Below are positions 1-64,000 of a stretch of DNA of 64,000 bases, in pieces. Source of the DNA: a virus; the IMG/VR virus record IMGVR_UViG_3300020045_017904, positions 1 to 64,000 of that record; one strand, given 5' to 3'. A program made the translations under genes and the position numbers. Each line of letters begins with the position of its first letter. Position 1 is the stretch's first letter. The notes beneath the pieces were generated by a model. The model was not told the origin of the DNA, made no database searches, and was given only the letters and a program-made list of their open reading frames with translations.

Positions 1-1
1 C

Positions 2-1607
2 AAAAATCTTTTTTTTGGCATGCCCCCTGTTGAAGCAGCCACTTTTGGAACTCCCTCATTATTATTAAACCAAGCAGCTGCAACCGAACTAATAAGTAAC
101 GGTGTCAATGGATATATTTTTGAAACGGAAGCAGAACTTTATAATCGACTCAGTCAACTATATCATCATCCGGAATTAAGGAAACGGCTCCAAGTAAATT
201 CCCGCCGGCTATCATCAAGATTTGACTGGAATAATACTGCCATACTCTATGCCAGAAAATTTCAGGAATTAATAAAGTCTAAATATCCTCTTGGTTTTTA
301 TAGATTTCTAATCATCATTTTCCTGGGAATTGGAATTCTGCTTCGATTTTTATCATTGTTTCACCACGATATTTGGTTTGACGAGGCAATTACATACTTT
401 TTAGCACAGCAACCGTTTGCAAAAATATTTTCACTGGCAGCAAGTGATAATCTGCCGCCGCTTTATTTGATTATTCAGCACATTTGGCAATCAGTCACAT
501 CTCACAATGAAATATTTATTCGACTTCCGGCATTCGTATTTTCTTCAATCGCTTTATTACTAATTTATCCTACTTTTAAACGATTAATTTCACCGAAAAT
601 TGCTTTGATTACATATATTTTATCTTCAGTTTCTCCACTATTAATTTATTTTGCAGGTGAAGCTCGAAACAGCAGTTTTTTTGTACTGCTTACGATATTA
701 TGTTTATTACAAACGCAATTCTTGATATCCAGACTATCATTTACCCGTTGGTTAATCTTATTAATCATTTGCACTTCGCTTTTTTACACACATTATTATG
801 CAATCCTTGTTATTTTATCGGTAGGCATATACATATTATTTCATTTTAATCGAACTATCTCGATTCGTTTAATATCGATTTATTTCATATCATTTGTTTT
901 ATTTATTCCTTGGCTGCTTTACACATATCAGTTTACTTCAGCAGTTCCTTATAGCTATCCACCGTTCAAAAACATAATTGCTACATATGCACAATTTATT
1001 CTTGGAGATATACGTCTGGGATTTTTTGCACCCGAAGTTTCACAAATTACTAAATTTTTATCAGTTATCAATATTAGTATCTGGACTGTGATAAGTTTTG
1101 TTTTTTTAAATACTTGAAAACAAAGAAACTACTTCAACTAAGTGTTATATTTCTTTTTTTACCATTAACATTGCTATTTGTTTTCTCTTTCTTTGGACCA
1201 TATTTTTCAATTCGTTCGACCGTATTTCTTTTACCATTTTTTATACTTTGTTAGCAATTGTAATTTCCCAAATTTCCGGTTCAACATTAAAATATTTATT
1301 TTTCATCGTACTGACTTTTTTACAAACACTAGTATTATTTATTGATCCTGCACTTCGAGGACCGCAAATTAAAAATATGGCTAAGGAAATACATTCCCTT
1401 AGAATTAAGACTATAATCCACGAGTCTCCTCTAACCTATTATTCGCTTCAATTTTATAGTGCAAGTGATGAAAAACATATTTTAACTGGTGATAATCCAT
1501 TACCTCAGTTCACGACAAATACAATTGGTGGATCTCAAACTCAGTTTACAGAAAAATCTCAACCGTTTGTGACAATAGCGAAGGATTTTAAATATAAAAT
1601 TTTCTGA
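2..1607 (+). CDS. 5'-truncated GT4 glycosyltransferase C-terminus fused to an ArnT/PMT-like (GT-C) membrane glycosyltransferase; broken by two T-tract frameshifts (~1100 and ~1240)
   Basis: FGMPPVEAATFGTP GT4 signature, then WFDE, PPLY, RLPA and EARN GT-C motifs with many TM helices. ORFs 20..1117 and 1248..1607 are bridged by a hydrophobic stretch in a third frame (FKYLKTKKLLQLSVIFLFLPL...). Confidence 0.75.
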
Positions 1608-1675
1608 AAAACTATTTGTAAATTGGAATATTAAACGTAAAAAATGAATATTTCAATAAGATTTAAAATTATTTA

Positions 1676-2380
1676 ATGAAAATTGGCATAGTAGTTGACC
1701 AGTTAGTACCAGGTGGCGTTCAAAAATCGGCAATCCGCGAAGCCCGTGAGCTAATAAAAGTGGGCCACCAAATAACTCTTTTGGTTCTAATCCGCAGGCC
1801 GTATGATTATCAATATGACGACCTGATAAAGAATTTAAAAGTTGTATATATTTCTGATTTTAATCCGCGTTTCTTTCGCCACCCGATTAGTATTCCATAC
1901 TTTGCTTTTTTAACTCATCTCCATTTTATTAATAGATTTTTTGTTCATTACTATACTTTTTTTAAGGATTTTGATTTTTTAATTAGTCACGGTACTACAA
2001 CGTGCATAACGGTTTCAAGCATCAGCAAGCATTTTCAGATTCCTTACCTGGCATTTATATGGGATCCCATGCTTTATATTTGGAATAAAGTGTATTCTAA
2101 AACTCCTCTACGATTTATATCACCATTAATAATTTACTTTATCAGGCGAACTGAAAGATCATTTCTTAATCAAGCAACATTTGTTGCCACACCTTCAAAA
2201 GTTCATCAGCGATTTATACAAGATTTTTACCATATCATCCCGAAAGTCATCTATCCTGGTTGTGATTTTCCTACCGCAAATGTTCCTAGCCACGGTTTAA
2301 ATATTTTGGGTTACACACGTTGGGAAATGGCAAAAAATCCTGAACTATTTATATATTTGGCTAAAAAAATGTTTATATAA
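1676..2380 (+). pseudogene. GT4 glycosyltransferase, truncated at the junction with phage DNA
   Basis: MKIGIV..PGGVQ N-terminus, VIYPG, R..xKN motif. It ends at 234 aa, before the E-x7-E motif. Confidence 0.75.
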
Positions 2381-3019
2381 AATTAATTGATTTATTTTGT
2401 TCTTATCTTTTTTTTGTTTATCACTCCAACTTGCTCTACTTGTTTTAAAATCAATAATTTTAAATGTTTCTGTTGGTTCATGGTATAAAACTAAATCTAA
2501 AAAGGCTTTATAAAAAGTATTTTTAAATTTTGGGTTTGGTACTAAAATTAATGGTATTTCACATCCCACTAACCACCAATCCCTTTTTGAAAAATATTTT
2601 AATCTATTTTTCTTTAAATATCTAATAATTTCAACTCCATCTTCATAATGTTCCCTTAAATCTGAAGAATTTGTGAAGTGGGTTTTATCATTTTTTTCAT
2701 ATTCTTTTTTATATGATTCCCCTATTTCATTTTCCAGCATCTCCTCTAAATCCATACAATCAGCATCAACACCACTTTTTTCAAACATTATTGTTAAGTA
2801 ATTTTGAAAAGTTTTATGAATTGCTTCTCCAAAAACAGTTGAAATTGATGAAGTAAAACGTTTATGTCTATCTCTATATTGTAATGCCCATCTATTATTA
2901 CAACCATTAAATAGGGAAAATTGACTATATGAAATGTATTTACTTGTTTCCCAATTTATTTCGGGGAATTTGTGGTTTTGGATTTTTTTTACCAGTGGTG
3001 GAATTTTTCTGTTTTTCAT
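2345..3019 (-). CDS. PD-(D/E)XK (RecB/Cas4-like) nuclease, probably C-terminally truncated at the junction
   Basis: ISYSQ..C, FGEAIH, E..FLDLV..IIDFKTS, QLILY motifs. Confidence 0.75.
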   Translation of the reverse strand: MKNRKIPPLVKKIQNHKFPEINWETSKYISYSQFSLFNGCNNRWALQYRDRHKRFTSSISTVFGEAIHKTFQNYLTIMFEKSGVDADCMDLEEMLENEIGESYKKEYEKNDKTHFTNSSDLREHYEDGVEIIRYLKKNRLKYFSKRDWWLVGCEIPLILVPNPKFKNTFYKAFLDLVLYHEPTETFKIIDFKTSRASWSDKQKKDKNKINQLILYKHFFSQIYK

Positions 3020-3227
3020 AATTCTTAATCAATTTTTCTGTTCCCCCTCCATCTGCTACTTTTATGTTTAATCCAAGTAATCTTATTATAAAACCCATTG
3101 AATAGGTGAGGTTTTTAAAATAAAAAAACCAATATCTACTTTTATAATAAGGAATATAAGTTAATGTAATCCTAAAATCAATTATTTCTTTTGATTTTGG
3201 TTTTGGATTTTTTGATTTTGGTTTCAT
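2940..3227 (-). CDS. hypothetical protein
   Basis: ORF overlapping both neighbours on the coding strand. Confidence 0.35.
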   Translation of the reverse strand: MKPKSKNPKPKSKEIIDFRITLTYIPYYKSRYWFFYFKNLTYSMGFIIRLLGLNIKVADGGGTEKLIKNYEKQKNSTTGKKNPKPQIPRNKLGNK

Positions 3228-3609
3228 TTATACCTAATTGTTGTATTATTTGATTTAAATTTTCTTCATTTAACAACTCCAAATAATCTTTAGCATTCTC
3301 TAATGAACATTCAAAATATTGGGAAACATAATTTAATTGTTTTTCATCTATTTTTTTAGCGTTTGATCTTATGTAACGTAAAAATTGTTGTTTTTTAGGT
3401 AATAAATTAATATATATTTTATATAACTTTTCTGGGTCTTGTATATTTAATTTTTGTATATCATTAACTAAACCAATATAACTTTGATTCATTGAAATAT
3501 ACCTATGAAGCAGGTAAGGCTGAATAGAGTTTTGTTCTTTTTCAGATAGTTTTTTCCAAGGTTTTTTAGTATATGTTATTGATTTTAAAACCTCAAAAAA
3601 AGGATCCAT
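3178..3609 (-). CDS. clamp loader small subunit (T4 gp62-like)
   Basis: PYLLHRYISM...LPKK.QFLRYI, YFECS pattern; next to the RFC gene. Confidence 0.7.
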   Translation of the reverse strand: MDPFFEVLKSITYTKKPWKKLSEKEQNSIQPYLLHRYISMNQSYIGLVNDIQKLNIQDPEKLYKIYINLLPKKQQFLRYIRSNAKKIDEKQLNYVSQYFECSLENAKDYLELLNEENLNQIIQQLGINETKIKKSKTKIKRNN

Positions 3610-3612
3610 TAT

Positions 3613-3894
3613 TTAAGGGGTATATTCAGAAATATAAAACCCTACATCTTCATATTCACTCCTCAATTCAGCAGGTATCATATCTAATAAGATTTTGTTG
3701 GTTTTGATGTTGTACATAACAGGAATAGGTATAAGAGGATCTGTATCCATTCCTAACAAGAATCTATTCCCTTTTCTAAGAATACTTCCTTCAGTTAGGA
3801 TTAATGGTTGGCCTGTTTCATCTAAAACTGGTTTAGTATCAGATAATTTAATTTTTGGTTGTACTACTGGTTTTTGTTGGTTGTTATTTTGCAT
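3613..3894 (-). CDS. conserved phage hypothetical protein (likely start MQNNNQQ at 3894)
   Basis: ORF between the clamp-loader genes; IPIPVMY motif. Confidence 0.5.
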   Translation of the reverse strand: MQNNNQQKPVVQPKIKLSDTKPVLDETGQPLILTEGSILRKGNRFLLGMDTDPLIPIPVMYNIKTNKILLDMIPAELRSEYEDVGFYISEYTP

Positions 3895-3905
3895 TTTGTG
3901 TTTTT

Positions 3906-4832
3906 TTATTTTAATATTTCTATAATTTGAGCCATGCAGGCACAAATGTTAATTTCCTTGTCTAATACAAAATTAGATTTGTATAAATATTCTTCCAAAC
4001 ATATAGTAATTAATCCTTCATTTCCTTTACTATACTTTTCTAAATTATTATAAAGATACTTATAAGTTTCTTCAAATGATTTTATGCCTGAATTTGTGAT
4101 TATTTGTCTTATGTTTTCCCAACATTTCCAATTTGGTAAACCTTTTAATTCAATTAATATTTTTTCAAAATAATCATTATCAGATAATATTTTAGATTTA
4201 TCAATTTTTAATGTTTTATTAATTGTGTATTTTTGAGTATTATTAATTATTCTCCTTATGTCAGGGTGAAATTTATTAATAATAAAAGCTAAATCCTCTA
4301 ATTCATATTTTATTTCTATTTCATCTAAAAAAGAAGAAATATGTTGAGCAATTAATTTTTTATTAGGTGGGGTTAAATCAAATTCTGTACATCTACTCCT
4401 TAAAGGATCTATTAATCTTTCTGGATAGTTACCTGTTAAAATGAATCTTGTTTTGAGGCTATAGGTTTCCATCATATTAAGAAGTAATACTTGAGAAGAT
4501 TGGAGAAGGTGGGTTGCTTCATCAAGTATCACTATTTTTAATGGTTTAAATGATGAAGCAGAAGCGAAAGCACCAATCTTTTCTCTTATTACATCCATTG
4601 ATCTTTCATCAGTAGCATTAATCATTAAATAATCACAATCAATATTTTTTACTATTAATTTAGCTAATGTAGTTTTACCACTACCAGCTCTACCAGCAAA
4701 AAGAGCATGGAAAGGTAAATCTTGTTTATCAATACATTCTTGAATTTTATTCCTAACTTCATCAGAACAAAGATAATTTTCTAAATTATCAGGACGAAGA
4801 ATTTCATTCCATAAAACAGGATGTTTTTTCAT
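3906..4832 (-). CDS. clamp loader large subunit / RFC AAA+ (T4 gp44-like)
   Basis: W.E..RP, GRAGSGKTT, ILDEA, LRSRC. Confidence 0.92.
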   Translation of the reverse strand: MKKHPVLWNEILRPDNLENYLCSDEVRNKIQECIDKQDLPFHALFAGRAGSGKTTLAKLIVKNIDCDYLMINATDERSMDVIREKIGAFASASSFKPLKIVILDEATHLLQSSQVLLLNMMETYSLKTRFILTGNYPERLIDPLRSRCTEFDLTPPNKKLIAQHISSFLDEIEIKYELEDLAFIINKFHPDIRRIINNTQKYTINKTLKIDKSKILSDNDYFEKILIELKGLPNWKCWENIRQIITNSGIKSFEETYKYLYNNLEKYSKGNEGLITICLEEYLYKSNFVLDKEINICACMAQIIEILK

Positions 4833-4903
4833 ATTAATTAATGTAAAATTTATTAATTTTATCTCTCCGTAATCTAATTATTTTTATCTCCATATCCAAG
4901 TGG

Positions 4904-6526
4904 TTACATGAATTGTGAATAATCTGGCTGTGTTATTTGAGATTCATTTGATTTATCTTCCTTCACATCTACTATTACACCTTCTGTTAGCATTACTGTT
5001 CCTCCAATAGACGCAGCATTTTCTAATGCAACTCTTGTAACTCGAGCAGGATCAATAATCCCTTGTTTTTTAAAATCAATCAATTTTTGAGTTTTAATAT
5101 CAAACCCTATCCATAAATTTTTATTTGATAATAATTGGTTTGAAATTTTATTTATTTGCCTTATTTCAAAACCAGCATTTTGTAATATTTTTTCAAAAGG
5201 AGCAAAGCAAGCATTTTGAATTATTTTACCACCGATTGTATTAGAATTTGAAATAGTTCCAGAAGCTCTCATAAGTGCAGACCCACCTCCAGGTATTATT
5301 CCTTCTTCAATAGCAGCTTTAACAGCATTTAAAGCATCGTCAACACGATCCTTTTTCTCTTTCATTTCAGTTTCTGTATTACCACCAACATGAACTATAC
5401 TTACACCACCAACAAATTTTGATAATCTTTCTTGTAATTTTTCTTTATCATATGGAGTAAGTGCTTTCTCTATTTGAGACTGAAGTTCAGTAATTCTGTT
5501 TTCAATTTTTATAGTTTCACCTTTTCCATCAATTATGGTTGTTTGGTCTTTAGTTACGGTAACTGAACGAGCATTACCAAACCAATCATCTTGAAATTGT
5601 TCAAATTTCATTCCTTTATCTGAACTAAATACTTCACCCCCTGTTAATACAGCCATATCTTCTAATATTAACTTTCTTCTATCCCCAAAATCTGGGGCTT
5701 TAACAGCAGCTACTTTTAATGTTCCTCTAAGTTTATTAACTATAAGAGTTGAAAGTGCTTCTCCATCAATATCTTCAGCAATTATTAACAAAGATTTATT
5801 ACTTTTGGCTACACCATCTAATATAGGAAGTAATTCTTTAATTGCCCCTAATTTTTTATCAACAATTAAAATTAATGGATTATCAAGTATACAACTCATT
5901 TCATTATTGTCTGTAACAAAAAAATGAGATTTATAACCTCTATCAAATTGCATTCCTTCTACTGTTTCAAGAAATGTTTCTCCTGTTCTTGATTCTTCAA
6001 TATGAACAACCCCTTCTCTACCAACTTTTTGCATTGCAGTAGAAATTAATTCTCCTATTTCAGGATCATTATTAGCAGAAATTGTAGCTATTTGCTTTAA
6101 TTGATCTTCTGATGTTATATCTTCTTTAAGATTTTTTAAAGATGAAACTACATCTTTAACAGCAATATCAATATCTCTTTTGATTTGAACAGCATTTTCA
6201 CTATTATTTAATGATTTTAAACCATTATTTATTATTGTTTGTGCTAACAAAGTAGAAGTAGTAGTTCCGTCTCCTGCTTTATCTGATGTTTTTAAGGATG
6301 CTTGTTTTATTAATTTAGCTCCTAAATCTTCAATAGGATCTTCTAATCCACTTATTTCCTTTGCAACACTTACTCCATCTTTCGTTGAAAGAATTTCACC
6401 ATTTTTTTCAAAAACCACATTTCTTCCTAATGGTCCTAAAGTTACGGTTATGGCATCAGCTACTTTATTAATTCCATTAATTAATTTTTCACGAGCTTCT
6501 ACTCCTGTTAATATTTGTTTATTCAT
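4904..6526 (-). CDS. groEL: chaperonin GroEL
   Basis: TLGP.GRNV, GDGTTT, EGMQFDRGY, PGGG; no GGM tail. Confidence 0.97.
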   Translation of the reverse strand: MNKQILTGVEAREKLINGINKVADAITVTLGPLGRNVVFEKNGEILSTKDGVSVAKEISGLEDPIEDLGAKLIKQASLKTSDKAGDGTTTSTLLAQTIINNGLKSLNNSENAVQIKRDIDIAVKDVVSSLKNLKEDITSEDQLKQIATISANNDPEIGELISTAMQKVGREGVVHIEESRTGETFLETVEGMQFDRGYKSHFFVTDNNEMSCILDNPLILIVDKKLGAIKELLPILDGVAKSNKSLLIIAEDIDGEALSTLIVNKLRGTLKVAAVKAPDFGDRRKLILEDMAVLTGGEVFSSDKGMKFEQFQDDWFGNARSVTVTKDQTTIIDGKGETIKIENRITELQSQIEKALTPYDKEKLQERLSKFVGGVSIVHVGGNTETEMKEKKDRVDDALNAVKAAIEEGIIPGGGSALMRASGTISNSNTIGGKIIQNACFAPFEKILQNAGFEIRQINKISNQLLSNKNLWIGFDIKTQKLIDFKKQGIIDPARVTRVALENAASIGGTVMLTEGVIVDVKEDKSNESQITQPDYSQFM

Positions 6527-6533
6527 GTTTTTC

Positions 6534-6827
6534 TTAATTTTCTAAAACTACTAATAAATCTTGTTCTTTGAATATTAAATATTCTTCACCTTCAATTACA
6601 ATTTTTTGCCCTCCAAATGAAGGATAACAAACTATATCTCCTTTTTCCACTACAGTTGGGATAAATCCTCCTGATAAAGTATAAGAACCAGGTCCTACAT
6701 CTATTACTTCTCCTTTTTTACCTAATTCTTTTCCCATATCAGGAACAACAATACTTCCATGTTTTGTTTCTCCTTCATCTACTTGTTTAATAACAACATT
6801 GTTATGTAATGTTTTTTTTATACTCAT
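6534..6827 (-). CDS. groES: co-chaperonin GroES
   Basis: GSIVVPD, GEVIDVGPG, GEEYLIFKEQDLL; upstream of groEL. Confidence 0.95.
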   Translation of the reverse strand: MSIKKTLHNNVVIKQVDEGETKHGSIVVPDMGKELGKKGEVIDVGPGSYTLSGGFIPTVVEKGDIVCYPSFGGQKIVIEGEEYLIFKEQDLLVVLEN

Positions 6828-7129
6828 ATTCCTAAATTTATTAGTGTTTTAATTTTGTTTTCAATTTCATAAAATACATCTAAATAAGAATCAATTGAAT
6901 CATAATTAACATTTTGGTTGGTTAATTCAATAGCAATTTTCTTTAAACAGCTTCCAAAACTTGAATAATGTCCTACTGGTTTAACATAGATAATGTTTTT
7001 TTTACTTAAATTATCAGGTGTTATACTAATATTAACAGTATAACAATGATCATCTTTTGTAATAAAATAAGGTTCAATTCTGGCGTCTCTAATAGTAGTG
7101 ATGTGGGATAATTTTAATTTGTTTCTCAT
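6824..7129 (-). CDS. hypothetical protein
   Basis: ORF coupled to groES by ATGA overlap. Confidence 0.55.
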   Translation of the reverse strand: MRNKLKLSHITTIRDARIEPYFITKDDHCYTVNISITPDNLSKKNIIYVKPVGHYSSFGSCLKKIAIELTNQNVNYDSIDSYLDVFYEIENKIKTLINLGI

Positions 7130-7167
7130 TCCGTATAATATAAGTATAAAATTTGGAAAATCCCCGT

Positions 7168-7914
7168 TTAAATATCTTTTGGAACAATAAAATATTCCGA
7201 TTCCATATTTGCACTTCCAAATGATAATTTTAAAATTCCTCCTTCACCAATTTCAATTAACCATAATGCTTGGTCTTTATTACAAGAAAGTATTTCTTTA
7301 AACAATTCAGAACTATATGAATGTTTTATTTCTTCATAAATTGAAGGATTATAAATTATATCTTCTATATTAAGGGATACTTTATTAGAATATTCATCAT
7401 TTTCTCCAAACAAAATTTCTAATTTATATCCATCTACTATGTTTTGGATAGTTTGAAGAGTTACAGTTTCATTATTTGATAATGAATTTTTTGCTTTTAT
7501 TATTGAATTTATAATATCTTCGTTTAAAGAAGCTTGAACTAAAAATTCATCTCCTCCTTTGTATTCACCTGATTTTGGGATAATCATTATATCAGCTAAA
7601 GTGTATTCTAAAGTAAATACCTTATCAGATATAATCAATTTTGTAAAAATTTTATTTTGGGATTGGTATTGAAGATTTAATTCTTCATTAGTTATTTTTA
7701 ATAAATTATTTAATTGGGTTGTATTACTTATGCCAATTATAGATTCAGGTAAAAAATCAAAATTATGATAAATAACCTTACCAAGCATTTCTTTGGTTGG
7801 TGAAGTAAATTTAATAGTAAGAGTATTATCTTTAATTTCTATTTTAACAGACTCTATAAGTCCAGACAAATAATATTTAGAAATTAAAGATTGTAAATCA
7901 GTTTTATTAATCAT
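7168..7914 (-). CDS. sliding clamp (T4 gp45/PCNA-like)
   Basis: 248 aa, beta-rich, PCNA-like C-terminus (GILKLSF..SEYFIVP); near the clamp loader genes. Confidence 0.7.
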   Translation of the reverse strand: MINKTDLQSLISKYYLSGLIESVKIEIKDNTLTIKFTSPTKEMLGKVIYHNFDFLPESIIGISNTTQLNNLLKITNEELNLQYQSQNKIFTKLIISDKVFTLEYTLADIMIIPKSGEYKGGDEFLVQASLNEDIINSIIKAKNSLSNNETVTLQTIQNIVDGYKLEILFGENDEYSNKVSLNIEDIIYNPSIYEEIKHSYSSELFKEILSCNKDQALWLIEIGEGGILKLSFGSANMESEYFIVPKDI

Positions 7915-7957
7915 TTAATAAAATATAAATAGAATAATTTAATAAATCAAGTTTATT

Positions 7958-8356
7958 TTAATTATTTCCTTCATATTTTTCTTTCAATCTTTTAAATAAA
8001 TCTAATTCTATTTTTTCTTTTTTTTCTTCTTCAATTTTTGATTTATTAATATCATCTTGGATTTTTTTATTAAGTATATTATTTTTTAATTTTTCAACAA
8101 CATATCTTAAATCATTATCACTTAATGTTAAATAATTTAATGGAAATTTGAATGATGTTGAATCGTAACATCCTCTACAAGAATCATCACAAGTTACATG
8201 GACTGTTTCATCATAAAAATTTATATCTTCTATTCCTTTTGCAGTATTAAACATACTGGGGTAAATTTCTTCTAATATTTTAATTTTTTCTTTTGCCAGA
8301 GAAATAATTTCCTCATAATCCTTTAATGTTGATTTAATTTGTTTTAAATTTTTCAT
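7958..8356 (-). CDS. hypothetical protein
   Basis: ORF with coiled-coil C-terminus. Confidence 0.5.
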   Translation of the reverse strand: MKNLKQIKSTLKDYEEIISLAKEKIKILEEIYPSMFNTAKGIEDINFYDETVHVTCDDSCRGCYDSTSFKFPLNYLTLSDNDLRYVVEKLKNNILNKKIQDDINKSKIEEEKKEKIELDLFKRLKEKYEGNN

Positions 8357-9108
8357 TCTTTTATAGTTGGTTTTAAAAATAATCTATTTCCAAATAATCT
8401 TTCCAAAAGGTTTGGTTCAGGAAAAAAATCTTCTATATTAGTTAATGTTCTTATAGTTCCTACTGTGTTTTTTTCAAAACATTTAAATAATTCTTCCCTT
8501 ATTCTTTCAATAGAAACAACAGTAAATAATTTTTCCCAATTTTCAATATTTTCCAATGCTTCCCAAACTCTAATCTTTATGCCCATATCTTTCACAATCA
8601 TGAAACGAATAGCTCTTAACATCCTCAAAGGATCATCATTAAATGTAATAGAAGGATCAAGAGGAGTATCAATTATCCTATTTTTTATTGCTTCTTGACC
8701 ATTAAATGGATCAATTAAATTCCCATCAATATCTTTTGCAATAGCATTCATTGTAAAATCTCTCCTTTGCAAATCATCAAATAAAGTTCCAACCTCTAAT
8801 TTAGGAAGACGAGTTCCTTCGTAATAACCAACTTCTTTACGAGCCATCACAAAATCAGCAACCAAACCATCAAATTTATGATTTTTTGGAAATTTTGCTC
8901 TGATTGTAAAACAATCGGGAGTTGATAAGAAAATAGTATAACCTTCTAAGGTTAAATATTGAGTCATTTCATAAAATCCTTGTTCAACAGAAATTGAAGT
9001 ATCAGGTAAAACAAAAGTAAAATCAATATCTTTGGATTTTAATCCTAAAATTTCATCTCGAACACACCCCCCCACTTCAAAAATTTCATAACCTTTCTTT
9101 TCTTTCAT
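8353..9108 (-). CDS. cca: tRNA nucleotidyltransferase (CCA-adding enzyme / poly(A) polymerase family), no HD domain
   Basis: VGGCVRD, DIDF, DLQRRDFTMNAIA, DDPLRMLRAIRF, SIERIREEL; likely start MKEKK just after the promoter. Confidence 0.88.
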   Translation of the reverse strand: MKEKKGYEIFEVGGCVRDEILGLKSKDIDFTFVLPDTSISVEQGFYEMTQYLTLEGYTIFLSTPDCFTIRAKFPKNHKFDGLVADFVMARKEVGYYEGTRLPKLEVGTLFDDLQRRDFTMNAIAKDIDGNLIDPFNGQEAIKNRIIDTPLDPSITFNDDPLRMLRAIRFMIVKDMGIKIRVWEALENIENWEKLFTVVSIERIREELFKCFEKNTVGTIRTLTNIEDFFPEPNLLERLFGNRLFLKPTIKE

Positions 9109-9143
9109 GTCGTGAATATACAACCAATTATTTAAATATCCAA
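9109..9143 (-). promoter_or_regulatory. host-type (Bacteroidota sigma70-like) promoter
   Basis: TTGG-N19-TATATTCA, 4 nt before the ATG. Confidence 0.6.
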
Positions 9144-9311
9144 CACCAATTTTAATTTTCTATAATCAGGATTACATTCTTTACAACACCAATTATCCCA
9201 AAATTTAGGATTTTTGTTGTATTCAAACTCTTCAATACTCCAACAAAGAGCTATTCCACAATCATTACAAATAGGTTGAATTTCACCAAATTCTTTTTTA
9301 ATTACCCCCAT
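9132..9311 (-). CDS. 59-aa zinc-ribbon-like protein (not in ORF track)
   Basis: MGVIKKEFGEIQPICNDCG...WCCKECNPDY: two CxxC pairs. Confidence 0.55.
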   Translation of the reverse strand: MGVIKKEFGEIQPICNDCGIALCWSIEEFEYNKNPKFWDNWCCKECNPDYRKLKLVLDI

Positions 9312-9504
9312 TTATATCTAACATTTGTTGTTGAAATTCTTTTTCAATTATTTTTTCTTTTGTTTTTTGTTTTTCTTTCTTATGATAACCAATATCAAAA
9401 TTATGTCTGTTCCATAATTTGTAAATATTTAATGGGATTTTAGATAAAGAAATTAATCCATTTCTAAATTTACCTTCTATTTTGTGTTTGGTTGTGTTTG
9501 ACAT
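9298..9504 (-). CDS. hypothetical protein
   Basis: ORF in tight operon. Confidence 0.45.
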   Translation of the reverse strand: MSNTTKHKIEGKFRNGLISLSKIPLNIYKLWNRHNFDIGYHKKEKQKTKEKIIEKEFQQQMLDINGGN

Positions 9505-9701
9505 TAAATACCCAATTTTTGTTGAATAGGTTCTTTTACATAATAATTCCTAAATCTTTCAATTTCCTCAATAGACAAATCATTCCCTTTCCAATCTAAA
9601 ATCCCCAATTCTTTATCAATTTCCCATTGTCTTTCAGAGGTTAACCTAAAATAATTTTTAGGTCTTTGGAATGACTTTTCAAACATTTCTTTTTCATTCA
9701 T
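9504..9701 (-). CDS. hypothetical protein
   Basis: ORF; QWEIDKELGILDW. Confidence 0.5.
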   Translation of the reverse strand: MNEKEMFEKSFQRPKNYFRLTSERQWEIDKELGILDWKGNDLSIEEIERFRNYYVKEPIQQKLGI

Positions 9702-9887
9702 AATTTCTTATTTTATTAATTTACGAAGTCTTTTTTTAAGTTTTCTTGGCATAAGTTTTGAACCTTCAAATAATACTTCAAAACTAGTATAACCATCTTG
9801 ATACTCCACAAGTACAGCTTTATTATTAAATAAAGTTACTGCTTTTATAAATGGAAATAAATTTAAGTTTATATATCTCATAATTTT

Positions 9888-10160
9888 TTAATTTAAATCT
9901 TTTTTAAGAATATAAATATCCGTTTCAAAATAATTCCTAAATATATTATCTCCAAATATTTCCATAAATTCATGACATTGGAATCTTGTATAACCCTCTA
10001 TATTAGTACAATCATTATATCTATCTTCGAAAGAATAATTATCTATGAATTTGGCATATTTATCGAAATCCATTTTCCAAAATGCTTTTCCTTTTTCAGT
10101 TAATTTAATATAAACATAACTATTAATATTAAATTTTACAAAATTTTGATTATTTTCCAT
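9888..10160 (-). CDS. conserved phage hypothetical protein
   Basis: FNINSYVYIKLTEKG...GYTRFQCHEFMEIFG. Confidence 0.55.
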   Translation of the reverse strand: MENNQNFVKFNINSYVYIKLTEKGKAFWKMDFDKYAKFIDNYSFEDRYNDCTNIEGYTRFQCHEFMEIFGDNIFRNYFETDIYILKKDLN

Positions 10161-10530
10161 AACTTTTTAATTTTTCTCTTGTTTCTTCAACTGTTAGAAT
10201 TTTAAATTGATTTATAGAATGTACCATTTGTTCTTCATATTGAGTGAAAAATGGTAAAAATATAACTTGTCCACCTTTTTCAAACATCCAATCCATCTCT
10301 TTAGCTATTCCAGCACCTATACTATTATCCCCAAATCCAAAAGCATATAATTTATCACAAGATTGAACTAATTTTTTAAAATAATCCATCCCTTCTAATT
10401 TATAACCTTTTTGATGTTCTTTAGAATTAGGGTTTATAATTTCACCACCACTTCCCGAAAATGCCTCTAACCAGAATTTTTCTAATATTGTGTTATAAGT
10501 ATTTATCGGATGTGCGAAATATATTTTCAT
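10150..10530 (-). CDS. nucleoside 2-deoxyribosyltransferase-like (NDT/Rcl fold) protein
   Basis: KIYFAHP...INP...CD.L...GAG..KE pattern. Confidence 0.6.
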   Translation of the reverse strand: MKIYFAHPINTYNTILEKFWLEAFSGSGGEIINPNSKEHQKGYKLEGMDYFKKLVQSCDKLYAFGFGDNSIGAGIAKEMDWMFEKGGQVIFLPFFTQYEEQMVHSINQFKILTVEETREKLKSYGK

Positions 10531-11007
10531 TTTATTAAAGTTGCTGTTATTATTCTTCTTTTTAATTTTCTTGAGTCACTTATGTTTCCATAAATTACTC
10601 CATTTTTTATTGTAAAAGCATGACCTCTTACTCCTATAATATAAGTACCTTTTGGAAAATGTTTTAAAAATGTTTCAATTGTAAAACCTGTTTTTTTCTT
10701 ATAATCAGGATTCAAAATTAAATTTTTTATTTTAAAATGATATTTATGACTATCTTTATAATTAACAAGAGTTTTATTTATCTTTTTACCATTAATTGTT
10801 TTACCTTTTAAACTTTGCAAACATCCCCAAAAAATTATAAACCCCACCCTTATCTTTTCTATTTAATTTCTCTTTACAAAAAGAATGTGCTTTATCATAA
10901 CTAATATCAAAAGCACTCATAAAAGATCTAACAACACAATCATTTTTTTCTCTTGATCCTATATCTGATGTTCTTGATATTTCTTGAGTATTAACTAATG
11001 GTATCAT
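10527..11007 (-). pseudogene. single DCVVR-type phage gene split by a 1-nt frameshift in the T6/G4 tract (~10825-10835)
   Basis: ORF1 carries NDCVVRS and ORF2 carries PKGTYIIGVRGHAF..GN..D; removing one base fuses them. Confidence 0.6.
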
Positions 11008-11012
11008 AACTT

Positions 11013-11225
11013 TTATTTCTTTAATATAATATTTATTTGATTATCAATCTCTTGTTTATTATTAGGATTACAATATATTCGTAATTGTTTTAATAATCTT
11101 AATTTAGTTTCCCAAGATACATTTTCAATTCCATTATTATTAATAATTTCTTTAATATTATTTTCTATTTTATTTTTATCATTCAAATAATAATCTATAA
11201 TATCTTGTCTTTTTTCTATTATCAT
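11013..11225 (-). CDS. hypothetical early protein
   Basis: first ORF after the host-type promoter. Confidence 0.5.
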   Translation of the reverse strand: MIIEKRQDIIDYYLNDKNKIENNIKEIINNNGIENVSWETKLRLLKQLRIYCNPNNKQEIDNQINIILKK

Positions 11226-11228
11226 AAT

Positions 11229-11262
11229 GCGTAAATATACGACCAGGGATTGCAGAATCCAA
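11229..11262 (-). promoter_or_regulatory. host-type early promoter
   Basis: TTGG-N19-TATATTTA; 23 bp identical to 48828-48850. Confidence 0.7.
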
Positions 11263-11280
11263 CCAAAATATTGCGTTTTT

Positions 11281-11302
11281 ACACGTCTTGAAGCGTATTT
11301 AA
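11281..11302. repeat. 22-bp CG-rich motif, copy 1
   Basis: ACACGTCTTGAAGCGTATTTAA. Confidence 0.7.
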
Positions 11303-11325
11303 TACATTACTTATTTGAATACATA

Positions 11326-12234
11326 TTATTCCATGAATTGGAAATATTTATTTATATTTTGGTTGAAAATAACCCCACCCCAACCAATATCTTTATATAG
11401 ATTTTCAATTTTGTTTTGAAGAGTTGATTCAAATATTTTGTTCCTATCAATATATTTATTTATTAATTCTGAAACTTCTGGAGGGTCATTGTATCCATTT
11501 GAACCAATAACATCTATTCCATAAGGGTTTGGTTTTAGATATGAAAGATACATTTTGTCTCCAGCTTGGAAGGGTGAATATTTTTTATCTACCTTTTTAA
11601 ATCTTATAAAATCATTAAAAACTATAGCTCCTCTTGTATTTATTGGGCATCTTTTTGCTATTTTTGAGAATATTTCACCATTTAATGGTTTAGAAACAAT
11701 ATAATTATTTAAATTTTTTACTCCTGTTGGTTTTATTAATTTTTTCCAATCAACAGTATTTATTGATTTTTTAAATTCTAATATTTCTTTGTCTATTTGG
11801 GATTTTGGGATGTTAAACAATATTTTTTTTATTAAATTCTCCCCAAAATCTTTAAATAATTTAGGGAAGTTTGATTTCATTATATCAAGCCCCATCATTA
11901 TGAATTTTTCAATAGGTTGACCTTCTCTATCAACCAAATATTGTGCATATCTTCTTTTCCCAGACCAATAAGCTGTTTGCACTATAAACTCAGGTTTTAA
12001 ATCAAAACTATGTTCTGTACAATTAAGAATGTCTTTGGAAATTTTTGATTGATAATTATTTAATAATTCTCCAATTTCAGCTTGAATTGGTTTTATCTTT
12101 AGGATAACTTCATCCTTATTATCTAAATCTAAATTTGGATAAATTTTTTTAAGTATAGGTTCTAAACATATAAATGTTGAATCTGTATCAGAACCTTTAA
12201 CATATTTATTTATTTTTTGAATATCAAAATTCAT
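11326..12234 (-). CDS. family B DNA polymerase, C-terminal fragment (motif C, thumb)
   Basis: GSDTDS, KRRYA, MGLDIMKS. Confidence 0.9.
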   Translation of the reverse strand: MNFDIQKINKYVKGSDTDSTFICLEPILKKIYPNLDLDNKDEVILKIKPIQAEIGELLNNYQSKISKDILNCTEHSFDLKPEFIVQTAYWSGKRRYAQYLVDREGQPIEKFIMMGLDIMKSNFPKLFKDFGENLIKKILFNIPKSQIDKEILEFKKSINTVDWKKLIKPTGVKNLNNYIVSKPLNGEIFSKIAKRCPINTRGAIVFNDFIRFKKVDKKYSPFQAGDKMYLSYLKPNPYGIDVIGSNGYNDPPEVSELINKYIDRNKIFESTLQNKIENLYKDIGWGGVIFNQNINKYFQFME

Positions 12235-13151
12235 ATTTGTTTTTTTAAAATTCCAATTATATTCTTAAATTCTAAATAAGATATCCTTAATAGATTAATT
12301 CCTTCCTTTTTACAGAATTCATTTTTAATTAAATCCATTTCTTTTATTCTTTCAAATTCTTTTTCTCCCCCAAAATATTTGACAGATATATAATGTAATT
12401 CTCCATCATACTCAATACAAGTATTCAATTTAGGTAAATAAAAATCAAATCTTAGTTTTTTTCCAGTTTTTGGGTTTATACAATTTTCAAATGATTTTTG
12501 TGTGATGAAATCTATACTATTTTCTAAAAGGAATTTTTCTATATTTTCTTCTCCTTTACTATTATTGCATTTCTTACATCTTTGTCCTTGTAAATGATTA
12601 CTTACTTGTTGATTAAACCATCCGTGTTTTTGACATTTTATCCTAAACCTATTATCAAAATATCCAAAATAAGAATCCCAATCATATTCCAATCCAGTAT
12701 TTAAATTTAATATTCTTTCTTTTATTTCTTCAATTAATATTGGGGATCTATTTATTTTACATTCAGGACAACCTTGAGATTGATGGACATGATTTGTCCA
12801 TAATTGTTTAAATTGACCATGGATTTTACAAATTATGGGTACTTTTTTATTTGTATTAAAATCTTTAAGTATTAATGAATAATCATATCTTTCATTATGT
12901 ATTTTTTTTGCTTGTTCTATTTTTTCTAAAAAAGTTAAATTAAATCCTTTACATTTTGGACAGTTGGATTTTTTAATAATATGATTATCCAATGAAACAT
13001 ACCAAAACCCATGAATTGGACAACCAACCTCATATTTTTTCATGGTTCCAGTAAATATTTCTAATGTGATTTTTGAATAATCATATTTATTATTATGAAT
13101 TAATTTAGCTTTATTTATATATTTTTCTAATTTTATTTCTTTATTTTCCAT
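12231..13151 (-). mobile_element. free-standing homing endonuclease: tandem C-x2-HG / CPKC repeats plus a Vsr/DUF559-like nuclease domain
   Basis: HNNKYDYS..CPIHG..CPKC-type unit x3; SKGE..LRFDFYLP..IEYDG.LH..D..KN. Confidence 0.85.
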
Positions 13152-13194
13152 ATATTGCGTTTAATACATTGTATGGTGATACATATTATGAAAA

Positions 13195-15042
13195 TTAAGA
13201 ATTTATATATTTTTCATCAATCATTTCATTTGCATATTTAATTGTTTCCATCAATAATCTTTGACAAGTTGTGGTTATAGCCGATGAAAACATTTTATGA
13301 CCATCAGTAAACCTAAATCCATTAATACTCATTCCACCATAATATCCATTCAAAAGTATTTTTAAAGCATGTTGTTTTAAATCTAACATATCTCCCTTTT
13401 CTATCTCCCTCTTTTTATAAGCCTCTTCCATTTCCTTTTTAACTTTCTTTCTCCTCTGGAACCAATCGCTTAATACTTCACTAACAATACTTTTAATATC
13501 AGTTCTAAAAATAACCCCATTTGCTGATATTGTAAAATTATTTTCCTCAATTATTTTAATTACTTTACCAATTGTTGTTTTAGTTTTTTTAAGTGTATAT
13601 GTTTGATTGTTTAATCTCTCAATTTCTATTTCTTGATTAGGATTTTTGGTTTTTAAATCACTAAATCCCCACCAACAATTATAATTTGGATTATCAATTA
13701 CTAATCTGCCTATTAATGTTTCAATTCCTAAATTTAAACTCATAATTGAATTAGGATAATATGAGGAATAATCATAATCTGATAACCATTTATATATCCC
13801 TGGAGTTGGTTCAAGGAGAAAACCACCTGCATAACCTTGTTTCTTTTTTAAGGCCATTGGGGGATAATGTTTTAAAACTCCTGCTTTGGTTCTTATTCCT
13901 ATTAAATCTTTTGTTATTGATTCAACCAAACCACTTGAGTTTGTATATCCCCTATTTGTAGTTACTTCTTCTCCAATTGAAAATAATTTTATTAGTGGGT
14001 TTTGAGTGGTGGGCTTATTTATAGAAACAATATTTTTTCTTTTAAGATAAGTTAATGTTGCCCCCTCATTTAAAACTGTGTTCCAAAATATAGATTCATA
14101 AGGAGTATGACATAAATGGGATATTAATATTGTTAATTGAATAAATTTTTGTTTTTCCTCTAAAGCTTCAATAATTTCAACATCTCGAATGTTATAATCA
14201 ATAAATTTATTGATGTCATCTTTAAATAATTGATCTAAATTACCTTCATACTCAATTTTACCTAAATTAACATACTTTTCTCCAATGTCATTTAATTTAT
14301 AAGATTGTTCTTCTTTTGAAATATATTTTTTAATCAAAAACATATAATCAAGACAATTAACCCCTCCAATTTGAATTACGTTATTATCTTGAGCTTCTTT
14401 TACAAGGATTTTTTTAATTGGAGATAATCTATAAACTTCATTCCCTAAAATCTTTTTAATTCTGTAGTAAATATAAGGTATATCAAAATAAGAACAATTA
14501 TAACCTATAACAATAGTTGGGTCTATTTCTTCCCACTTATTCAAGAATTTAATTATTAAATCTTTTTCATCTATACAGGGGATAATGATTTTACCATCTT
14601 TATTTACTTCTTGTAATTTTTTACTCGAATCAACTACAAAACATATTTTTTGTTTCAAAGTTGCATCAATCATTGAGATTGAGGTAAAAGGCATTTTGGA
14701 TTCCCTTATATATTGAGGTGTTAGATCACCCCCAATTTCAATTTCTATATCTAAATAAAGAATATTATGCCATTCAGGAATATCATCATTTTTATAATAT
14801 AAATCTCTTAAAACTATTAATTCTTTAGAAATATCTTTTTCATAGATATTAGGATCCTTGTAATCTATTCTTTGGTTTGGTCTAATGGGAGATACCCTTC
14901 TACCATCTAAAGCATACAAATCCCCGTTTTCATCAGGATAATATTTGGTAGAATGATAAATAAATTCATTCCAGTTCAATTTATCATCCCTTAAAAAATA
15001 TTTTTTTTCTTGATAACAGTAATATAATGCTTGACAAGCCAT
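13195..15042 (-). CDS. family B DNA polymerase, N-terminal fragment (3'-5' exonuclease, motifs A and B)
   Basis: DIEIE, GYNCSYFD, YNIRDV, DYSSYYPN, KILLNGYYG. Confidence 0.92.
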   Translation of the reverse strand: MACQALYYCYQEKKYFLRDDKLNWNEFIYHSTKYYPDENGDLYALDGRRVSPIRPNQRIDYKDPNIYEKDISKELIVLRDLYYKNDDIPEWHNILYLDIEIEIGGDLTPQYIRESKMPFTSISMIDATLKQKICFVVDSSKKLQEVNKDGKIIIPCIDEKDLIIKFLNKWEEIDPTIVIGYNCSYFDIPYIYYRIKKILGNEVYRLSPIKKILVKEAQDNNVIQIGGVNCLDYMFLIKKYISKEEQSYKLNDIGEKYVNLGKIEYEGNLDQLFKDDINKFIDYNIRDVEIIEALEEKQKFIQLTILISHLCHTPYESIFWNTVLNEGATLTYLKRKNIVSINKPTTQNPLIKLFSIGEEVTTNRGYTNSSGLVESITKDLIGIRTKAGVLKHYPPMALKKKQGYAGGFLLEPTPGIYKWLSDYDYSSYYPNSIMSLNLGIETLIGRLVIDNPNYNCWWGFSDLKTKNPNQEIEIERLNNQTYTLKKTKTTIGKVIKIIEENNFTISANGVIFRTDIKSIVSEVLSDWFQRRKKVKKEMEEAYKKREIEKGDMLDLKQHALKILLNGYYGGMSINGFRFTDGHKMFSSAITTTCQRLLMETIKYANEMIDEKYINS

Positions 15043-15055
15043 AACTTTTTTAAAT

Positions 15056-15086
15056 AAAAAAAGGTCGCGACTTTAGCTTCGACCTT
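15056..15086 (-). terminator. intrinsic terminator/attenuator directly upstream of polB
   Basis: AAGGTCG-N12-CGACCTT stem followed by a U-run on the minus strand. Confidence 0.6.
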
Positions 15087-15210
15087 GGGACAAAGACGTT
15101 TGGGGAAATACAAACTCCATGCAGCTACCTACAATTGGGCCTAGATCCCATGTAGGGTACTCTCCTACTTGAGACCCTATTTAAGAGAAACAGAGGCTAA
15201 AGAGGTACAA
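15061..15210 (-). ncRNA. candidate structured RNA / leader
   Basis: GC-enriched ORF-free intergenic region with several complementary stems. Confidence 0.4.
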
Positions 15211-15221
15211 TTTATTTTTAA

Positions 15222-15578
15222 TTACAATCTTAAATCAACACAATGAACTCCTTTAAGAGACCCAAAATCCTTATTTATGTCTTCATTAAGTAATGTTTTT
15301 GGACTATTTAGTGTTTGTGTTTGATTACTTACATTACAAGTAATTGTATGCTGATTCCACCAAAAATCTCCTCCCCCCAATGGTTTATATGGATATATTG
15401 GATATCTATCAATAATAATAGGGTTTGAATTCCAATTAATTGTTACATTTGTTAATAATTCAAATTCTTTCCATTTTCCATTTGGAAGAAGCATTTCTAA
15501 ATTTTCAATTAATTTGTCAAAACTAATATTTTTTTCAATTTTAATTGTTTTTTTGTCTAAGTCTATTTCAAATTTCAT
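15222..15578 (-). CDS. hypothetical protein
   Basis: ORF. Confidence 0.5.
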   Translation of the reverse strand: MKFEIDLDKKTIKIEKNISFDKLIENLEMLLPNGKWKEFELLTNVTINWNSNPIIIDRYPIYPYKPLGGGDFWWNQHTITCNVSNQTQTLNSPKTLLNEDINKDFGSLKGVHCVDLRL

Positions 15579-15738
15579 AATTATAAATATTCATCTTTTA
15601 ATGAGTTTGTAAATTTTTCAATCAATTCAACCATATCTATTTTGCGTTTTGATTGATCATTAAATATTATTGTCCATTTTTCATTATTTGGACCTAATAT
15701 TCCTTCTTTTCTTAAAAAGTCAATTATTATTTGTTTCA

Positions 15739-15969
15739 TTATGCTGTTTCTAATACCAATACTTCATTATAATTATATTCTTTAATTTTATACCTATCTG
15801 GTAAATTAAGAATACTCGAATCCTTAAACCTTTCAACCTGATGTATATCTTTTGAATATGTTGTATTTTCCACTTTTTGTTTTATAAATTCTAAAGCATC
15901 ATGGGGTGTTTCAGCCATTACAATATATTCGAAATCATAACTTTCGGTTGTAAAATGATATATTTTCAT
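15739..15969 (-). CDS. hypothetical protein
   Basis: ORF, ATGA coupling. Confidence 0.45.
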   Translation of the reverse strand: MKIYHFTTESYDFEYIVMAETPHDALEFIKQKVENTTYSKDIHQVERFKDSSILNLPDRYKIKEYNYNEVLVLETA

Positions 15970-16175
15970 AATTTTATATCAAGAGTTTCACCATTTTTCC
16001 CTAAAGGATGTATAATAAAATGGTTGTCATTTTGAAAAGCAATCCTAAATTCTATTTTACCTTCCTTTTTTTCCTTCATTAAATAATTAACTATATTACT
16101 CCAATTTGAAAAATATTCTTGTTTAAGAGGTCTTCCTAAATCTTCTGTTTGGTTTCCGTAATTAAAAATACTCAT
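15966..16175 (-). CDS. hypothetical protein
   Basis: ORF; IIHPLGKNGETLD. Confidence 0.5.
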   Translation of the reverse strand: MSIFNYGNQTEDLGRPLKQEYFSNWSNIVNYLMKEKKEGKIEFRIAFQNDNHFIIHPLGKNGETLDIKL

Positions 16176-16405
16176 ACTAATTCTTCTATTATGCCTATAA
16201 ATTCACTAATTACTAATATTGTAACAGCAAGTTCAATATAAAATGGAATTAATGTATAACCTAATATTCTTACTCCACTTTTAATAAAACTAATTATTTT
16301 GTGGTTTTGAGGGTTTGGGGACTCAAACAAACCCTTTTCCTTCATTCTTCTTGGGTAGGGTGGAATTGGATATTTTAATCCATTAATTTGAGGTTGATAA
16401 CTCAT
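16172..16405 (-). CDS. small membrane protein
   Basis: H..ISFIKSGVRILGY..SE.IGIIEELV, hydrophobic. Confidence 0.55.
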   Translation of the reverse strand: MSYQPQINGLKYPIPPYPRRMKEKGLFESPNPQNHKIISFIKSGVRILGYTLIPFYIELAVTILVISEFIGIIEELV

Positions 16406-16417
16406 ATTTATCTTTGT

Positions 16418-17155
16418 TTATAATTGTTTATATTTCCAAATATATCCATATGCTGTTTTTTGAAGATTCTTACAACAAGCATGAATAGCTGAACCACTTT
16501 TTTTCTTATCTAATGGTTTTAAAAATAAATTTATTACTTCTTCATTATTATTATATTCTTTAATAAAATTACCTTTTAAGTCATATTGGATAATTGGAAA
16601 TACTCTATTTACTTTTAAAATATATTCTTTTGGGAGAAATAATTCTAAATCAAAAGAATCATTATATTTATATCTCCACAAACTTCCATTTATTCTCAAA
16701 AAACTTTCTTTTAAACAAACCCCTTTTACATCATTATAATTAGGAATTTGTAAATAATTATCCCAAACTTTAATAAATTTTCCCAAATAATTATATTCTA
16801 TTATGAGGTAATTATGCTTAATTGAAACCCCTAATTTATTTAAAGACATTTTGTCTTTAGTTTCTTGACTTAAAAACCCTTCTCTTCCATCTATTCTACA
16901 ACACAAACTTGGAATATCTAAAACTTTATAAAATATTTTCCAATGTGTTTCTCTTTCAAGCAAATTATCAACTTCACATTCTTCTATTACCTCAAATTTA
17001 TGGTTTTTAGAACCATATTTTATAAGAGAATTATATAATCTTGGTTGTCTTTTACAATTTAATCTATTATATCTTTTCCACCTATCTTCTATATCTGTTG
17101 ATTGACCTATGTAAATTTTATTTGTTGGGCTTGTTATTTTATAAATTCCTATCAT
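16418..17155 (-). mobile_element. GIY-YIG homing endonuclease with NUMOD1 repeats
   Basis: GIYKIT..IYIGQS; QYDLKGNFIKEY..KTAYGYIWKY. Confidence 0.9.
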
Positions 17156-17199
17156 ATGTTTTAATTATACATATGACTAAATTATTTTCTCTGATTGTC

Positions 17200-17733
17200 T
17201 TATTGATTGTTTTCCTTCCTATAATAATCACCCTGGAACTGACCATTATATAAATTTTTATCTTCTACAGGCATACATTCATGGAAATATATTTGTGCTA
17301 CTCTTGCATTTTGTTCAATATAAATTGTTTTATTTACAATACAAATAGTTCCAATATTTTCTGTTTTAAAACCAGGATCAAATAATGAAGATTGAATCAT
17401 TGCCCCATTCCTCATTAATGATGATCTTTGTTTAATAAAAGCCATTCTATTGTTTGAAATATTACAACCTTCATTAAATGTAAAATCATAAATCCCAGGT
17501 TCTAATCTCCATGCTTTTTGGTTATTAGGGGACCCAAATTTCCACCCCTCTCTAAATTCTACAATACTGGATTCTCCAATTTCTGTTTTATCAATATGTA
17601 CAGCCCCAATTGAAGCTTTTAATAATTCTTTAACTGATTTGAGGCTAAGATCATAACCCACTTGAGCAGGTTTTCCAAACTCACTTGGTATTACTAATCC
17701 TTCTTCTAATATTTGCGTTGCTGTTAAAATCAT
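17200..17733 (-). CDS. dCTP deaminase / trimeric dUTPase family protein
   Basis: GYDLSL, QRSSLMRNG, FDPGF, RVAQI, YNGQFQ. Confidence 0.85.
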   Translation of the reverse strand: MILTATQILEEGLVIPSEFGKPAQVGYDLSLKSVKELLKASIGAVHIDKTEIGESSIVEFREGWKFGSPNNQKAWRLEPGIYDFTFNEGCNISNNRMAFIKQRSSLMRNGAMIQSSLFDPGFKTENIGTICIVNKTIYIEQNARVAQIYFHECMPVEDKNLYNGQFQGDYYRKENNQ

Positions 17734-18371
17734 AAATTATTACCGTTTTTCATTATAGATTGTAAAAATTCTTCTCTTACCAAATTATCTTTTTCCATAA
17801 AAACACCTGAAAATTTATTTGTTGTCATTACAGATTCTGGATGTTTTATACCTCTTGCTCCACAACACATATGTTTTGAGGAAATTGATACTGCTATTGA
17901 AGAACATTCAAGTTGTTTAGTTAAATATTCGTGAATTTGTTGTGTTAATGATTCTTGCATTTGTGGTCTTCTTGAAAACCAATCAACAACTCTATTTAGT
18001 TTTGATAATCCTATTACTTTGTCTCCTGGAATATAACCTACAGAACACCAACCATAAAATGGTAAATTGTGATGTGCACACATACTATTAACCCTAATTC
18101 CTGTTTGAATTACAATTCCATTATATTTTTCTTCATTAGGAAAAGTGGTTGTTTCAGGTGGTTCTGTAATTGAACCAACTATTAAATCTTTTATCCAACT
18201 TTTAGCTACCCTTTTTGGAGTATCAATTGTTTGGGGATCTGCTTTATAGTCGAACCCAAGTGATTCTAAAAATTGACCATAATAATATTCTGCATTAGCC
18301 CCCATATTTTCAAGATCAATATTAGAGGCTACATGATTTCCATTTGCTTTTTTTAATAATTCCATATACAA
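17730..18371 (-). CDS. folE: GTP cyclohydrolase I
   Basis: TPKRVAK, SMCAHH, GLSKLNR, RPQMQE, HMCC..RG. Confidence 0.95.
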   Translation of the reverse strand: MYMELLKKANGNHVASNIDLENMGANAEYYYGQFLESLGFDYKADPQTIDTPKRVAKSWIKDLIVGSITEPPETTTFPNEEKYNGIVIQTGIRVNSMCAHHNLPFYGWCSVGYIPGDKVIGLSKLNRVVDWFSRRPQMQESLTQQIHEYLTKQLECSSIAVSISSKHMCCGARGIKHPESVMTTNKFSGVFMEKDNLVREEFLQSIMKNGNNL

Positions 18372-18379
18372 ATAATATA

Positions 18380-18898
18380 CTAATCTTCTATTAATTCTCC
18401 CCAGATAAATGGTAAATTTCGTTGAGTTCCATTTTCTGAATCAAGACCAAAACCTAGGATCCAATATTCATTTTTTAATTCTAAACCATATATTAAATTT
18501 GTGAGTAGTTTTGAATATTGTTTTTTAAATAAAGTAACAGGAGTTATAGAGTTGGGGTTGAAATCTTTTAAAGTTTCAATTAAAAACCTCATTGTATTTC
18601 CAGAATCAAAAATATCATCTATTAAAAATACATCTCTACCAGTTATGTTAACTTCAATATTTTTTATTAATTGAATTTCAGCTTGATCTTTATTATTATA
18701 GGATTTTACCCTTATAAAATCAATAACACATTCCCCTTGTTTCTTTACAAGTTCAGAAAAAAACATAAAAGCCCCATTTAAAACACATATAAAAACAGGA
18801 ATAGATTTTTGAGAAGCAATTACCTTATTTACTTCTTTAGATATTTTATTAATTGAAGATTTTAATTCATCTTCTGTAAAAAGTATTTGTTTTGACAT
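18380..18898 (-). CDS. hpt: hypoxanthine/guanine phosphoribosyltransferase
   Basis: VLNGAFMF, SY, LIDDIFDSGNT, GFGLD..RNLP. Confidence 0.9.
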   Translation of the reverse strand: MSKQILFTEDELKSSINKISKEVNKVIASQKSIPVFICVLNGAFMFFSELVKKQGECVIDFIRVKSYNNKDQAEIQLIKNIEVNITGRDVFLIDDIFDSGNTMRFLIETLKDFNPNSITPVTLFKKQYSKLLTNLIYGLELKNEYWILGFGLDSENGTQRNLPFIWGELIED

Positions 18899-18901
18899 TT
18901 A

Positions 18902-19120
18902 TTATCTGTTTTTATATATAGCTTTCCAACTTTCCACTGTTCTTTCAAATTCAGTTAATTTTTCATATCCTTCAAAAGGATAAACCACGTGAGAAATTCT
19001 TTCAGGCAATGGTGGGGGTAAGGGATTATTGATCTTCTTTAACCAATTTGTTAATGATTCTTTTGTTTCTTTACCCAAAGCAACATCTAATTTTCTTTCT
19101 AAAGATCTTAAATTGAACAT
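18902..19120 (-). CDS. hypothetical protein
   Basis: ORF. Confidence 0.4.
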   Translation of the reverse strand: MFNLRSLERKLDVALGKETKESLTNWLKKINNPLPPPLPERISHVVYPFEGYEKLTEFERTVESWKAIYKNR

Positions 19121-19133
19121 AATAAATATTATT

Positions 19134-19511
19134 TTATATAAATAATTGTAAAGTTAAAAACAATTGTACATAATGTAAAACTTGATCAAAAGCAATACTA
19201 CTAAAAGCACCTAAATTGGGAATTTTACTTCCATAATGTTTATTTTCAAATTTCTTTTTCACTATTTTACTTGTAAAAAAATCTGTAGTAGTATGGAATT
19301 TCCAAGTAATTAAAACAAATAAAATTGTATTAAACCAATCCCCCAATAAAAAATATATAGGAATAATCCAACATAAACTATAAACAGTAGTATGTTTTAG
19401 TAAATCCTTTATATTACTTGATTTACCATTTGCCCATTTTTCATCTTGCATAACAAAATCAGCAAACCAATGTACAATAATAAGAGTGAATATTTGGGTT
19501 AAAGTAAACAT
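19134..19511 (-). CDS. DUF3307-like membrane protein
   Basis: HWFADFVMQ, H..VY, H..TD, DQVLH. Confidence 0.75.
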   Translation of the reverse strand: MFTLTQIFTLIIVHWFADFVMQDEKWANGKSSNIKDLLKHTTVYSLCWIIPIYFLLGDWFNTILFVLITWKFHTTTDFFTSKIVKKKFENKHYGSKIPNLGAFSSIAFDQVLHYVQLFLTLQLFI

Positions 19512-19514
19512 TAT

Positions 19515-20369
19515 TTATACATTTAGTGTTTTATCCCAAGCAGCAATATGTAAACGACAACTTCCTATAAATTTATATTTTTTTGCCATTTCTAATACAA
19601 ATCGAGTTCTTTCAAAGAAATCATCTTGATTATCCATCCCAGGCATACAACAAACCTTATGTAATGGTATATTAAAAGGTTCTATATAATCTCTAAATAT
19701 TTCCTTTACATCTTCTTCAGTTGAAATAACAAATTTAAATTGGTAATTGTCATGTTCCATTACCCTTTTTATTGCTTCAGGAACAATTCTTTGTTTTTCA
19801 GTCATACCTGAATTTGCAAGTTTTGGGGAACAATTGATTTGATTTAAACAACTCCATAAATCTTCTCCTATATAGACTGTTCCATTAGTTTCTATTTCTG
19901 AATAGGGATTATATTCATGAAATGAAGTTCCATAATATTCTATATTCCACCATCTTTGGAAGAAATTAAAAATTGATTCTTGATGTTGTTTGATTGTTGG
20001 TTCTCCACCAGTCCAAATTATATGAATAGTACCATTTTTTATACCTTCATAAACACCTTCTTCTTTCCACTGATCTAACAACCATTGGAATGTTTGATTT
20101 TCACCCCTTATAGCCCATTGGCTTGTACTATCACAAGTCCAACTTGCTTCACCTGATTCTTCTAAATCCCCTTTAAATAATTCTCCATCTGCTAAATTTT
20201 CAGTACCAAGTTTTCTTAAATTATTTAAGAATTTCATAGACATGCCACATTGTAAATTACATTGTGATAATCTTACAAAATAAGATGGAGTTCCTATTGA
20301 TTTACCTTCCCCTTGTACACTGTAAAAATTACTTGATATTAAAAGATGTTCTGGTGAAAATTTACTCAT
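19515..20369 (-). CDS. queE: 7-carboxy-7-deazaguanine synthase (radical SAM)
   Basis: FYSVQGEG, VRL..CNLQC, TGGEP, IETNGT, CSPKL, KFV, RLH. Confidence 0.92.
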   Translation of the reverse strand: MSKFSPEHLLISSNFYSVQGEGKSIGTPSYFVRLSQCNLQCGMSMKFLNNLRKLGTENLADGELFKGDLEESGEASWTCDSTSQWAIRGENQTFQWLLDQWKEEGVYEGIKNGTIHIIWTGGEPTIKQHQESIFNFFQRWWNIEYYGTSFHEYNPYSEIETNGTVYIGEDLWSCLNQINCSPKLANSGMTEKQRIVPEAIKRVMEHDNYQFKFVISTEEDVKEIFRDYIEPFNIPLHKVCCMPGMDNQDDFFERTRFVLEMAKKYKFIGSCRLHIAAWDKTLNV

Positions 20370-20377
20370 TTTTTTAA

Positions 20378-20782
20378 TTATATTGTGTGTTCTATTCTTA
20401 CTCTAACACAAGTTTGAGGAAGTGAATTAATATGTCTGTAATTATTAATATAACCCATAATATTAGCACTTCCAATAGCATTTGCTGAATGTGTGTATAC
20501 TGGAAAAATTGGTTTTCCATCCAACCATTGTTCTACTAACCATTTAGCACAATCATAACCTGTTTTTTCTGTTATATTATTATAATCTAATTTGTAATTA
20601 TGATAAACATTTGAGTGCCATTCTTTCATGGCTGAATCTCCTAAATCATGATCTAAAGATATACAATCGATATTCTCAAAACCTAATTCATTTACTTTAT
20701 TTATAAATTGATTATAATCCCTTACTACAATCCAATCTGAATCGATTGGGGTTCTTACATCATCTAAATATATTTTATACAT
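20378..20782 (-). CDS. cyclic-phosphate-processing receiver-domain protein
   Basis: IYLDDVRTP, ISLDHDLG, TGYDCAKWL, HSAN. Confidence 0.8.
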   Translation of the reverse strand: MYKIYLDDVRTPIDSDWIVVRDYNQFINKVNELGFENIDCISLDHDLGDSAMKEWHSNVYHNYKLDYNNITEKTGYDCAKWLVEQWLDGKPIFPVYTHSANAIGSANIMGYINNYRHINSLPQTCVRVRIEHTI

Positions 20783-20790
20783 AATTTTAT

Positions 20791-20825
20791 ACCATAAATA
20801 TACAACAAATATTTGTGGTGTCCAC
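20791..20825 (-). promoter_or_regulatory. host-type promoter
   Basis: GTGG-N19-TATATTTA. Confidence 0.5.
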
Positions 20826-21065
20826 CTAAACTTCCTTTATTAAGTTTAAAATTTTATCTTGTAATTCTTTAATTTCTATTTCAGTACAATCAGAATTATA
20901 ACATTCAAATTTTATATTTTCTCCTGTGTGATGATCTCTTGTAAATAAGATATAATAATCATCTTTCATCATCTCAGTAGTAGATTTTAAATTTGATTCA
21001 ATAATTTCTGTAGGTGTATGAAAAGGGTATCTAACTACAAAAATTGGTTTAATTTGTTTTTTCAT
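20826..21065 (-). CDS. hypothetical protein
   Basis: ORF. Confidence 0.45.
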   Translation of the reverse strand: MKKQIKPIFVVRYPFHTPTEIIESNLKSTTEMMKDDYYILFTRDHHTGENIKFECYNSDCTEIEIKELQDKILNLIKEV

Positions 21066-21247
21066 TGTTTTGATTGTTTTAAATATTCCCCAACAATTTC
21101 AACTAAATCATTATTAGTTATGGGGATTCTTCCTTCTTCCAATTGATATTTTACCCTTTCCAAATAACGTAACCAATGCAAATTGTTTTTAGTAAGAATT
21201 GTGTCTTTTATCTGATTTAGTAAAACAATATCAACTTTATTCTTCAT
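21062..21247 (-). CDS. hypothetical protein
   Basis: ORF, ATGA coupling. Confidence 0.4.
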   Translation of the reverse strand: MKNKVDIVLLNQIKDTILTKNNLHWLRYLERVKYQLEEGRIPITNNDLVEIVGEYLKQSKQ

Positions 21248-21504
21248 TTTGTATATTTTAAAGTATCTCCAATATTATATAATCCTTTTTTGGCTACAAA
21301 TCTTGGGTATTCTTTATTGAAACTTAAATTATCTATTTGATCTTCATTTGTAGTATAAATACAAGTAGAATCTCCATATTTTTCTACTTTAGTTATTATA
21401 TCTCCGTCAATAGTAGCCCAATTACTACAGCTAAACAAAAACATAACCATTAAAATTAATAAAATTTTATTCTTCATATATTCCTGAATTTTTCTTATTT
21501 TCAT
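21244..21504 (-). CDS. putative lipoprotein (likely start MKNKILL)
   Basis: KNK-ILLILMVMFLFS-C lipobox. Confidence 0.55.
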   Translation of the reverse strand: MKIRKIQEYMKNKILLILMVMFLFSCSNWATIDGDIITKVEKYGDSTCIYTTNEDQIDNLSFNKEYPRFVAKKGLYNIGDTLKYTK

Positions 21505-21931
21505 TACATTCTACTTTAATAACCTTTATTCTTCCTCCCTCATTTTTTGAAAACCAATCATTAAATTTATCAAAAACTAATTTTGCAGCACTTTCAGCAC
21601 CAATTCTATCCATAAAAATTGGTTTAGCCAAACCCATAGTTCCTAACTGTTCAAAAATATCTTTATATGGATCATCTTTTTCAATTAATAAAGTATGATC
21701 AAACATTGAATCTAACCAATCTTTAAGTCCATTTCTCCCAAACAAACCAAAATCAACAATCCAATTCATTTCATCAAGTTGATTTTCTTCAACTTCTTCA
21801 ATAGAAGCAAACCAAACCTTAAACTCAAAAGCATACCCATGTAATAATTGACAATGAGAATGTTGTGCTTTGTGTTGTCTTATAGCAACAGAAAAATTAT
21901 CGAATATTTTAGTTGAACTAAACCTCCCCAT
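21467..21931 (-). CDS. queD: 6-carboxy-tetrahydropterin synthase
   Basis: HCQLLHGY, WIVDFG, FDHTLL, GAE..A, E..KNS. Confidence 0.92.
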   Translation of the reverse strand: MGRFSSTKIFDNFSVAIRQHKAQHSHCQLLHGYAFEFKVWFASIEEVEENQLDEMNWIVDFGLFGRNGLKDWLDSMFDHTLLIEKDDPYKDIFEQLGTMGLAKPIFMDRIGAESAAKLVFDKFNDWFSKNEGGRIKVIKVECNENKKNSGIYEE

Positions 21932-22169
21932 TCAAAAATTTTACTAATTGTTCTTGAGAATTGTATCCTACCATTCTTCTTTTTTCTTCCCCATCTTCCA
22001 AAAATATTACTGTAGGAATATGAGTTATATTCCATTGTTTTGCATCTGATGGAGAGTATTCAAGATTAATTTTATCAATTTTGATTTGATTTCTAAATTG
22101 ATCTAATATGGGTTCTAATTTTTCACAGTTAGAGCACCATTTTTCATGGAAAAATAATAGTTTTTGCAT
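21918..22169 (-). CDS. thioredoxin-like protein
   Basis: WCSNC, IPTVIF..G.E..R.VG. Confidence 0.85.
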   Translation of the reverse strand: MQKLLFFHEKWCSNCEKLEPILDQFRNQIKIDKINLEYSPSDAKQWNITHIPTVIFLEDGEEKRRMVGYNSQEQLVKFLNGEV

Positions 22170-22229
22170 TGTTTTTAAATAATAGTTTTTATTTTTGTGG
22201 GTATTATATGTAATTTATTTGGTTTGTAT

Positions 22230-22251
22230 TTAAATACGCGTTAAGACGTGT
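22230..22251. repeat. 22-bp CG-rich motif, inverted copy
   Basis: reverse complement is ACACGTCTTAACGCGTATTTAA. Confidence 0.7.
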
Positions 22252-22261
22252 TAAAATTGAT

Positions 22262-23191
22262 TTAATTTGTTGGGGTTGGGGAAAATGTTACTGTGGGAGA
22301 GTAATTTTCCAAAACATTTATTACATGAGATTTTGCAACTTCCCAGTCTACGGGTCCTTCCTCTATATTTGCATATTTCGCAGGATCAGGTCTTCCTAAT
22401 TTAATAAAAGCTTCTATTCTTTCAACACTTGAAGCACTCTTATAGTCTGAATACCAAGAACCATAATATGGATTATAAGAACTTAACATTTTCACTTCTT
22501 GTTCTGTTTCTTTGGATTGGATAAATATTGGTTTATATGAAGTCATAGTTCTTGAATAAACTTCATCAAAATCTAAACCTAATTGTTTACAACATATTTC
22601 ACCATCTTGTAAAATTCCAAATTTATCTATTTTAAGATAGGGAGTATAATAAGTTACTGAATCACCATCTTCATTTCCTTCTAAAAAGGCATTATAATCT
22701 GCATCTCTAAATTCTTGGCGACAATCTTTGTAAATAAAATGGTCGCCAGCATGCAAACCGAGTGCTATTTGGCATGGAGAATCTGTTCTTTGTGAAATAG
22801 ATAAAGCAACTGCTTGAATAATACTGGAGAATATTTTATTACGATTAGGAACAACAGTATCTTTCATATTTTCCTGCTCATAATGTCCTTCAGGAACATC
22901 TTCACCTCCCTCTACTAATGATGAATTAAGTAAGGAACCTAATCCATTTAAATGAATAATCTGGTGGGATACAGGAATAAAATTATTATAAATTCCACTT
23001 CCATCAGCTGTTTGAACATGTTTTGAGTTTATATACTCAACTAATTCTTTTGCTTTTTCTAATTCAACCTTATGTTTTTGACCATAATCGAATGAAAGGC
23101 ATTGAACTTTATAACCTTTACTTAATAAGTGAAGAAGTAAGGAACTTGAATCCATTCCTCCACTCAATGAAAGCACACAATATTTTTCCAT
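22262..23191 (-). CDS. queC: 7-cyano-7-deazaguanine synthase (QueC) lacking the Zn-binding cysteines
   Basis: LSGGMDS, FDYGQKH..E, VPNRN, Y.DCR, ER.EAF. Confidence 0.9.
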   Translation of the reverse strand: MEKYCVLSLSGGMDSSSLLLHLLSKGYKVQCLSFDYGQKHKVELEKAKELVEYINSKHVQTADGSGIYNNFIPVSHQIIHLNGLGSLLNSSLVEGGEDVPEGHYEQENMKDTVVPNRNKIFSSIIQAVALSISQRTDSPCQIALGLHAGDHFIYKDCRQEFRDADYNAFLEGNEDGDSVTYYTPYLKIDKFGILQDGEICCKQLGLDFDEVYSRTMTSYKPIFIQSKETEQEVKMLSSYNPYYGSWYSDYKSASSVERIEAFIKLGRPDPAKYANIEEGPVDWEVAKSHVINVLENYSPTVTFSPTPTN

Positions 23192-23194
23192 ATT

Positions 23195-23776
23195 TTAATG
23201 ACTTATATAAATTCTATTAATTGATTTACCTATTTGGATAATATAATATCCTTCAGGCCATAACTCAACATTTATTGATTTATTCCATGTGTTCCCTTTA
23301 AATACAATTTTTCCTAAGTAATTATAAATTAAAACATCGGTTACAGCTCCTTTCCATTCAAATTCAATAATATTAGAATCAAATGGGTTTGGATAAATTA
23401 ATACTTTTTCAACTTCAACATTATTTGTATTTGCAGTTTTGGAACACTCAACCTTTAATTTTAAATACATAGAAGTATCACATTTTGTACATCTATTTTT
23501 AAATGTAGATTTAATAGTATAATAACCTGTGTCTTTAAAAGTAGTTTTGAATATTCTATCATCTGATAGAGTATCAATTTTGAATGTTTTCATGTTTTTT
23601 CTTATTGTAAAATAAGAGACACAAGTGTCTTTCCATCCTAATTCAAATGTGTATTCGTTACATTTGTTTGAATAATAAATTCCTTGTTTTGACCAATCAC
23701 ATTTTTGTGGTGTAGTTTGAGCTATTGAGCTAAAAGAAAACGCGATTAATGCAATAATTGTAATTAATTTTTTCAT
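23195..23776 (-). CDS. signal-peptide protein with a PKD-like segment and a T9SS type-A C-terminal sorting domain
   Basis: MKKLITIIALIAFSFSSIA-Q; IYPNP..IYNYLGK..INVELWPEGYYIIQI. Confidence 0.8.
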   Translation of the reverse strand: MKKLITIIALIAFSFSSIAQTTPQKCDWSKQGIYYSNKCNEYTFELGWKDTCVSYFTIRKNMKTFKIDTLSDDRIFKTTFKDTGYYTIKSTFKNRCTKCDTSMYLKLKVECSKTANTNNVEVEKVLIYPNPFDSNIIEFEWKGAVTDVLIYNYLGKIVFKGNTWNKSINVELWPEGYYIIQIGKSINRIYISH

Positions 23777-24297
23777 ATGTTATTTTTTCTATATATTAAA
23801 AGTCCTTGATAAAAATCTTCATCCACATTAATGGTTTTAAAATCCCAATTACCTCCTGGTAGTTTATTTATGTTTTTTATAAAAATAATTTTGTAAAGTT
23901 TAGATTTTTGGGGATCTGTTTTAGTTAAAAATGTATCTTTATTTTTATTAGAAGCAAAAAGAGTAATATTATTAATTTTTGGATTATTATTTATCCAATC
24001 AATTGATATATCAAAAACAGTTTTTAAAATTTTTATTAAATATTCATAATTAGTTTTTTGATATTGTGTTTCAACACCTTCTAAAAAATATGATATATTA
24101 TAAGCAGGATAACTAATATTTAATTCTTTACAATCATTTTCATCAAATGGAGTAAAAGTAACTATTACTCCTAATTTATCCTCAGTTTTAAAGGAATATT
24201 TATTTGATGAATTTTTAATAAAATTATAAGAATTTATATTATTTAAATCCCCCACTTCTTTTACTAATTTTTTATATTCTAATACTAATGATATCAT
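23773..24297 (-). CDS. hypothetical protein
   Basis: ORF. Confidence 0.5.
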   Translation of the reverse strand: MISLVLEYKKLVKEVGDLNNINSYNFIKNSSNKYSFKTEDKLGVIVTFTPFDENDCKELNISYPAYNISYFLEGVETQYQKTNYEYLIKILKTVFDISIDWINNNPKINNITLFASNKNKDTFLTKTDPQKSKLYKIIFIKNINKLPGGNWDFKTINVDEDFYQGLLIYRKNNI

Positions 24298-24342
24298 ATA
24301 TTGTAATATAATATTGTTTATTTAATTTTCCAAATTTATTTA

Positions 24343-24519
24343 TTATTTAATATCAACCCATTCCCAACCTAATAAAAATTTTACAAAAAATCTATTAAAT
24401 TTTGATGGTTTAGTATAAAATCCTATTTGAGTCCCACTATCCCCAATTACATAACCTCCAATTTTTTTCTTTGGTTTTTTAAATTCAGCTTTATATTGAT
24501 TTGTATTTACTGGACTCAT
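24343..24519 (-). CDS. 58-aa hypothetical protein (not in ORF track)
   Basis: MSPVNT...KPSKFNRFFVKFLLGWEWVDIK; ATGA overlap with the upstream gene. Confidence 0.5.
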   Translation of the reverse strand: MSPVNTNQYKAEFKKPKKKIGGYVIGDSGTQIGFYTKPSKFNRFFVKFLLGWEWVDIK

Positions 24520-25316
24520 AGTTTGTTTGTTTTTTTAAACATTTTTACATTATGTTTTGCTAATGATATTTCAAATTCAGTTATTTTATCTTTTCCCCAA
24601 AATTGAGTTGTATTTAAATTTAAAATTGGTTTAGATTCAAAATAATTAGAATTATTATAGTTCTTACCTTCTAAAGCAGCCATTATAGGTGCACTTGTAT
24701 CAATTGATTCAATAAATTTAAAATCTTTATAAAATTGAAATTCTGACCATATTGATGACCCCAAAAGATGAACTTTATCACTATTATTTAATAATTTCAT
24801 TTTATGTAATTTTGAAATTACTAATAACCTCCCCATTGCTTTTCCAAAATCTTGATTTGGGTGTGGGAATAAATCATTATAATATGAAGCTCCATAACTA
24901 AATGCTAGTTTTTTATAACCTAAATCTTTATAAATTTGAGTACATTCAATAGCATCTCCTAATGATTTACCTTGTATAACAGCTATTTTTTGTACTCCTT
25001 TTGGTAATTTTATTTTAGACCATTTTTTAGCATTTACAATTGAAGCATCTTTATCTTCCCAAACATCAGGTATAAAGAAATTGGAAGGTCTTAATTCTTC
25101 AATCCAATGTATTAATCTTTCAAAATTATAAGCAACCTTAAGTTCATGTAAAGAATTATCTAAATAAATTTCTCTACCCAATTCTTTTTCTTCCAGAAAG
25201 AAATCTCTATATTCATCACTTTGGTCCATTAGGTGGGGTAAGCAATATGAATACTGATTGTAATTTCTACTTTCTCTTAAAAGTAATACTGGGGTTTCGT
25301 GACTAATTTTAATCAT
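24516..25316 (-). CDS. TGT-fold DpdA-like 7-deazaguanine DNA transglycosylase
   Basis: YLDNS..E, IPDV, AVIQG, VHLLG, SIDTS in TGT order; near queC/D/E/folE. Confidence 0.7.
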   Translation of the reverse strand: MIKISHETPVLLLRESRNYNQYSYCLPHLMDQSDEYRDFFLEEKELGREIYLDNSLHELKVAYNFERLIHWIEELRPSNFFIPDVWEDKDASIVNAKKWSKIKLPKGVQKIAVIQGKSLGDAIECTQIYKDLGYKKLAFSYGASYYNDLFPHPNQDFGKAMGRLLVISKLHKMKLLNNSDKVHLLGSSIWSEFQFYKDFKFIESIDTSAPIMAALEGKNYNNSNYFESKPILNLNTTQFWGKDKITEFEISLAKHNVKMFKKTNKL

Positions 25317-25319
25317 TCT

Positions 25320-25844
25320 TTAAAAATTTTCAAATATTGCGTTTATTAATTTATTTTGGGTTAATAACCATTTTCTATATTGATTATAAATTTCCATTAT
25401 TGTTCCTTGAGCATAATTTTCAATAAAATCATTAACTTGATCTTCTGTTCCTTTATGGAATCTTCTCAAATTTTTCTTTAAATATTCTAATCGATTGAAT
25501 TCATCTTTTTCAAAATCTAAAGATAATTTATTTATACGTCCAATATAAGATTTTTTTATTTCATTTTCAAGTTCATTTTGATTATCTTTTTGATTTTTTC
25601 TTAATTTAATAATTTCATCAACCATCCATTGATATTCATATTGAATTTGAGCTGCATAAGGAGAATAATCAAAATCCCCATTATTAAATTTTTCTTCAAA
25701 TGATTTATGTTTAGATAATGGTTTGTGGGTTTCAAATCTTCTCCACCAATAAAATTTATTAAAAATTTTTGTTGGGGGTTTGGTAGGGGCTTCAAATGTA
25801 ATAAAATTACAACCTAGTTCCCTTAATAATTTTTCTTTGTTCAA
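25320..25844 (-). CDS. hypothetical protein
   Basis: ORF; FYWWRRF..NGDFDYSPY. Confidence 0.55.
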   Translation of the reverse strand: MNKEKLLRELGCNFITFEAPTKPPTKIFNKFYWWRRFETHKPLSKHKSFEEKFNNGDFDYSPYAAQIQYEYQWMVDEIIKLRKNQKDNQNELENEIKKSYIGRINKLSLDFEKDEFNRLEYLKKNLRRFHKGTEDQVNDFIENYAQGTIMEIYNQYRKWLLTQNKLINAIFENF

Positions 25845-26003
25845 AATAAATTGTGTTTGTAATAAGACTTAAAAGTTACTCTTGCCAATTAGTTGATACC
25901 ATGATTAGAAATGTATAAAATCCTCATGTTCTTCTTATTCTTAATGATACATTAACATTACAATACAATTTATTTTTTTAATTCCCTATAAATATTTCTC
26001 TTA

Positions 26004-26490
26004 TCAATATTTTTTGCTAATTCTAACATTTTTCATTATTTCATCAATTTCTTCAGGAGTTAATTGTTTATCTGGATTACTTTTTTGTTTCGAATATAAT
26101 TCATTTTTATGAATAAAAGCAAGATAAAAACGATCTTCTTGTTTTTTATATTCTCGTGAAAATATTTTATATTTATGTTTTATATCTTCATATTCTTTCA
26201 CAGTTAAATCAAATCCCCTTTGTCCTGGTTTATTTCTTTGTGTCCACATTTTAACTTGATCTGGGTGTTCACAAACATTTGAAACTATTTGAAAAAATAA
26301 TTTTCGTTGTGGTAATTTTAATTTAAACCAATATGTTTTTCTTGGCTCATCTTCTAAATCTCCATCACTAATACTATACTTTTTCCATTATCTCTCTCAA
26401 AAGAGTTTCAGCATTTTCTTTTTCACCACCAACTCCTTGGTTTACTAATGCTTTTACTTTTTTGGCTAATTCGAGACCTTTATTATCCAT
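26004..26490 (-). pseudogene. DUF2786-like protein broken by a 1-nt insertion in an A-tract (~26383)
   Basis: MDNKGLELAKKVKALVNQGVGGEKENAETLLREIMEK continues as YSISDGDLEDEPRKTYWF... in the frame of ORF 26004..26249. Confidence 0.6.
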
Positions 26491-26673
26491 TTTTGAATTA
26501 TTTTTTTAAAGTATTTCTTCTTTCTTTGGCTTTATTTACAGAATTAGTTGAATCATCTCTATCATCATAAATCCAACCTTTTTTAGAACCATAAGGAATA
26601 TGTTTCCTATTATCATTGGATGCGAAATTATTCTTTTTTCCGTTTTTTCTACCTTTATCCTTTGACATTATTT

Positions 26674-26892
26674 TTATAGGTAAAATTTTTCTTGTTCTAT
26701 ATATTTATTAATTACAATATCTATTTCATCAGAAAATCCCCACCCACTTTTTAACATATTAATAATTTCTCTAACTTCCCAATCTTGATTAGTAATTAAA
26801 TCATACCAAATATCAACAACTATTTCAGGAATTGATGGATATTTTTTTAAGAAAAATTTCAAACTTTCGCAATGATCTGCTCTTTGGCTCAT
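26674..26892 (-). CDS. hypothetical early protein
   Basis: follows a host-type promoter. Confidence 0.5.
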   Translation of the reverse strand: MSQRADHCESLKFFLKKYPSIPEIVVDIWYDLITNQDWEVREIINMLKSGWGFSDEIDIVINKYIEQEKFYL

Positions 26893-26913
26893 AACTTTTA
26901 TTTCTTTTTTACG

Positions 26914-26948
26914 TCGTAAATATACAACAAGGGATTACGGTTTCCAAA
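26914..26948 (-). promoter_or_regulatory. host-type early promoter
   Basis: TTTGG-N19-TATATTTA; resembles the 11229 and 48828 copies. Confidence 0.7.
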
Positions 26949-27506
26949 TTAGTCGTTTGACTTTAATAACCATAAACTCCAAACCATAACACAAAAACTA
27001 TGAAATATTTCAGCAATCGCAAATCCTTTAAATAATAATAAAAACAATAATGGAAAAAATATAGTTGAAATTGAAAACACTAAATGCATCAACCATTCTT
27101 TATATTGTATATATTTTCTATTTAAAAATGATAATAAAAATACCATTAATGGAAATATAAAAAAATAAAGTGAAGCTGTTATATCATGTATTAAAAAACC
27201 CATAGGATAAAATCCTGTTAGGAACAAACATAAAAATATTAAAGAAAAGCCCAAACTTAAAAATAATTTAAATTTTAATCTTTTGTGTTTTAAAATATAA
27301 AATAATGTATTTATAGATAATGAAACAGATAATAATTCTAAAACATGATTCCAATAAGAAGAAGTTATTGGGTTTGTACTAAAATAAGATAAAGGTATAT
27401 CAAAAATACTAAATTCAGTTACATACCATGAAAATAAAAAAACACATATAAATAATATTATTGATATGATGGTTTGGATCTTTCTAATATAAAATATTTT
27501 ATCCAT
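26949..27506 (-). CDS. multi-pass membrane protein (DUF998-like)
   Basis: about 6 TM segments; PLSYF, H..TA.LYF, AE. Confidence 0.55.
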   Translation of the reverse strand: MDKIFYIRKIQTIISIILFICVFLFSWYVTEFSIFDIPLSYFSTNPITSSYWNHVLELLSVSLSINTLFYILKHKRLKFKLFLSLGFSLIFLCLFLTGFYPMGFLIHDITASLYFFIFPLMVFLLSFLNRKYIQYKEWLMHLVFSISTIFFPLLFLLLFKGFAIAEIFHSFCVMVWSLWLLKSND

Positions 27507-27525
27507 ACCATTTTTATTATAAATA

Positions 27526-28524
27526 TTAATATGTTTTTATTTCACCTTCTAATTCTTGTTGTTGTTTTTTATTTCTCCAAGCTGATAAATTAGGATCATA
27601 TTTATATTCAAATGGAGTTTTTATAATTCCATCACCTTCATCTATTTTTTCTTCATTAATATTTTCTGGGGTTACTTCTGGGAGTGGGGTTCCTATAACT
27701 TCTTCCTGAATTAATATATCTTCAGGTTTTTTTTGAATTTGATTAAAAGCAAAACTAGCAGATATTATTAATACAATGGCTAATGGATCAAAAACAAAAA
27801 TTATTGCTAATAATAACCAATTTATAACCACATCCATAGGTTGGTGTGTAAGGTTACTTAAATATTTTAAAGGACCTAACTCATTAGATTTAGTATTTTT
27901 TGATTCTATTTCAAATTTCTTATTTGTTAAATCCAAAATAATAGAATCTTGGGATGATAATTGTTTTTTTATTTGTTTCTCGTCTTTTAATGCTAAATCA
28001 AGTTGTTTTTCATATGATTTTCTATTGCCACTCGAACTTGTTGTTAATATATTTCCTTTTTTATCTTTTGTTGTTTGGATATTATTTCCTAAATTTTCTC
28101 TTAATTTTGAAATACTTTGTTGAATTTCAAATAATTGTTTTGTATTTAATTTTTGAGAAGTTTCATTTAATTTTTGTTGTTTATCTATTAAACTTAATTC
28201 TTGTTCAATAATAATTGATTTATTTGAAATTGTTTGATAACCCGAACTTAATAATCCATAAACCCCAGCAGAAGTTATTACCATTAAAATAAATAAAGCT
28301 GAAATTAAATATGTTTTTAAATATATAGAAATTGATTTCCAATATCTATGTAATAAAGTTGCTATTGTTATTTTGCTTAATTCTAAAAATGAAGCCATAA
28401 TAATAACAGGGATACGAGTTGCAGCAAATAATAAAGATAACCCCGTTATGCTATAAAAAGCTGCTGTAGAACTTAGGCCTAAGGCACAAAATAAAATAAG
28501 GAATGGTAAAAAATATTTTTTCAT
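27526..28524 (-). CDS. membrane-anchored coiled-coil protein
   Basis: AAFYSITGL..ELSK..TSAGVYGLLS, coiled coil, GPLKY..IIFVFDPLA. Confidence 0.65.
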   Translation of the reverse strand: MKKYFLPFLILFCALGLSSTAAFYSITGLSLLFAATRIPVIIMASFLELSKITIATLLHRYWKSISIYLKTYLISALFILMVITSAGVYGLLSSGYQTISNKSIIIEQELSLIDKQQKLNETSQKLNTKQLFEIQQSISKLRENLGNNIQTTKDKKGNILTTSSSGNRKSYEKQLDLALKDEKQIKKQLSSQDSIILDLTNKKFEIESKNTKSNELGPLKYLSNLTHQPMDVVINWLLLAIIFVFDPLAIVLIISASFAFNQIQKKPEDILIQEEVIGTPLPEVTPENINEEKIDEGDGIIKTPFEYKYDPNLSAWRNKKQQQELEGEIKTY

Positions 28525-28536
28525 AACTAAAAATTT

Positions 28537-30390
28537 TTATGGAATTTCACAACTTCCTCCACCACAACTTACTTCTCCTTGTAGATTTGTAAGATCTGTT
28601 ATTTCAATAACTTTTGTTAAATCAATTTCGTGTAAAAAATTTATCATTTTATTATATGTTTCTTCATTACATGTTTGGAATGGGGCTTGAGAATATGAAT
28701 GGTCATTAAATGGAAGGACTGATAACCCATTATAAAACTTTTTATTATTCCACATCCACTCTCCTACCTTATCCCATTCATTTTCTTTTATAGATATAGT
28801 TGCACTTACATTATTTGTATTATCTCCTTTTCTATGTCCTTTTTTAACCCATTCTATATTAAATTTTTTTATTCTTTCTAATAATTCTAAAGATGTTACT
28901 TCATTTCTTAAAAATGCACCTTTTGGGGCCTCTTGTGGAATTGAAAATATAGCTTGTAAAGAAGGTTTTTCAAAATCATCTTCTAATAATTCTGGAAGAT
29001 GGATTGATAGATAAGTATATAATGGTTCATTTTTTAAAATTCTAATAGTTCTAATGTAAAATTTATCATACCAATCATGAATCCCACTTGATGTTCCTAA
29101 TACTAATGAAGAAGTACCTGATGGTTTTATTGTTGTACATCTTGCTGCTTTATTAATATTTATTATTTTAGCAATTCTTTCATTTTCTTCTTTAACTATA
29201 TATGCAGCTTCTACCAGATTGAATTTAATTATTTCACCTGAAGCTATTCCCGTCATCCCAATTCCTATTAGGGCTTCCTTTTCAACTGTTTTTTTCCATA
29301 TATCTCTTAAGTAATGGAAATTAGTATAAGATGCTTGTAATGTTCCTATAAATGATGCTGATTTTACTCTATTATTTAAATCTTTTTGTGATTCAATATC
29401 ACAAACGTTTATTTCACAAAGATTACACATTTGATAAGGTCTCAATGAAATTTCAGCACAAGGATTAACTCCCCATTCTTTATCATTTGAAAAATAAATT
29501 CCAGGTTCTCCACTATTTGATGTTTCAACCTTCTTCCATAAATCTAAAAATTCATCTTTTTTAATTTTATGACGGAGAATCATTGCTGAATTATTTGCTC
29601 TTCCTCTTTGTGGATTTAATTCCCACCATGCCCCAAATTTACAGGTTAACATTTCCTCATCCCCTAAATCAAATAGAGATATTAAAGCTGCCCTCCTTAT
29701 ACCACCAGATAATACTGCATCTGCTTCATGACATATTATATCATGACATTCTAAAGAAGTTAATTTTTCTCCGTTTTGTTTTCTATCTAATATTTTTTGG
29801 ATATGAAATAAACATTCTTTTAATGGTTCTGGACCTGGGGCTAAACCTCCTGCTGTTTTTAATGGGGTTCCCTTTGGTCTTATATCTCTATAATCAAAAT
29901 TTGGCCTTGCCCCACCAACTAAGTAAGATTTTATTAAAAATTTAATAGCATCTGCCCATCCTTCAATATTATCACTAATTAAATATCGTTTTGTTTTTGT
30001 AGGCAGTTTAATTTCTGGAAGTTTATCAATATTATGATATTGAACACTATATCCAACCCCACAACCACTTAATAACAAAAACATTATTTCAGAAAAACAT
30101 CTATAATTATCAATTGGACAGAAACAACAATTATAAAGCCTTGCATTATTTATCCCAACAGGTTTTCCAGCAAATTGTAAACTACGCATTGATGGTAATA
30201 TTTTTTTATCATATACCATTTTATAATTTTCCTCAATTTCATCTTTCAATAGAGGAAATTTTTCAATATGCATTATTTTATTTCTTGTTACTATTTCATT
30301 CCATGTTTCTCTGCGTTGTTGTTCGGGTAGGTATTTAGAGTATTTCTGATGTATTATTATGTCTGATAGAATTTGTTGGGATATATTCAT
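28537..30390 (-). CDS. nrdJ: class II (B12-dependent) ribonucleotide reductase
   Basis: LPSMRSLQ, YNCC, GGIRRAA, NPCAE, CNLCE, TIKPSGT, C-terminal CGGGSCE. Confidence 0.92.
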   Translation of the reverse strand: MNISQQILSDIIIHQKYSKYLPEQQRRETWNEIVTRNKIMHIEKFPLLKDEIEENYKMVYDKKILPSMRSLQFAGKPVGINNARLYNCCFCPIDNYRCFSEIMFLLLSGCGVGYSVQYHNIDKLPEIKLPTKTKRYLISDNIEGWADAIKFLIKSYLVGGARPNFDYRDIRPKGTPLKTAGGLAPGPEPLKECLFHIQKILDRKQNGEKLTSLECHDIICHEADAVLSGGIRRAALISLFDLGDEEMLTCKFGAWWELNPQRGRANNSAMILRHKIKKDEFLDLWKKVETSNSGEPGIYFSNDKEWGVNPCAEISLRPYQMCNLCEINVCDIESQKDLNNRVKSASFIGTLQASYTNFHYLRDIWKKTVEKEALIGIGMTGIASGEIIKFNLVEAAYIVKEENERIAKIININKAARCTTIKPSGTSSLVLGTSSGIHDWYDKFYIRTIRILKNEPLYTYLSIHLPELLEDDFEKPSLQAIFSIPQEAPKGAFLRNEVTSLELLERIKKFNIEWVKKGHRKGDNTNNVSATISIKENEWDKVGEWMWNNKKFYNGLSVLPFNDHSYSQAPFQTCNEETYNKMINFLHEIDLTKVIEITDLTNLQGEVSCGGGSCEIP

Positions 30391-30415
30391 TTTGTTTTTG
30401 TTGTAATTATAAATA

Positions 30416-31804
30416 TTATTGTATGTTTTTTTCTAATTCAAAAAATTTATTTTTTAAGTAATCTTTTTCATTCTTATTTATTCCCCCATAATTTTTATCT
30501 TTGGGTTTATCATAATCATCATCTAAATCATATTCATTTTCATCAATTTCAATATGACCTGTTCTTGTATCAATTTTTGGGGCAAAATAAGTAACTCCAT
30601 CAATTCCATATCTATTCCCCATAAAATGAAATCTCCCTGTTCCATTTAATCTATCTTTTCTTCCTCTGGCTAAAGAAATAACTATATCCCCTATCATTAA
30701 TTTATCATAAGATCCTCCTATATGAACACTTTCTAATATTTCTTTTTCAGCACCTGTTCTATTAGCTTGAGAAGGAGAACAAACAGGAATATTTTTTTCT
30801 CTTGCTAATCCTTTAGCATCAGTAAAAACATCATCAGTATCATCTTTTCTTTCTTTTCTTGATTTTTTATTCCTCAATAAGTCTAAATAATCAATATATA
30901 AACCCCCAATTTCAATCCCTTCTTGATCTTGTACTTGTTCAAAATGATGTTCAATTGTAGATAATGATGCTCTTTTAGGAGAATACCCTTTTATAATTAT
31001 CTTTCCAGGGATAGTTGACATTACTTCTTCAACTTTATCTCTATGGTTTATTATTTCATCAACAGGTATTCCTGTAAAATATGAATCAAATCTTAATCCA
31101 ACATATGATTCACTTAATTCTAATGAATAATATATAACATTTTTTCCCATTCTTGCGGCTTCTGCAGCCATTGCAACTAATGCCCAAGATTTACCACCTT
31201 TTGGATTCCCAAATATTAATACTAAATCTCCGTTACCATATCCCCCTTGAGTTATTTTATTAAATGTTGGCCATGGAAATGGGATTGGGCTCCTACTATC
31301 TTCTCTATATCTGGTTTCAATATCTTTTTCATATAAATGACCTATATCTTCATTTTTACCTGCTTTTGAAGCATTATTTATTAATTCTCTTATTGAATCA
31401 TACTCACCAGCATTTAATAAATCAACAGAACTTAATAATGCTTTTTTTAGTTGTTGGTTTTTACAAAAATTACTAAATTCATTTTCAACATATTCTAAAT
31501 CATCTGAATCTGATGATTTATATGCTTCCTTTATTTGTTCTTTAATAGATAATTGTAAAGCATCATTATCTATTTTTTTAACCTCTGTTTTTAGAGCATC
31601 AATAGAAATTGTAGTATGATATTTTTCATAAAATTCTAAAATTTGATTAATAATCCATTTTTGCCCAGAATTTCCAAAATATTCATCACTTAAAACATCA
31701 TGAATACTAATAAGAAATTTCTTATTTGTTAAAAGCCCTGATATAACTTTTGTTTGAAAACTTAAACCATAAGCTTCTATACTATTTAATGTTCCTATAA
31801 CCAT
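30416..31804 (-). CDS. DnaB-like replicative helicase (gp41-like)
   Basis: GNPKGGKS, SLELS, IDYLD, SQANR. Confidence 0.9.
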   Translation of the reverse strand: MVIGTLNSIEAYGLSFQTKVISGLLTNKKFLISIHDVLSDEYFGNSGQKWIINQILEFYEKYHTTISIDALKTEVKKIDNDALQLSIKEQIKEAYKSSDSDDLEYVENEFSNFCKNQQLKKALLSSVDLLNAGEYDSIRELINNASKAGKNEDIGHLYEKDIETRYREDSRSPIPFPWPTFNKITQGGYGNGDLVLIFGNPKGGKSWALVAMAAEAARMGKNVIYYSLELSESYVGLRFDSYFTGIPVDEIINHRDKVEEVMSTIPGKIIIKGYSPKRASLSTIEHHFEQVQDQEGIEIGGLYIDYLDLLRNKKSRKERKDDTDDVFTDAKGLAREKNIPVCSPSQANRTGAEKEILESVHIGGSYDKLMIGDIVISLARGRKDRLNGTGRFHFMGNRYGIDGVTYFAPKIDTRTGHIEIDENEYDLDDDYDKPKDKNYGGINKNEKDYLKNKFFELEKNIQ

Positions 31805-31807
31805 TTT

Positions 31808-32845
31808 TTAATTTATATTTTCTAATTCTAAAAATATTTCATTTATCCAATTATCTACATTTCTAATTGAATTATTTAATCCATCATCTTTATATAATTT
31901 CATAAAATCTTTTTTATTTAATTTAGGAATATTTGTTTCTGCAAATTGTTCCAATCCATTTTTTTCCTCATCATCAATAATTGGATTTTTTAAATCCATT
32001 ATTTTATAATTTCTTTTAATGTTTTCTTTTTCAAATAATATTCTTGCATAAATTAAATGTTCTTTATACCTCTTTTCACAAATATTAAATATATCTTCTA
32101 AAGAAACATACTTTAAATTTAATTCTGGGAAGTATTTTTTTAATTTTTTCTCTCCTAATCCTTTAATTCCTGATATTTTGTCTGAATTATCACCTAATAA
32201 TGTTTTATAAATAATAAAATTTTCAGATAATAATTTAAATTTATTTCTTACTGAACTACTATCATAAAATTCCTTTTCTGATGGTCTATAAACTATAACA
32301 TTATCATTTACCAGTTGTATAAAATCGTTATCATTTGAAACTATAACAACAGTTGAATTGTGTTTTTCTTTAAAAAAAGAACTATAATGAGCTATAACAT
32401 CATCTGCTTCTACTTTGTCAATACTTAATGTTTTAACAGGTAAACATTTAAGATAATGAATTAATCTTATTACTTGGGAAATCTTTGCATCTTGTTCTTC
32501 CTCAATATTTTCAAATGCATCCCAATTCGTAACTCTATTAACATTTCTTCCAGATTTATATTCAGGAAGTAAATTTTTTCGATTTTGTGATGAACCTAAT
32601 CCATCAAAAACAACATAAACAGAAGTGGGTTGGATGATTCTAATTAAAGCTCCTAAAGATCTTAAAGATCCACTCAACCCACCAATATGATTACCTGATT
32701 CATTTATGAAATTTACCATAGCAAAATTTCTCATAAATAAATTCAATCCATCTATTAATAAAACTTTTTCATGTTTATTCCTTTTAGGATTATTATTTTC
32801 AATAGTAACATTATTTAATACTTTTAATAAATCAGATTTATTCAT
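31808..32845 (-). CDS. 5'-3' exonuclease / T4 RNase H-like
   Basis: LIDGLN, VFDG, EYKSGR, EADD, GDNSDKISGIKGLG. Confidence 0.92.
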   Translation of the reverse strand: MNKSDLLKVLNNVTIENNNPKRNKHEKVLLIDGLNLFMRNFAMVNFINESGNHIGGLSGSLRSLGALIRIIQPTSVYVVFDGLGSSQNRKNLLPEYKSGRNVNRVTNWDAFENIEEEQDAKISQVIRLIHYLKCLPVKTLSIDKVEADDVIAHYSSFFKEKHNSTVVIVSNDNDFIQLVNDNVIVYRPSEKEFYDSSSVRNKFKLLSENFIIYKTLLGDNSDKISGIKGLGEKKLKKYFPELNLKYVSLEDIFNICEKRYKEHLIYARILFEKENIKRNYKIMDLKNPIIDDEEKNGLEQFAETNIPKLNKKDFMKLYKDDGLNNSIRNVDNWINEIFLELENIN

Positions 32846-33450
32846 TATTTATCTCCTTTATCTCTATTTCCTATTTCATTCATATATCCTAAATTTTGTG
32901 CTATTTCTGTTGTTTTAAATAATGGTTGTAAATTTGTGTAGTGGAAACATTTTTCTTGTTCCTCTAATTTTGTTAAATTAAATTTCACACAGGGTAATAT
33001 ATGATCTATTTCCCAAATTTCACCATGGTTTAACCATGTCATTTCGGGTTTAAATTGAGATTCGAGATAAATTTTAAGTTGTTCAACAGAACAACCTATT
33101 AAATTTAAAACTGATGTTTTCTTATTTTCATTTTTAATAGATTTCCAAAACCTCCCTCTTAATATTTTTCTTAATTTATGCTGTATATCATTTTTCCATT
33201 TATTTTTATTATATATATTTTGTTTTTCTCTATTTTCTGATTTGTATTTTTTATCGTATTTTTTAAATTCTTCTATTTCATTAATTCTTTTTTCTTTATG
33301 ATATTTTAATTGCTTATCCCTATTTTTTTGGTCATATTCTCTTTTACATTCTTTACAATGAGAATTCCTGCCCAATTTCCCTTTTTTATCTAAACTAAAG
33401 TCATTTAATATTTTTTTATTATTACACTTCCTACAAAATTTGGTTTCCAT
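32845..33450 (-). mobile_element. HNH-type homing endonuclease
   Basis: CRKC..CKEC; GCS, MTWLNHG.WEIDHI.PC..CFHYTNLQPL. Confidence 0.85.
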
Positions 33451-33483
33451 AATATTTTATTATAAATATGTGGAAAGCCTCTT

Positions 33484-34602
33484 TTATTCAAAATCAACTA
33501 GATTTGTAATATCTTCTTTTTCATTCCATTCAGAAGAATCTTCTGTTATTTTGTATTCCCCTTCTCCTAAAATATTTACCCATTCTTGGGAATGTAATTT
33601 TTTATATTTTGTTAATGAATTAGGCGTATCATCTATAAAACCATGTATTGTACTAACAACTGTTCCTTTGGTAGTAATACCAGTAACATGATTCTTGTCA
33701 CAAGATATTTTTGTTCTTAAAGCATATTCTACCTCTTTTCCATTTTTTACAGCTTTTATTTTTGAAGTACCACTATTTGTTACATTTCCAAAAGTTAAAA
33801 CTAAAGAAGAATCATAAAAAAATGTATTACCTCCTTTATTTGTCATTCTTGGTCTTGACATTGGTCCTTCAGCTGGAGAAACTCCTGTTTTATTAACAAT
33901 TAAAAATGTATTCGTGTATTTTTTATCTTCTTTTCTTGATAATATTATTTTTTGATTTATAAAATTACCAAAATTAGTTGCAATACTTCCTGCGACCCAC
34001 ATTGGATTGTTTTTGTTTTGTTCAATACTCATTTGACATGTTATAGAACCAACACTATCCCAAGCTATTAATAAATCATAAGGTAAATTTCCTTTATTTT
34101 GTTCATCTAATAAATCTAAAATAAAATTAGCTATATCTTCTGTTGTATTAAGAGTACTTCTATCTTTATAAATAAAGAAACCTTCATGATTAATAACAAC
34201 TCCTTTCTCATCTAAAACATCTTCCATTGCAAACCCCATTGTTTTAAAGTGATTAAAATCATGTTTCATTTCAGTTATTATTAATACAGGAAGAACCCCC
34301 ATCTTCTGAGCATTAACAACAGTTTCTATAAATGTTGTAGATTTTCCTGTATTAGAACCTCCCCTAATCATTGAAATATGACCCATAGGGATACCTGGTA
34401 TTCCTAAGGCATCTTGTAATGCTTGGGAAAAGGGAATCCATTTCTGTTCTTTAAATTTAATATTTCCATTTAATAATTTTTTTTCTTTAAATTTTTCTAA
34501 ACTAAAATCTTTTTTTAACTCGGAAGAAATAGCCTCAGTTAATGAGGCTTTCTTCTCTTGTCCTTTTTCCTTCAGCAAAGCTGTTAAATCTTTTTTTGCC
34601 AT
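33484..34602 (-). CDS. uvsX: RecA/UvsX recombinase
   Basis: GGSNTGKST, WDSVGS, KGG. Confidence 0.85.
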   Translation of the reverse strand: MAKKDLTALLKEKGQEKKASLTEAISSELKKDFSLEKFKEKKLLNGNIKFKEQKWIPFSQALQDALGIPGIPMGHISMIRGGSNTGKSTTFIETVVNAQKMGVLPVLIITEMKHDFNHFKTMGFAMEDVLDEKGVVINHEGFFIYKDRSTLNTTEDIANFILDLLDEQNKGNLPYDLLIAWDSVGSITCQMSIEQNKNNPMWVAGSIATNFGNFINQKIILSRKEDKKYTNTFLIVNKTGVSPAEGPMSRPRMTNKGGNTFFYDSSLVLTFGNVTNSGTSKIKAVKNGKEVEYALRTKISCDKNHVTGITTKGTVVSTIHGFIDDTPNSLTKYKKLHSQEWVNILGEGEYKITEDSSEWNEKEDITNLVDFE

Positions 34603-34611
34603 AAGTTTTAG

Positions 34612-35406
34612 TTATTTTTCGTCTTCTTCAAACAATTTTTCAAATTTATTTGATTTAGAATTTGATTTTTTAGTTGGTTCATCAACAACACTGCTTGGTG
34701 GAGTTACAACTTCTTCTTTATCTTCTGATTCTGGATCTGGGGATAACCAATTTTGAAGTATTTCTTTCAATGTATCAAAATCATATTTCTTTTGAACTTC
34801 TAAAATATTAGGTTGATTTTCAAGCCATGTTTTTATTTGTTCAGCATCTTCACTTAATTTTGTAGTTTTAGGTTTTATTCTTAAAGAACATTTAATTCCT
34901 TGACGACCACCCACTTCTCCTACAACTGCATCTATTGTGAAATCTCTTCCTTCATTTACATCGGTATAATCTCCATAATCTTCATCATCAGCTATTCCTA
35001 ATAATTGATTATAAATCTCTTTTCCAAATTCCCAAAGTCTTACTCCTTTTTCTTCTTCTCCCCTTACTATAACAGGAGCAAAAATTCTGGTTTTTGGGTA
35101 TATCTTACCAGCCATTGTCCAATCTTCTTTATCATTGGATTTTTTTAGTTGTTTTACAAATTCTACAATTGGATCTTTTTCACCCCAATTAGAAAGAGCA
35201 AATATAGGGAATTTTGCAAATCCATAATGCACTAATACTTCTTTAAAAGGCATTTTTTCGTCCCACTTAGAATTTAAAATTCTTATTTGGTATTTACCTG
35301 CTGCTTTTGGTTTCCAATAAATTGTACTGTAGTCAATTTTTTCTTTTTTTTCACCCTTAGGTGCGTTCATTTCTGTTAATCGGTTTTTGATTGCTTTTAA
35401 ATCCAT
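34612..35406 (-). CDS. single-stranded DNA-binding protein (gp32-like)
   Basis: YWKP..QIRI..HY..DPI..VIVRGEE..GVRLWEFG..GRD; acidic tail. Confidence 0.85.
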   Translation of the reverse strand: MDLKAIKNRLTEMNAPKGEKKEKIDYSTIYWKPKAAGKYQIRILNSKWDEKMPFKEVLVHYGFAKFPIFALSNWGEKDPIVEFVKQLKKSNDKEDWTMAGKIYPKTRIFAPVIVRGEEEKGVRLWEFGKEIYNQLLGIADDEDYGDYTDVNEGRDFTIDAVVGEVGGRQGIKCSLRIKPKTTKLSEDAEQIKTWLENQPNILEVQKKYDFDTLKEILQNWLSPDPESEDKEEVVTPPSSVVDEPTKKSNSKSNKFEKLFEEDEK

Positions 35407-35486
35407 TTTCGTTTTTTATTTAAGTTGTTATTTATTTAATTCGTTTGTCTTAGACAATATATGTTTTTCCTTTTAAGGAAACTAAT

Positions 35487-36293
35487 TTAAATTTTATTTT
35501 TCATTTCCCACTTATACCCAAATGCTGTCTTTTGTCTTTTTTTAATACAAGCTGTAATTCCAGAAGCATTTTTTGTTTTATTAAAATATAAATAAGCATC
35601 TTTTATGGAATCCCATTCTTTTATTAAATTTCCATCTAAATCATATTGTAATACTGATTTTGTATTCCATGGTCTTGGGATACTCATATTTATTTTAGCT
35701 TGCTCAGATCTGGGTTTTCTTAATTTTATTTTTCTTTCTTCTGATAATGGTTTTCTTAATAAATCTTTAGTTTGTTCAGAACAAATAAATCCAGGTTTTC
35801 TTCCAAAAGTTTTCCCTTCTTGTAGTATTCTTTTATACCCACTATTTTTATCTTTTCTTATTTTTCTATTAATTCTCTTTTTACCCAAATTATATTTATG
35901 ACCTTTATTAAAATTACTTATATAATCTTTTTCTTTTTGAGATTTTGTATGTTTTCCTTTATTAGATCTACTTATTTTATCTTTAGTTTCCTGAGATTTA
36001 TATCCACCTTTATAATCTTTTAATTGACAAAATAAAGCATTTTCCCAACCAAACTTATCAATAAATTCTTTTTTATATTGATATTCTTTTTCATCTAATT
36101 CTTCTAAAGAACATTCTTCAATAATTTCGAAAATATGTTTTTCAAAACCATGTTTTTTGAGAGATCTATATATTTTTGGTTGAGACAAACATTGTAAATT
36201 TTTATATTTACTTTCCCTTAATTTAATATTTAAAGATTGACCAATATAGGATTTATTATTGGGATTAGTTATTTTATATATTCCTATTATCAA
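35487..36293 (-). mobile_element. GIY-YIG homing endonuclease with NUMOD motifs
   Basis: GIYKIT..SYIGQS; QYDLDGNLIKEW..KTAFGYKW. Confidence 0.9.
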
Positions 36294-36294
36294 A

Positions 36295-36738
36295 TTATAT
36301 ATTAATAATATTAAAAATATTAGTTTTTAACTGTTTGAAATTACCATTTTGAGTAACTAAAATACTATTTTTATATTTACTCCAATCTATAATAAAATTT
36401 TTATCTATTCTCCCCCCATTTAATTCTTTAACTAATGAATTTAATGAATTTAATGAATATAATACATTATATTCTTTATTTCTATGAACTGAAATTGTAT
36501 TAGATGGAATATTATTTATATTTCCAATTTCAATATTATAAGTTATTGCAAATTCTTCACTATCTTTTATTTGAAGAACAAATATCTTATTATATAAGAT
36601 TGTATAAACAGATTTTGTATATTCTACAATATTATCTATATCTTCTTTCGTTGTAAATGTTAAAAACAATTTATTATTCAACCCTGTTTGTTTATTATAC
36701 ATATTAAAAATATTATTAAAAATTATAATTTTCCCCAA
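36295..36738 (-). CDS. conserved phage hypothetical protein
   Basis: KLFLTF..TYNI..VHRNKE.N.LYSLN.LN. Confidence 0.6.
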   Translation of the reverse strand: MGKIIIFNNIFNMYNKQTGLNNKLFLTFTTKEDIDNIVEYTKSVYTILYNKIFVLQIKDSEEFAITYNIEIGNINNIPSNTISVHRNKEYNVLYSLNSLNSLVKELNGGRIDKNFIIDWSKYKNSILVTQNGNFKQLKTNIFNIINI

Positions 36739-37984
36739 TTTTTATTTTAAAATTTAAATTATTTTCACGCAAATATTCGTATATTTTTTCCATTGTTTCT
36801 TGTTCATTTTTATCAAAATCAAATAACATAGAATCATAACAATATAAAACTATTTTAGTATTTTTTCCTCTTAAAATTTTAATTATATCCCACATTATTA
36901 AAACATTATTAGTTGTTTCTTTTAATTGTAAAACATAATTAAATAATTTATTTGGGTTCATATTTTCTAATTTTTCTTTATCAAAAATATGACCACTTAT
37001 TTCATCTTTTATAAAACCTTCTGAATTAAATTTGTTCCATAATTCATTAATATAAATTTGAGTTTTTTTAAAAAATTCCCAATCTTTATATTTTTTATTT
37101 ATATTTCCATATAAATTTCTAAATACTTCTTTTTTTGATTCTTCTAAACTTAAACCTGAATATTTGGAAAATGTTTCATAAATTGGTTTTTCAAAATTAT
37201 AATTTACTAATTGGGAAACCAGAAAGGGGTGGTAAGCAGAAAAATCTATTTCGATAAATTTATTATTTGATGGGATAAAACATTTCCTTACCCCATCTTC
37301 TTTATTTAAAGCAGCAAAATTTATTCCATTAAAAGAATTAGATGGTCTTCTTGTTAGAGTATGCAAATTATATTGTGTATAACACGTCTTGAAACGTATA
37401 TTAAACATTTGGTTTATATTACCATAGTATTCCGTGAATAATGGTTGTTCTATGTTAAATCCGTTATTTTCTATATAAAAAAATACTATATCTGCTTTAT
37501 CATTAAATTTATTTCTTTCAGATGGGAAATATGGTTTGATGTTTTTATAAATTAATTCAAATTTTTCATAATGTTTTGTTATAGGAATTATTTTATTTAT
37601 TTCCAAATTATTAGGATATAAATTGTAAAAATGTTGATAAACGTTATTTGTTATTTGCTCTAAATTAGGACAATTATATAAAATATCAATACTACTATTT
37701 AATTGGAAATAATGTAAAAATTGTTTTTTGTTTCTTACATATAAATTTTCATAAGTTTTTAAAAAATTCTCAACATCACTAAAATTCAATGACAAAGATT
37801 CACTATGATCTAAACATAAAATATATGCTTTTTTAGATTCAATAGGTTTTAAATATATTAAAGATATGTTATTTAAAGAAGGATGTAATAAATCATTATA
37901 AGGAATAATTTCAATAAAAGCAGACCTATATTCTTTTAATTGTAATTTTTCCAGTTGTTCATAACATTCAATTACCCAAAACAT
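36716..37984 (-). CDS. short family A DNA polymerase-like protein
   Basis: TRRPSN..INFAAL, EIDFSAYHP, K..VFRNLYG, NYVLQ..ET, YDS. Confidence 0.8.
   Translation of the reverse strand: MFWVIECYEQLEKLQLKEYRSAFIEIIPYNDLLHPSLNNISLIYLKPIESKKAYILCLDHSESLSLNFSDVENFLKTYENLYVRNKKQFLHYFQLNSSIDILYNCPNLEQITNNVYQHFYNLYPNNLEINKIIPITKHYEKFELIYKNIKPYFPSERNKFNDKADIVFFYIENNGFNIEQPLFTEYYGNINQMFNIRFKTCYTQYNLHTLTRRPSNSFNGINFAALNKEDGVRKCFIPSNNKFIEIDFSAYHPFLVSQLVNYNFEKPIYETFSKYSGLSLEESKKEVFRNLYGNINKKYKDWEFFKKTQIYINELWNKFNSEGFIKDEISGHIFDKEKLENMNPNKLFNYVLQLKETTNNVLIMWDIIKILRGKNTKIVLYCYDSMLFDFDKNEQETMEKIYEYLRENNLNFKIKIGENYNF
37382..37404. repeat. CG-rich motif copy inside the polA-like gene
   Basis: ACACGTCTTGAAACGTATATTAA. 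Confidence 0.5.
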
Positions 37985-38032
37985 ATAACCTTTTTAATAT
38001 ATTAATAAAATAATATAAAATATTAAATTATC

Positions 38033-38608
38033 CTAGTCTTTAAAATATTTAGTATAATCTTCTTTTAAAAATGTGGAAAAAGATACTAATTTTAATTTTA
38101 ATGAATAATATTCAACTATACTTTTATTAGTTTTATAAACTTTTTGTTTATTACCTTTTATTTTCCAAGGTATTGAAAAAGGAATATATAATTCCCAATT
38201 AATAGTGTCTTCTTGATTATTTAATTGATCAAAAGTAATATTATCAATTTCAATATAAATTAATTCATTAGATTTTTTACAAAAAAACCTTGTAAAAGTT
38301 TCATTATCATAATCTACTGATGTTGGTGAGGGTTGAATAAATAAAGGATTTGTTTTAGGTAAATTTTTTGATTTTGTAATTATCAAATAATCATAATTAT
38401 TTCTTTTACTTAAAATTTCTGTATTATATTTTTCCCCTGAGGTAGAAATTAATTCTTGAGTATTTATATCATCTGGGGTTAATCCACTAAATAATTGACC
38501 AGAAGATATTTTATAATAAGGACCATTATAAATTGTCCCATTAGATTTATATACTAAATCTCCATTACTAAATAATCCTGTTGTTATTTGAGATTGAGGA
38601 TAGTACAT
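38033..38608 (-). CDS. hypothetical baseplate-region protein
   Basis: ORF downstream of the hub/lysin gene. Confidence 0.55.
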   Translation of the reverse strand: MYYPQSQITTGLFSNGDLVYKSNGTIYNGPYYKISSGQLFSGLTPDDINTQELISTSGEKYNTEILSKRNNYDYLIITKSKNLPKTNPLFIQPSPTSVDYDNETFTRFFCKKSNELIYIEIDNITFDQLNNQEDTINWELYIPFSIPWKIKGNKQKVYKTNKSIVEYYSLKLKLVSFSTFLKEDYTKYFKD

Positions 38609-38611
38609 TTT

Positions 38612-41407
38612 TTATTTCACGTTTATTTTTTTATATTCTAATTGATTCCAAGTTGATTCATTAGTAATATCAAAACTAGGATATTGAGCTTTAATACTTG
38701 CTAAAGTAGAATTTATATCTAAATCAACACTAAAATGAACAGGATCATATTTTGAAAATTCACCCCCCCATTTCAATGGATATTGTTGTGCAATATCTAT
38801 AAACCCAGTGGATATCCAGTCTGATTTTGAACTATTTAATACATAACTAATACCTGTTTGTCTGTTTTTTAAATTTAAATCAACAGCATATCCATAATTA
38901 TGTGCAGAATGGCCTGGTTTAACTGGAGGGTATTGGGATTGGTTTTTAAAACTTCTATAAACACTTGTAATTATTATATCATATCCTTTAAAATTAGCTA
39001 AAACATAATTAAAAAAACTAGTAAATATTGGTATAACATTAGGATGTAATTGGTTTGTTAATTGTTGAAGAGTAATCTTTTGAGAAGTTTTATTATCAAT
39101 TAAAATACTTGGTTTATTATCTGTTTTTGGGTTGGCAAGTGTTGGAGATGGGTTTGGTTTTATTTTTTTATTTTTAACCTTATCTCCATCTGTTATTTTT
39201 GGGGTTGAAAATGATTCTAAAACTGTAACCCATTCATTATTTTGAATATTATTTGTAATTGATTTTATATAAAATTCTAATGAATCACTATAATTAGAAG
39301 GTAAAAATCTAGAATCTATATTAAATTTATGATATACTTTCATTCCTGATAATCCATCCATTGTTAATGAAAGATTAAATGGAATAAAACCTGTTGTAGC
39401 TGATACTAAAGAATCTTGTGGAGTTGGTGGATTATTATTTAAATTTTGGTTTCTTGATTCTTCTGATCTTAAGGATTGTTGATATTCCATCATACTTGAT
39501 AATATTTCTGGAAATTTTTCATATTTGTCTTCATCCCAAATAGGAGATTGGGAATTATTTATAGATCCTATGTTTTCTAAAAACTCAGTATATTTTTTAT
39601 TTATATTTGGGTATTTATCTTCTAATGATTGAGATGTATTTGATTGAATAGGATTAATAATTGTGGGTTTTGTTCTATCAACTAATCCTCTATTTAATTT
39701 TGATAAAGCTGAAGAATCTTCCCCTATTATATTTCCTGTTGCAGCTGCTGAGTATGCAATTAAGGTTGAAAATTGGGGAGATAATTCTGTTTTTATTGAA
39801 AATTTTCTTACAAAAGTAGATTTTACTTGCCCTTTATTAAAACCATAAACTTCAAATTCTGCTGTTTTTTGTTGTGAATTTGGTTTTATTTGTTTTAAAA
39901 CCCAATCTTTATCTGGTATTAAAGTTTCATCTCTAATAATAGCTGTATTTGTTGTTTCATCCATTATTATATGTAATGAATTTGATCCTCCTGTAGCTTT
40001 ACAAATTGCCCCTAATAAATTTTCAAAAAATTGTATTATAGTAGTTTTATTTGATTCAATATTAATATTATTTATTAACTCAATAATATAATCTGTATTA
40101 ATATAGAAATTCATTAACTTAGCATAAGTATTATTATTATGTTCTACCCAAATAAAATCTTCACATGCGTCTGCTAAATAATTAACAACTCTTGGAGTTC
40201 CTGAGGCTATTTGTTTTTTAAAAATACAAATATTAGGATTTGAACTTATAAAAAGATGTGGAATAAAAATTATATTAGTATCAGTATTATAATCAAAATT
40301 TATTATTGGGGTTAAACTTGATCCATTCTTTACTATATTTATTTGATTTTTTGAAACCCATTCAATAAAAGATCCTAATCTTACATAATAAGTAGGAGCA
40401 TGACCTTGCCATTGTTGATTTACAAAATCTATTTTATTATCAGAAATAATATTTCTTAAGGAACTCATCCTATTCCCTGTATTATTATGTATTATTGTTT
40501 TTTTAACTGAGTTGAATAAGTTTTCTATATCATTTCTTGATATAAGGGGGGAAGGGTTTAAAGCTGTTGATAAACTTGGGGTAAGGTTAAATGGTTTTCT
40601 TAAAACCCCAGAACCAACAGGAGGGATTTCATTTGTATCCATTAATAATTTATTCATTTTTAGAGATTCAATTACATCCCCGAGACTTATTATGGATATT
40701 ATTATATTATATGTTCCATCTTCTTCAAAGCTCCAATCAAAATTTTTAACTGTTCCATATAATGCATCATAATTCCCTTCAGAAGATAATCGTTTATTTT
40801 GAATTTTTTCTAAAATATTTTCATAACTTAATATGTTGTCTAAAAATTCAGTTTCTAAACTGGAGTTGTTTTCTTTTAAATCTTCATTTTTATTAAAATA
40901 AAAAGAATGACCCCATTCTAATAACACACTAAATCCTAATCTTAAATATAATAAATCAATAATTTCAAATTGAGTTCTATTATAAGCCCTTATATTTACT
41001 GTTGCTGATTTTATGCTTCCTCTTGTAAGAGTTTTTATCTCAGCTGATATTATACCTGGCATTGGTCTTAAACCAAACTCTAATCCACCCACTCCATAAA
41101 CATTATTATTATCTTGACTTTCTGCTACACCTGATCTTTGGCTTCCTTTATTTGGTCTTGTTCCATTAAACAAAACATATTGTTTTGCTAATTGGTTTCC
41201 CATATTATTTGGGATTGTTTTTAATGTAGGGCTATTAATAATATCTCTATTACTAATATCTACTGATGAAACCAATTTTACCCAAGAACTATTCCCATGT
41301 AAGTATTTATTTATATCATCATTCTTAATTTGAGAACCATGTTTTTTTTGTCTTACATCTATTTGTTCAATTATTTCATTTGGAAAACTTTCTCCAAGTA
41401 CATTCAT
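38612..41407 (-). CDS. large baseplate hub-like protein with C-terminal M15 peptidoglycan peptidase
   Basis: ITSVYRS..Q, SAHNYGYAVD, WGG..DPVHF. Confidence 0.75.
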   Translation of the reverse strand: MNVLGESFPNEIIEQIDVRQKKHGSQIKNDDINKYLHGNSSWVKLVSSVDISNRDIINSPTLKTIPNNMGNQLAKQYVLFNGTRPNKGSQRSGVAESQDNNNVYGVGGLEFGLRPMPGIISAEIKTLTRGSIKSATVNIRAYNRTQFEIIDLLYLRLGFSVLLEWGHSFYFNKNEDLKENNSSLETEFLDNILSYENILEKIQNKRLSSEGNYDALYGTVKNFDWSFEEDGTYNIIISIISLGDVIESLKMNKLLMDTNEIPPVGSGVLRKPFNLTPSLSTALNPSPLISRNDIENLFNSVKKTIIHNNTGNRMSSLRNIISDNKIDFVNQQWQGHAPTYYVRLGSFIEWVSKNQINIVKNGSSLTPIINFDYNTDTNIIFIPHLFISSNPNICIFKKQIASGTPRVVNYLADACEDFIWVEHNNNTYAKLMNFYINTDYIIELINNINIESNKTTIIQFFENLLGAICKATGGSNSLHIIMDETTNTAIIRDETLIPDKDWVLKQIKPNSQQKTAEFEVYGFNKGQVKSTFVRKFSIKTELSPQFSTLIAYSAAATGNIIGEDSSALSKLNRGLVDRTKPTIINPIQSNTSQSLEDKYPNINKKYTEFLENIGSINNSQSPIWDEDKYEKFPEILSSMMEYQQSLRSEESRNQNLNNNPPTPQDSLVSATTGFIPFNLSLTMDGLSGMKVYHKFNIDSRFLPSNYSDSLEFYIKSITNNIQNNEWVTVLESFSTPKITDGDKVKNKKIKPNPSPTLANPKTDNKPSILIDNKTSQKITLQQLTNQLHPNVIPIFTSFFNYVLANFKGYDIIITSVYRSFKNQSQYPPVKPGHSAHNYGYAVDLNLKNRQTGISYVLNSSKSDWISTGFIDIAQQYPLKWGGEFSKYDPVHFSVDLDINSTLASIKAQYPSFDITNESTWNQLEYKKINVK

Positions 41408-41703
41408 GAATTTATTAGTCTAAACTGTTGAAGAATTTTTGTAGGGTTAGTAGGAATTCTTATCTGAACTCCTTCAGGAACCATTAATGTTCCTTGTTCA
41501 TATTTTGGATTAGCCATTGATATAATTTTCCACAAAGAAGAATCATTATAATAATCATCAGCTAAAGTATCATATCTATCACCTATTGTTGTATAAACAT
41601 ATATATCATCTTCAGATAATGGAATTTCAGGATATCTCACTGTTTGGTAAGTAGGAACACCATTAATTTTAATTTTATTTATATCTTGATATATATTCAT
41701 CAC
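41404..41703 (-). CDS. LysM-like baseplate wedge protein
   Basis: GDRYDTLA..YY.DSSLWKII..AN..G.QIRIP. Confidence 0.8.
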   Translation of the reverse strand: MMNIYQDINKIKINGVPTYQTVRYPEIPLSEDDIYVYTTIGDRYDTLADDYYNDSSLWKIISMANPKYEQGTLMVPEGVQIRIPTNPTKILQQFRLINS

Positions 41704-43409
41704 TCATCATTCATTATAAATTTTTCTCTTTTATATTCATTTACAAACCCATCTTTATCAACAGTAATATTTTGTTTTGAAGGGATAAAATTATGAATAG
41801 GAGTAAAATTAAAATTATTAACTCTAATAATATGTGGTAATTCACGAATAGTAGGATCTTTATCTCCATTATCATCTATTGCTATTTCCCAAGTAGCATC
41901 ATCTTGTATATCAACCGTCATACTATTAATAAAACCAGGAACTGCAGATATATAATCCCCTACAGTTAATTTAATTAATGGTCCTCTCATATACCCCTGT
42001 TCACTGTAATCTGGAGCTAAATTTGAGACCAAATAATTAAGTTTTCTATATAAAGGTAATAATTCTTCTCTTGATTGTGCTGCTATCACCCAAGATAATG
42101 AAATAGATCTATTAAACCCGTTATAGTTATACATGTTTTCACCTCTTCCAATATATTTTCTATTTGCCCAATCTGCATTGTATGAATCAGATATTGGATT
42201 TAAAAATGCTCTAAAATGTATAAATGTAGGGTTTTGACCATCATAATTTATTGTTTGAATTCTAAATTTAATAGCATCACTAGTATCTTTCTCTTTTACT
42301 TGACTTGATTGATATAAAGATAAAGCATTAATTAAATCAACAGGGCCATCCCCTGTTCCTGCAGTATAAGATTTTAGATTTTTTAATTTTTTTCTTCCAA
42401 ATTTAATTCCAGGGTTTCCTAAACCTAATCTATTTTCAATATTTTGTGATCTATAATCAGGATTTATAGTTGTTTTAATTCTTAATTTAGTTCTAAAATC
42501 TTGAATTTTTGGACTGAAAGATTTAGTGTTTCTTCCAATATTTAATTCAGCTGAATTATTTATTTCTTCTTGAGTTAAAACATTTGTGTTATTTTGTTCA
42601 GTTTTTATTATGTTTGTTTTTCCTATTTTTTGCATAGGATCATAAACACTAATATTCCAACTCTTCCCTCCTTCTTGATTATATTTTTGGTTTATTTGAA
42701 ATAAATCTGAACCTTTAATTTGATTTTGATAAGTAAAACTTGCACCTTTTACATTTAGTATATTAAAATCAATAATATTGGATTTATCTGTACTTGAATT
42801 TTTAATTCCAGATTGATAAGTACCATCAATTATTTTTTTACCAAATTTATTATTTTTACCTGTTCTTTGTGAAGAAAATTTTATGTTTGTTTTTCCTAGA
42901 CCTAACACAGATCCAGGCCCACCACTATATGACAATATATTAACTTCATTTCCTAATTTACCTTCTGATAATTGAACTAATCTGTTATCTTTAGTAGTTT
43001 GATCTTGTTTAACAACATCAATATAAGTACTTTGTCTTGTTTGTTTATTAAAATGAAGACCTAACCCAACCCCACCAACTTGAACTAATGTTGATAAAGG
43101 ATTATATAAACCATCATTAAATATTTTACCGCTTGCTTGAGTTTTTGGGGCAATACGAGATAATAATTCTTGTTTAGCAACAAATAAAAAACCATTTGGG
43201 GATTTTGTATCTATAAAGAATTTAGTCATTCTTTCAAAATCTTCTTTAGATCTTTTTAAAGATCCTCCCCTTAAAATAAAGTCTGGGTTTGAATTTATTA
43301 TTCCTGTTGGGATTTCAGTTTGGATGTATGGTTGATTAGAATTTCCCCCTCCGTGTCTGTCTTTCCCAAACTTAATAGATTTTAAATTTGTAACTAAATT
43401 TATTAGCAT
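41700..43409 (-). CDS. baseplate / tail-tube initiator-like protein
   Basis: FRAF..ISDSY.A.W..YIGRGE.MY.Y.GF.R; GP..KLTVGD..PGFI..WEI. Confidence 0.6.
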   Translation of the reverse strand: MLINLVTNLKSIKFGKDRHGGGNSNQPYIQTEIPTGIINSNPDFILRGGSLKRSKEDFERMTKFFIDTKSPNGFLFVAKQELLSRIAPKTQASGKIFNDGLYNPLSTLVQVGGVGLGLHFNKQTRQSTYIDVVKQDQTTKDNRLVQLSEGKLGNEVNILSYSGGPGSVLGLGKTNIKFSSQRTGKNNKFGKKIIDGTYQSGIKNSSTDKSNIIDFNILNVKGASFTYQNQIKGSDLFQINQKYNQEGGKSWNISVYDPMQKIGKTNIIKTEQNNTNVLTQEEINNSAELNIGRNTKSFSPKIQDFRTKLRIKTTINPDYRSQNIENRLGLGNPGIKFGRKKLKNLKSYTAGTGDGPVDLINALSLYQSSQVKEKDTSDAIKFRIQTINYDGQNPTFIHFRAFLNPISDSYNADWANRKYIGRGENMYNYNGFNRSISLSWVIAAQSREELLPLYRKLNYLVSNLAPDYSEQGYMRGPLIKLTVGDYISAVPGFINSMTVDIQDDATWEIAIDDNGDKDPTIRELPHIIRVNNFNFTPIHNFIPSKQNITVDKDGFVNEYKREKFIMNDE

Positions 43410-43424
43410 TATATATTTATAAGC

Positions 43425-43667
43425 TTATCGAGGTTTATTATCCAAATATTTTTTAGGTGTTTTACCATCCAAATCAAATTTAGAATATAATAATGAATTT
43501 GGGTTTAATTTGGTAATACCATTATATTTAGAAGGAGTTATACCATCTAGATCTAATCCTGAAAATATGAAGGATTTTGGATTTAGTTTTGTTTTTTTAT
43601 CATATTTAACAATACTATCATTGTCTAATATAGTTCCACTTTTTGTAAATTTTTCTAATAGTCCCAT
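43425..43667 (-). CDS. small protein with a ~26-aa internal duplication
   Basis: KY...TKLNP.S...S..DLDG.TP occurs twice. Confidence 0.55.
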   Translation of the reverse strand: MGLLEKFTKSGTILDNDSIVKYDKKTKLNPKSFIFSGLDLDGITPSKYNGITKLNPNSLLYSKFDLDGKTPKKYLDNKPR

Positions 43668-43688
43668 AATTTTTATTATAAATATGAA

Positions 43689-46493
43689 TTAGGTAGTAAT
43701 TTTATATGTACTCATATTAATACCTGTTCCTAATTTTTGTGAATCTAAATATATATTTCCTTCTTTATTTAATATTTTTGCTAAAATCATTTTCATGTCT
43801 TTAAATTCTTGAATTAATAAAGAATTATCATTTTCAAAAACATTATTTGATGATGAAAATAATTTAGAATTAGTATTGTTTTTAATATTATTTTGGTTGT
43901 GGGTTTGGATAAATTTATTATTATTTTGAACAATTTTTTCTATAGATTTATAATCTTGATTATTAATGTCTTGATTATGGATTTGGTTATTAACCTGATT
44001 ATTGTTATTAGTATCTTGGTTTTTAAATATGGGGTGATTTTGGATTGATTTTTCTATAGATTTATAATTATTTGAAGTTTCTAAATTATTTATTTTGTTT
44101 TCATCATTATCTAATTTAGTTCCTCCTAATATTATATCATCTTTTCTAAATTTTTGGATTGGTTGGCCTGGTCTTGAAATGAAATCTTGTGCTGTATTAG
44201 TACTATTATGAATATTTTCAAGTTTTTGTTCATTTACTTTTCTAATAGCTTCACTTAGGGTTTCTTCTAAACCAGTTGCACTTAAATTATATAATGTTTT
44301 TGAAAAAAATCCTAATGGTTTGGATTTTTCTACAGTTCTTTCATAATCATCTTTTTGTTCTTGAGATAAATTTTCGTATTTTTCAGATTTTTTAAAATCT
44401 TGTGATTGATTTTCAATTTGTTGAGATTTTGCACCACCAAACAAAGAACTATTAGTTATATCTGTTAACCAAATAGCAAATCTTTCTAATGTCCCCCCAT
44501 CAACAAAATTTGAAAATATTTGTTTTGCTGCATCTAATGACTCATTAAATTTTTGTTGAGCATCAGTTGATCTTAAACTTTCTAAAGCTTGTTTACTAAA
44601 TAATTCCGTTAATTCTGTGTTTTGAGTTTTGGCAATTTTATAATAATCTTCAATATTTGCTGTTCCTGATTTGAATCTGATGAATTCTTTTTCGTTTATT
44701 TTACCATTTTCTTTTAATTGGTTCAATAAAATATCATTAATAAATGTTGCTTTTCCTTTAGCAATATTTAATTCTTTTTGTTTCATAACCATTTCTGCCA
44801 TTTCTTCTCTTGACATACCCAATGTACTTGCAATAGCTGCTTGAGTAATTCTATTAGAGTTTGAAAAAGAATTTATTAATTCTTGGTTATTTCCAATTTC
44901 CCTTGTTAATCCTTCAATGTCATTTGTTAAAGCAAAAAATCTTTCTTGTTCAAAATTTAAATCTCTATTAGTTAATAATTCAGCTTCTAATTCTGATGAA
45001 ATTGAGGATTCAAAATTTAAAAAGGAATCCGCTATTTTGTCTATTTGGTTTAAAGTTAAACCAAGTTCTTTGGCTTGAGAAGTAGCTAATGTTAATTCTT
45101 TAATACCTCCTTTTATTGATAAAGCTATGGAGCTATGTGTTTCTAAAACATCTTGTAGATTTTTTCTTTCATCTAATATTATACCAGATTCTAATTTTCT
45201 TAATCTTGTAGTTCCTAAAATGACTTTTTGGGTTCCTTCAATTGATTTATTAAATAAATTACTTAATCTTAATAATCCATGTTGTTCTTCTTTAGATAAT
45301 TTTAAATATTTTAAAGCATAAGCAAATTGAGCAACAATCTCAGCTCCTCCTTCAGATATATTTTTTGTTAAATCAATAGATGTACCTAATAAATCATTAA
45401 TTTGAATACTAGATTCTATTAAATCATTTCTTGTTAATAAATTTCCTTTCTCTATATTTTGATAAAGACTAATGGACTTTATTATTTTATTCCATGATTT
45501 TTGGGTTTCTTGAGATGATTCTTTTGATATATTTAAATTTTTAGCTAGATTTGTAGTTCTTTTATCTGCTTCAAACATCAAACCTACCAAAGATTGAAAG
45601 GCTTTTACAGCAACTGTTATAGCTAATAAAGGACCCATTGCTGCTGCTATTGAAGGACCTAAAGCTTTTGCACCTGCAGACATTGTTTCAAATATACTAG
45701 CACCATTTTTTGCTACTACCCTCATTGCTTGATCTGCATCTTCGATATCTAAAATATCTCCTAATACAGGTATTTTTTTAAATCCTTCTAATATTTTTCC
45801 ACCAATTCCTATTTTTTTTTCTATTTCTTTTGTGGATTTTAATTGAGATTCTAATTCATCAGATATTGATTTTTGGCTTAATTTTTGTAATGATAATTCT
45901 TTTTCAATTTCTCTTAAAATTAATTGCCTCTCAGTTAATTGATCTTGTTGTTCCCACCCTAATCCCTCTTTTTCAGATTCAAGTACTTGAATAGATTCAT
46001 TAACATCTTTAATTCTCAAATCAAGTGCTAATTCATTAGCTTTTAATTTATTTAAATCCTTAGCAATATCTCTTGAACTAATATTTCCTGTTAATAATTG
46101 TTGTTGGTTTTCAACAAGTTTTTCATTAAGCTTATTAAGGGTTCTATAAATAGATGGTAATTGTAATTGTAGATCTTTGGTTTGTTTTACTAAATCTCTA
46201 TTTTTATTAATTACATTGTTTTGTTCTATAAAAATACTATTTGATTCTTTTAATTTTGAAATGGTACTAACTATTGCTGCCCCAAAAGTATCAATTTTAC
46301 TTTTTATAGTACTATATAAATCAGATTGTATTTCAAGAGAAAGTTCAATATCAGCTAATCTATTAATATATTCTCTTGTAGATTCAATTAATTCTCTAAA
46401 AGAAATATTACTAATATCATTTTTGATTTTTCCAGTTTGGACTAAAACTTTTTTTAAAAGCTCTTCTGATTGGGTTAATTCGATATTATCCAT
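43689..46493 (-). CDS. tape measure protein
   Basis: 934 aa helical protein; LNFESSISSELEAELLT; follows the chaperones. Confidence 0.8.
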   Translation of the reverse strand: MDNIELTQSEELLKKVLVQTGKIKNDISNISFRELIESTREYINRLADIELSLEIQSDLYSTIKSKIDTFGAAIVSTISKLKESNSIFIEQNNVINKNRDLVKQTKDLQLQLPSIYRTLNKLNEKLVENQQQLLTGNISSRDIAKDLNKLKANELALDLRIKDVNESIQVLESEKEGLGWEQQDQLTERQLILREIEKELSLQKLSQKSISDELESQLKSTKEIEKKIGIGGKILEGFKKIPVLGDILDIEDADQAMRVVAKNGASIFETMSAGAKALGPSIAAAMGPLLAITVAVKAFQSLVGLMFEADKRTTNLAKNLNISKESSQETQKSWNKIIKSISLYQNIEKGNLLTRNDLIESSIQINDLLGTSIDLTKNISEGGAEIVAQFAYALKYLKLSKEEQHGLLRLSNLFNKSIEGTQKVILGTTRLRKLESGIILDERKNLQDVLETHSSIALSIKGGIKELTLATSQAKELGLTLNQIDKIADSFLNFESSISSELEAELLTNRDLNFEQERFFALTNDIEGLTREIGNNQELINSFSNSNRITQAAIASTLGMSREEMAEMVMKQKELNIAKGKATFINDILLNQLKENGKINEKEFIRFKSGTANIEDYYKIAKTQNTELTELFSKQALESLRSTDAQQKFNESLDAAKQIFSNFVDGGTLERFAIWLTDITNSSLFGGAKSQQIENQSQDFKKSEKYENLSQEQKDDYERTVEKSKPLGFFSKTLYNLSATGLEETLSEAIRKVNEQKLENIHNSTNTAQDFISRPGQPIQKFRKDDIILGGTKLDNDENKINNLETSNNYKSIEKSIQNHPIFKNQDTNNNNQVNNQIHNQDINNQDYKSIEKIVQNNNKFIQTHNQNNIKNNTNSKLFSSSNNVFENDNSLLIQEFKDMKMILAKILNKEGNIYLDSQKLGTGINMSTYKITT

Positions 46494-46512
46494 TTATAAT
46501 GATAAATATGAA

Positions 46513-46779
46513 TTATTTAGATTTTTTTCTAATTGTAGTTTTATAATCTGCATTAATAGATCCTGCTTCTTTCATATTCTTAATAGAAGAAGCAACAACA
46601 TCATCCATATTTGTGGAATTTTTTGCTTGGATATGTTTTAATATTTTATCATGAGTGAATTTTCTTAACCATTTAGGCATTTTATAGACTTCTTCCCAAC
46701 TATATCCTCCATTCCCATAAAAAACTATTTCGTGAATTTCAGTAAAAAGACTGTTTCTAAAATATTGTATTGTCTCCAA
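46513..46779 (-). CDS. tail assembly chaperone extension (probably made by frameshift)
   Basis: GGYSWEEVYKMPKWLRKF; only a TTG start; overlaps the upstream gene. Confidence 0.65.
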   Translation of the reverse strand: METIQYFRNSLFTEIHEIVFYGNGGYSWEEVYKMPKWLRKFTHDKILKHIQAKNSTNMDDVVASSIKNMKEAGSINADYKTTIRKKSK

Positions 46780-47509
46780 GGTCAGGCCAAAAAAAGGTAA
46801 GATTTATTGGTATCTTGACTTCCTCCTCATCGCCATTATCAAGTTTAAGTTTATAAACTAAATCAATATCTGGGGTAATTTCTTTTATGTAATTTCTTAA
46901 TGCTCTTGAATCTTGGGCTAGAATTTGATTATCAACAAAATTTTTAATTATGTTTTTATCTGTTTCTCCTCCTACTTTAACTAAGGTATGTTTTAATCTT
47001 GTAGTAACATTAGTAGAAGCTTCTGGATTTAATTTTTTAAAACCTTTAATTTCTTCCTGGATTTTATCTTCGTCTATTTCATTTAAAAATTTAAATTCAA
47101 CTTCTGTTGAAGATTGAGGTAAAACAAATTTAACTGTTCTATCTTTTGTTATTAATGAAGTATCAAAAGGTTTTTCATTAATTTGGGTTAAATCAATCTT
47201 ATAATTTTTTCCCTTATATGGAATTTTATAATCTTTTCCATACCCTAAAATACGAGCAGCAATTATTATTGCATTTTTATCTCCACTATAAAGTTCTTTT
47301 AAATTTATTTTACCAAGAGTTAAGGATTCTAATACTTTATCTAAAACAGTTCCATTTTGAACATAATTTTCATTTGATAAAATATCTTCTTCTTTTGCCC
47401 CCATGTATTTCATTTCAACTTTTCCTGTTGAAAGTGGGGAATCGGGTGAATATAATAAACCTTTAGAAGGAAGTTCTACTATTTCAGTAGGCATTATGAA
47501 TTGTTCCAT
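46757..47509 (-). CDS. baseplate hub assembly / tail chaperone (T4 gp26-like)
   Basis: VELPSKGLLY, MGAKEEDIL, GDKNAI..ARI.GYG, FFWP. Confidence 0.8.
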   Translation of the reverse strand: MEQFIMPTEIVELPSKGLLYSPDSPLSTGKVEMKYMGAKEEDILSNENYVQNGTVLDKVLESLTLGKINLKELYSGDKNAIIIAARILGYGKDYKIPYKGKNYKIDLTQINEKPFDTSLITKDRTVKFVLPQSSTEVEFKFLNEIDEDKIQEEIKGFKKLNPEASTNVTTRLKHTLVKVGGETDKNIIKNFVDNQILAQDSRALRNYIKEITPDIDLVYKLKLDNGDEEEVKIPINLTFFWPDLGDNTIF

Positions 47510-47584
47510 ATACTTAATTATGATGTGTTATCACAATATAAATATTAGATTTTAAAATTCCTAATAAATTTTAGAGTTATTCTC

Positions 47585-47710
47585 TTACCCCTTTATTTAT
47601 TCTCCAACCTGCTTATCTTATTATTTAAACTCCTTGAAACCATGTTTAGTGGGAGTTATTTGATTTTATCCATGGAATAATTAATACGAGTTTTCCAAGG
47701 GTACAGGTTT
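47585..47710 (-). ncRNA. candidate structured RNA
   Basis: ORF-free intergenic region with a closing stem and two internal hairpins. Confidence 0.3.
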
Positions 47711-47725
47711 AAAAATTTATTAGTA

Positions 47726-47956
47726 TTATTTTATTACTTTGGATTGTAAATGAATTTTTTCAGGTTCATTTAAATCAAGAGACATTTCATTAATTAAATA
47801 AAATTCTTCAGGTTCAATTCCAAATTTCATACAAAAAACTAAACAAAAATCCAAATCCAAACCTGCATATTTTTCATTATAATTTTCAACAAAATCTTTT
47901 CTCCAATGTTCAACAATTTTAGATAATACTTTTTCTGCTTCTGTAAATGTTTTCAT
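47726..47956 (-). CDS. hypothetical early protein
   Basis: ORF in promoter-led island. Confidence 0.45.
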   Translation of the reverse strand: MKTFTEAEKVLSKIVEHWRKDFVENYNEKYAGLDLDFCLVFCMKFGIEPEEFYLINEMSLDLNEPEKIHLQSKVIK

Positions 47957-47962
47957 TTTTTT

Positions 47963-48286
47963 TTATTTATTATTTCTTATTAAGAATTCTTTATCTGCTT
48001 CAATATGCCAATCTTGAAGAACCTTTTCATTAATCAATTTGATATATTCATTCATTTTTTCTTCATCTTGTTTTACACCTATATCACAATTATTGTAAGA
48101 TAAACAATAATGTTCAGATTGATGGTACATTATTGAATTCATCCCTTTTTGAATTTTATGTTTTGGAATCAAATAAACAGTTCCTTCACCTTCTTCAAAA
48201 TTTAAATCATATTGTGGAAATTCTTTTTCAACAAATTCATAGAATTTCTTATTAAAACGTTTTTTATATTCTGTTTTTGTGAACAT
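47963..48286 (-). CDS. hypothetical early protein
   Basis: ORF. Confidence 0.5.
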   Translation of the reverse strand: MFTKTEYKKRFNKKFYEFVEKEFPQYDLNFEEGEGTVYLIPKHKIQKGMNSIMYHQSEHYCLSYNNCDIGVKQDEEKMNEYIKLINEKVLQDWHIEADKEFLIRNNK

Positions 48287-48290
48287 GATT

Positions 48291-48485
48291 TTATTTATTA
48301 AAATTTAGAATTAATATTTGTAATTTTTGAAGTTGGAAATTTATTTCATTTACTTTATCAACCAAATCTTTATATTCCATTTTTACACCTTTTGGGTCTG
48401 TTCCAAAATATTCTAATTCGTTTTTTTCAACAGTTAAATTAAAAAATTGATTTAATAATTGGTTTCTTGTTATTTTCTTTTCCAT
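48291..48485 (-). CDS. hypothetical early protein
   Basis: ORF. Confidence 0.45.
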   Translation of the reverse strand: MEKKITRNQLLNQFFNLTVEKNELEYFGTDPKGVKMEYKDLVDKVNEINFQLQKLQILILNFNK

Positions 48486-48490
48486 AACTT

Positions 48491-48826
48491 TTATTTTGCT
48501 AAAATTAAATTATTAATTTGTTCAACATTTGAAATTTGGTCAATTTGACGACAATATTTATGGATTTTTTTAAAAACAATATTCATTTGTTTTGGAGATA
48601 AAAATCTTTTTTCCATATAAAATTTGGCTAATTTACTCAAAATAAAAGCATCACAAGGAGCAAAACCAACACTGTTTAGGTTTGAAGTATTATCTGAATT
48701 TTGTTCATCTTTGGTTTGGGCTTCAAAAATTTTAATTAATGCTTTTGTTGCCCAAGTATCTGATGTTTTTAGTTTTTCACGAATAAATTCTTGTCTTTGT
48801 CTTTGTGTAACCTTTATCATCTTCAT
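48491..48826 (-). CDS. conserved phage hypothetical early protein
   Basis: WATKALIKIFEAQT.DEQ..N.VGF..DA..LSPKQ. Confidence 0.6.
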   Translation of the reverse strand: MKMIKVTQRQRQEFIREKLKTSDTWATKALIKIFEAQTKDEQNSDNTSNLNSVGFAPCDAFILSKLAKFYMEKRFLSPKQMNIVFKKIHKYCRQIDQISNVEQINNLILAK

Positions 48827-48827
48827 G

Positions 48828-48862
48828 GCGTAAATATACGACCAGGGATTACAATTTCCAAA
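48828..48862 (-). promoter_or_regulatory. host-type early promoter
   Basis: TTTGG-N19-TATATTTA, 4 nt before the ATG. Confidence 0.7.
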
Positions 48863-48878
48863 TTAGTTGTTGTATTTT

Positions 48879-48900
48879 ACACGTCTTGACGCGTATTTAA
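48879..48900. repeat. 22-bp CG-rich motif copy
   Basis: ACACGTCTTGACGCGTATTTAA. Confidence 0.7.
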
Positions 48901-48992
48901 ATAATACATAATATTAAAACACAGTATACCATGCAGTATGAAAGCCTATGCTAAAAAACACAGGCTTCAATAAAAATTTGATTTTGTTTAAA

Positions 48993-49481
48993 TTAAAAAT
49001 TCAATACACAACCTGAATGTCCTATTGTTAATTGGATATTTTGTGCTTCTGCATCTGTATCCCAATTCCAATCTCCCATATTTGCTGATTTGATAAATGC
49101 TCCTTTGATTACCCACTCACTCACAATATCACCTACAGGTCCTAATATATCTAATGTTAAGTCTTTCATATAGAAATCAGAATATCCTGCTCTTCCTGTT
49201 ACTGTTTCGTGATGTAAACGAACCCATTCCATTACTGCTTGAGCTCCTGAAGGTGTAATAGGATCAAATAGTGTCATTGTAATATCATTCCATACTAATT
49301 TACCTTTTACTTTACGGTAAGTATTTATATGATTTAATTTTATTTCACCTTGATCAAATCCTATTCCATTCAAAGATTTAATTAAATATGATGGGATTCC
49401 ATCTACATACATTATAAATTGATTTACTCTTTTAGGCTCAAAGGCGCTATAAAAAATTTCATTGGGATCTAATACTGCCAT
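48993..49481 (-). CDS. tail tube protein (gp19-like)
   Basis: FEPKR.N.F, W.DI.MTLFDPI, VMEWVR, GPVGD.V.EW..KGAF. Confidence 0.88.
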   Translation of the reverse strand: MAVLDPNEIFYSAFEPKRVNQFIMYVDGIPSYLIKSLNGIGFDQGEIKLNHINTYRKVKGKLVWNDITMTLFDPITPSGAQAVMEWVRLHHETVTGRAGYSDFYMKDLTLDILGPVGDIVSEWVIKGAFIKSANMGDWNWDTDAEAQNIQLTIGHSGCVLNF

Positions 49482-49520
49482 TATTATTTTTGTTTATACA
49501 TATATTAAATTCTAAAAATA

Positions 49521-50183
49521 TTATGATTTACTTTTATTTCTGTTTCCTATTTCATTTTGATAACCAAAAGATTGTGCAATTTCTGTTGTTTTGAATAAGG
49601 GTTGAAAATTTGTATAGTGAAAACATTGCTTTTGGTCTTCTTCTTTAGTTAAATCAAATGAAAAACAAGGAATAATATGGTCTAATTCCCAAACAGGACC
49701 CCAATTTTCCCAAGACATCTCAGGTTTGAATTGTAATGAAATATATTTTTTAAAAAATTCCAGAGAACATTTTAATAATTTTAAAGTAGGATGATTTTTA
49801 TTTATATTATGATTTCTTAACAAATCATTTAATCTAATACTTAATACTCTTCTAAGTTTAAAATTTGGGTTATTGTCCCATTGATTTTTATTCCATTTTT
49901 TAAAATATTCTCTATTATTTTTATTCCATTTTTTTGATGCCTTTTTACTAACTTCAGGATTATTAATTTTATATTCTAACATATGGGTAATATGTTTTCT
50001 TTTATTATTTTTATACCATTCTTTAGATTTTAAATTTGAGGATTCTCTATTATTTTTATATGATTTGTTATTTATTATTTTCATACATAATCTACAAGTA
50101 CGGGAATAACCATCATCAATAGTTTTATTTTTGTTAAATTCAATATAATCTTTTGGTATTTTACAATTATTACAATTTTTCAT
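49521..50183 (-). mobile_element. HNH-type homing endonuclease
   Basis: CNNC..CRLC; MSWENWG.WELDHIIPC..CFHYTNFQPL. Confidence 0.85.
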
Positions 50184-50212
50184 TTAATTATTTCATTTGG
50201 GCGTTTTTACAT

Positions 50213-50237
50213 AATAAAAAAGGGGTAAAAACCCCTT
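50213..50237 (-). terminator. intrinsic terminator after the sheath gene
   Basis: AAGGGGT-TTTT-ACCCCTT followed by a U-run. Confidence 0.75.
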
Positions 50238-50251
50238 AAATATCTTATTTT

Positions 50252-51973
50252 TTATCCAAAAGTTGCTCCTGTTGGAGTTATTGTAAAGTCTAAGTAAATA
50301 AATTCACTTGTTTTTGTTGGAGAAATATAAATTTGTCCAACTAATTTATTTTGGTCAATAACATCACTTGCTCCATTATTTGTATCATCCATTATTACTT
50401 TACTTGCATACAATCCATTTCTTTGTTGTACTGATTCAAGATATGGGTTTACTTGGGATAAGAAGCTATTACGTGTAGCAATTGTGTTTCCTTCAAATAC
50501 TAATCCTTGTGCTACACCACCTATAAATCTTTTTAAAGTAATTAATAATCTTCTTACATTAATTCTATCTAAAGCACTTGCTTGAGTTTGTAATGTTTTT
50601 TGTCCATATACTACTATACCAACACCTGGGAAGGTAGCAATAGGATTTATTTTATTTTGATATAATGTATCTCTATCAGATTGTGGAAGTTTTTGCATTG
50701 CACGAATTACTGTATTTAATCCACCTCTATTTATACCTGCTGGAGCAGACCAAGTTTCAGATACACTATCATTATAAGCATAAACACCTCCTATTACAGT
50801 TGAAGATGGAACCCAAACATTTTTACCTGAATCAGGATCTATTACTTGAACCCAAGGCCAATAACTTGCAGCATAACTTGTATTTCTTGCGTTTGATTGA
50901 GCTGTTACTGAACTAATTGTGTTTACATTATATGGTACTAAGTCAAGAACATAAATATTATCCCCTCTTTCTTGAGTATTTGATATTATACTTGTACAAA
51001 CTGATGAATGAAGTGAGTTAAATAATCCAGGAGTTAACAATACATTAAATTGGAAATCATCTTTATTTGATAATAAAGATACCATATTAGAATATGATGA
51101 ACTTGGAATACCTTGTGATCTATTTCCGTCTGTTATACCATCATAAAATTGTCCTGTTGTACTAACAGATCCTAAAGCACCACCAAATGATCCACTTGTA
51201 TTTATTGGAAGTGAAGAAGTATAAGCTGCTTTAAAATTACCTGTATTATCAAGATAATCTGGTGTTAATATTCTTACATTTGCAACTCTAATATATTTGG
51301 AATTATTTGGGTAAGACCCACTTATTTCCATTTGGTTTGTTGTTGAATTATAATTTTGAACTTGATCTCCAATTACTTTTGAAATAAAATTAGTAGATTT
51401 AGGATCTAATGATAAATTAGTAAATGTTTCTAATATAACTGGGTTGTTTCTATTATCATTACCTCTTCTTACTAATAATGAAAATTGTCCTGAAGCTGAC
51501 TCAACGTTTGATATTTGCCATCTAACATTATCTGCTGAACCACTTATTAAAGAACCACTTATATCCTGAGAACCAGTATTATTCATAATAATACCTTCAG
51601 AAATAGTTTCTAAAACAAATACTTCTGCACTTGCAGAACTACAAATTATTGGAGTTCCTGATGATGTTAATGTTGTTGCTGCTGTAAAAGTTCCACTTGC
51701 TACCCTTGCTACTAATAAAGAATCACCTCCATTATTAAAGTAATTATAAGCAGCAATTGATGTGAAATATGTAAATATATCACTTCCACTTATAAAGGTT
51801 GTACCAAATTTATTTTGATATTCAGAATAAGATGTTACAATTTTTGGGTCTTCAACTGGACCTTTTACTGTTGGACCTATTATAGCAGCTCCTACGATTG
51901 CTGGTTGGGCTGATACTTGAGATTGGTCATTTTCTCTTGTTAATATTCCAGGGCTAATTAAAACTTCACTCAT
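50252..51973 (-). CDS. tail sheath protein (gp18-like)
   Basis: SPG....E.D, YWPW, W.APAG.NRG, INPI, YGQKTL, RINVRRLL. Confidence 0.95.
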   Translation of the reverse strand: MSEVLISPGILTRENDQSQVSAQPAIVGAAIIGPTVKGPVEDPKIVTSYSEYQNKFGTTFISGSDIFTYFTSIAAYNYFNNGGDSLLVARVASGTFTAATTLTSSGTPIICSSASAEVFVLETISEGIIMNNTGSQDISGSLISGSADNVRWQISNVESASGQFSLLVRRGNDNRNNPVILETFTNLSLDPKSTNFISKVIGDQVQNYNSTTNQMEISGSYPNNSKYIRVANVRILTPDYLDNTGNFKAAYTSSLPINTSGSFGGALGSVSTTGQFYDGITDGNRSQGIPSSSYSNMVSLLSNKDDFQFNVLLTPGLFNSLHSSVCTSIISNTQERGDNIYVLDLVPYNVNTISSVTAQSNARNTSYAASYWPWVQVIDPDSGKNVWVPSSTVIGGVYAYNDSVSETWSAPAGINRGGLNTVIRAMQKLPQSDRDTLYQNKINPIATFPGVGIVVYGQKTLQTQASALDRINVRRLLITLKRFIGGVAQGLVFEGNTIATRNSFLSQVNPYLESVQQRNGLYASKVIMDDTNNGASDVIDQNKLVGQIYISPTKTSEFIYLDFTITPTGATFG

Positions 51974-52024
51974 TTTAGTTTATATATTTTGATTTATTAT
52001 AAATATTAAGAAAATTATTAAAAT

Positions 52025-52276
52025 TTAACCTAATATTGTAATTTCTTCTTTATCTATATCAATGGACCCATTTCCATATTTTTGTTGTAAGGTTAAACCT
52101 AAATTATCTTCTTCTATTTTGAGAAGTTTTATTTCTTCTTTTAATAAATTCTTTTGGTTTTCTAAATTAATAATTTCAAAATCAATACTTCCCAAATTAT
52201 TTATAATATTTTGTCTTTTAGAATTAATGTTTATTAATAATTCAATTTCTTCTTTTAATAATTTTTTTATCTCCAT
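52025..52276 (-). CDS. small coiled-coil protein
   Basis: coiled coil, KYGNGSID. Confidence 0.55.
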   Translation of the reverse strand: MEIKKLLKEEIELLININSKRQNIINNLGSIDFEIINLENQKNLLKEEIKLLKIEEDNLGLTLQQKYGNGSIDIDKEEITILG

Positions 52277-52284
52277 TTTGTTTT

Positions 52285-52989
52285 TTATATTATTAATACT
52301 AAATAATGAAAAGGATCATTGGTTACCCCTATTGATTGTGAATATTGGAAATTCTTTTCTCTAACTTCAAATACACTTGGAGTTACAAAACCACTAGCTA
52401 CTAAAACACAAGCATCATTTACTGCTATAGGTAAAGTAGAAGCTTTATTTAGACCAACAACAAAAAAATCTGTTCCAAAAACCTTTCCTGCTATTATACC
52501 TGAAAAATCAACTGAAGCTGAACCTGAGGCTAAATTTTTTACCCCTGATACTAACTGGTATGATCTTTGTCCAAAAGTTCCTGCACCAGAATCAAAATAT
52601 CCTATTCCTGTGTTTGATGGAGCATAGGATGCTGATATAGCTTGTGATGCTGTTACATTCAATCTGTTAACTGAAGGTTGGTAGTAAAATTTTGAAGGAT
52701 CAATAAAAGCTTGATTTGAATATACAGTTCCTTGGATTGATGTTGGAGCTATACTTCCAAAATATGGATAAAATTGAGTTGCACTCCCTGTTTCAATTGT
52801 TGTTCTTAATTTTGATGCTGTATCTGAATTATTTATTGTTCCACTTATACTCCCTGTAACAGTTAAAGATCCTGATAAGTATATATCATATGCATCTAAA
52901 CCCATAAATGCATCTAATGATTGGGTTATATGGGTGGCCTCAATGGTATTATTATTGGATATGCCTGTTTTTGAAAGATTTTTTGCCAT
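52285..52989 (-). CDS. Ser/Thr-rich virion fiber/whisker-like protein
   Basis: located in the neck module; SGSLTVTGS and TAS.A.SASY motifs. Confidence 0.55.
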   Translation of the reverse strand: MAKNLSKTGISNNNTIEATHITQSLDAFMGLDAYDIYLSGSLTVTGSISGTINNSDTASKLRTTIETGSATQFYPYFGSIAPTSIQGTVYSNQAFIDPSKFYYQPSVNRLNVTASQAISASYAPSNTGIGYFDSGAGTFGQRSYQLVSGVKNLASGSASVDFSGIIAGKVFGTDFFVVGLNKASTLPIAVNDACVLVASGFVTPSVFEVREKNFQYSQSIGVTNDPFHYLVLII

Positions 52990-52999
52990 TATTTATATA

Positions 53000-54031
53000 T
53001 TATACGTATGTTTCATAATTATTTTGTAATGCTTCCCAATTATTTAATATTTGATCCCAATTATTCCCAACACTTCCAGTAGCACAGGATGAAAAATATG
53101 ATTCCCAATTATTTAACATTAATTCCCAAGGAGTATTAATATTTTCCCAATTATTTGTAGCACAAGGGTCAATTACTATGATTCTATCTGTTGCTAAAAT
53201 TTCTGCTGGTTCTGTTATTATTATTATTTTGGCTTTACTAGTAAATTTCTTAATAGAATTAATATCTTTTTGTAATAATTCAGGTACTATATAAGCACGT
53301 AATTTTATATTAAAAGTACAACTAACTAATCTTTCTTTATCATCTAATATTTCTGTTATTGTATTAAAATTATCTATTTTAGCTTGAAATTGGTATTTTT
53401 CCTTATCCCCCCAATATGAATCAGAATTATATTCAATAGCTTCAATTATTTTATTAATTTGTTCAACATAATATGTAAAAACAACACAACTATAATCAAT
53501 TATTAAATAATCAGGAATTACACTTGCATAAAATGTTTTAACTGGAACCCTGTTTGTTAATAAATTAAATTTATCATAATAATTTTGTTTTGAATATTGT
53601 TTTTGTGCAATGTAATAATTGTGAGGATTATTAGCATTCATTTTATTTCCTATAGATCTATCTTTTTCAATATTATTTCTTTTAAATAAAATCAAAGGAG
53701 ACATTATTTTACCATTTTTGTCTCTATAATATCCATCTTTTGTATATGATTTCCATTTTTCTTGACTTCCATATTGGACTGGAACTTTTATTCTTTGGTT
53801 ATTTTGAATAACATATGGTTGGATTATATTTTCAAAATAATATAAAATAGATTCATCTATATCTTTAAAACCAATTGAAATAGGTTTTGTATTATCTCCT
53901 CTAAATGTAACCTCATTTCCTCTATTTATTGGATTTATATTAGGATTTCCTCTCCCCAATTTATCATATGGAGATTGTTGAGATAAAATAATATCTCTTT
54001 GAGATTTAGGAATTGGTATCTTACCTTTCAT
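53000..54031 (-). CDS. tail terminator / sheath stabiliser (gp15-like) with Trp-repeat tail
   Basis: KVPVQYG..EKW..DGY.RD.NGKI; PDY. Confidence 0.65.
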   Translation of the reverse strand: MKGKIPIPKSQRDIILSQQSPYDKLGRGNPNINPINRGNEVTFRGDNTKPISIGFKDIDESILYYFENIIQPYVIQNNQRIKVPVQYGSQEKWKSYTKDGYYRDKNGKIMSPLILFKRNNIEKDRSIGNKMNANNPHNYYIAQKQYSKQNYYDKFNLLTNRVPVKTFYASVIPDYLIIDYSCVVFTYYVEQINKIIEAIEYNSDSYWGDKEKYQFQAKIDNFNTITEILDDKERLVSCTFNIKLRAYIVPELLQKDINSIKKFTSKAKIIIITEPAEILATDRIIVIDPCATNNWENINTPWELMLNNWESYFSSCATGSVGNNWDQILNNWEALQNNYETYV

Positions 54032-54527
54032 TTGTAATATTTACCTTATCTGAAGGAATTATATGACATTCACATATAATAGAATTATCCCAACCAAATT
54101 TTTCTAATCCTGTATTTAAAGGATTTGGGCTATTAGGATAATCAGGATCTTTTCCCATTAAAAATTGGTTTGAAATAATATTATCTGTTTCAAAATATGA
54201 GTTATTATACATTATTAAATCACCAATAAGTGGAACTATATTTTTGTCTATGAGATCATCTTTTAAGAATGCAAATTTTATTTTCCATTCTAAATCAGAT
54301 ATCATATCCATTACATTAGTTTGTTGATCATTTCTATCTATTAAACAATTAAAAATAATTGGGCCATCATAATATTTTCCTTCACTAGATTCTCCATATA
54401 TATTAGTATTTGTTTTTTCAGGAATAAATTTATAAAAAGAAGCTTGTTGAGTAATAATGTTTCCCATTAATTCACGATTAATGTGTCTCATAAATGAAAT
54501 GTCTCTCTCTTCTCCAAAAAGCGCCAT
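54021..54527 (-). CDS. neck protein (gp14-like)
   Basis: NIYGES, P..GD.I.YN..YFE; gene position. Confidence 0.65.
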   Translation of the reverse strand: MALFGEERDISFMRHINRELMGNIITQQASFYKFIPEKTNTNIYGESSEGKYYDGPIIFNCLIDRNDQQTNVMDMISDLEWKIKFAFLKDDLIDKNIVPLIGDLIMYNNSYFETDNIISNQFLMGKDPDYPNSPNPLNTGLEKFGWDNSIICECHIIPSDKVNITNER

Positions 54528-54529
54528 AA

Positions 54530-55666
54530 TTAACCTATAAATATTGGATTTGGTACATAAGATAACTCAGCATTTCTTGCAATACTTTCATTATTTCTTC
54601 TTTCTAATAAGGATTGTCTTGAAGTTGAATCAAAATAATCTTTTAATTTAGTTATTAATATTTCTTTTTCTGATTTTGCGTCTCCTAATAAATCTGCTTG
54701 ATTTAAACTTATTCCATCACCTGGTACTGGGATGGTTTGGTATTTTCCTCTAATATACCCTAACATTTCCTTACAAATAGCTAATGTATATTCAAATATC
54801 CAAGATCTTCCAATTGAATTTATACCTGTATAGGTTGGGTTTGTGAAAGGTACATTTCCAATATTATTTATTTGAGATGGGGAAGATACAACAGAACCAC
54901 TTATTCTATCATTTAATTTAATATAATCAAACCAAAGAGTTTGGACTGTTTCAGTTGGGATTGGAAATATTCTTAATTTATTATTTATTAATATAAAGGA
55001 ATATTGAGATCTTCTTATTTGATCATTAAAATCAATTGATTGAAGTACTTGTAAATCATAACTTATAGGCATTAATAAAAAGTTAGTTCCTACCCCCATT
55101 CCTAATCCTGAATCTGGTAATGAAGGTGCTGAACCTAAACCTGAATAAGGATTAAAATATCTATTAATTGAAGGATCAGATTGGTAATATATTTTTTTAA
55201 TTTCTATACCTCCTGATATACTTTGGGATAAAGCCCATTCAGTTAAATCATAGTCTTGTATACTTGAAGTTAATGCTATTGAAGCACTATAATATGTTAC
55301 ATTTCCCCCCACTCCCGCTTCACTTGCATATTGTTGAGATAATTTTATTATTGTTGATAAATTAGGAGTTATAATGGAATTATTTAGGTTTGATCCTGTT
55401 GATAATCCCTCAATTGATAAATAATTATCTCTTAATTTATAAGCATAAAGTTCATTTCCATAAGTTGTTATAGAATCTTCAAAAGCTGTATAGAAATTAA
55501 TATCTTGTAATTCAACATTTGATATAGGATAGCCTAATCTTTGAGCACAAAATTTTGCTACTTTATCTGCATCTGTTTGAAATTGAGTGTCGGTATCGTA
55601 AAATCCAAAAGGTGTTGATCCTGTTGTAAATGATGATGAACCACTCCATATAGGTATATTATTCAT
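54530..55666 (-). CDS. neck protein (gp13-like)
   Basis: RLGYP..NVEL, WI.EYTLA..KEMLG.IRGKY. Confidence 0.8.
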   Translation of the reverse strand: MNNIPIWSGSSSFTTGSTPFGFYDTDTQFQTDADKVAKFCAQRLGYPISNVELQDINFYTAFEDSITTYGNELYAYKLRDNYLSIEGLSTGSNLNNSIITPNLSTIIKLSQQYASEAGVGGNVTYYSASIALTSSIQDYDLTEWALSQSISGGIEIKKIYYQSDPSINRYFNPYSGLGSAPSLPDSGLGMGVGTNFLLMPISYDLQVLQSIDFNDQIRRSQYSFILINNKLRIFPIPTETVQTLWFDYIKLNDRISGSVVSSPSQINNIGNVPFTNPTYTGINSIGRSWIFEYTLAICKEMLGYIRGKYQTIPVPGDGISLNQADLLGDAKSEKEILITKLKDYFDSTSRQSLLERRNNESIARNAELSYVPNPIFIG

Positions 55667-56282
55667 TTGTTATCTTAGTTTTAGGTCTTGATTGATTTTC
55701 AAATATTGTTAATGGTCTTGTATTTTTATAATTAAATGCTATATAAATATTTTCTTCTTGGGAAAAATCAAAACTAAATAATTGTTTTATGTGATCAATT
55801 TCCCAATAAGAACCATAATTATCCCAATTCATCTCGGGAGTAAAAAGAGATTCAATATAAATTTTATAATCATCTATATTGCAACCTAAATATTTTATTT
55901 TATTAATCTTACCTTTTTTTATATTTGAATATATTATGTGTCTTATATTTTCTTTTAATTTAAAATTTATATCTGTTTTTCTTTTTTCTTTTTTATATTT
56001 AAAAAATTTATGTTTATTTTTATCATAAAATTTTTTTTGAACAGGTTTTGAATTATAATTCTTAGCGTATTCTTGAATTTTTAACTTATTTTTTTTATTA
56101 TATTTTATTCGAATATTTTTTATAACTAATGGATTATTTTTTGAATATTCCATACTTTTTATTTTCCAACAAACTTTACATACATTAAATAATCCTTGTT
56201 GACTTTTTTTATAAAAATTATCAATTGTTTGATTTATTAAACATTTCTTACAAATTTTTAATTTAACTAAATAATCACTCAT
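55659..56282 (-). mobile_element. HNH-type homing endonuclease
   Basis: CKKC..CKVC; LGC, MNWDNYG.YWEIDHI..FNYKNTRPL. Confidence 0.8.
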
Positions 56283-56872
56283 GTTTTTTTATGTAATGTT
56301 AATAATTTTTGAGTATATGTAATTCTAAAAGCACCTAATTGTTGATATGTATAATAGTTTCCCTCAAAGTATAATTGAGATTTTGAAAAAAATCCTGTTT
56401 TTACAATAGAATTTACATCTATTCTTACAAAAAAGGATAACGGATTACTATATCCAGTATACCAAGGATCTTCTTTATAATATACTTGTCCATTAGGTAA
56501 ATAATATGCTTTTTCTTCTCTTGGATATTCAGCTTGTAAATTTATGGGGAAAGAACCCACACTTACTTTTTTATTTATTTTAAATACAGGACCTGTTTGT
56601 ATAGAAAAAATATTATTTCTTCTTTTTCCATCTAATGTAATATATAATCCTGTTCTTCCAATAATAGAATAATTATGATTATCATCAAATAATTCAAAAT
56701 TAAACACAGGGGCTATAATGGGTGTAAAAAATTTAGTACCCACAATAATATCACTACATAAATTTATTTCATAATTTACGGGTACAGGATAATTATCTCC
56801 TTCTAAATTTTTAGGTTGAGAAAAAGATAAGAAACACATTAACAATAACAACATTAAAATCTTGGCTTTCAT
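56279..56872 (-). CDS. exported protein with signal peptide, beta-strand rich
   Basis: MKAKILMLLLLMCFLSFS-Q; alternating aromatic strands. Confidence 0.5.
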   Translation of the reverse strand: MKAKILMLLLLMCFLSFSQPKNLEGDNYPVPVNYEINLCSDIIVGTKFFTPIIAPVFNFELFDDNHNYSIIGRTGLYITLDGKRRNNIFSIQTGPVFKINKKVSVGSFPINLQAEYPREEKAYYLPNGQVYYKEDPWYTGYSNPLSFFVRIDVNSIVKTGFFSKSQLYFEGNYYTYQQLGAFRITYTQKLLTLHKKT

Positions 56873-56896
56873 GAGATTTGATTTTTATTATAAATA

Positions 56897-57589
56897 TTAT
56901 AAATTTGATGATTTGATATACTCTTGTATTTTTTCTATTACTGGATGACGGTGATTTTGGAGTAATCTAATATAAGAAATTTCATCTATATTTTTACTAA
57001 GTTCTTGTAATAATATCATCCCTGAATCTAATTTGTTTTTTAAATCACATTGTTTTTTATCCCCACAAAATATAAGTTTACTTGTTTTTCCCAAACGACC
57101 TAATATTAATTCTGTTTGTAATTTACTACAATTTTGGGCTTCATCTATTATTATTAAACTATCATTAAAAGTATGTCCTCTAAGAAAACCAAGTGGAATA
57201 ACTTTAATACTTTCTTCTTTAATAAGTTTAGATATTTTTTCTTTATCTCCTGTTAAAGTTTCAGCAATATCATAAATTGGAAAAGTTAAATATTCTAATT
57301 TTTGATCAACCCCTCCAGGAAGATAACCAATATCTTCTCCTGCTGTAACAAATGGTCTTGCTATTACAATTTTATTTATTTCTTTTTTAAATAATAAATC
57401 TAAAGCAATATTAACCGCTAAAGTAGTTTTACCTGAACCTGCTTGTCCATCTATAATGGATATAGCTGAATTTAGTATTTTGGTTTTGGCTTCACGTTGT
57501 TCAGGATTTAGAGGGATTTTGAATGAAATAGGATTTTTGGGAACTTTTTTATTATGGAAAATTGGGTCATTAACGTTATTTGATGACAT
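56897..57589 (-). CDS. phoH: PhoH-like ATPase
   Basis: GQAGSGKT, GYLPG, FLRGHTF, DEAQN, GD..Q.D, HRHP. Confidence 0.93.
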   Translation of the reverse strand: MSSNNVNDPIFHNKKVPKNPISFKIPLNPEQREAKTKILNSAISIIDGQAGSGKTTLAVNIALDLLFKKEINKIVIARPFVTAGEDIGYLPGGVDQKLEYLTFPIYDIAETLTGDKEKISKLIKEESIKVIPLGFLRGHTFNDSLIIIDEAQNCSKLQTELILGRLGKTSKLIFCGDKKQCDLKNKLDSGMILLQELSKNIDEISYIRLLQNHRHPVIEKIQEYIKSSNL

Positions 57590-57731
57590 ATATGTTTTGT
57601 TTATAATTATTTACAAATATATTATTAATTATATTGTCTTTAACATGTCTTAACATGTTTTTAATATATAAACAATTTAAATTAATATAATACCATAACA
57701 TAAAGAAAAATTATAGTAAAGACACGAATCT

Positions 57732-59240
57732 TTAATATAAAATATATTTTGTTGAACCACAATCCCAAATTTTAGTATACCCAAATTCTTCCATTATTTG
57801 GGATTCTGTTTTAGTAATATCAGCCCCCATATCTTTTAATTTATATTTATTGAAATTATATCTATGAATTCTATTACTAAAATTCTTAGTATAAAAATAA
57901 TTAGGGTTGGATGTTGAATGTTTTATAAAACCTGATTTTAAATAAATATTATTATTTGGGTCTGTCCATCTATTATCAGAATATGAATATATATATTTTG
58001 GATTATATTGTTTTTGAAAGTATTTTATTAATTTTAAAGAACCACCAACAATATAATTAGAAGAAGCATATCTTGATAATTCATAAATATTTGATTGATT
58101 ATTATTCCCTCCTAATGAAATTCTGGGATGAGAAAATGTCATTACACCTACTAAATTTTCTTCATAAAATAATCCTAATTTAATTGTACTTCTATCTTCC
58201 CCTTGTATATGGTATTTATTTAAAAAAATATTTTTATCAGTGGGGTTGATTTGTTTTATTATACATTTTCTGGCATAAATTGGTTTTTGTTTATTAGGAT
58301 TTATTATTGAATTTAATTTTGATTTAACTATCTCTGTTTTATTAATCCATTCGTCAGAAAATATTTGAATTAGTCTTATTCCATTATTATTACACTTTTT
58401 TAATTTATTTATATGATAATCTCTAAATTTTCCATTTTTTTCTGAATGCCAAAATAATTCATTATATTCAATCCCTATATTTAATTCAGGAAGAAAAATA
58501 TCTATTTCTCCTTTTTTAATTATATTTCTGGAATTACATATTATTTCTCCATTATATATTGTTTCTATAAATTTTAATAATTCAATTTCTTCTTTGGATT
58601 GTTTACCTATTCCACTAAATACTTCCCAATCCCAATGACCTTTAATATAGTCTCTATGATATGTTTCCTTTTTTAAATCACAATTTTTTCCATTTTCTAA
58701 AATATTAACTAAACCACCACATCCACACTTACATAAAGGAGATATATTATCTAACATATTTTTTATTATATATTCACTTTTGGTGATGTTGGGATGTATT
58801 TTTGAAATATGATACATCAAATGTTGATTACTATTTAATTTTATTTTACATTCTTTGCAATAAATTCCTGATTTGTCTTTTTTTTCTATTTGAAGAGTTT
58901 GGGCTGGTCTATATTCTCCATATTTTTTTATATATTCTGGTGTTTTAGTATTATGAAACCATCTAAGATGCATGGACATAGATCTTATTGTTTCTATTGA
59001 ATTACAGATTTTACATTTATGGATTTTTTCAGAATTATTATTTAAAGAAATATTAATAATTTTTTCTTTATTAAATCTCCATATATACCCTCCAGCTTGT
59101 TTATATTTTTTATTACAACATTTTATTATAGAATCATAATTTGAGAATTTAACAGATGCTTCCCTTACATTATTAAAACATTGAATATATTTACCATTTA
59201 AATCATATTGGTATATTTTTGAATCATATAATTTTTTCAT
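57732..59240 (-). mobile_element. Hef-like homing endonuclease with NUMOD1 and C2H2 fingers
   Basis: QYDLNG..AGGYIW; SKEE..EIDIF..IEYN..FWHS; IYARKC; ELSRYA; WDCG. Confidence 0.8.
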
Positions 59241-59293
59241 ATTTTTGAATTAATAATTAATTATTATTTATTTAACATATCTAATATAAATAC

Positions 59294-59320
59294 AAAAAGT
59301 TGGGGTATCAAAGATACCCC
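59294..59320 (-). terminator. intrinsic terminator after the major capsid gene
   Basis: GGGGTATC-TTT-GATACCCC, then AACTTTTT. Confidence 0.7.
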
Positions 59321-59349
59321 TCATTTTTTAAAGATTATATTTAATTATA

Positions 59350-61038
59350 TTAGATTGTATTTAAACCATCTATATATATTTTACCGAAATATTCAGGTCT
59401 TAACATCTTTTTAGCATATCTTGTAAGTAAACCTTTTCTTGGGGTAAATGTATCTGGGTCGTAAACAATTGGAGTTTGAATCAAGGCAACATAAGGTGCA
59501 AATACAGCTCCAGCTTCTAGGAATTGATTTCCTCTATATCCCATTAACATCAAGTTTTCAGTTAAATATGGGTTTTTGTAGATTTGATATCTTCCATTTA
59601 AAGATCCTGCTTTTTGTACTCCAAATGCATACTCCATTTGTGAAGCTTCTCCATTACTTGTTGAAGCAAATCCTGGGATTGATTCAAGTATAGTTGCTAC
59701 TGTTGGAGATGTTACTATCCAATTGGCTCCACCTCTTAATGTTAATTGGTGAATTTTGTTACTTAATTTTTGTACTTTAGTACCTAATGTTTGGAACCAT
59801 GCACCTTGTGTGTTGTAATAAGCAGATGTTATTGTTCCAAATGCTGTTCCAGCTGCATTTAATACTTGGTTGTTATTAGCACTCCAATACTCAGTTCCTG
59901 CTGCTGCATCTTCAATCAACATATCTAAGATTTCTAAATCAATTTCCATTGAAATATATTCACTCATTATATTTGTTAATTCTTTTTCAGCATCAATATT
60001 TTGGTATGCTTCTAAATCTTGTTGAAACTCAGGAGTCCAAACTGCTTTTAATTTTTTAGTTTTCGCAGTAATACTTTGGCTTTGCATTTTAACATTAATC
60101 TCAGGGATTACTATTGTTGTTAAACTTGCTGAGTTAGGTATTGAGAATGAACCTGATGTTGAATCTTCAAAATCACCTCTTAAATTATCGGCTGTTTCTT
60201 TATTATAGAAAACAACATATGAACCTGAGTTTGAGTTTGCTGTTGAAGCTGTTACAAAGAAGTTAAGTTCGTTGTTTATAGAATCATAATAGTGGAATTG
60301 TTGTAAGTTTTGTGCAGCTGTTATTGAACCTGAAGTTATAACAAATCCTCTTACTGCATCTCTGTCAAAATAAGGCAATGCTGATGTTGAACCAGTAATT
60401 ACTAATCTTTTTATTGTTCCTGCAGCTACTGATGCTGAATAATTAGCATCAAATTTAATATCTGATAATGATGCAGAGTGAATATTTCCTGTATCTGATA
60501 CTGAAGATGAGATAAATTGTGATGCTGAGAAGTTATTTGTAGAATATGTAAATCTTCCTGTTCCATATAAACCACCTGATGGAGCTAATGTTTGGAATGG
60601 GAATCTACCTGCTGAGTTTCTTTGTCCATAAAGTGATTCACCTGAGTTAAATGGAGTTTTTGTATTTCCATATTGGAAATCAAGGAAAAACACAAGTCCT
60701 GAAGGTAAATTCATTGGTTGAACTGAAACAAATTCTTTAGCAGCTATTTGAGAGAATACTTTACGTACTAAAGGCAAAGCTATACCTGCCCAGTTTTCTG
60801 ATTGTCCTACTGTAAAAGTTCCAGCTCCTGAACCAGCACCAGTTGTATTTACTTCTGTTACTAATTGTTTTGCTTGATTTTCAAGCATCAAAGCCATGTT
60901 ATTTTTTTCAGTACCTTTTAAACCGTTTAATAATCCAGTTTTAGACCATTTATCAGCTAATTTTGCTGATTCTTTTTGGACTGTTTTCCATTCGTTTGCA
61001 CTTTCTAAAAGTGATTGTATTGATGTTGTTGTGTTCAT
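59350..61038 (-). CDS. major capsid protein (gp23-like)
   Basis: LENQ, PLVRKVF, VSVQPMNLPSGLVF, KLKA.WT.E..QDL.AY, APY, F.PRKG..TRY. Confidence 0.97.
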   Translation of the reverse strand: MNTTTSIQSLLESANEWKTVQKESAKLADKWSKTGLLNGLKGTEKNNMALMLENQAKQLVTEVNTTGAGSGAGTFTVGQSENWAGIALPLVRKVFSQIAAKEFVSVQPMNLPSGLVFFLDFQYGNTKTPFNSGESLYGQRNSAGRFPFQTLAPSGGLYGTGRFTYSTNNFSASQFISSSVSDTGNIHSASLSDIKFDANYSASVAAGTIKRLVITGSTSALPYFDRDAVRGFVITSGSITAAQNLQQFHYYDSINNELNFFVTASTANSNSGSYVVFYNKETADNLRGDFEDSTSGSFSIPNSASLTTIVIPEINVKMQSQSITAKTKKLKAVWTPEFQQDLEAYQNIDAEKELTNIMSEYISMEIDLEILDMLIEDAAAGTEYWSANNNQVLNAAGTAFGTITSAYYNTQGAWFQTLGTKVQKLSNKIHQLTLRGGANWIVTSPTVATILESIPGFASTSNGEASQMEYAFGVQKAGSLNGRYQIYKNPYLTENLMLMGYRGNQFLEAGAVFAPYVALIQTPIVYDPDTFTPRKGLLTRYAKKMLRPEYFGKIYIDGLNTI

Positions 61039-61069
61039 TTTTATATTTTTTGTTTTTTAAGTTTAAATG

Positions 61070-62056
61070 TTATTTTTCTGGAGATAGTCCTGCTATTTCC
61101 ATCATTCTTGTAAATGCTTTGTTTGTTTCAATTATAGGAGTTTTTGTAGAATTACTATTCATATTTTCTACTAATTTTATTGCACTCCCCATAATTTTTT
61201 TATTTTCAATTATTGGTTTTTTAGACTTGCTTAATCCTTCATTTAAAGTTTCATATACAAGTTCTACTTCTTTTTTAGTTTTTGTTTTATCAAATGCTCT
61301 TAATACTTTAATTTTTTGGTTTTCATTAAGATTTTTTGATTTAAAAATTTTATTTGAATAAAGTAATTTTGCGTTGAACAAATTAACTTCATTTAAAGTT
61401 TCTTTTAATTCATTTATTGTTTTTAATGCTTCTTTGTATTGATTTTTTAATGAAGAATCTTCTTGAATTGGTTTTTTAACTTCTTTTGAATTTTTCAATT
61501 CATTCAATAATTCATCTATATCAATATCATCTTCATCATCTAAACCAAGAGCATCTTTAGTAGATAAATGATGTTCATCACCATATTCTTCTACTTCTTC
61601 AATTTCTGGTTCTTCTTCTAATGTTTCATTTTCACCTTCACCTGCTTTTAAATCACCTGATGAAACCATATCTTGAATAACATCTTCAACAAATGCTTTT
61701 AAATCTGTTTCTGTCATGTTTTCTAAATCGATTTCTTCATCTTCTTCATTTTCTTCTTCCCCGTCTTTAGGTTCTTTAGGTTCTTTAGGTTCATCTTTTT
61801 TAGCTTCTAATTGTAAATCGTCGTCTTCTTCTAATCCTGCTAAAAGTTCATCTATGTCTGAATCTTCTGTTCCCATTTCTTCATTTTCGTCTAACTCATC
61901 TTCACTTTCCATTTCAGCTAATTTTGCTGATAATTTTTCTTTTAGGAATGGTGTAAATGTTTCGTTTAAAGCTTGTGTTGCATTTTCGATAGCTGCTGCT
62001 TTAATTATTTTAGCATCTGCTATTGCTTCTTCAAGTAAATTTCTTTTTGGTGTCAT
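61070..62056 (-). CDS. prohead scaffold/core protein (gp22-like)
   Basis: acidic coiled coil upstream of the MCP gene; LNEVNL.NAKLLY.NK; RM.EIAG. Confidence 0.8.
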   Translation of the reverse strand: MTPKRNLLEEAIADAKIIKAAAIENATQALNETFTPFLKEKLSAKLAEMESEDELDENEEMGTEDSDIDELLAGLEEDDDLQLEAKKDEPKEPKEPKDGEEENEEDEEIDLENMTETDLKAFVEDVIQDMVSSGDLKAGEGENETLEEEPEIEEVEEYGDEHHLSTKDALGLDDEDDIDIDELLNELKNSKEVKKPIQEDSSLKNQYKEALKTINELKETLNEVNLFNAKLLYSNKIFKSKNLNENQKIKVLRAFDKTKTKKEVELVYETLNEGLSKSKKPIIENKKIMGSAIKLVENMNSNSTKTPIIETNKAFTRMMEIAGLSPEK

Positions 62057-62187
62057 TAAAATTTGGTTTTTTGTGGTTGTGTACGCTTATTAAAAATTAA
62101 AACGTAATAAGAAATAAAATATTTAATACAATATAGAACATTGCATATTCCCCTATACGTATATAGAAAAAAATAAAAATATAGAAA

Positions 62188-62859
62188 TTAAGTTAAAGTT
62201 TGTAAAAAAGGAATAATTTTAGATTCTAATAAACTATATCCTGAAGCATTTGGGTGTAATCCATCAGAAGTATATGTTCCAACATTACCTGCATTTATCC
62301 CCCCATTATTATATTGATCAAAACAAGGGATATTATTAACACTACAAAAATTAACTGTTGCAGCTGATAATTGTCCAACATTACCAGGAAAAATTTGACT
62401 ACTTGTTTGAATAGCATAAGCTGGGGATAAATAAACTATATGTTTATTTGGAAACATGGCTCTTAACCCATTATTCATTACTTTTAAAGCCCCATAATAT
62501 GTTAAGAATGTGGTATCTGAAATATCACCTATTATTGTTGACATATCTGTTTCTGAACCAGCAAAAGATGAATCATTAACTCCTCCTGATACAATTACTA
62601 AATCAACTCCACTACTTGATAAGGCTTGATAAACTCCTGATGATGCCATTCTAACATCAGTACTAAAACCCCCATAACAACATAATCTTCTCCCATTGAA
62701 ACCAAAATTATATATATTTGAAATGCCTGTAGCATTTTTTATTGCTGTAAAAGGGCTTCTGAAGTTTACAATAGAATCCCCAAAATAATCAGCTGTTATT
62801 CCATTTAAATTAAAATATGCTGCTCTTTCTGTGGTTCTAAAAGAATTTATATAATTCAT
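62188..62859 (-). CDS. SGNH/GDSL hydrolase
   Basis: FGDS, G, GGVND, DGLHP. Confidence 0.88.
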   Translation of the reverse strand: MNYINSFRTTERAAYFNLNGITADYFGDSIVNFRSPFTAIKNATGISNIYNFGFNGRRLCCYGGFSTDVRMASSGVYQALSSSGVDLVIVSGGVNDSSFAGSETDMSTIIGDISDTTFLTYYGALKVMNNGLRAMFPNKHIVYLSPAYAIQTSSQIFPGNVGQLSAATVNFCSVNNIPCFDQYNNGGINAGNVGTYTSDGLHPNASGYSLLESKIIPFLQTLT

Positions 62860-62861
62860 TT

Positions 62862-63704
62862 TTATATATTATTTATACCATTAAATGTTTTTACTTCAGC
62901 TATTGGCATATTATTAAATGTTTTTACTTCAGCTATTGGTACTCCAAAAAAACTTTTTATTGAAGAAGCAACTGCTACTTCAGGTACAGAATATCTTTTT
63001 GATGGGATTATAAAATTATAAGTTGGGTTACTTAATATTTTTATTTCTGCTAATGATGGTAATCTTTTATAACATCTTACATCACTTATCCACCCTCCAA
63101 ATTTTTTAGAAAAATCACCAGATTGTGCCCCAATAACTGGGTATTCACCCCCTGCCATAGTAATTGTTCCTATAGTACCTGTGCTTGTACCTACTTGTGT
63201 TCCATCTACATATAAAGTAACAGTATTACCATCACGAACCATTAATAAATGTTGCCATTTTGTTGTACTTTGGGTACCAGCTTGTACTGAAACAATAGGA
63301 TTACTACCATCCCCAGCAAAACATCTCCAATTACCAAATTGTCCTTGTATTTCAAACCAAGTAGCAGTATTTGCTGATCTTCTCCAATTATAAAGAACAT
63401 CATCCCCACCTATAGGATCAAAAGCCCAAAGAGATACAAAATATTGGGTTGGGGTGTCAGTCCATAATTGTGGAGTTGTTATATAATCTGTAGATCTATT
63501 AAATTTCCAAGACTGAAGATTATTATTTTTATTAAGAGCCCATTGAGGGTTTCCAACAAAAGTTCCATGTTTACCATAACCTGATAAATCTGGAAGAGTT
63601 CTACCAGAACCTAACCCAATATAATGAGCAGCAAGACCTGTTCTAAGTCTTGGGTCTGTATTTTTGGGATTAAATACTCTTTGGCCTGAATGTTTATATC
63701 TCAT
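62862..63704 (-). CDS. LamG/ConA-like lectin-domain virion protein
   Basis: DLSG.G.HGT, WQHL..VRDG..LYVDG, IGA..F.G.ISDVR.Y.R. Confidence 0.85.
   Translation of the reverse strand: MRYKHSGQRVFNPKNTDPRLRTGLAAHYIGLGSGRTLPDLSGYGKHGTFVGNPQWALNKNNNLQSWKFNRSTDYITTPQLWTDTPTQYFVSLWAFDPIGGDDVLYNWRRSANTATWFEIQGQFGNWRCFAGDGSNPIVSVQAGTQSTTKWQHLLMVRDGNTVTLYVDGTQVGTSTGTIGTITMAGGEYPVIGAQSGDFSKKFGGWISDVRCYKRLPSLAEIKILSNPTYNFIIPSKRYSVPEVAVASSIKSFFGVPIAEVKTFNNMPIAEVKTFNGINNI
62880..62939. repeat. 27-bp direct repeat with 33-bp period, encoding PIAEVKTFN
   Basis: ATTAAATGTTTTTACTTCAGCTATTGG at 62880 and 62913. Confidence 0.9.
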
Positions 63705-64000
63705 TAAGTAACAGTTTCAGTAAATCCATACCAATTTATCATATGATTACTACCTGTAGAATTTAAATTCACACCTGTATTGTGCGTTACAAATATTACA
63801 AATTTTTTAGGAAGTAAACCTCCAAACAGAGCAGCAACTGATTTAAAACTAAAGGGATAAGATATGTTGGATGTAGTAGAAACTACTGGGATAACATGGG
63901 CTAAAACTAATCCTGAATCTCTAACCTCAGCATTTGTTAATGTTTCTGCACTATCAGTACCATCTAATACATCAGGCCATGTTGGAGTATCATTTATAAT
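63704..64000 (-). CDS. partial hypothetical (virion-associated?) protein running off the window
   Basis: 99 open codons (..SVAALFGGLLPKKFVIFVTHNTG..) ending in a TAATG overlap. Confidence 0.55.
   Translation of the reverse strand: MINDTPTWPDVLDGTDSAETLTNAEVRDSGLVLAHVIPVVSTTSNISYPFSFKSVAALFGGLLPKKFVIFVTHNTGVNLNSTGSNHMINWYGFTETVT

Follow-up and report, generated by a model that had tools for sequence, protein, structure and literature searches.

Why would a phage that carries the genes for a 7-deazaguanine DNA modification keep a purine phosphoribosyltransferase (PRT) among them? The question is raised by a 64,000-nucleotide stretch of the IMG/VR record IMGVR_UViG_3300020045_017904 (hereafter the window), which probably stems from an uncultivated T4-like phage with a Bacteroidota host. 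An earlier note had put forward a pre-replicative route, in which the enzyme phosphoribosylates the deazabase, and, as an alternative, a salvage function that returns the guanine set free by DpdA to the GTP pool. The alternative emerges from our analysis as better supported than the headline route.

A DpdA3-type module with an embedded phosphoribosyltransferase

All the genes listed in that note (folE, queE, queD, queC, a divergent TGT/DpdA-like gene, HPRT and dcd/dut) were found on the minus strand, where DpdA3, QueC, thioredoxin, QueD, QueE, an Hpt-type hypoxanthine-guanine phosphoribosyltransferase (HGPRT), FolE and a DCD-family dUTPase-like gene lie between an RTPR-type reductase upstream and a family B DNA polymerase (PolB) downstream. 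These genes mark the cluster as a DpdA3-type module for 7-deazaguanine hypermodification of DNA, with the following features:

28537..30390, minus strand: RTPR-type (NTP reductase) class II ribonucleotide reductase (RNR); upstream module boundary
27526..28524, minus strand: p332, putative conserved membrane and coiled-coil protein without a family match
25320..25844, minus strand: p174a, conserved basic helical protein (pI 8.95), directly upstream of DpdA3
24516..25316, minus strand: DpdA3-subfamily guanine transglycosylase (tblastn, AlphaFold2, Foldseek)
23195..23776, minus strand: secreted protein with a T9SS C-terminal sorting domain (PF18962, 4.5e-8)
22262..23191, minus strand: QueC, 7-cyano-7-deazaguanine synthase family (PF06508, 7.7e-33; TIGR00364, 3.4e-31)
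21918..22169, minus strand: thioredoxin (TIGR01068, 1e-16; phrog_22), kept in 60 loci
21467..21931, minus strand: QueD, 6-carboxytetrahydropterin synthase (PF01242, 2.5e-12; CxxxHGY motif)
20378..20782, minus strand: cREC_REC-domain protein, variable insert (PF20274, 4.3e-22)
19515..20369, minus strand: QueE-like radical SAM 7-carboxy-7-deazaguanine synthase (phrog_2076, 1.7e-41)
19134..19511, minus strand: DUF3307 membrane protein, variable insert (PF11750, 4e-10; phrog_2470)
18380..18898, minus strand: Hpt-type HGPRT (PF00156, 3e-20; TIGR01203, 3.2e-32)
17730..18371, minus strand: FolE, GTP cyclohydrolase I (PF01227, 1.4e-51; NF006826, 166 bits, above the cut-off)
17200..17733, minus strand: DCD-family dUTPase-like protein (NF002598 dUTPase, 6.7e-27, versus dCTP deaminase, 2.5e-10)
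13195..15042, minus strand: PolB, N-terminal part (PF00136, PF03104); downstream module boundary

The tight packing described earlier around FolE was confirmed: 8 nt separate the HGPRT stop from the earliest potential FolE start codon (TTG) and 14 nt from the first ATG, and the FolE stop overlaps the start of the DCD-family gene as ATGA. The sole PDB match of the latter is 9w59, a 'probable dUTPase', and in relatives this slot is taken by a MazG-like gene or by one for a canonical trimeric dUTPase. QueC is 60% identical to its counterpart in phage immuto, and the CxxxHGY motif of QueD is common to the QueD of immuto, that of phiST and 178 related loci. The QueE-like protein scores below threshold with the NCBIfam QueE models and has no Pfam match.

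At the upstream boundary, the gene previously read as NrdJ is indeed a reductase, refined here to the triphosphate (RTPR) type: it matches TIGR02505 RTPR at 7.4e-76 with 255.8 bits, under the cut-off of 340, its Pfam RNR matches are weak, and RTPR occupies the equivalent position in 29 related loci. The thioredoxin is likely to be the reductant of the RNR. Neither p332, with N-terminal and central hydrophobic segments, nor p174a gave a match in family profile searches; in 40 loci the former is conserved and again separates RTPR from DpdA3, and in 34 the latter lies upstream of DpdA3. PolB is kept in 62 loci. The remaining genes vary. The cREC_REC-domain protein is not conserved across HGPRT loci, nor is the DUF3307 protein among the loci of relatives, and the T9SS protein is an insert with an equivalent in only 2 related loci; its sorting domain points to a Bacteroidota host.

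QueF, which the first reading did not recognise in the window, is likewise not found across the whole 93.6-kb contig, where the sole hit is a sub-threshold T-fold match within FolE, and among the scanned ORFs none matched ArcS or Gat families.

The transglycosylase and the predicted modification

By tblastn, DpdA3 is 34% identical to the DpdA of immuto, 33% to gp056 of CP220 and 23% to CGPG_00065 of phiST. Its AlphaFold2 model (pLDDT 94.1) has a TGT fold, and every one of the best 50 Foldseek matches listed is a tRNA-guanine transglycosylase (E about 1e-8, TMq 0.58–0.65); as modelled, the protein is a minimal TGT-fold TIM barrel without the Zn subdomain. The subfamily is that of three cultured phages with 100% replacement of G, although tests of DpdA3 activity in E. 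coli did not succeed (PMC10516641). By analogy with these phages, G in the DNA of the phage studied here is probably replaced by a 7-deazaguanine base, predicted to be preQ0 or its amide ADG because no QueF, DpdN or DpdL is present.

The cultured phages resemble the one described here in their homologous DpdA3, shared FolE, QueD and QueE, low GC content and an NTP pyrophosphatase in the cluster (PMC10516641). They differ in that RTPR and thioredoxin are embedded here, QueF, DpdN and DpdL are lacking, and the modification is a predicted one. That paper mentions no phosphoribosyltransferase, and the literature we searched mentions neither of the two PRT types of phage que modules described below; within it, the earlier remark that HPRT is no member of the published set of dpd genes proves right.

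The phosphoribosyltransferase retains a canonical active site

The best PDB matches of the HGPRT are bacterial Hpt proteins (1.6e-22), whereas 4z1o (GpT-2) is matched at only 1.7e-7. With bacterial Hpt (3acb from Thermus, 3o7m from Bacillus anthracis, 1g9s from E. coli) it shares the fold family, its length (172 aa), the PRPP motif, the catalytic Asp, the loop II Ser-Tyr, the O6 Lys, the aromatic stack and the GYGLD and RNLP motifs. Across the 65 unique phage sequences of its clade, D94, D95, I96, D98, G100 and T102 are invariant; S66, Y67, GYGLD, R160 and N161 are invariant or nearly so; K125 is present in 63 of 65, with K or R at 126 and W or F at 146. The roles conserved are those of the PRPP motif, the N7-contacting Asp (D98), the loop II Ser-Tyr, the O6 Lys and the stacking aromatic. 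The clade retains the complete canonical catalytic set of a 6-oxopurine PRT, strictly conserved, and we infer that the embedded gene encodes a genuine HGPRT.

Identity to cellular Hpt is just 31–44%, however, and the phage clade is separate: a quick tree with the 80 nearest bacterial Hpt proteins recovers it as monophyletic with a support of 97. Its members differ from bacterial Hpt by E to D at 94, by one-residue insertions before the stacking aromatic and after GLD, by F to W at the stacking position, and by their place in a DNA-modification operon rather than a cellular salvage context; the Pro that follows the O6 Lys has also been lost, with K or R at that Lys position. Because several of these changes lie near the purine pocket, and because the score falls below the NCBIfam Hpt equivalog cut-off (111.6 versus 150), an altered base specificity is possible.

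Two phosphoribosyltransferase families share one slot

At least 116 IMG/VR contigs have an HGPRT of this clade at the equivalent position ahead of FolE. The que/DpdA3 module surrounds the gene in 80 of 80 fetched HGPRT loci; since the order thus recurs on other viral contigs, the arrangement is not due to chance. In 69 of 88 HGPRT–FolE pairs, HGPRT precedes FolE by no more than 400 nt, and DpdA3 is present in every HGPRT-bearing record large enough to judge. The link to FolE is not absolute, because about ten contigs have FolE together with DpdA3 at another place in the genome, with HGPRT still next to the dUTPase-like gene. All HGPRT-bearing phages also fall within one lineage, so that the synteny is partly inherited rather than independently selected.

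In relatives, the slot is either empty or taken by a short PRT of archaeal GpT/Gpt type (at least 227 contigs and immuto), which adjoins FolE in 77 of 80 fetched loci as well as in immuto and whose best PDB matches are 1vdm, 4trb and 4z1o, followed by E. coli Gpt. As in the window, the PRT of immuto (gp211) lies directly upstream of FolE, but it is of the short type, whereas the present one is full-length and bacterial Hpt-type. The two types share the FolE-adjacent slot, the kind of module and the 6-oxopurine PRT class, and are interchangeable on the DpdA3 tree. They nevertheless belong to different families that can be aligned at the PRPP motif only, and the short type, of about 130 aa, lacks the long flexible loop and may stand on either side of FolE; no form fused to FolE turned up among the loci analysed. 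By sequence comparison, the Hpt-type PRT is a second occupant of the slot, non-homologous to the Gpt-type.

About 80% of DpdA3 modules carry one of the two types, the PRT being absent in 10 of 49, and at least 18 changes of PRT state can be counted on the DpdA3 tree. No PRT was found in the genome of CP220, though its DNA is fully modified.

Guanine recycling and its alternatives

On balance, we favour a recycling role in which HGPRT feeds the guanine displaced by DpdA3 back into the GTP that FolE uses. By homology, FolE, QueD, QueE and QueC convert GTP to the deazabase; DpdA3 would exchange it for guanine, probably at every G if the cultured relatives are a guide; HGPRT would join the expelled guanine to PRPP; and host kinases would raise the resulting GMP to GTP, on which the neighbouring FolE acts. 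In this way, the purine ring excised from DNA would be rebuilt into its own replacement base. Guanine competes at TGT-type enzymes and is inserted reversibly (PMC8136771). Since free guanine competes with the deazabase and is poorly soluble, keeping it low would help replacement to completion. That two unrelated 6-oxopurine PRT families swap in one slot is most simply understood if both keep their ancestral substrate, guanine. HGPRT would be a useful accessory here, not an essential step, and where the slot is empty host salvage would presumably suffice. As a counterpoint, hosts usually own an Hpt.

The pre-replicative route of the earlier note is, in our assessment, unlikely. It would have the PRT join PRPP to preQ0, ADG or CDG as TubE does, kinases and RTPR produce 7-deaza-dGTP, and PolB incorporate it, with the dUTPase-like or MazG-like pyrophosphatase helping to clear dGTP and DpdA3 merely mopping up residual G. 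Pre-replicative replacement of a whole base is known from T4 (gp56/gp42/gp1) and Z-genome phages (MazZ/PurZ/DatZ), in which dedicated enzymes modify the nucleotide monophosphate and no transglycosylase takes part. The module resembles these schemes in the complete replacement expected and in having a dNTP pyrophosphatase, a P-loop nucleotide kinase and a reductase among its genes; RTPR, thioredoxin and the pyrophosphatase are at hand, and an AAA_28 P-loop kinase lies beside DpdA3 in many relatives. The 100% replacement in cultured DpdA3 phages is typical of such schemes, a modified dGTP has been proposed for Campylobacter phages, with the ADG nucleoside reported from infected cells, DpdA3 activity is putative only, and the HGPRT clade is changed near the purine pocket.

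TubE, the 7-carboxy-7-deazaguanine:PRPP phosphoribosyltransferase of tubercidin biosynthesis, is likewise encoded beside FolE, QueD and QueE homologues, and the same activity has been proposed for ToyH of the toyocamycin pathway (PMC6112128). As the only proven PRT acting on a 7-deazaguanine base, TubE is also a counterpoint to recycling. Its authors, however, aligned it with GpT-2 (4Z1O), the structure that our Hpt-type protein matches at 1.7e-7 against 1e-22 for Hpt; the GMP-reductase, UbiD and Nudix tailoring genes are lacking here, and the TubE product is a secondary metabolite, not DNA. Human HPRT neither accepts 7-substituted 7-deazaguanines as substrates nor binds them as inhibitors or ligands, N7 being described as a critical recognition element (PMC5389723; PMC8136771), and the N7-contacting Asp is invariant in an otherwise canonical phage site. 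The route would moreover require two unrelated PRT families to gain the same new specificity. The universal component here, unlike in the T4 and Z-genome schemes, is a TGT-fold base-exchange enzyme, present wherever testable, whereas the PRT is missing in about 20% of modules and in fully modified CP220.

Generic auxiliary purine salvage, with HGPRT near FolE only through the clustering of nucleotide genes beside the replication module, appears quite unlikely. It would agree with the canonical active site, with the surrounding block of nucleotide-metabolism and replication genes (RTPR, thioredoxin, dUTPase, PolB, helicase and gp32) and with the AAA_28 kinase, which stands beside DpdA3 yet also occurs in Streptomyces phages without que genes nearby. 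But the roughly 50,700 deposited phage records contain almost no HGPRT homologues (15 weak matches, none in a recognizable que context), and both PRT families are, in 80 of 80 and 77 of 80 fetched loci, essentially confined to the FolE neighbourhood of que/DpdA3 modules. The repeated replacement within one slot suggests a role linked to the deazaguanine pathway.

Least of all do we expect DpdA3 to act on dGMP or dGTP instead of DNA, in a scheme modelled on T4, where a dNTPase, modification of the monophosphate and a dNMP kinase act in turn (here pyrophosphatase to dGMP, deazabase swap, P-loop kinase, with the PRT recycling guanine): no TGT-fold enzyme is known to use free nucleotides, even if the 260-aa barrel lacks Zn and nucleic-acid-binding subdomains, most members are acidic (pI 5–6.4), and the cultured phages combine complete replacement with unsuccessful heterologous DNA-modification tests. 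CP220, immuto-type modules and the relatives G001, G003 and G007 all have the AAA_28 kinase next to DpdA3, but this kinase is not specific to DpdA3 phages, and none was found in phiST. An NTP pyrophosphatase stands beside FolE nearly always, yet some relatives have a canonical trimeric dUTPase in its place, which makes an ordinary dUTPase role the simpler assumption.

A complete preQ0 pathway with an embedded phosphoribosyltransferase

The window lies on a 93.6-kb contig, estimated to be 57% complete and with about 25% G+C, in which the genes from 13 to 31 kb are on the minus strand without exception. The gene identities bore out the cluster described in the earlier note from the sequence alone, with que genes, a TGT/DpdA-like gene, an HPRT gene 8 nt before folE and a coupled dcd/dut gene.

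Genes of the region (coordinates, strand, identity)
28537-30390, minus, RTPR-type class II ribonucleotide reductase (TIGR02505, 7e-76)
27526-28524, minus, p332, a membrane and coiled-coil protein of 332 aa, no known family, kept in 40 loci
26949-27506, minus, DUF998 protein
25320-25844, minus, p174a, a basic helical protein of 174 aa, no known family, directly upstream of DpdA3 in 34 loci
24516-25316, minus, DpdA3, divergent transglycosylase
23773-24297, minus, 174-aa ORF, one of two variable ORFs between DpdA3 and QueC
23195-23776, minus, variable secreted protein with T9SS C-terminal sorting domain, in only 2 related loci
22262-23191, minus, QueC (309 aa)
21918-22169, minus, thioredoxin
21467-21931, minus, QueD
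20378-20782, minus, cREC_REC-domain protein
19515-20369, minus, QueE
19134-19511, minus, DUF3307 membrane protein
18380-18898, minus, HGPRT-like gene (HPRT)
17730-18371, minus, FolE
17200-17733, minus, DCD-family dUTPase-like gene
16418-17155, minus, GIY-YIG endonuclease
13195-15042, minus, PolB

The preQ0 pathway is complete, as all four of its enzymes (FolE, QueD, QueE and QueC) were found: FolE exceeds an NCBIfam cut-off, QueC and QueD exceed their Pfam cut-offs, and QueE was detected solely through phrog_2076 and NCBIfam models below threshold. The first possible FolE start comes 8 nt after the stop codon of HPRT, the sole phosphoribosyltransferase (PRT) of the contig, and the FolE stop overlaps the ATG of the DCD-like gene. 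No QueF, DpdN, MazG or ThyA homologue was found in the entire contig, and the 8-kb region had no megablast match among deposited phages.

QueC is 60% identical to the QueC of phage immuto, whose pathway goes via QueF to preQ1 derivatives, so that this QueC subfamily probably reaches preQ0 and does not stall at the amide. Because QueF was not found, dPreQ0 is the predicted base of the window phage, with dADG possible. The 309-aa QueC exceeds cellular QueC in length, and its alignment to solved QueC is limited to the first ~190 residues. QueD carries the motif CxxxHGY in place of the textbook CxxxHGH; the QueD proteins of immuto and phiST share this form, as do 178 related loci, and it is thus a marker of the subfamily and no defect.

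The transglycosylase belongs to the DpdA3 subfamily

To our knowledge, no viruses other than DpdA3 phages exchange every G for a 7-deazaguanine. The DpdA3 pathway has already been published (PMC10516641). In deposited phage records the window transglycosylase matches proteins of immuto (34% identity), Campylobacter CP220-like phages (33%) and Cellulophaga phiST-like phages (23%), and all 23 of the matching records are from Flavobacterium, Campylobacter or Cellulophaga phages. The named DpdA3 proteins (phiST CGPG_00065, the CP220 homologue and immuto DpdA) were all matched by tblastn, with E-values that are, in descending order of strength, 9e-40, 2e-28 and 2e-8. This is the same phage set that Cui et al. 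(2023) named DpdA3, in which every G is replaced, by fdPreQ1 in immuto, dADG in CP220-like and dDG in phiST-like phages (PMC10516641). On these sequence matches, we assign the window transglycosylase to the DpdA3 subfamily.

Sequence models barely detect the protein (17.6 bits against a cut-off of 200 for the DpdA model NF041059, and 26.8 against 27 for DUF6610), and a PF01702 search gave no match; scores below the cut-offs are expected, because the subfamily was discovered by HHpred. As a search of its sequence profile against the PDB also returned nothing significant (the DpdA structure 7ui4 was reached at an E-value of 0.99), we turned to a search by fold. An AlphaFold2 model built from 14 homologues (pLDDT 94.1) represents a minimal, 266-aa TIM barrel without the Zn subdomain, in a family whose members are mostly acidic. 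The top 50 Foldseek matches listed for this model are all TGT or ArcTGT, with E-values down to 1.6e-8 and a probability of 1.00. D53, D84, Q115 and D206 are invariant among the 14 sequences and lie in motifs resembling those around TGT D102, D156, Q203 and D280; they are candidates for the Asp nucleophile, the general-acid Asp and the base-binding Asp and Gln.

In three related contigs (loci L059, L060 and L092, at ~5415-6233), the DpdA3 match contains one in-frame stop codon, which could reflect a disrupted or split gene, or an error in sequencing.

The phosphoribosyltransferase is a divergent Hpt-type enzyme

The best structure matches of HPRT are bacterial HGPRTs (3acb, 1.6e-22). Against TIGR01203 it scores 111.6 bits (3e-32), below the cut-off of 150, and since it also belongs to a divergent clade we file it as Hpt-type and not as an equivalog. 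In a quick tree of 65 unique phage homologues and the 80 nearest bacterial Hpt proteins, the phage sequences form one clade (support 97), with 31-44% identity to cellular Hpt, chiefly of Bacteroidota, Ignavibacteria and Deinococcus.

The PRPP motif comprises D94, D95, I96, F97, D98, S99, G100, N101 and T102, of which D94, D95, I96, D98, G100 and T102 are invariant across the 65 phage sequences, with S or T following D98. D98, which is also invariant in the 80 bacterial proteins, corresponds to E. coli D107 and human D137, the Asp by which characterised HGPRTs contact N7 of the purine. The 6-oxo Lys is present as K125 in 63 of the 65 phage HPRTs, with K or R at 126, and further conserved sites include a stacking W or F at 146, G149 Y150 G151 L152 D153, R160 N161 and, in loop II, S66 Y67. 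By its matches and these residues, the window HPRT is a genuine, canonical-looking Hpt, predicted to convert guanine or hypoxanthine with PRPP to GMP or IMP. The phage clade also has changes of its own near the pocket (one residue inserted ahead of the stacking position, where F becomes W; E to D at 94; no Pro following the Lys; and K or R at the Lys position), and its base specificity may have shifted.

The closest cellular Hpt genes lie outside que clusters. The exception is a short QueE-like match in four Rikenellaceae-type loci (L158, L169, L180 and L186; Rikenellaceae, Alistipes and Tidjanibacter), where a QueE-like radical SAM N-terminus follows hpt within ~100 nt and may represent a cellular hpt-queE adjacency.

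Two unrelated PRT families alternate beside FolE

At least 116 relatives of HPRT are present in IMG/VR, and homologues are nearly absent from the ~50,700 deposited phage records. The co-occurrence and synteny of hpt with que and dpdA, which the earlier note had put forward for comparison across related phages, hold: in 80 of 80 retrieved loci HPRT sits in the same module, in the order RTPR, p332, p174a, DpdA3, QueC, Trx, QueD, QueE, HPRT, FolE, dUTPase-like gene and PolB, and no relative keeping HPRT without que genes was found. A single distant PolB relative has no que genes (L108), and it has no HPRT either. Of 88 HPRT-FolE pairs, 69 have HPRT no more than 400 nt upstream of FolE; in about ten contigs, one of them a complete 166-kb genome, the dUTPase-like gene directly follows HPRT, and FolE and DpdA3 are ~30 kb off. 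DpdA3 is found in every HPRT record large enough to judge. No HPRT phage without any DpdA was found, a combination that would have favoured a route independent of DpdA: where DpdA3 is not near HPRT it lies elsewhere in the record, and it is missing only from fragments that are 10-13% complete.

In relatives retrieved through PolB, the slot between QueE and FolE may hold genes other than HPRT, in one case a 134-aa PRT with 38% identity to immuto gp211, itself directly upstream of FolE, and in others an unrelated small ORF. The best PDB matches of this short PRT are 1vdm, GpT-1 and GpT-2, then E. coli Gpt, and it also matches NF006613, which places it by sequence in another family than the Hpt-type enzyme. 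Its relatives number at least 227, and in 77 of 80 retrieved loci it adjoins FolE within a que/DpdA3 module. The least biased count comes from sampling around DpdA3 (80 kept of at least 567 relatives), in which, where the QueE-FolE segment is visible, the slot is Hpt-type in 28 cases, short-type in 11 and empty in 10; a purine PRT is thus next to FolE in about four-fifths of the DpdA3 modules inspected. Across the 118 modules of a DpdA3 tree, the PRT state changes at least 18 times. No PF00156 gene was found in the CP220 genome or in the phiST cluster, and no in-frame PRT-FolE fusion across three locus sets.

This repeated swapping is the strongest comparative argument that PRT function is tied to the pathway. 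We found no mention in the literature searched of a purine PRT, Hpt-type or short, as a recurrent member of the DpdA3 pathway; new here are the full-length Hpt-type enzyme, as a non-homologous second occupant of the slot, and the recurrent exchange of occupants. A recurrent PRT beside FolE offers a concrete handle on how DpdA3 phages reach 100% replacement, for which one group had proposed a modified dGTP and a later paper argued, from the DpdA3 gene, for post-replicative exchange.

Guanine recycling as the favoured role

We consider it somewhat probable that HPRT recycles the guanine expelled by base exchange back toward GTP. Exchange by DpdA3 would free one guanine per modified site; by our own arithmetic a genome of ~165 kb at 26% G+C contains ~43,000 G, and 50 such genomes in a 1-fL cell would bring guanine to millimolar levels. 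The solubility of guanine is far below that. TGT-type enzymes accept guanine and the deazabase about equally well, and their insertion of guanine is reversible (PMC8136771). A PRT beside FolE would remove guanine as a competitor and return the purine ring to GTP, and such recycling, if true, would explain how these phages can bear the cost of a base swap across the whole genome and also carry it through.

The earlier note had offered this salvage of DpdA-released guanine as its alternative, and it is now the better supported part; its headline, that HPRT phosphoribosylates the deazabase ahead of replication, is disfavoured on three grounds. DpdA3 is found wherever it can be tested for and the PRT is frequent but dispensable; if the PRT provided the only route into DNA, it would not be expected to be absent from phages that are fully modified. 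Two unrelated 6-oxopurine PRT families, with guanine as their shared ancestral substrate, swap in one slot, so that two separate shifts to a deazabase are less likely. Finally, the Hpt-type enzyme keeps the N7-reading Asp, and human HPRT neither binds nor uses queuine or NPPDAG, N7 being a critical recognition element (PMC5389723, PMC8136771), which counts toward guanine as the substrate.

A broader proposal is that complete G replacement in DpdA3 phages is pre-replicative, with the PRT, an NTP pyrophosphatase, an AAA_28 kinase and RTPR building a 7-deaza-dGTP pool and the PRT either acting on the deazabase in the manner of TubE or recycling guanine while DpdA3 exchanges bases on dGMP; we regard it as doubtful. 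That the PRT itself phosphoribosylates the deazabase, giving incorporation at the nucleotide level, is unlikely, even with the complete replacement seen in cultured DpdA3 phages, the modified dGTP once proposed for Campylobacter phages, an RTPR within the module and a DpdA3 activity that has never been demonstrated. If the PRT does accept deazaguanines, modification would be pre-replicative. The precedent is TubE, a CDG-specific PRT from a FolE/QueD/QueE cluster (PMC6112128), and the window HPRT is likewise encoded with FolE, QueD and QueE homologues; however, TubE was aligned by its own authors with the archaeal GpT-2 family (PDB 4Z1O). Compared at the family level with the TubE/ToyH type, the window HPRT falls outside (4z1o at 1.7e-7 and 34 bits, against 1.6e-22 for bacterial Hpt), whereas it is the short PRT of the relatives that falls into GpT-2.

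A generic role in purine salvage, apart from the pathway, appears rather improbable, given that the PRT is near-exclusive to que modules.

Other enzymes and proteins of the module

The best matches of the DCD-like gene are dUTPases (NF002598, 6.7e-27; PDB 9w59), ahead of dCTP deaminase, and the same pre-PolB position in relatives holds a MazG-like enzyme or a canonical trimeric dUTPase. With such matches and such interchangeable enzymes, coupling to FolE looks like ordinary operon packing in a phage of 75% A+T, and a role for the gene in excluding dGTP is unsupported. Three unrelated pyrophosphatase folds (DCD-like, trimeric dUTPase and MazG/PRA-PH-like) replace one another in situ in the gap between FolE and the polymerase, as in the following examples from the window and comparison loci.

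Examples of the FolE-polymerase position
window 17200-17733
L101:9520-9978
L104:9493-9993
L002:11282-11806
L093:7573-8160

A P-loop kinase of the AAA_28 (NadR) type, which carries the annotation 'thymidylate kinase', recurs near DpdA3. It adjoins DpdA3 in CP220, is part of immuto-type modules (DpdA3-DpdN-kinase-QueF, 24 loci) and lies 0.6-1.8 kb from it in three comparison genomes (G001, G003 and G007); in the window phage it is ~55 kb away.

AAA_28 kinase genes
80364-80885 of the full contig of the window phage, G000 (L109:16364-16885), minus
L003:10813-11355
L002:13481-14005

The kinase also turns up in 89 records of Streptomyces phages, and the one such region inspected has no que genes nearby; this rules it out as a DpdA3-specific partner. 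None was found in phiST. Base exchange by DpdA3 on dGMP, served by the pyrophosphatase and this kinase, is more speculative and very unlikely: it would explain the kinase beside DpdA3, but it fits poorly with the Streptomyces phages, with phiST and with a plain dUTPase being able to fill the pyrophosphatase slot.

The ORFs at 25320-25844 and 23773-24297 were considered as counterparts of the immuto MazG-like hydrolase or kinase, and neither matches; p174a could be a partner of DpdA3. The cREC_REC and DUF3307 genes break up the que genes here and not in other HPRT loci, with cREC-like matches elsewhere in seven short-PRT loci. The protein with the T9SS sorting domain supports a Bacteroidota host.
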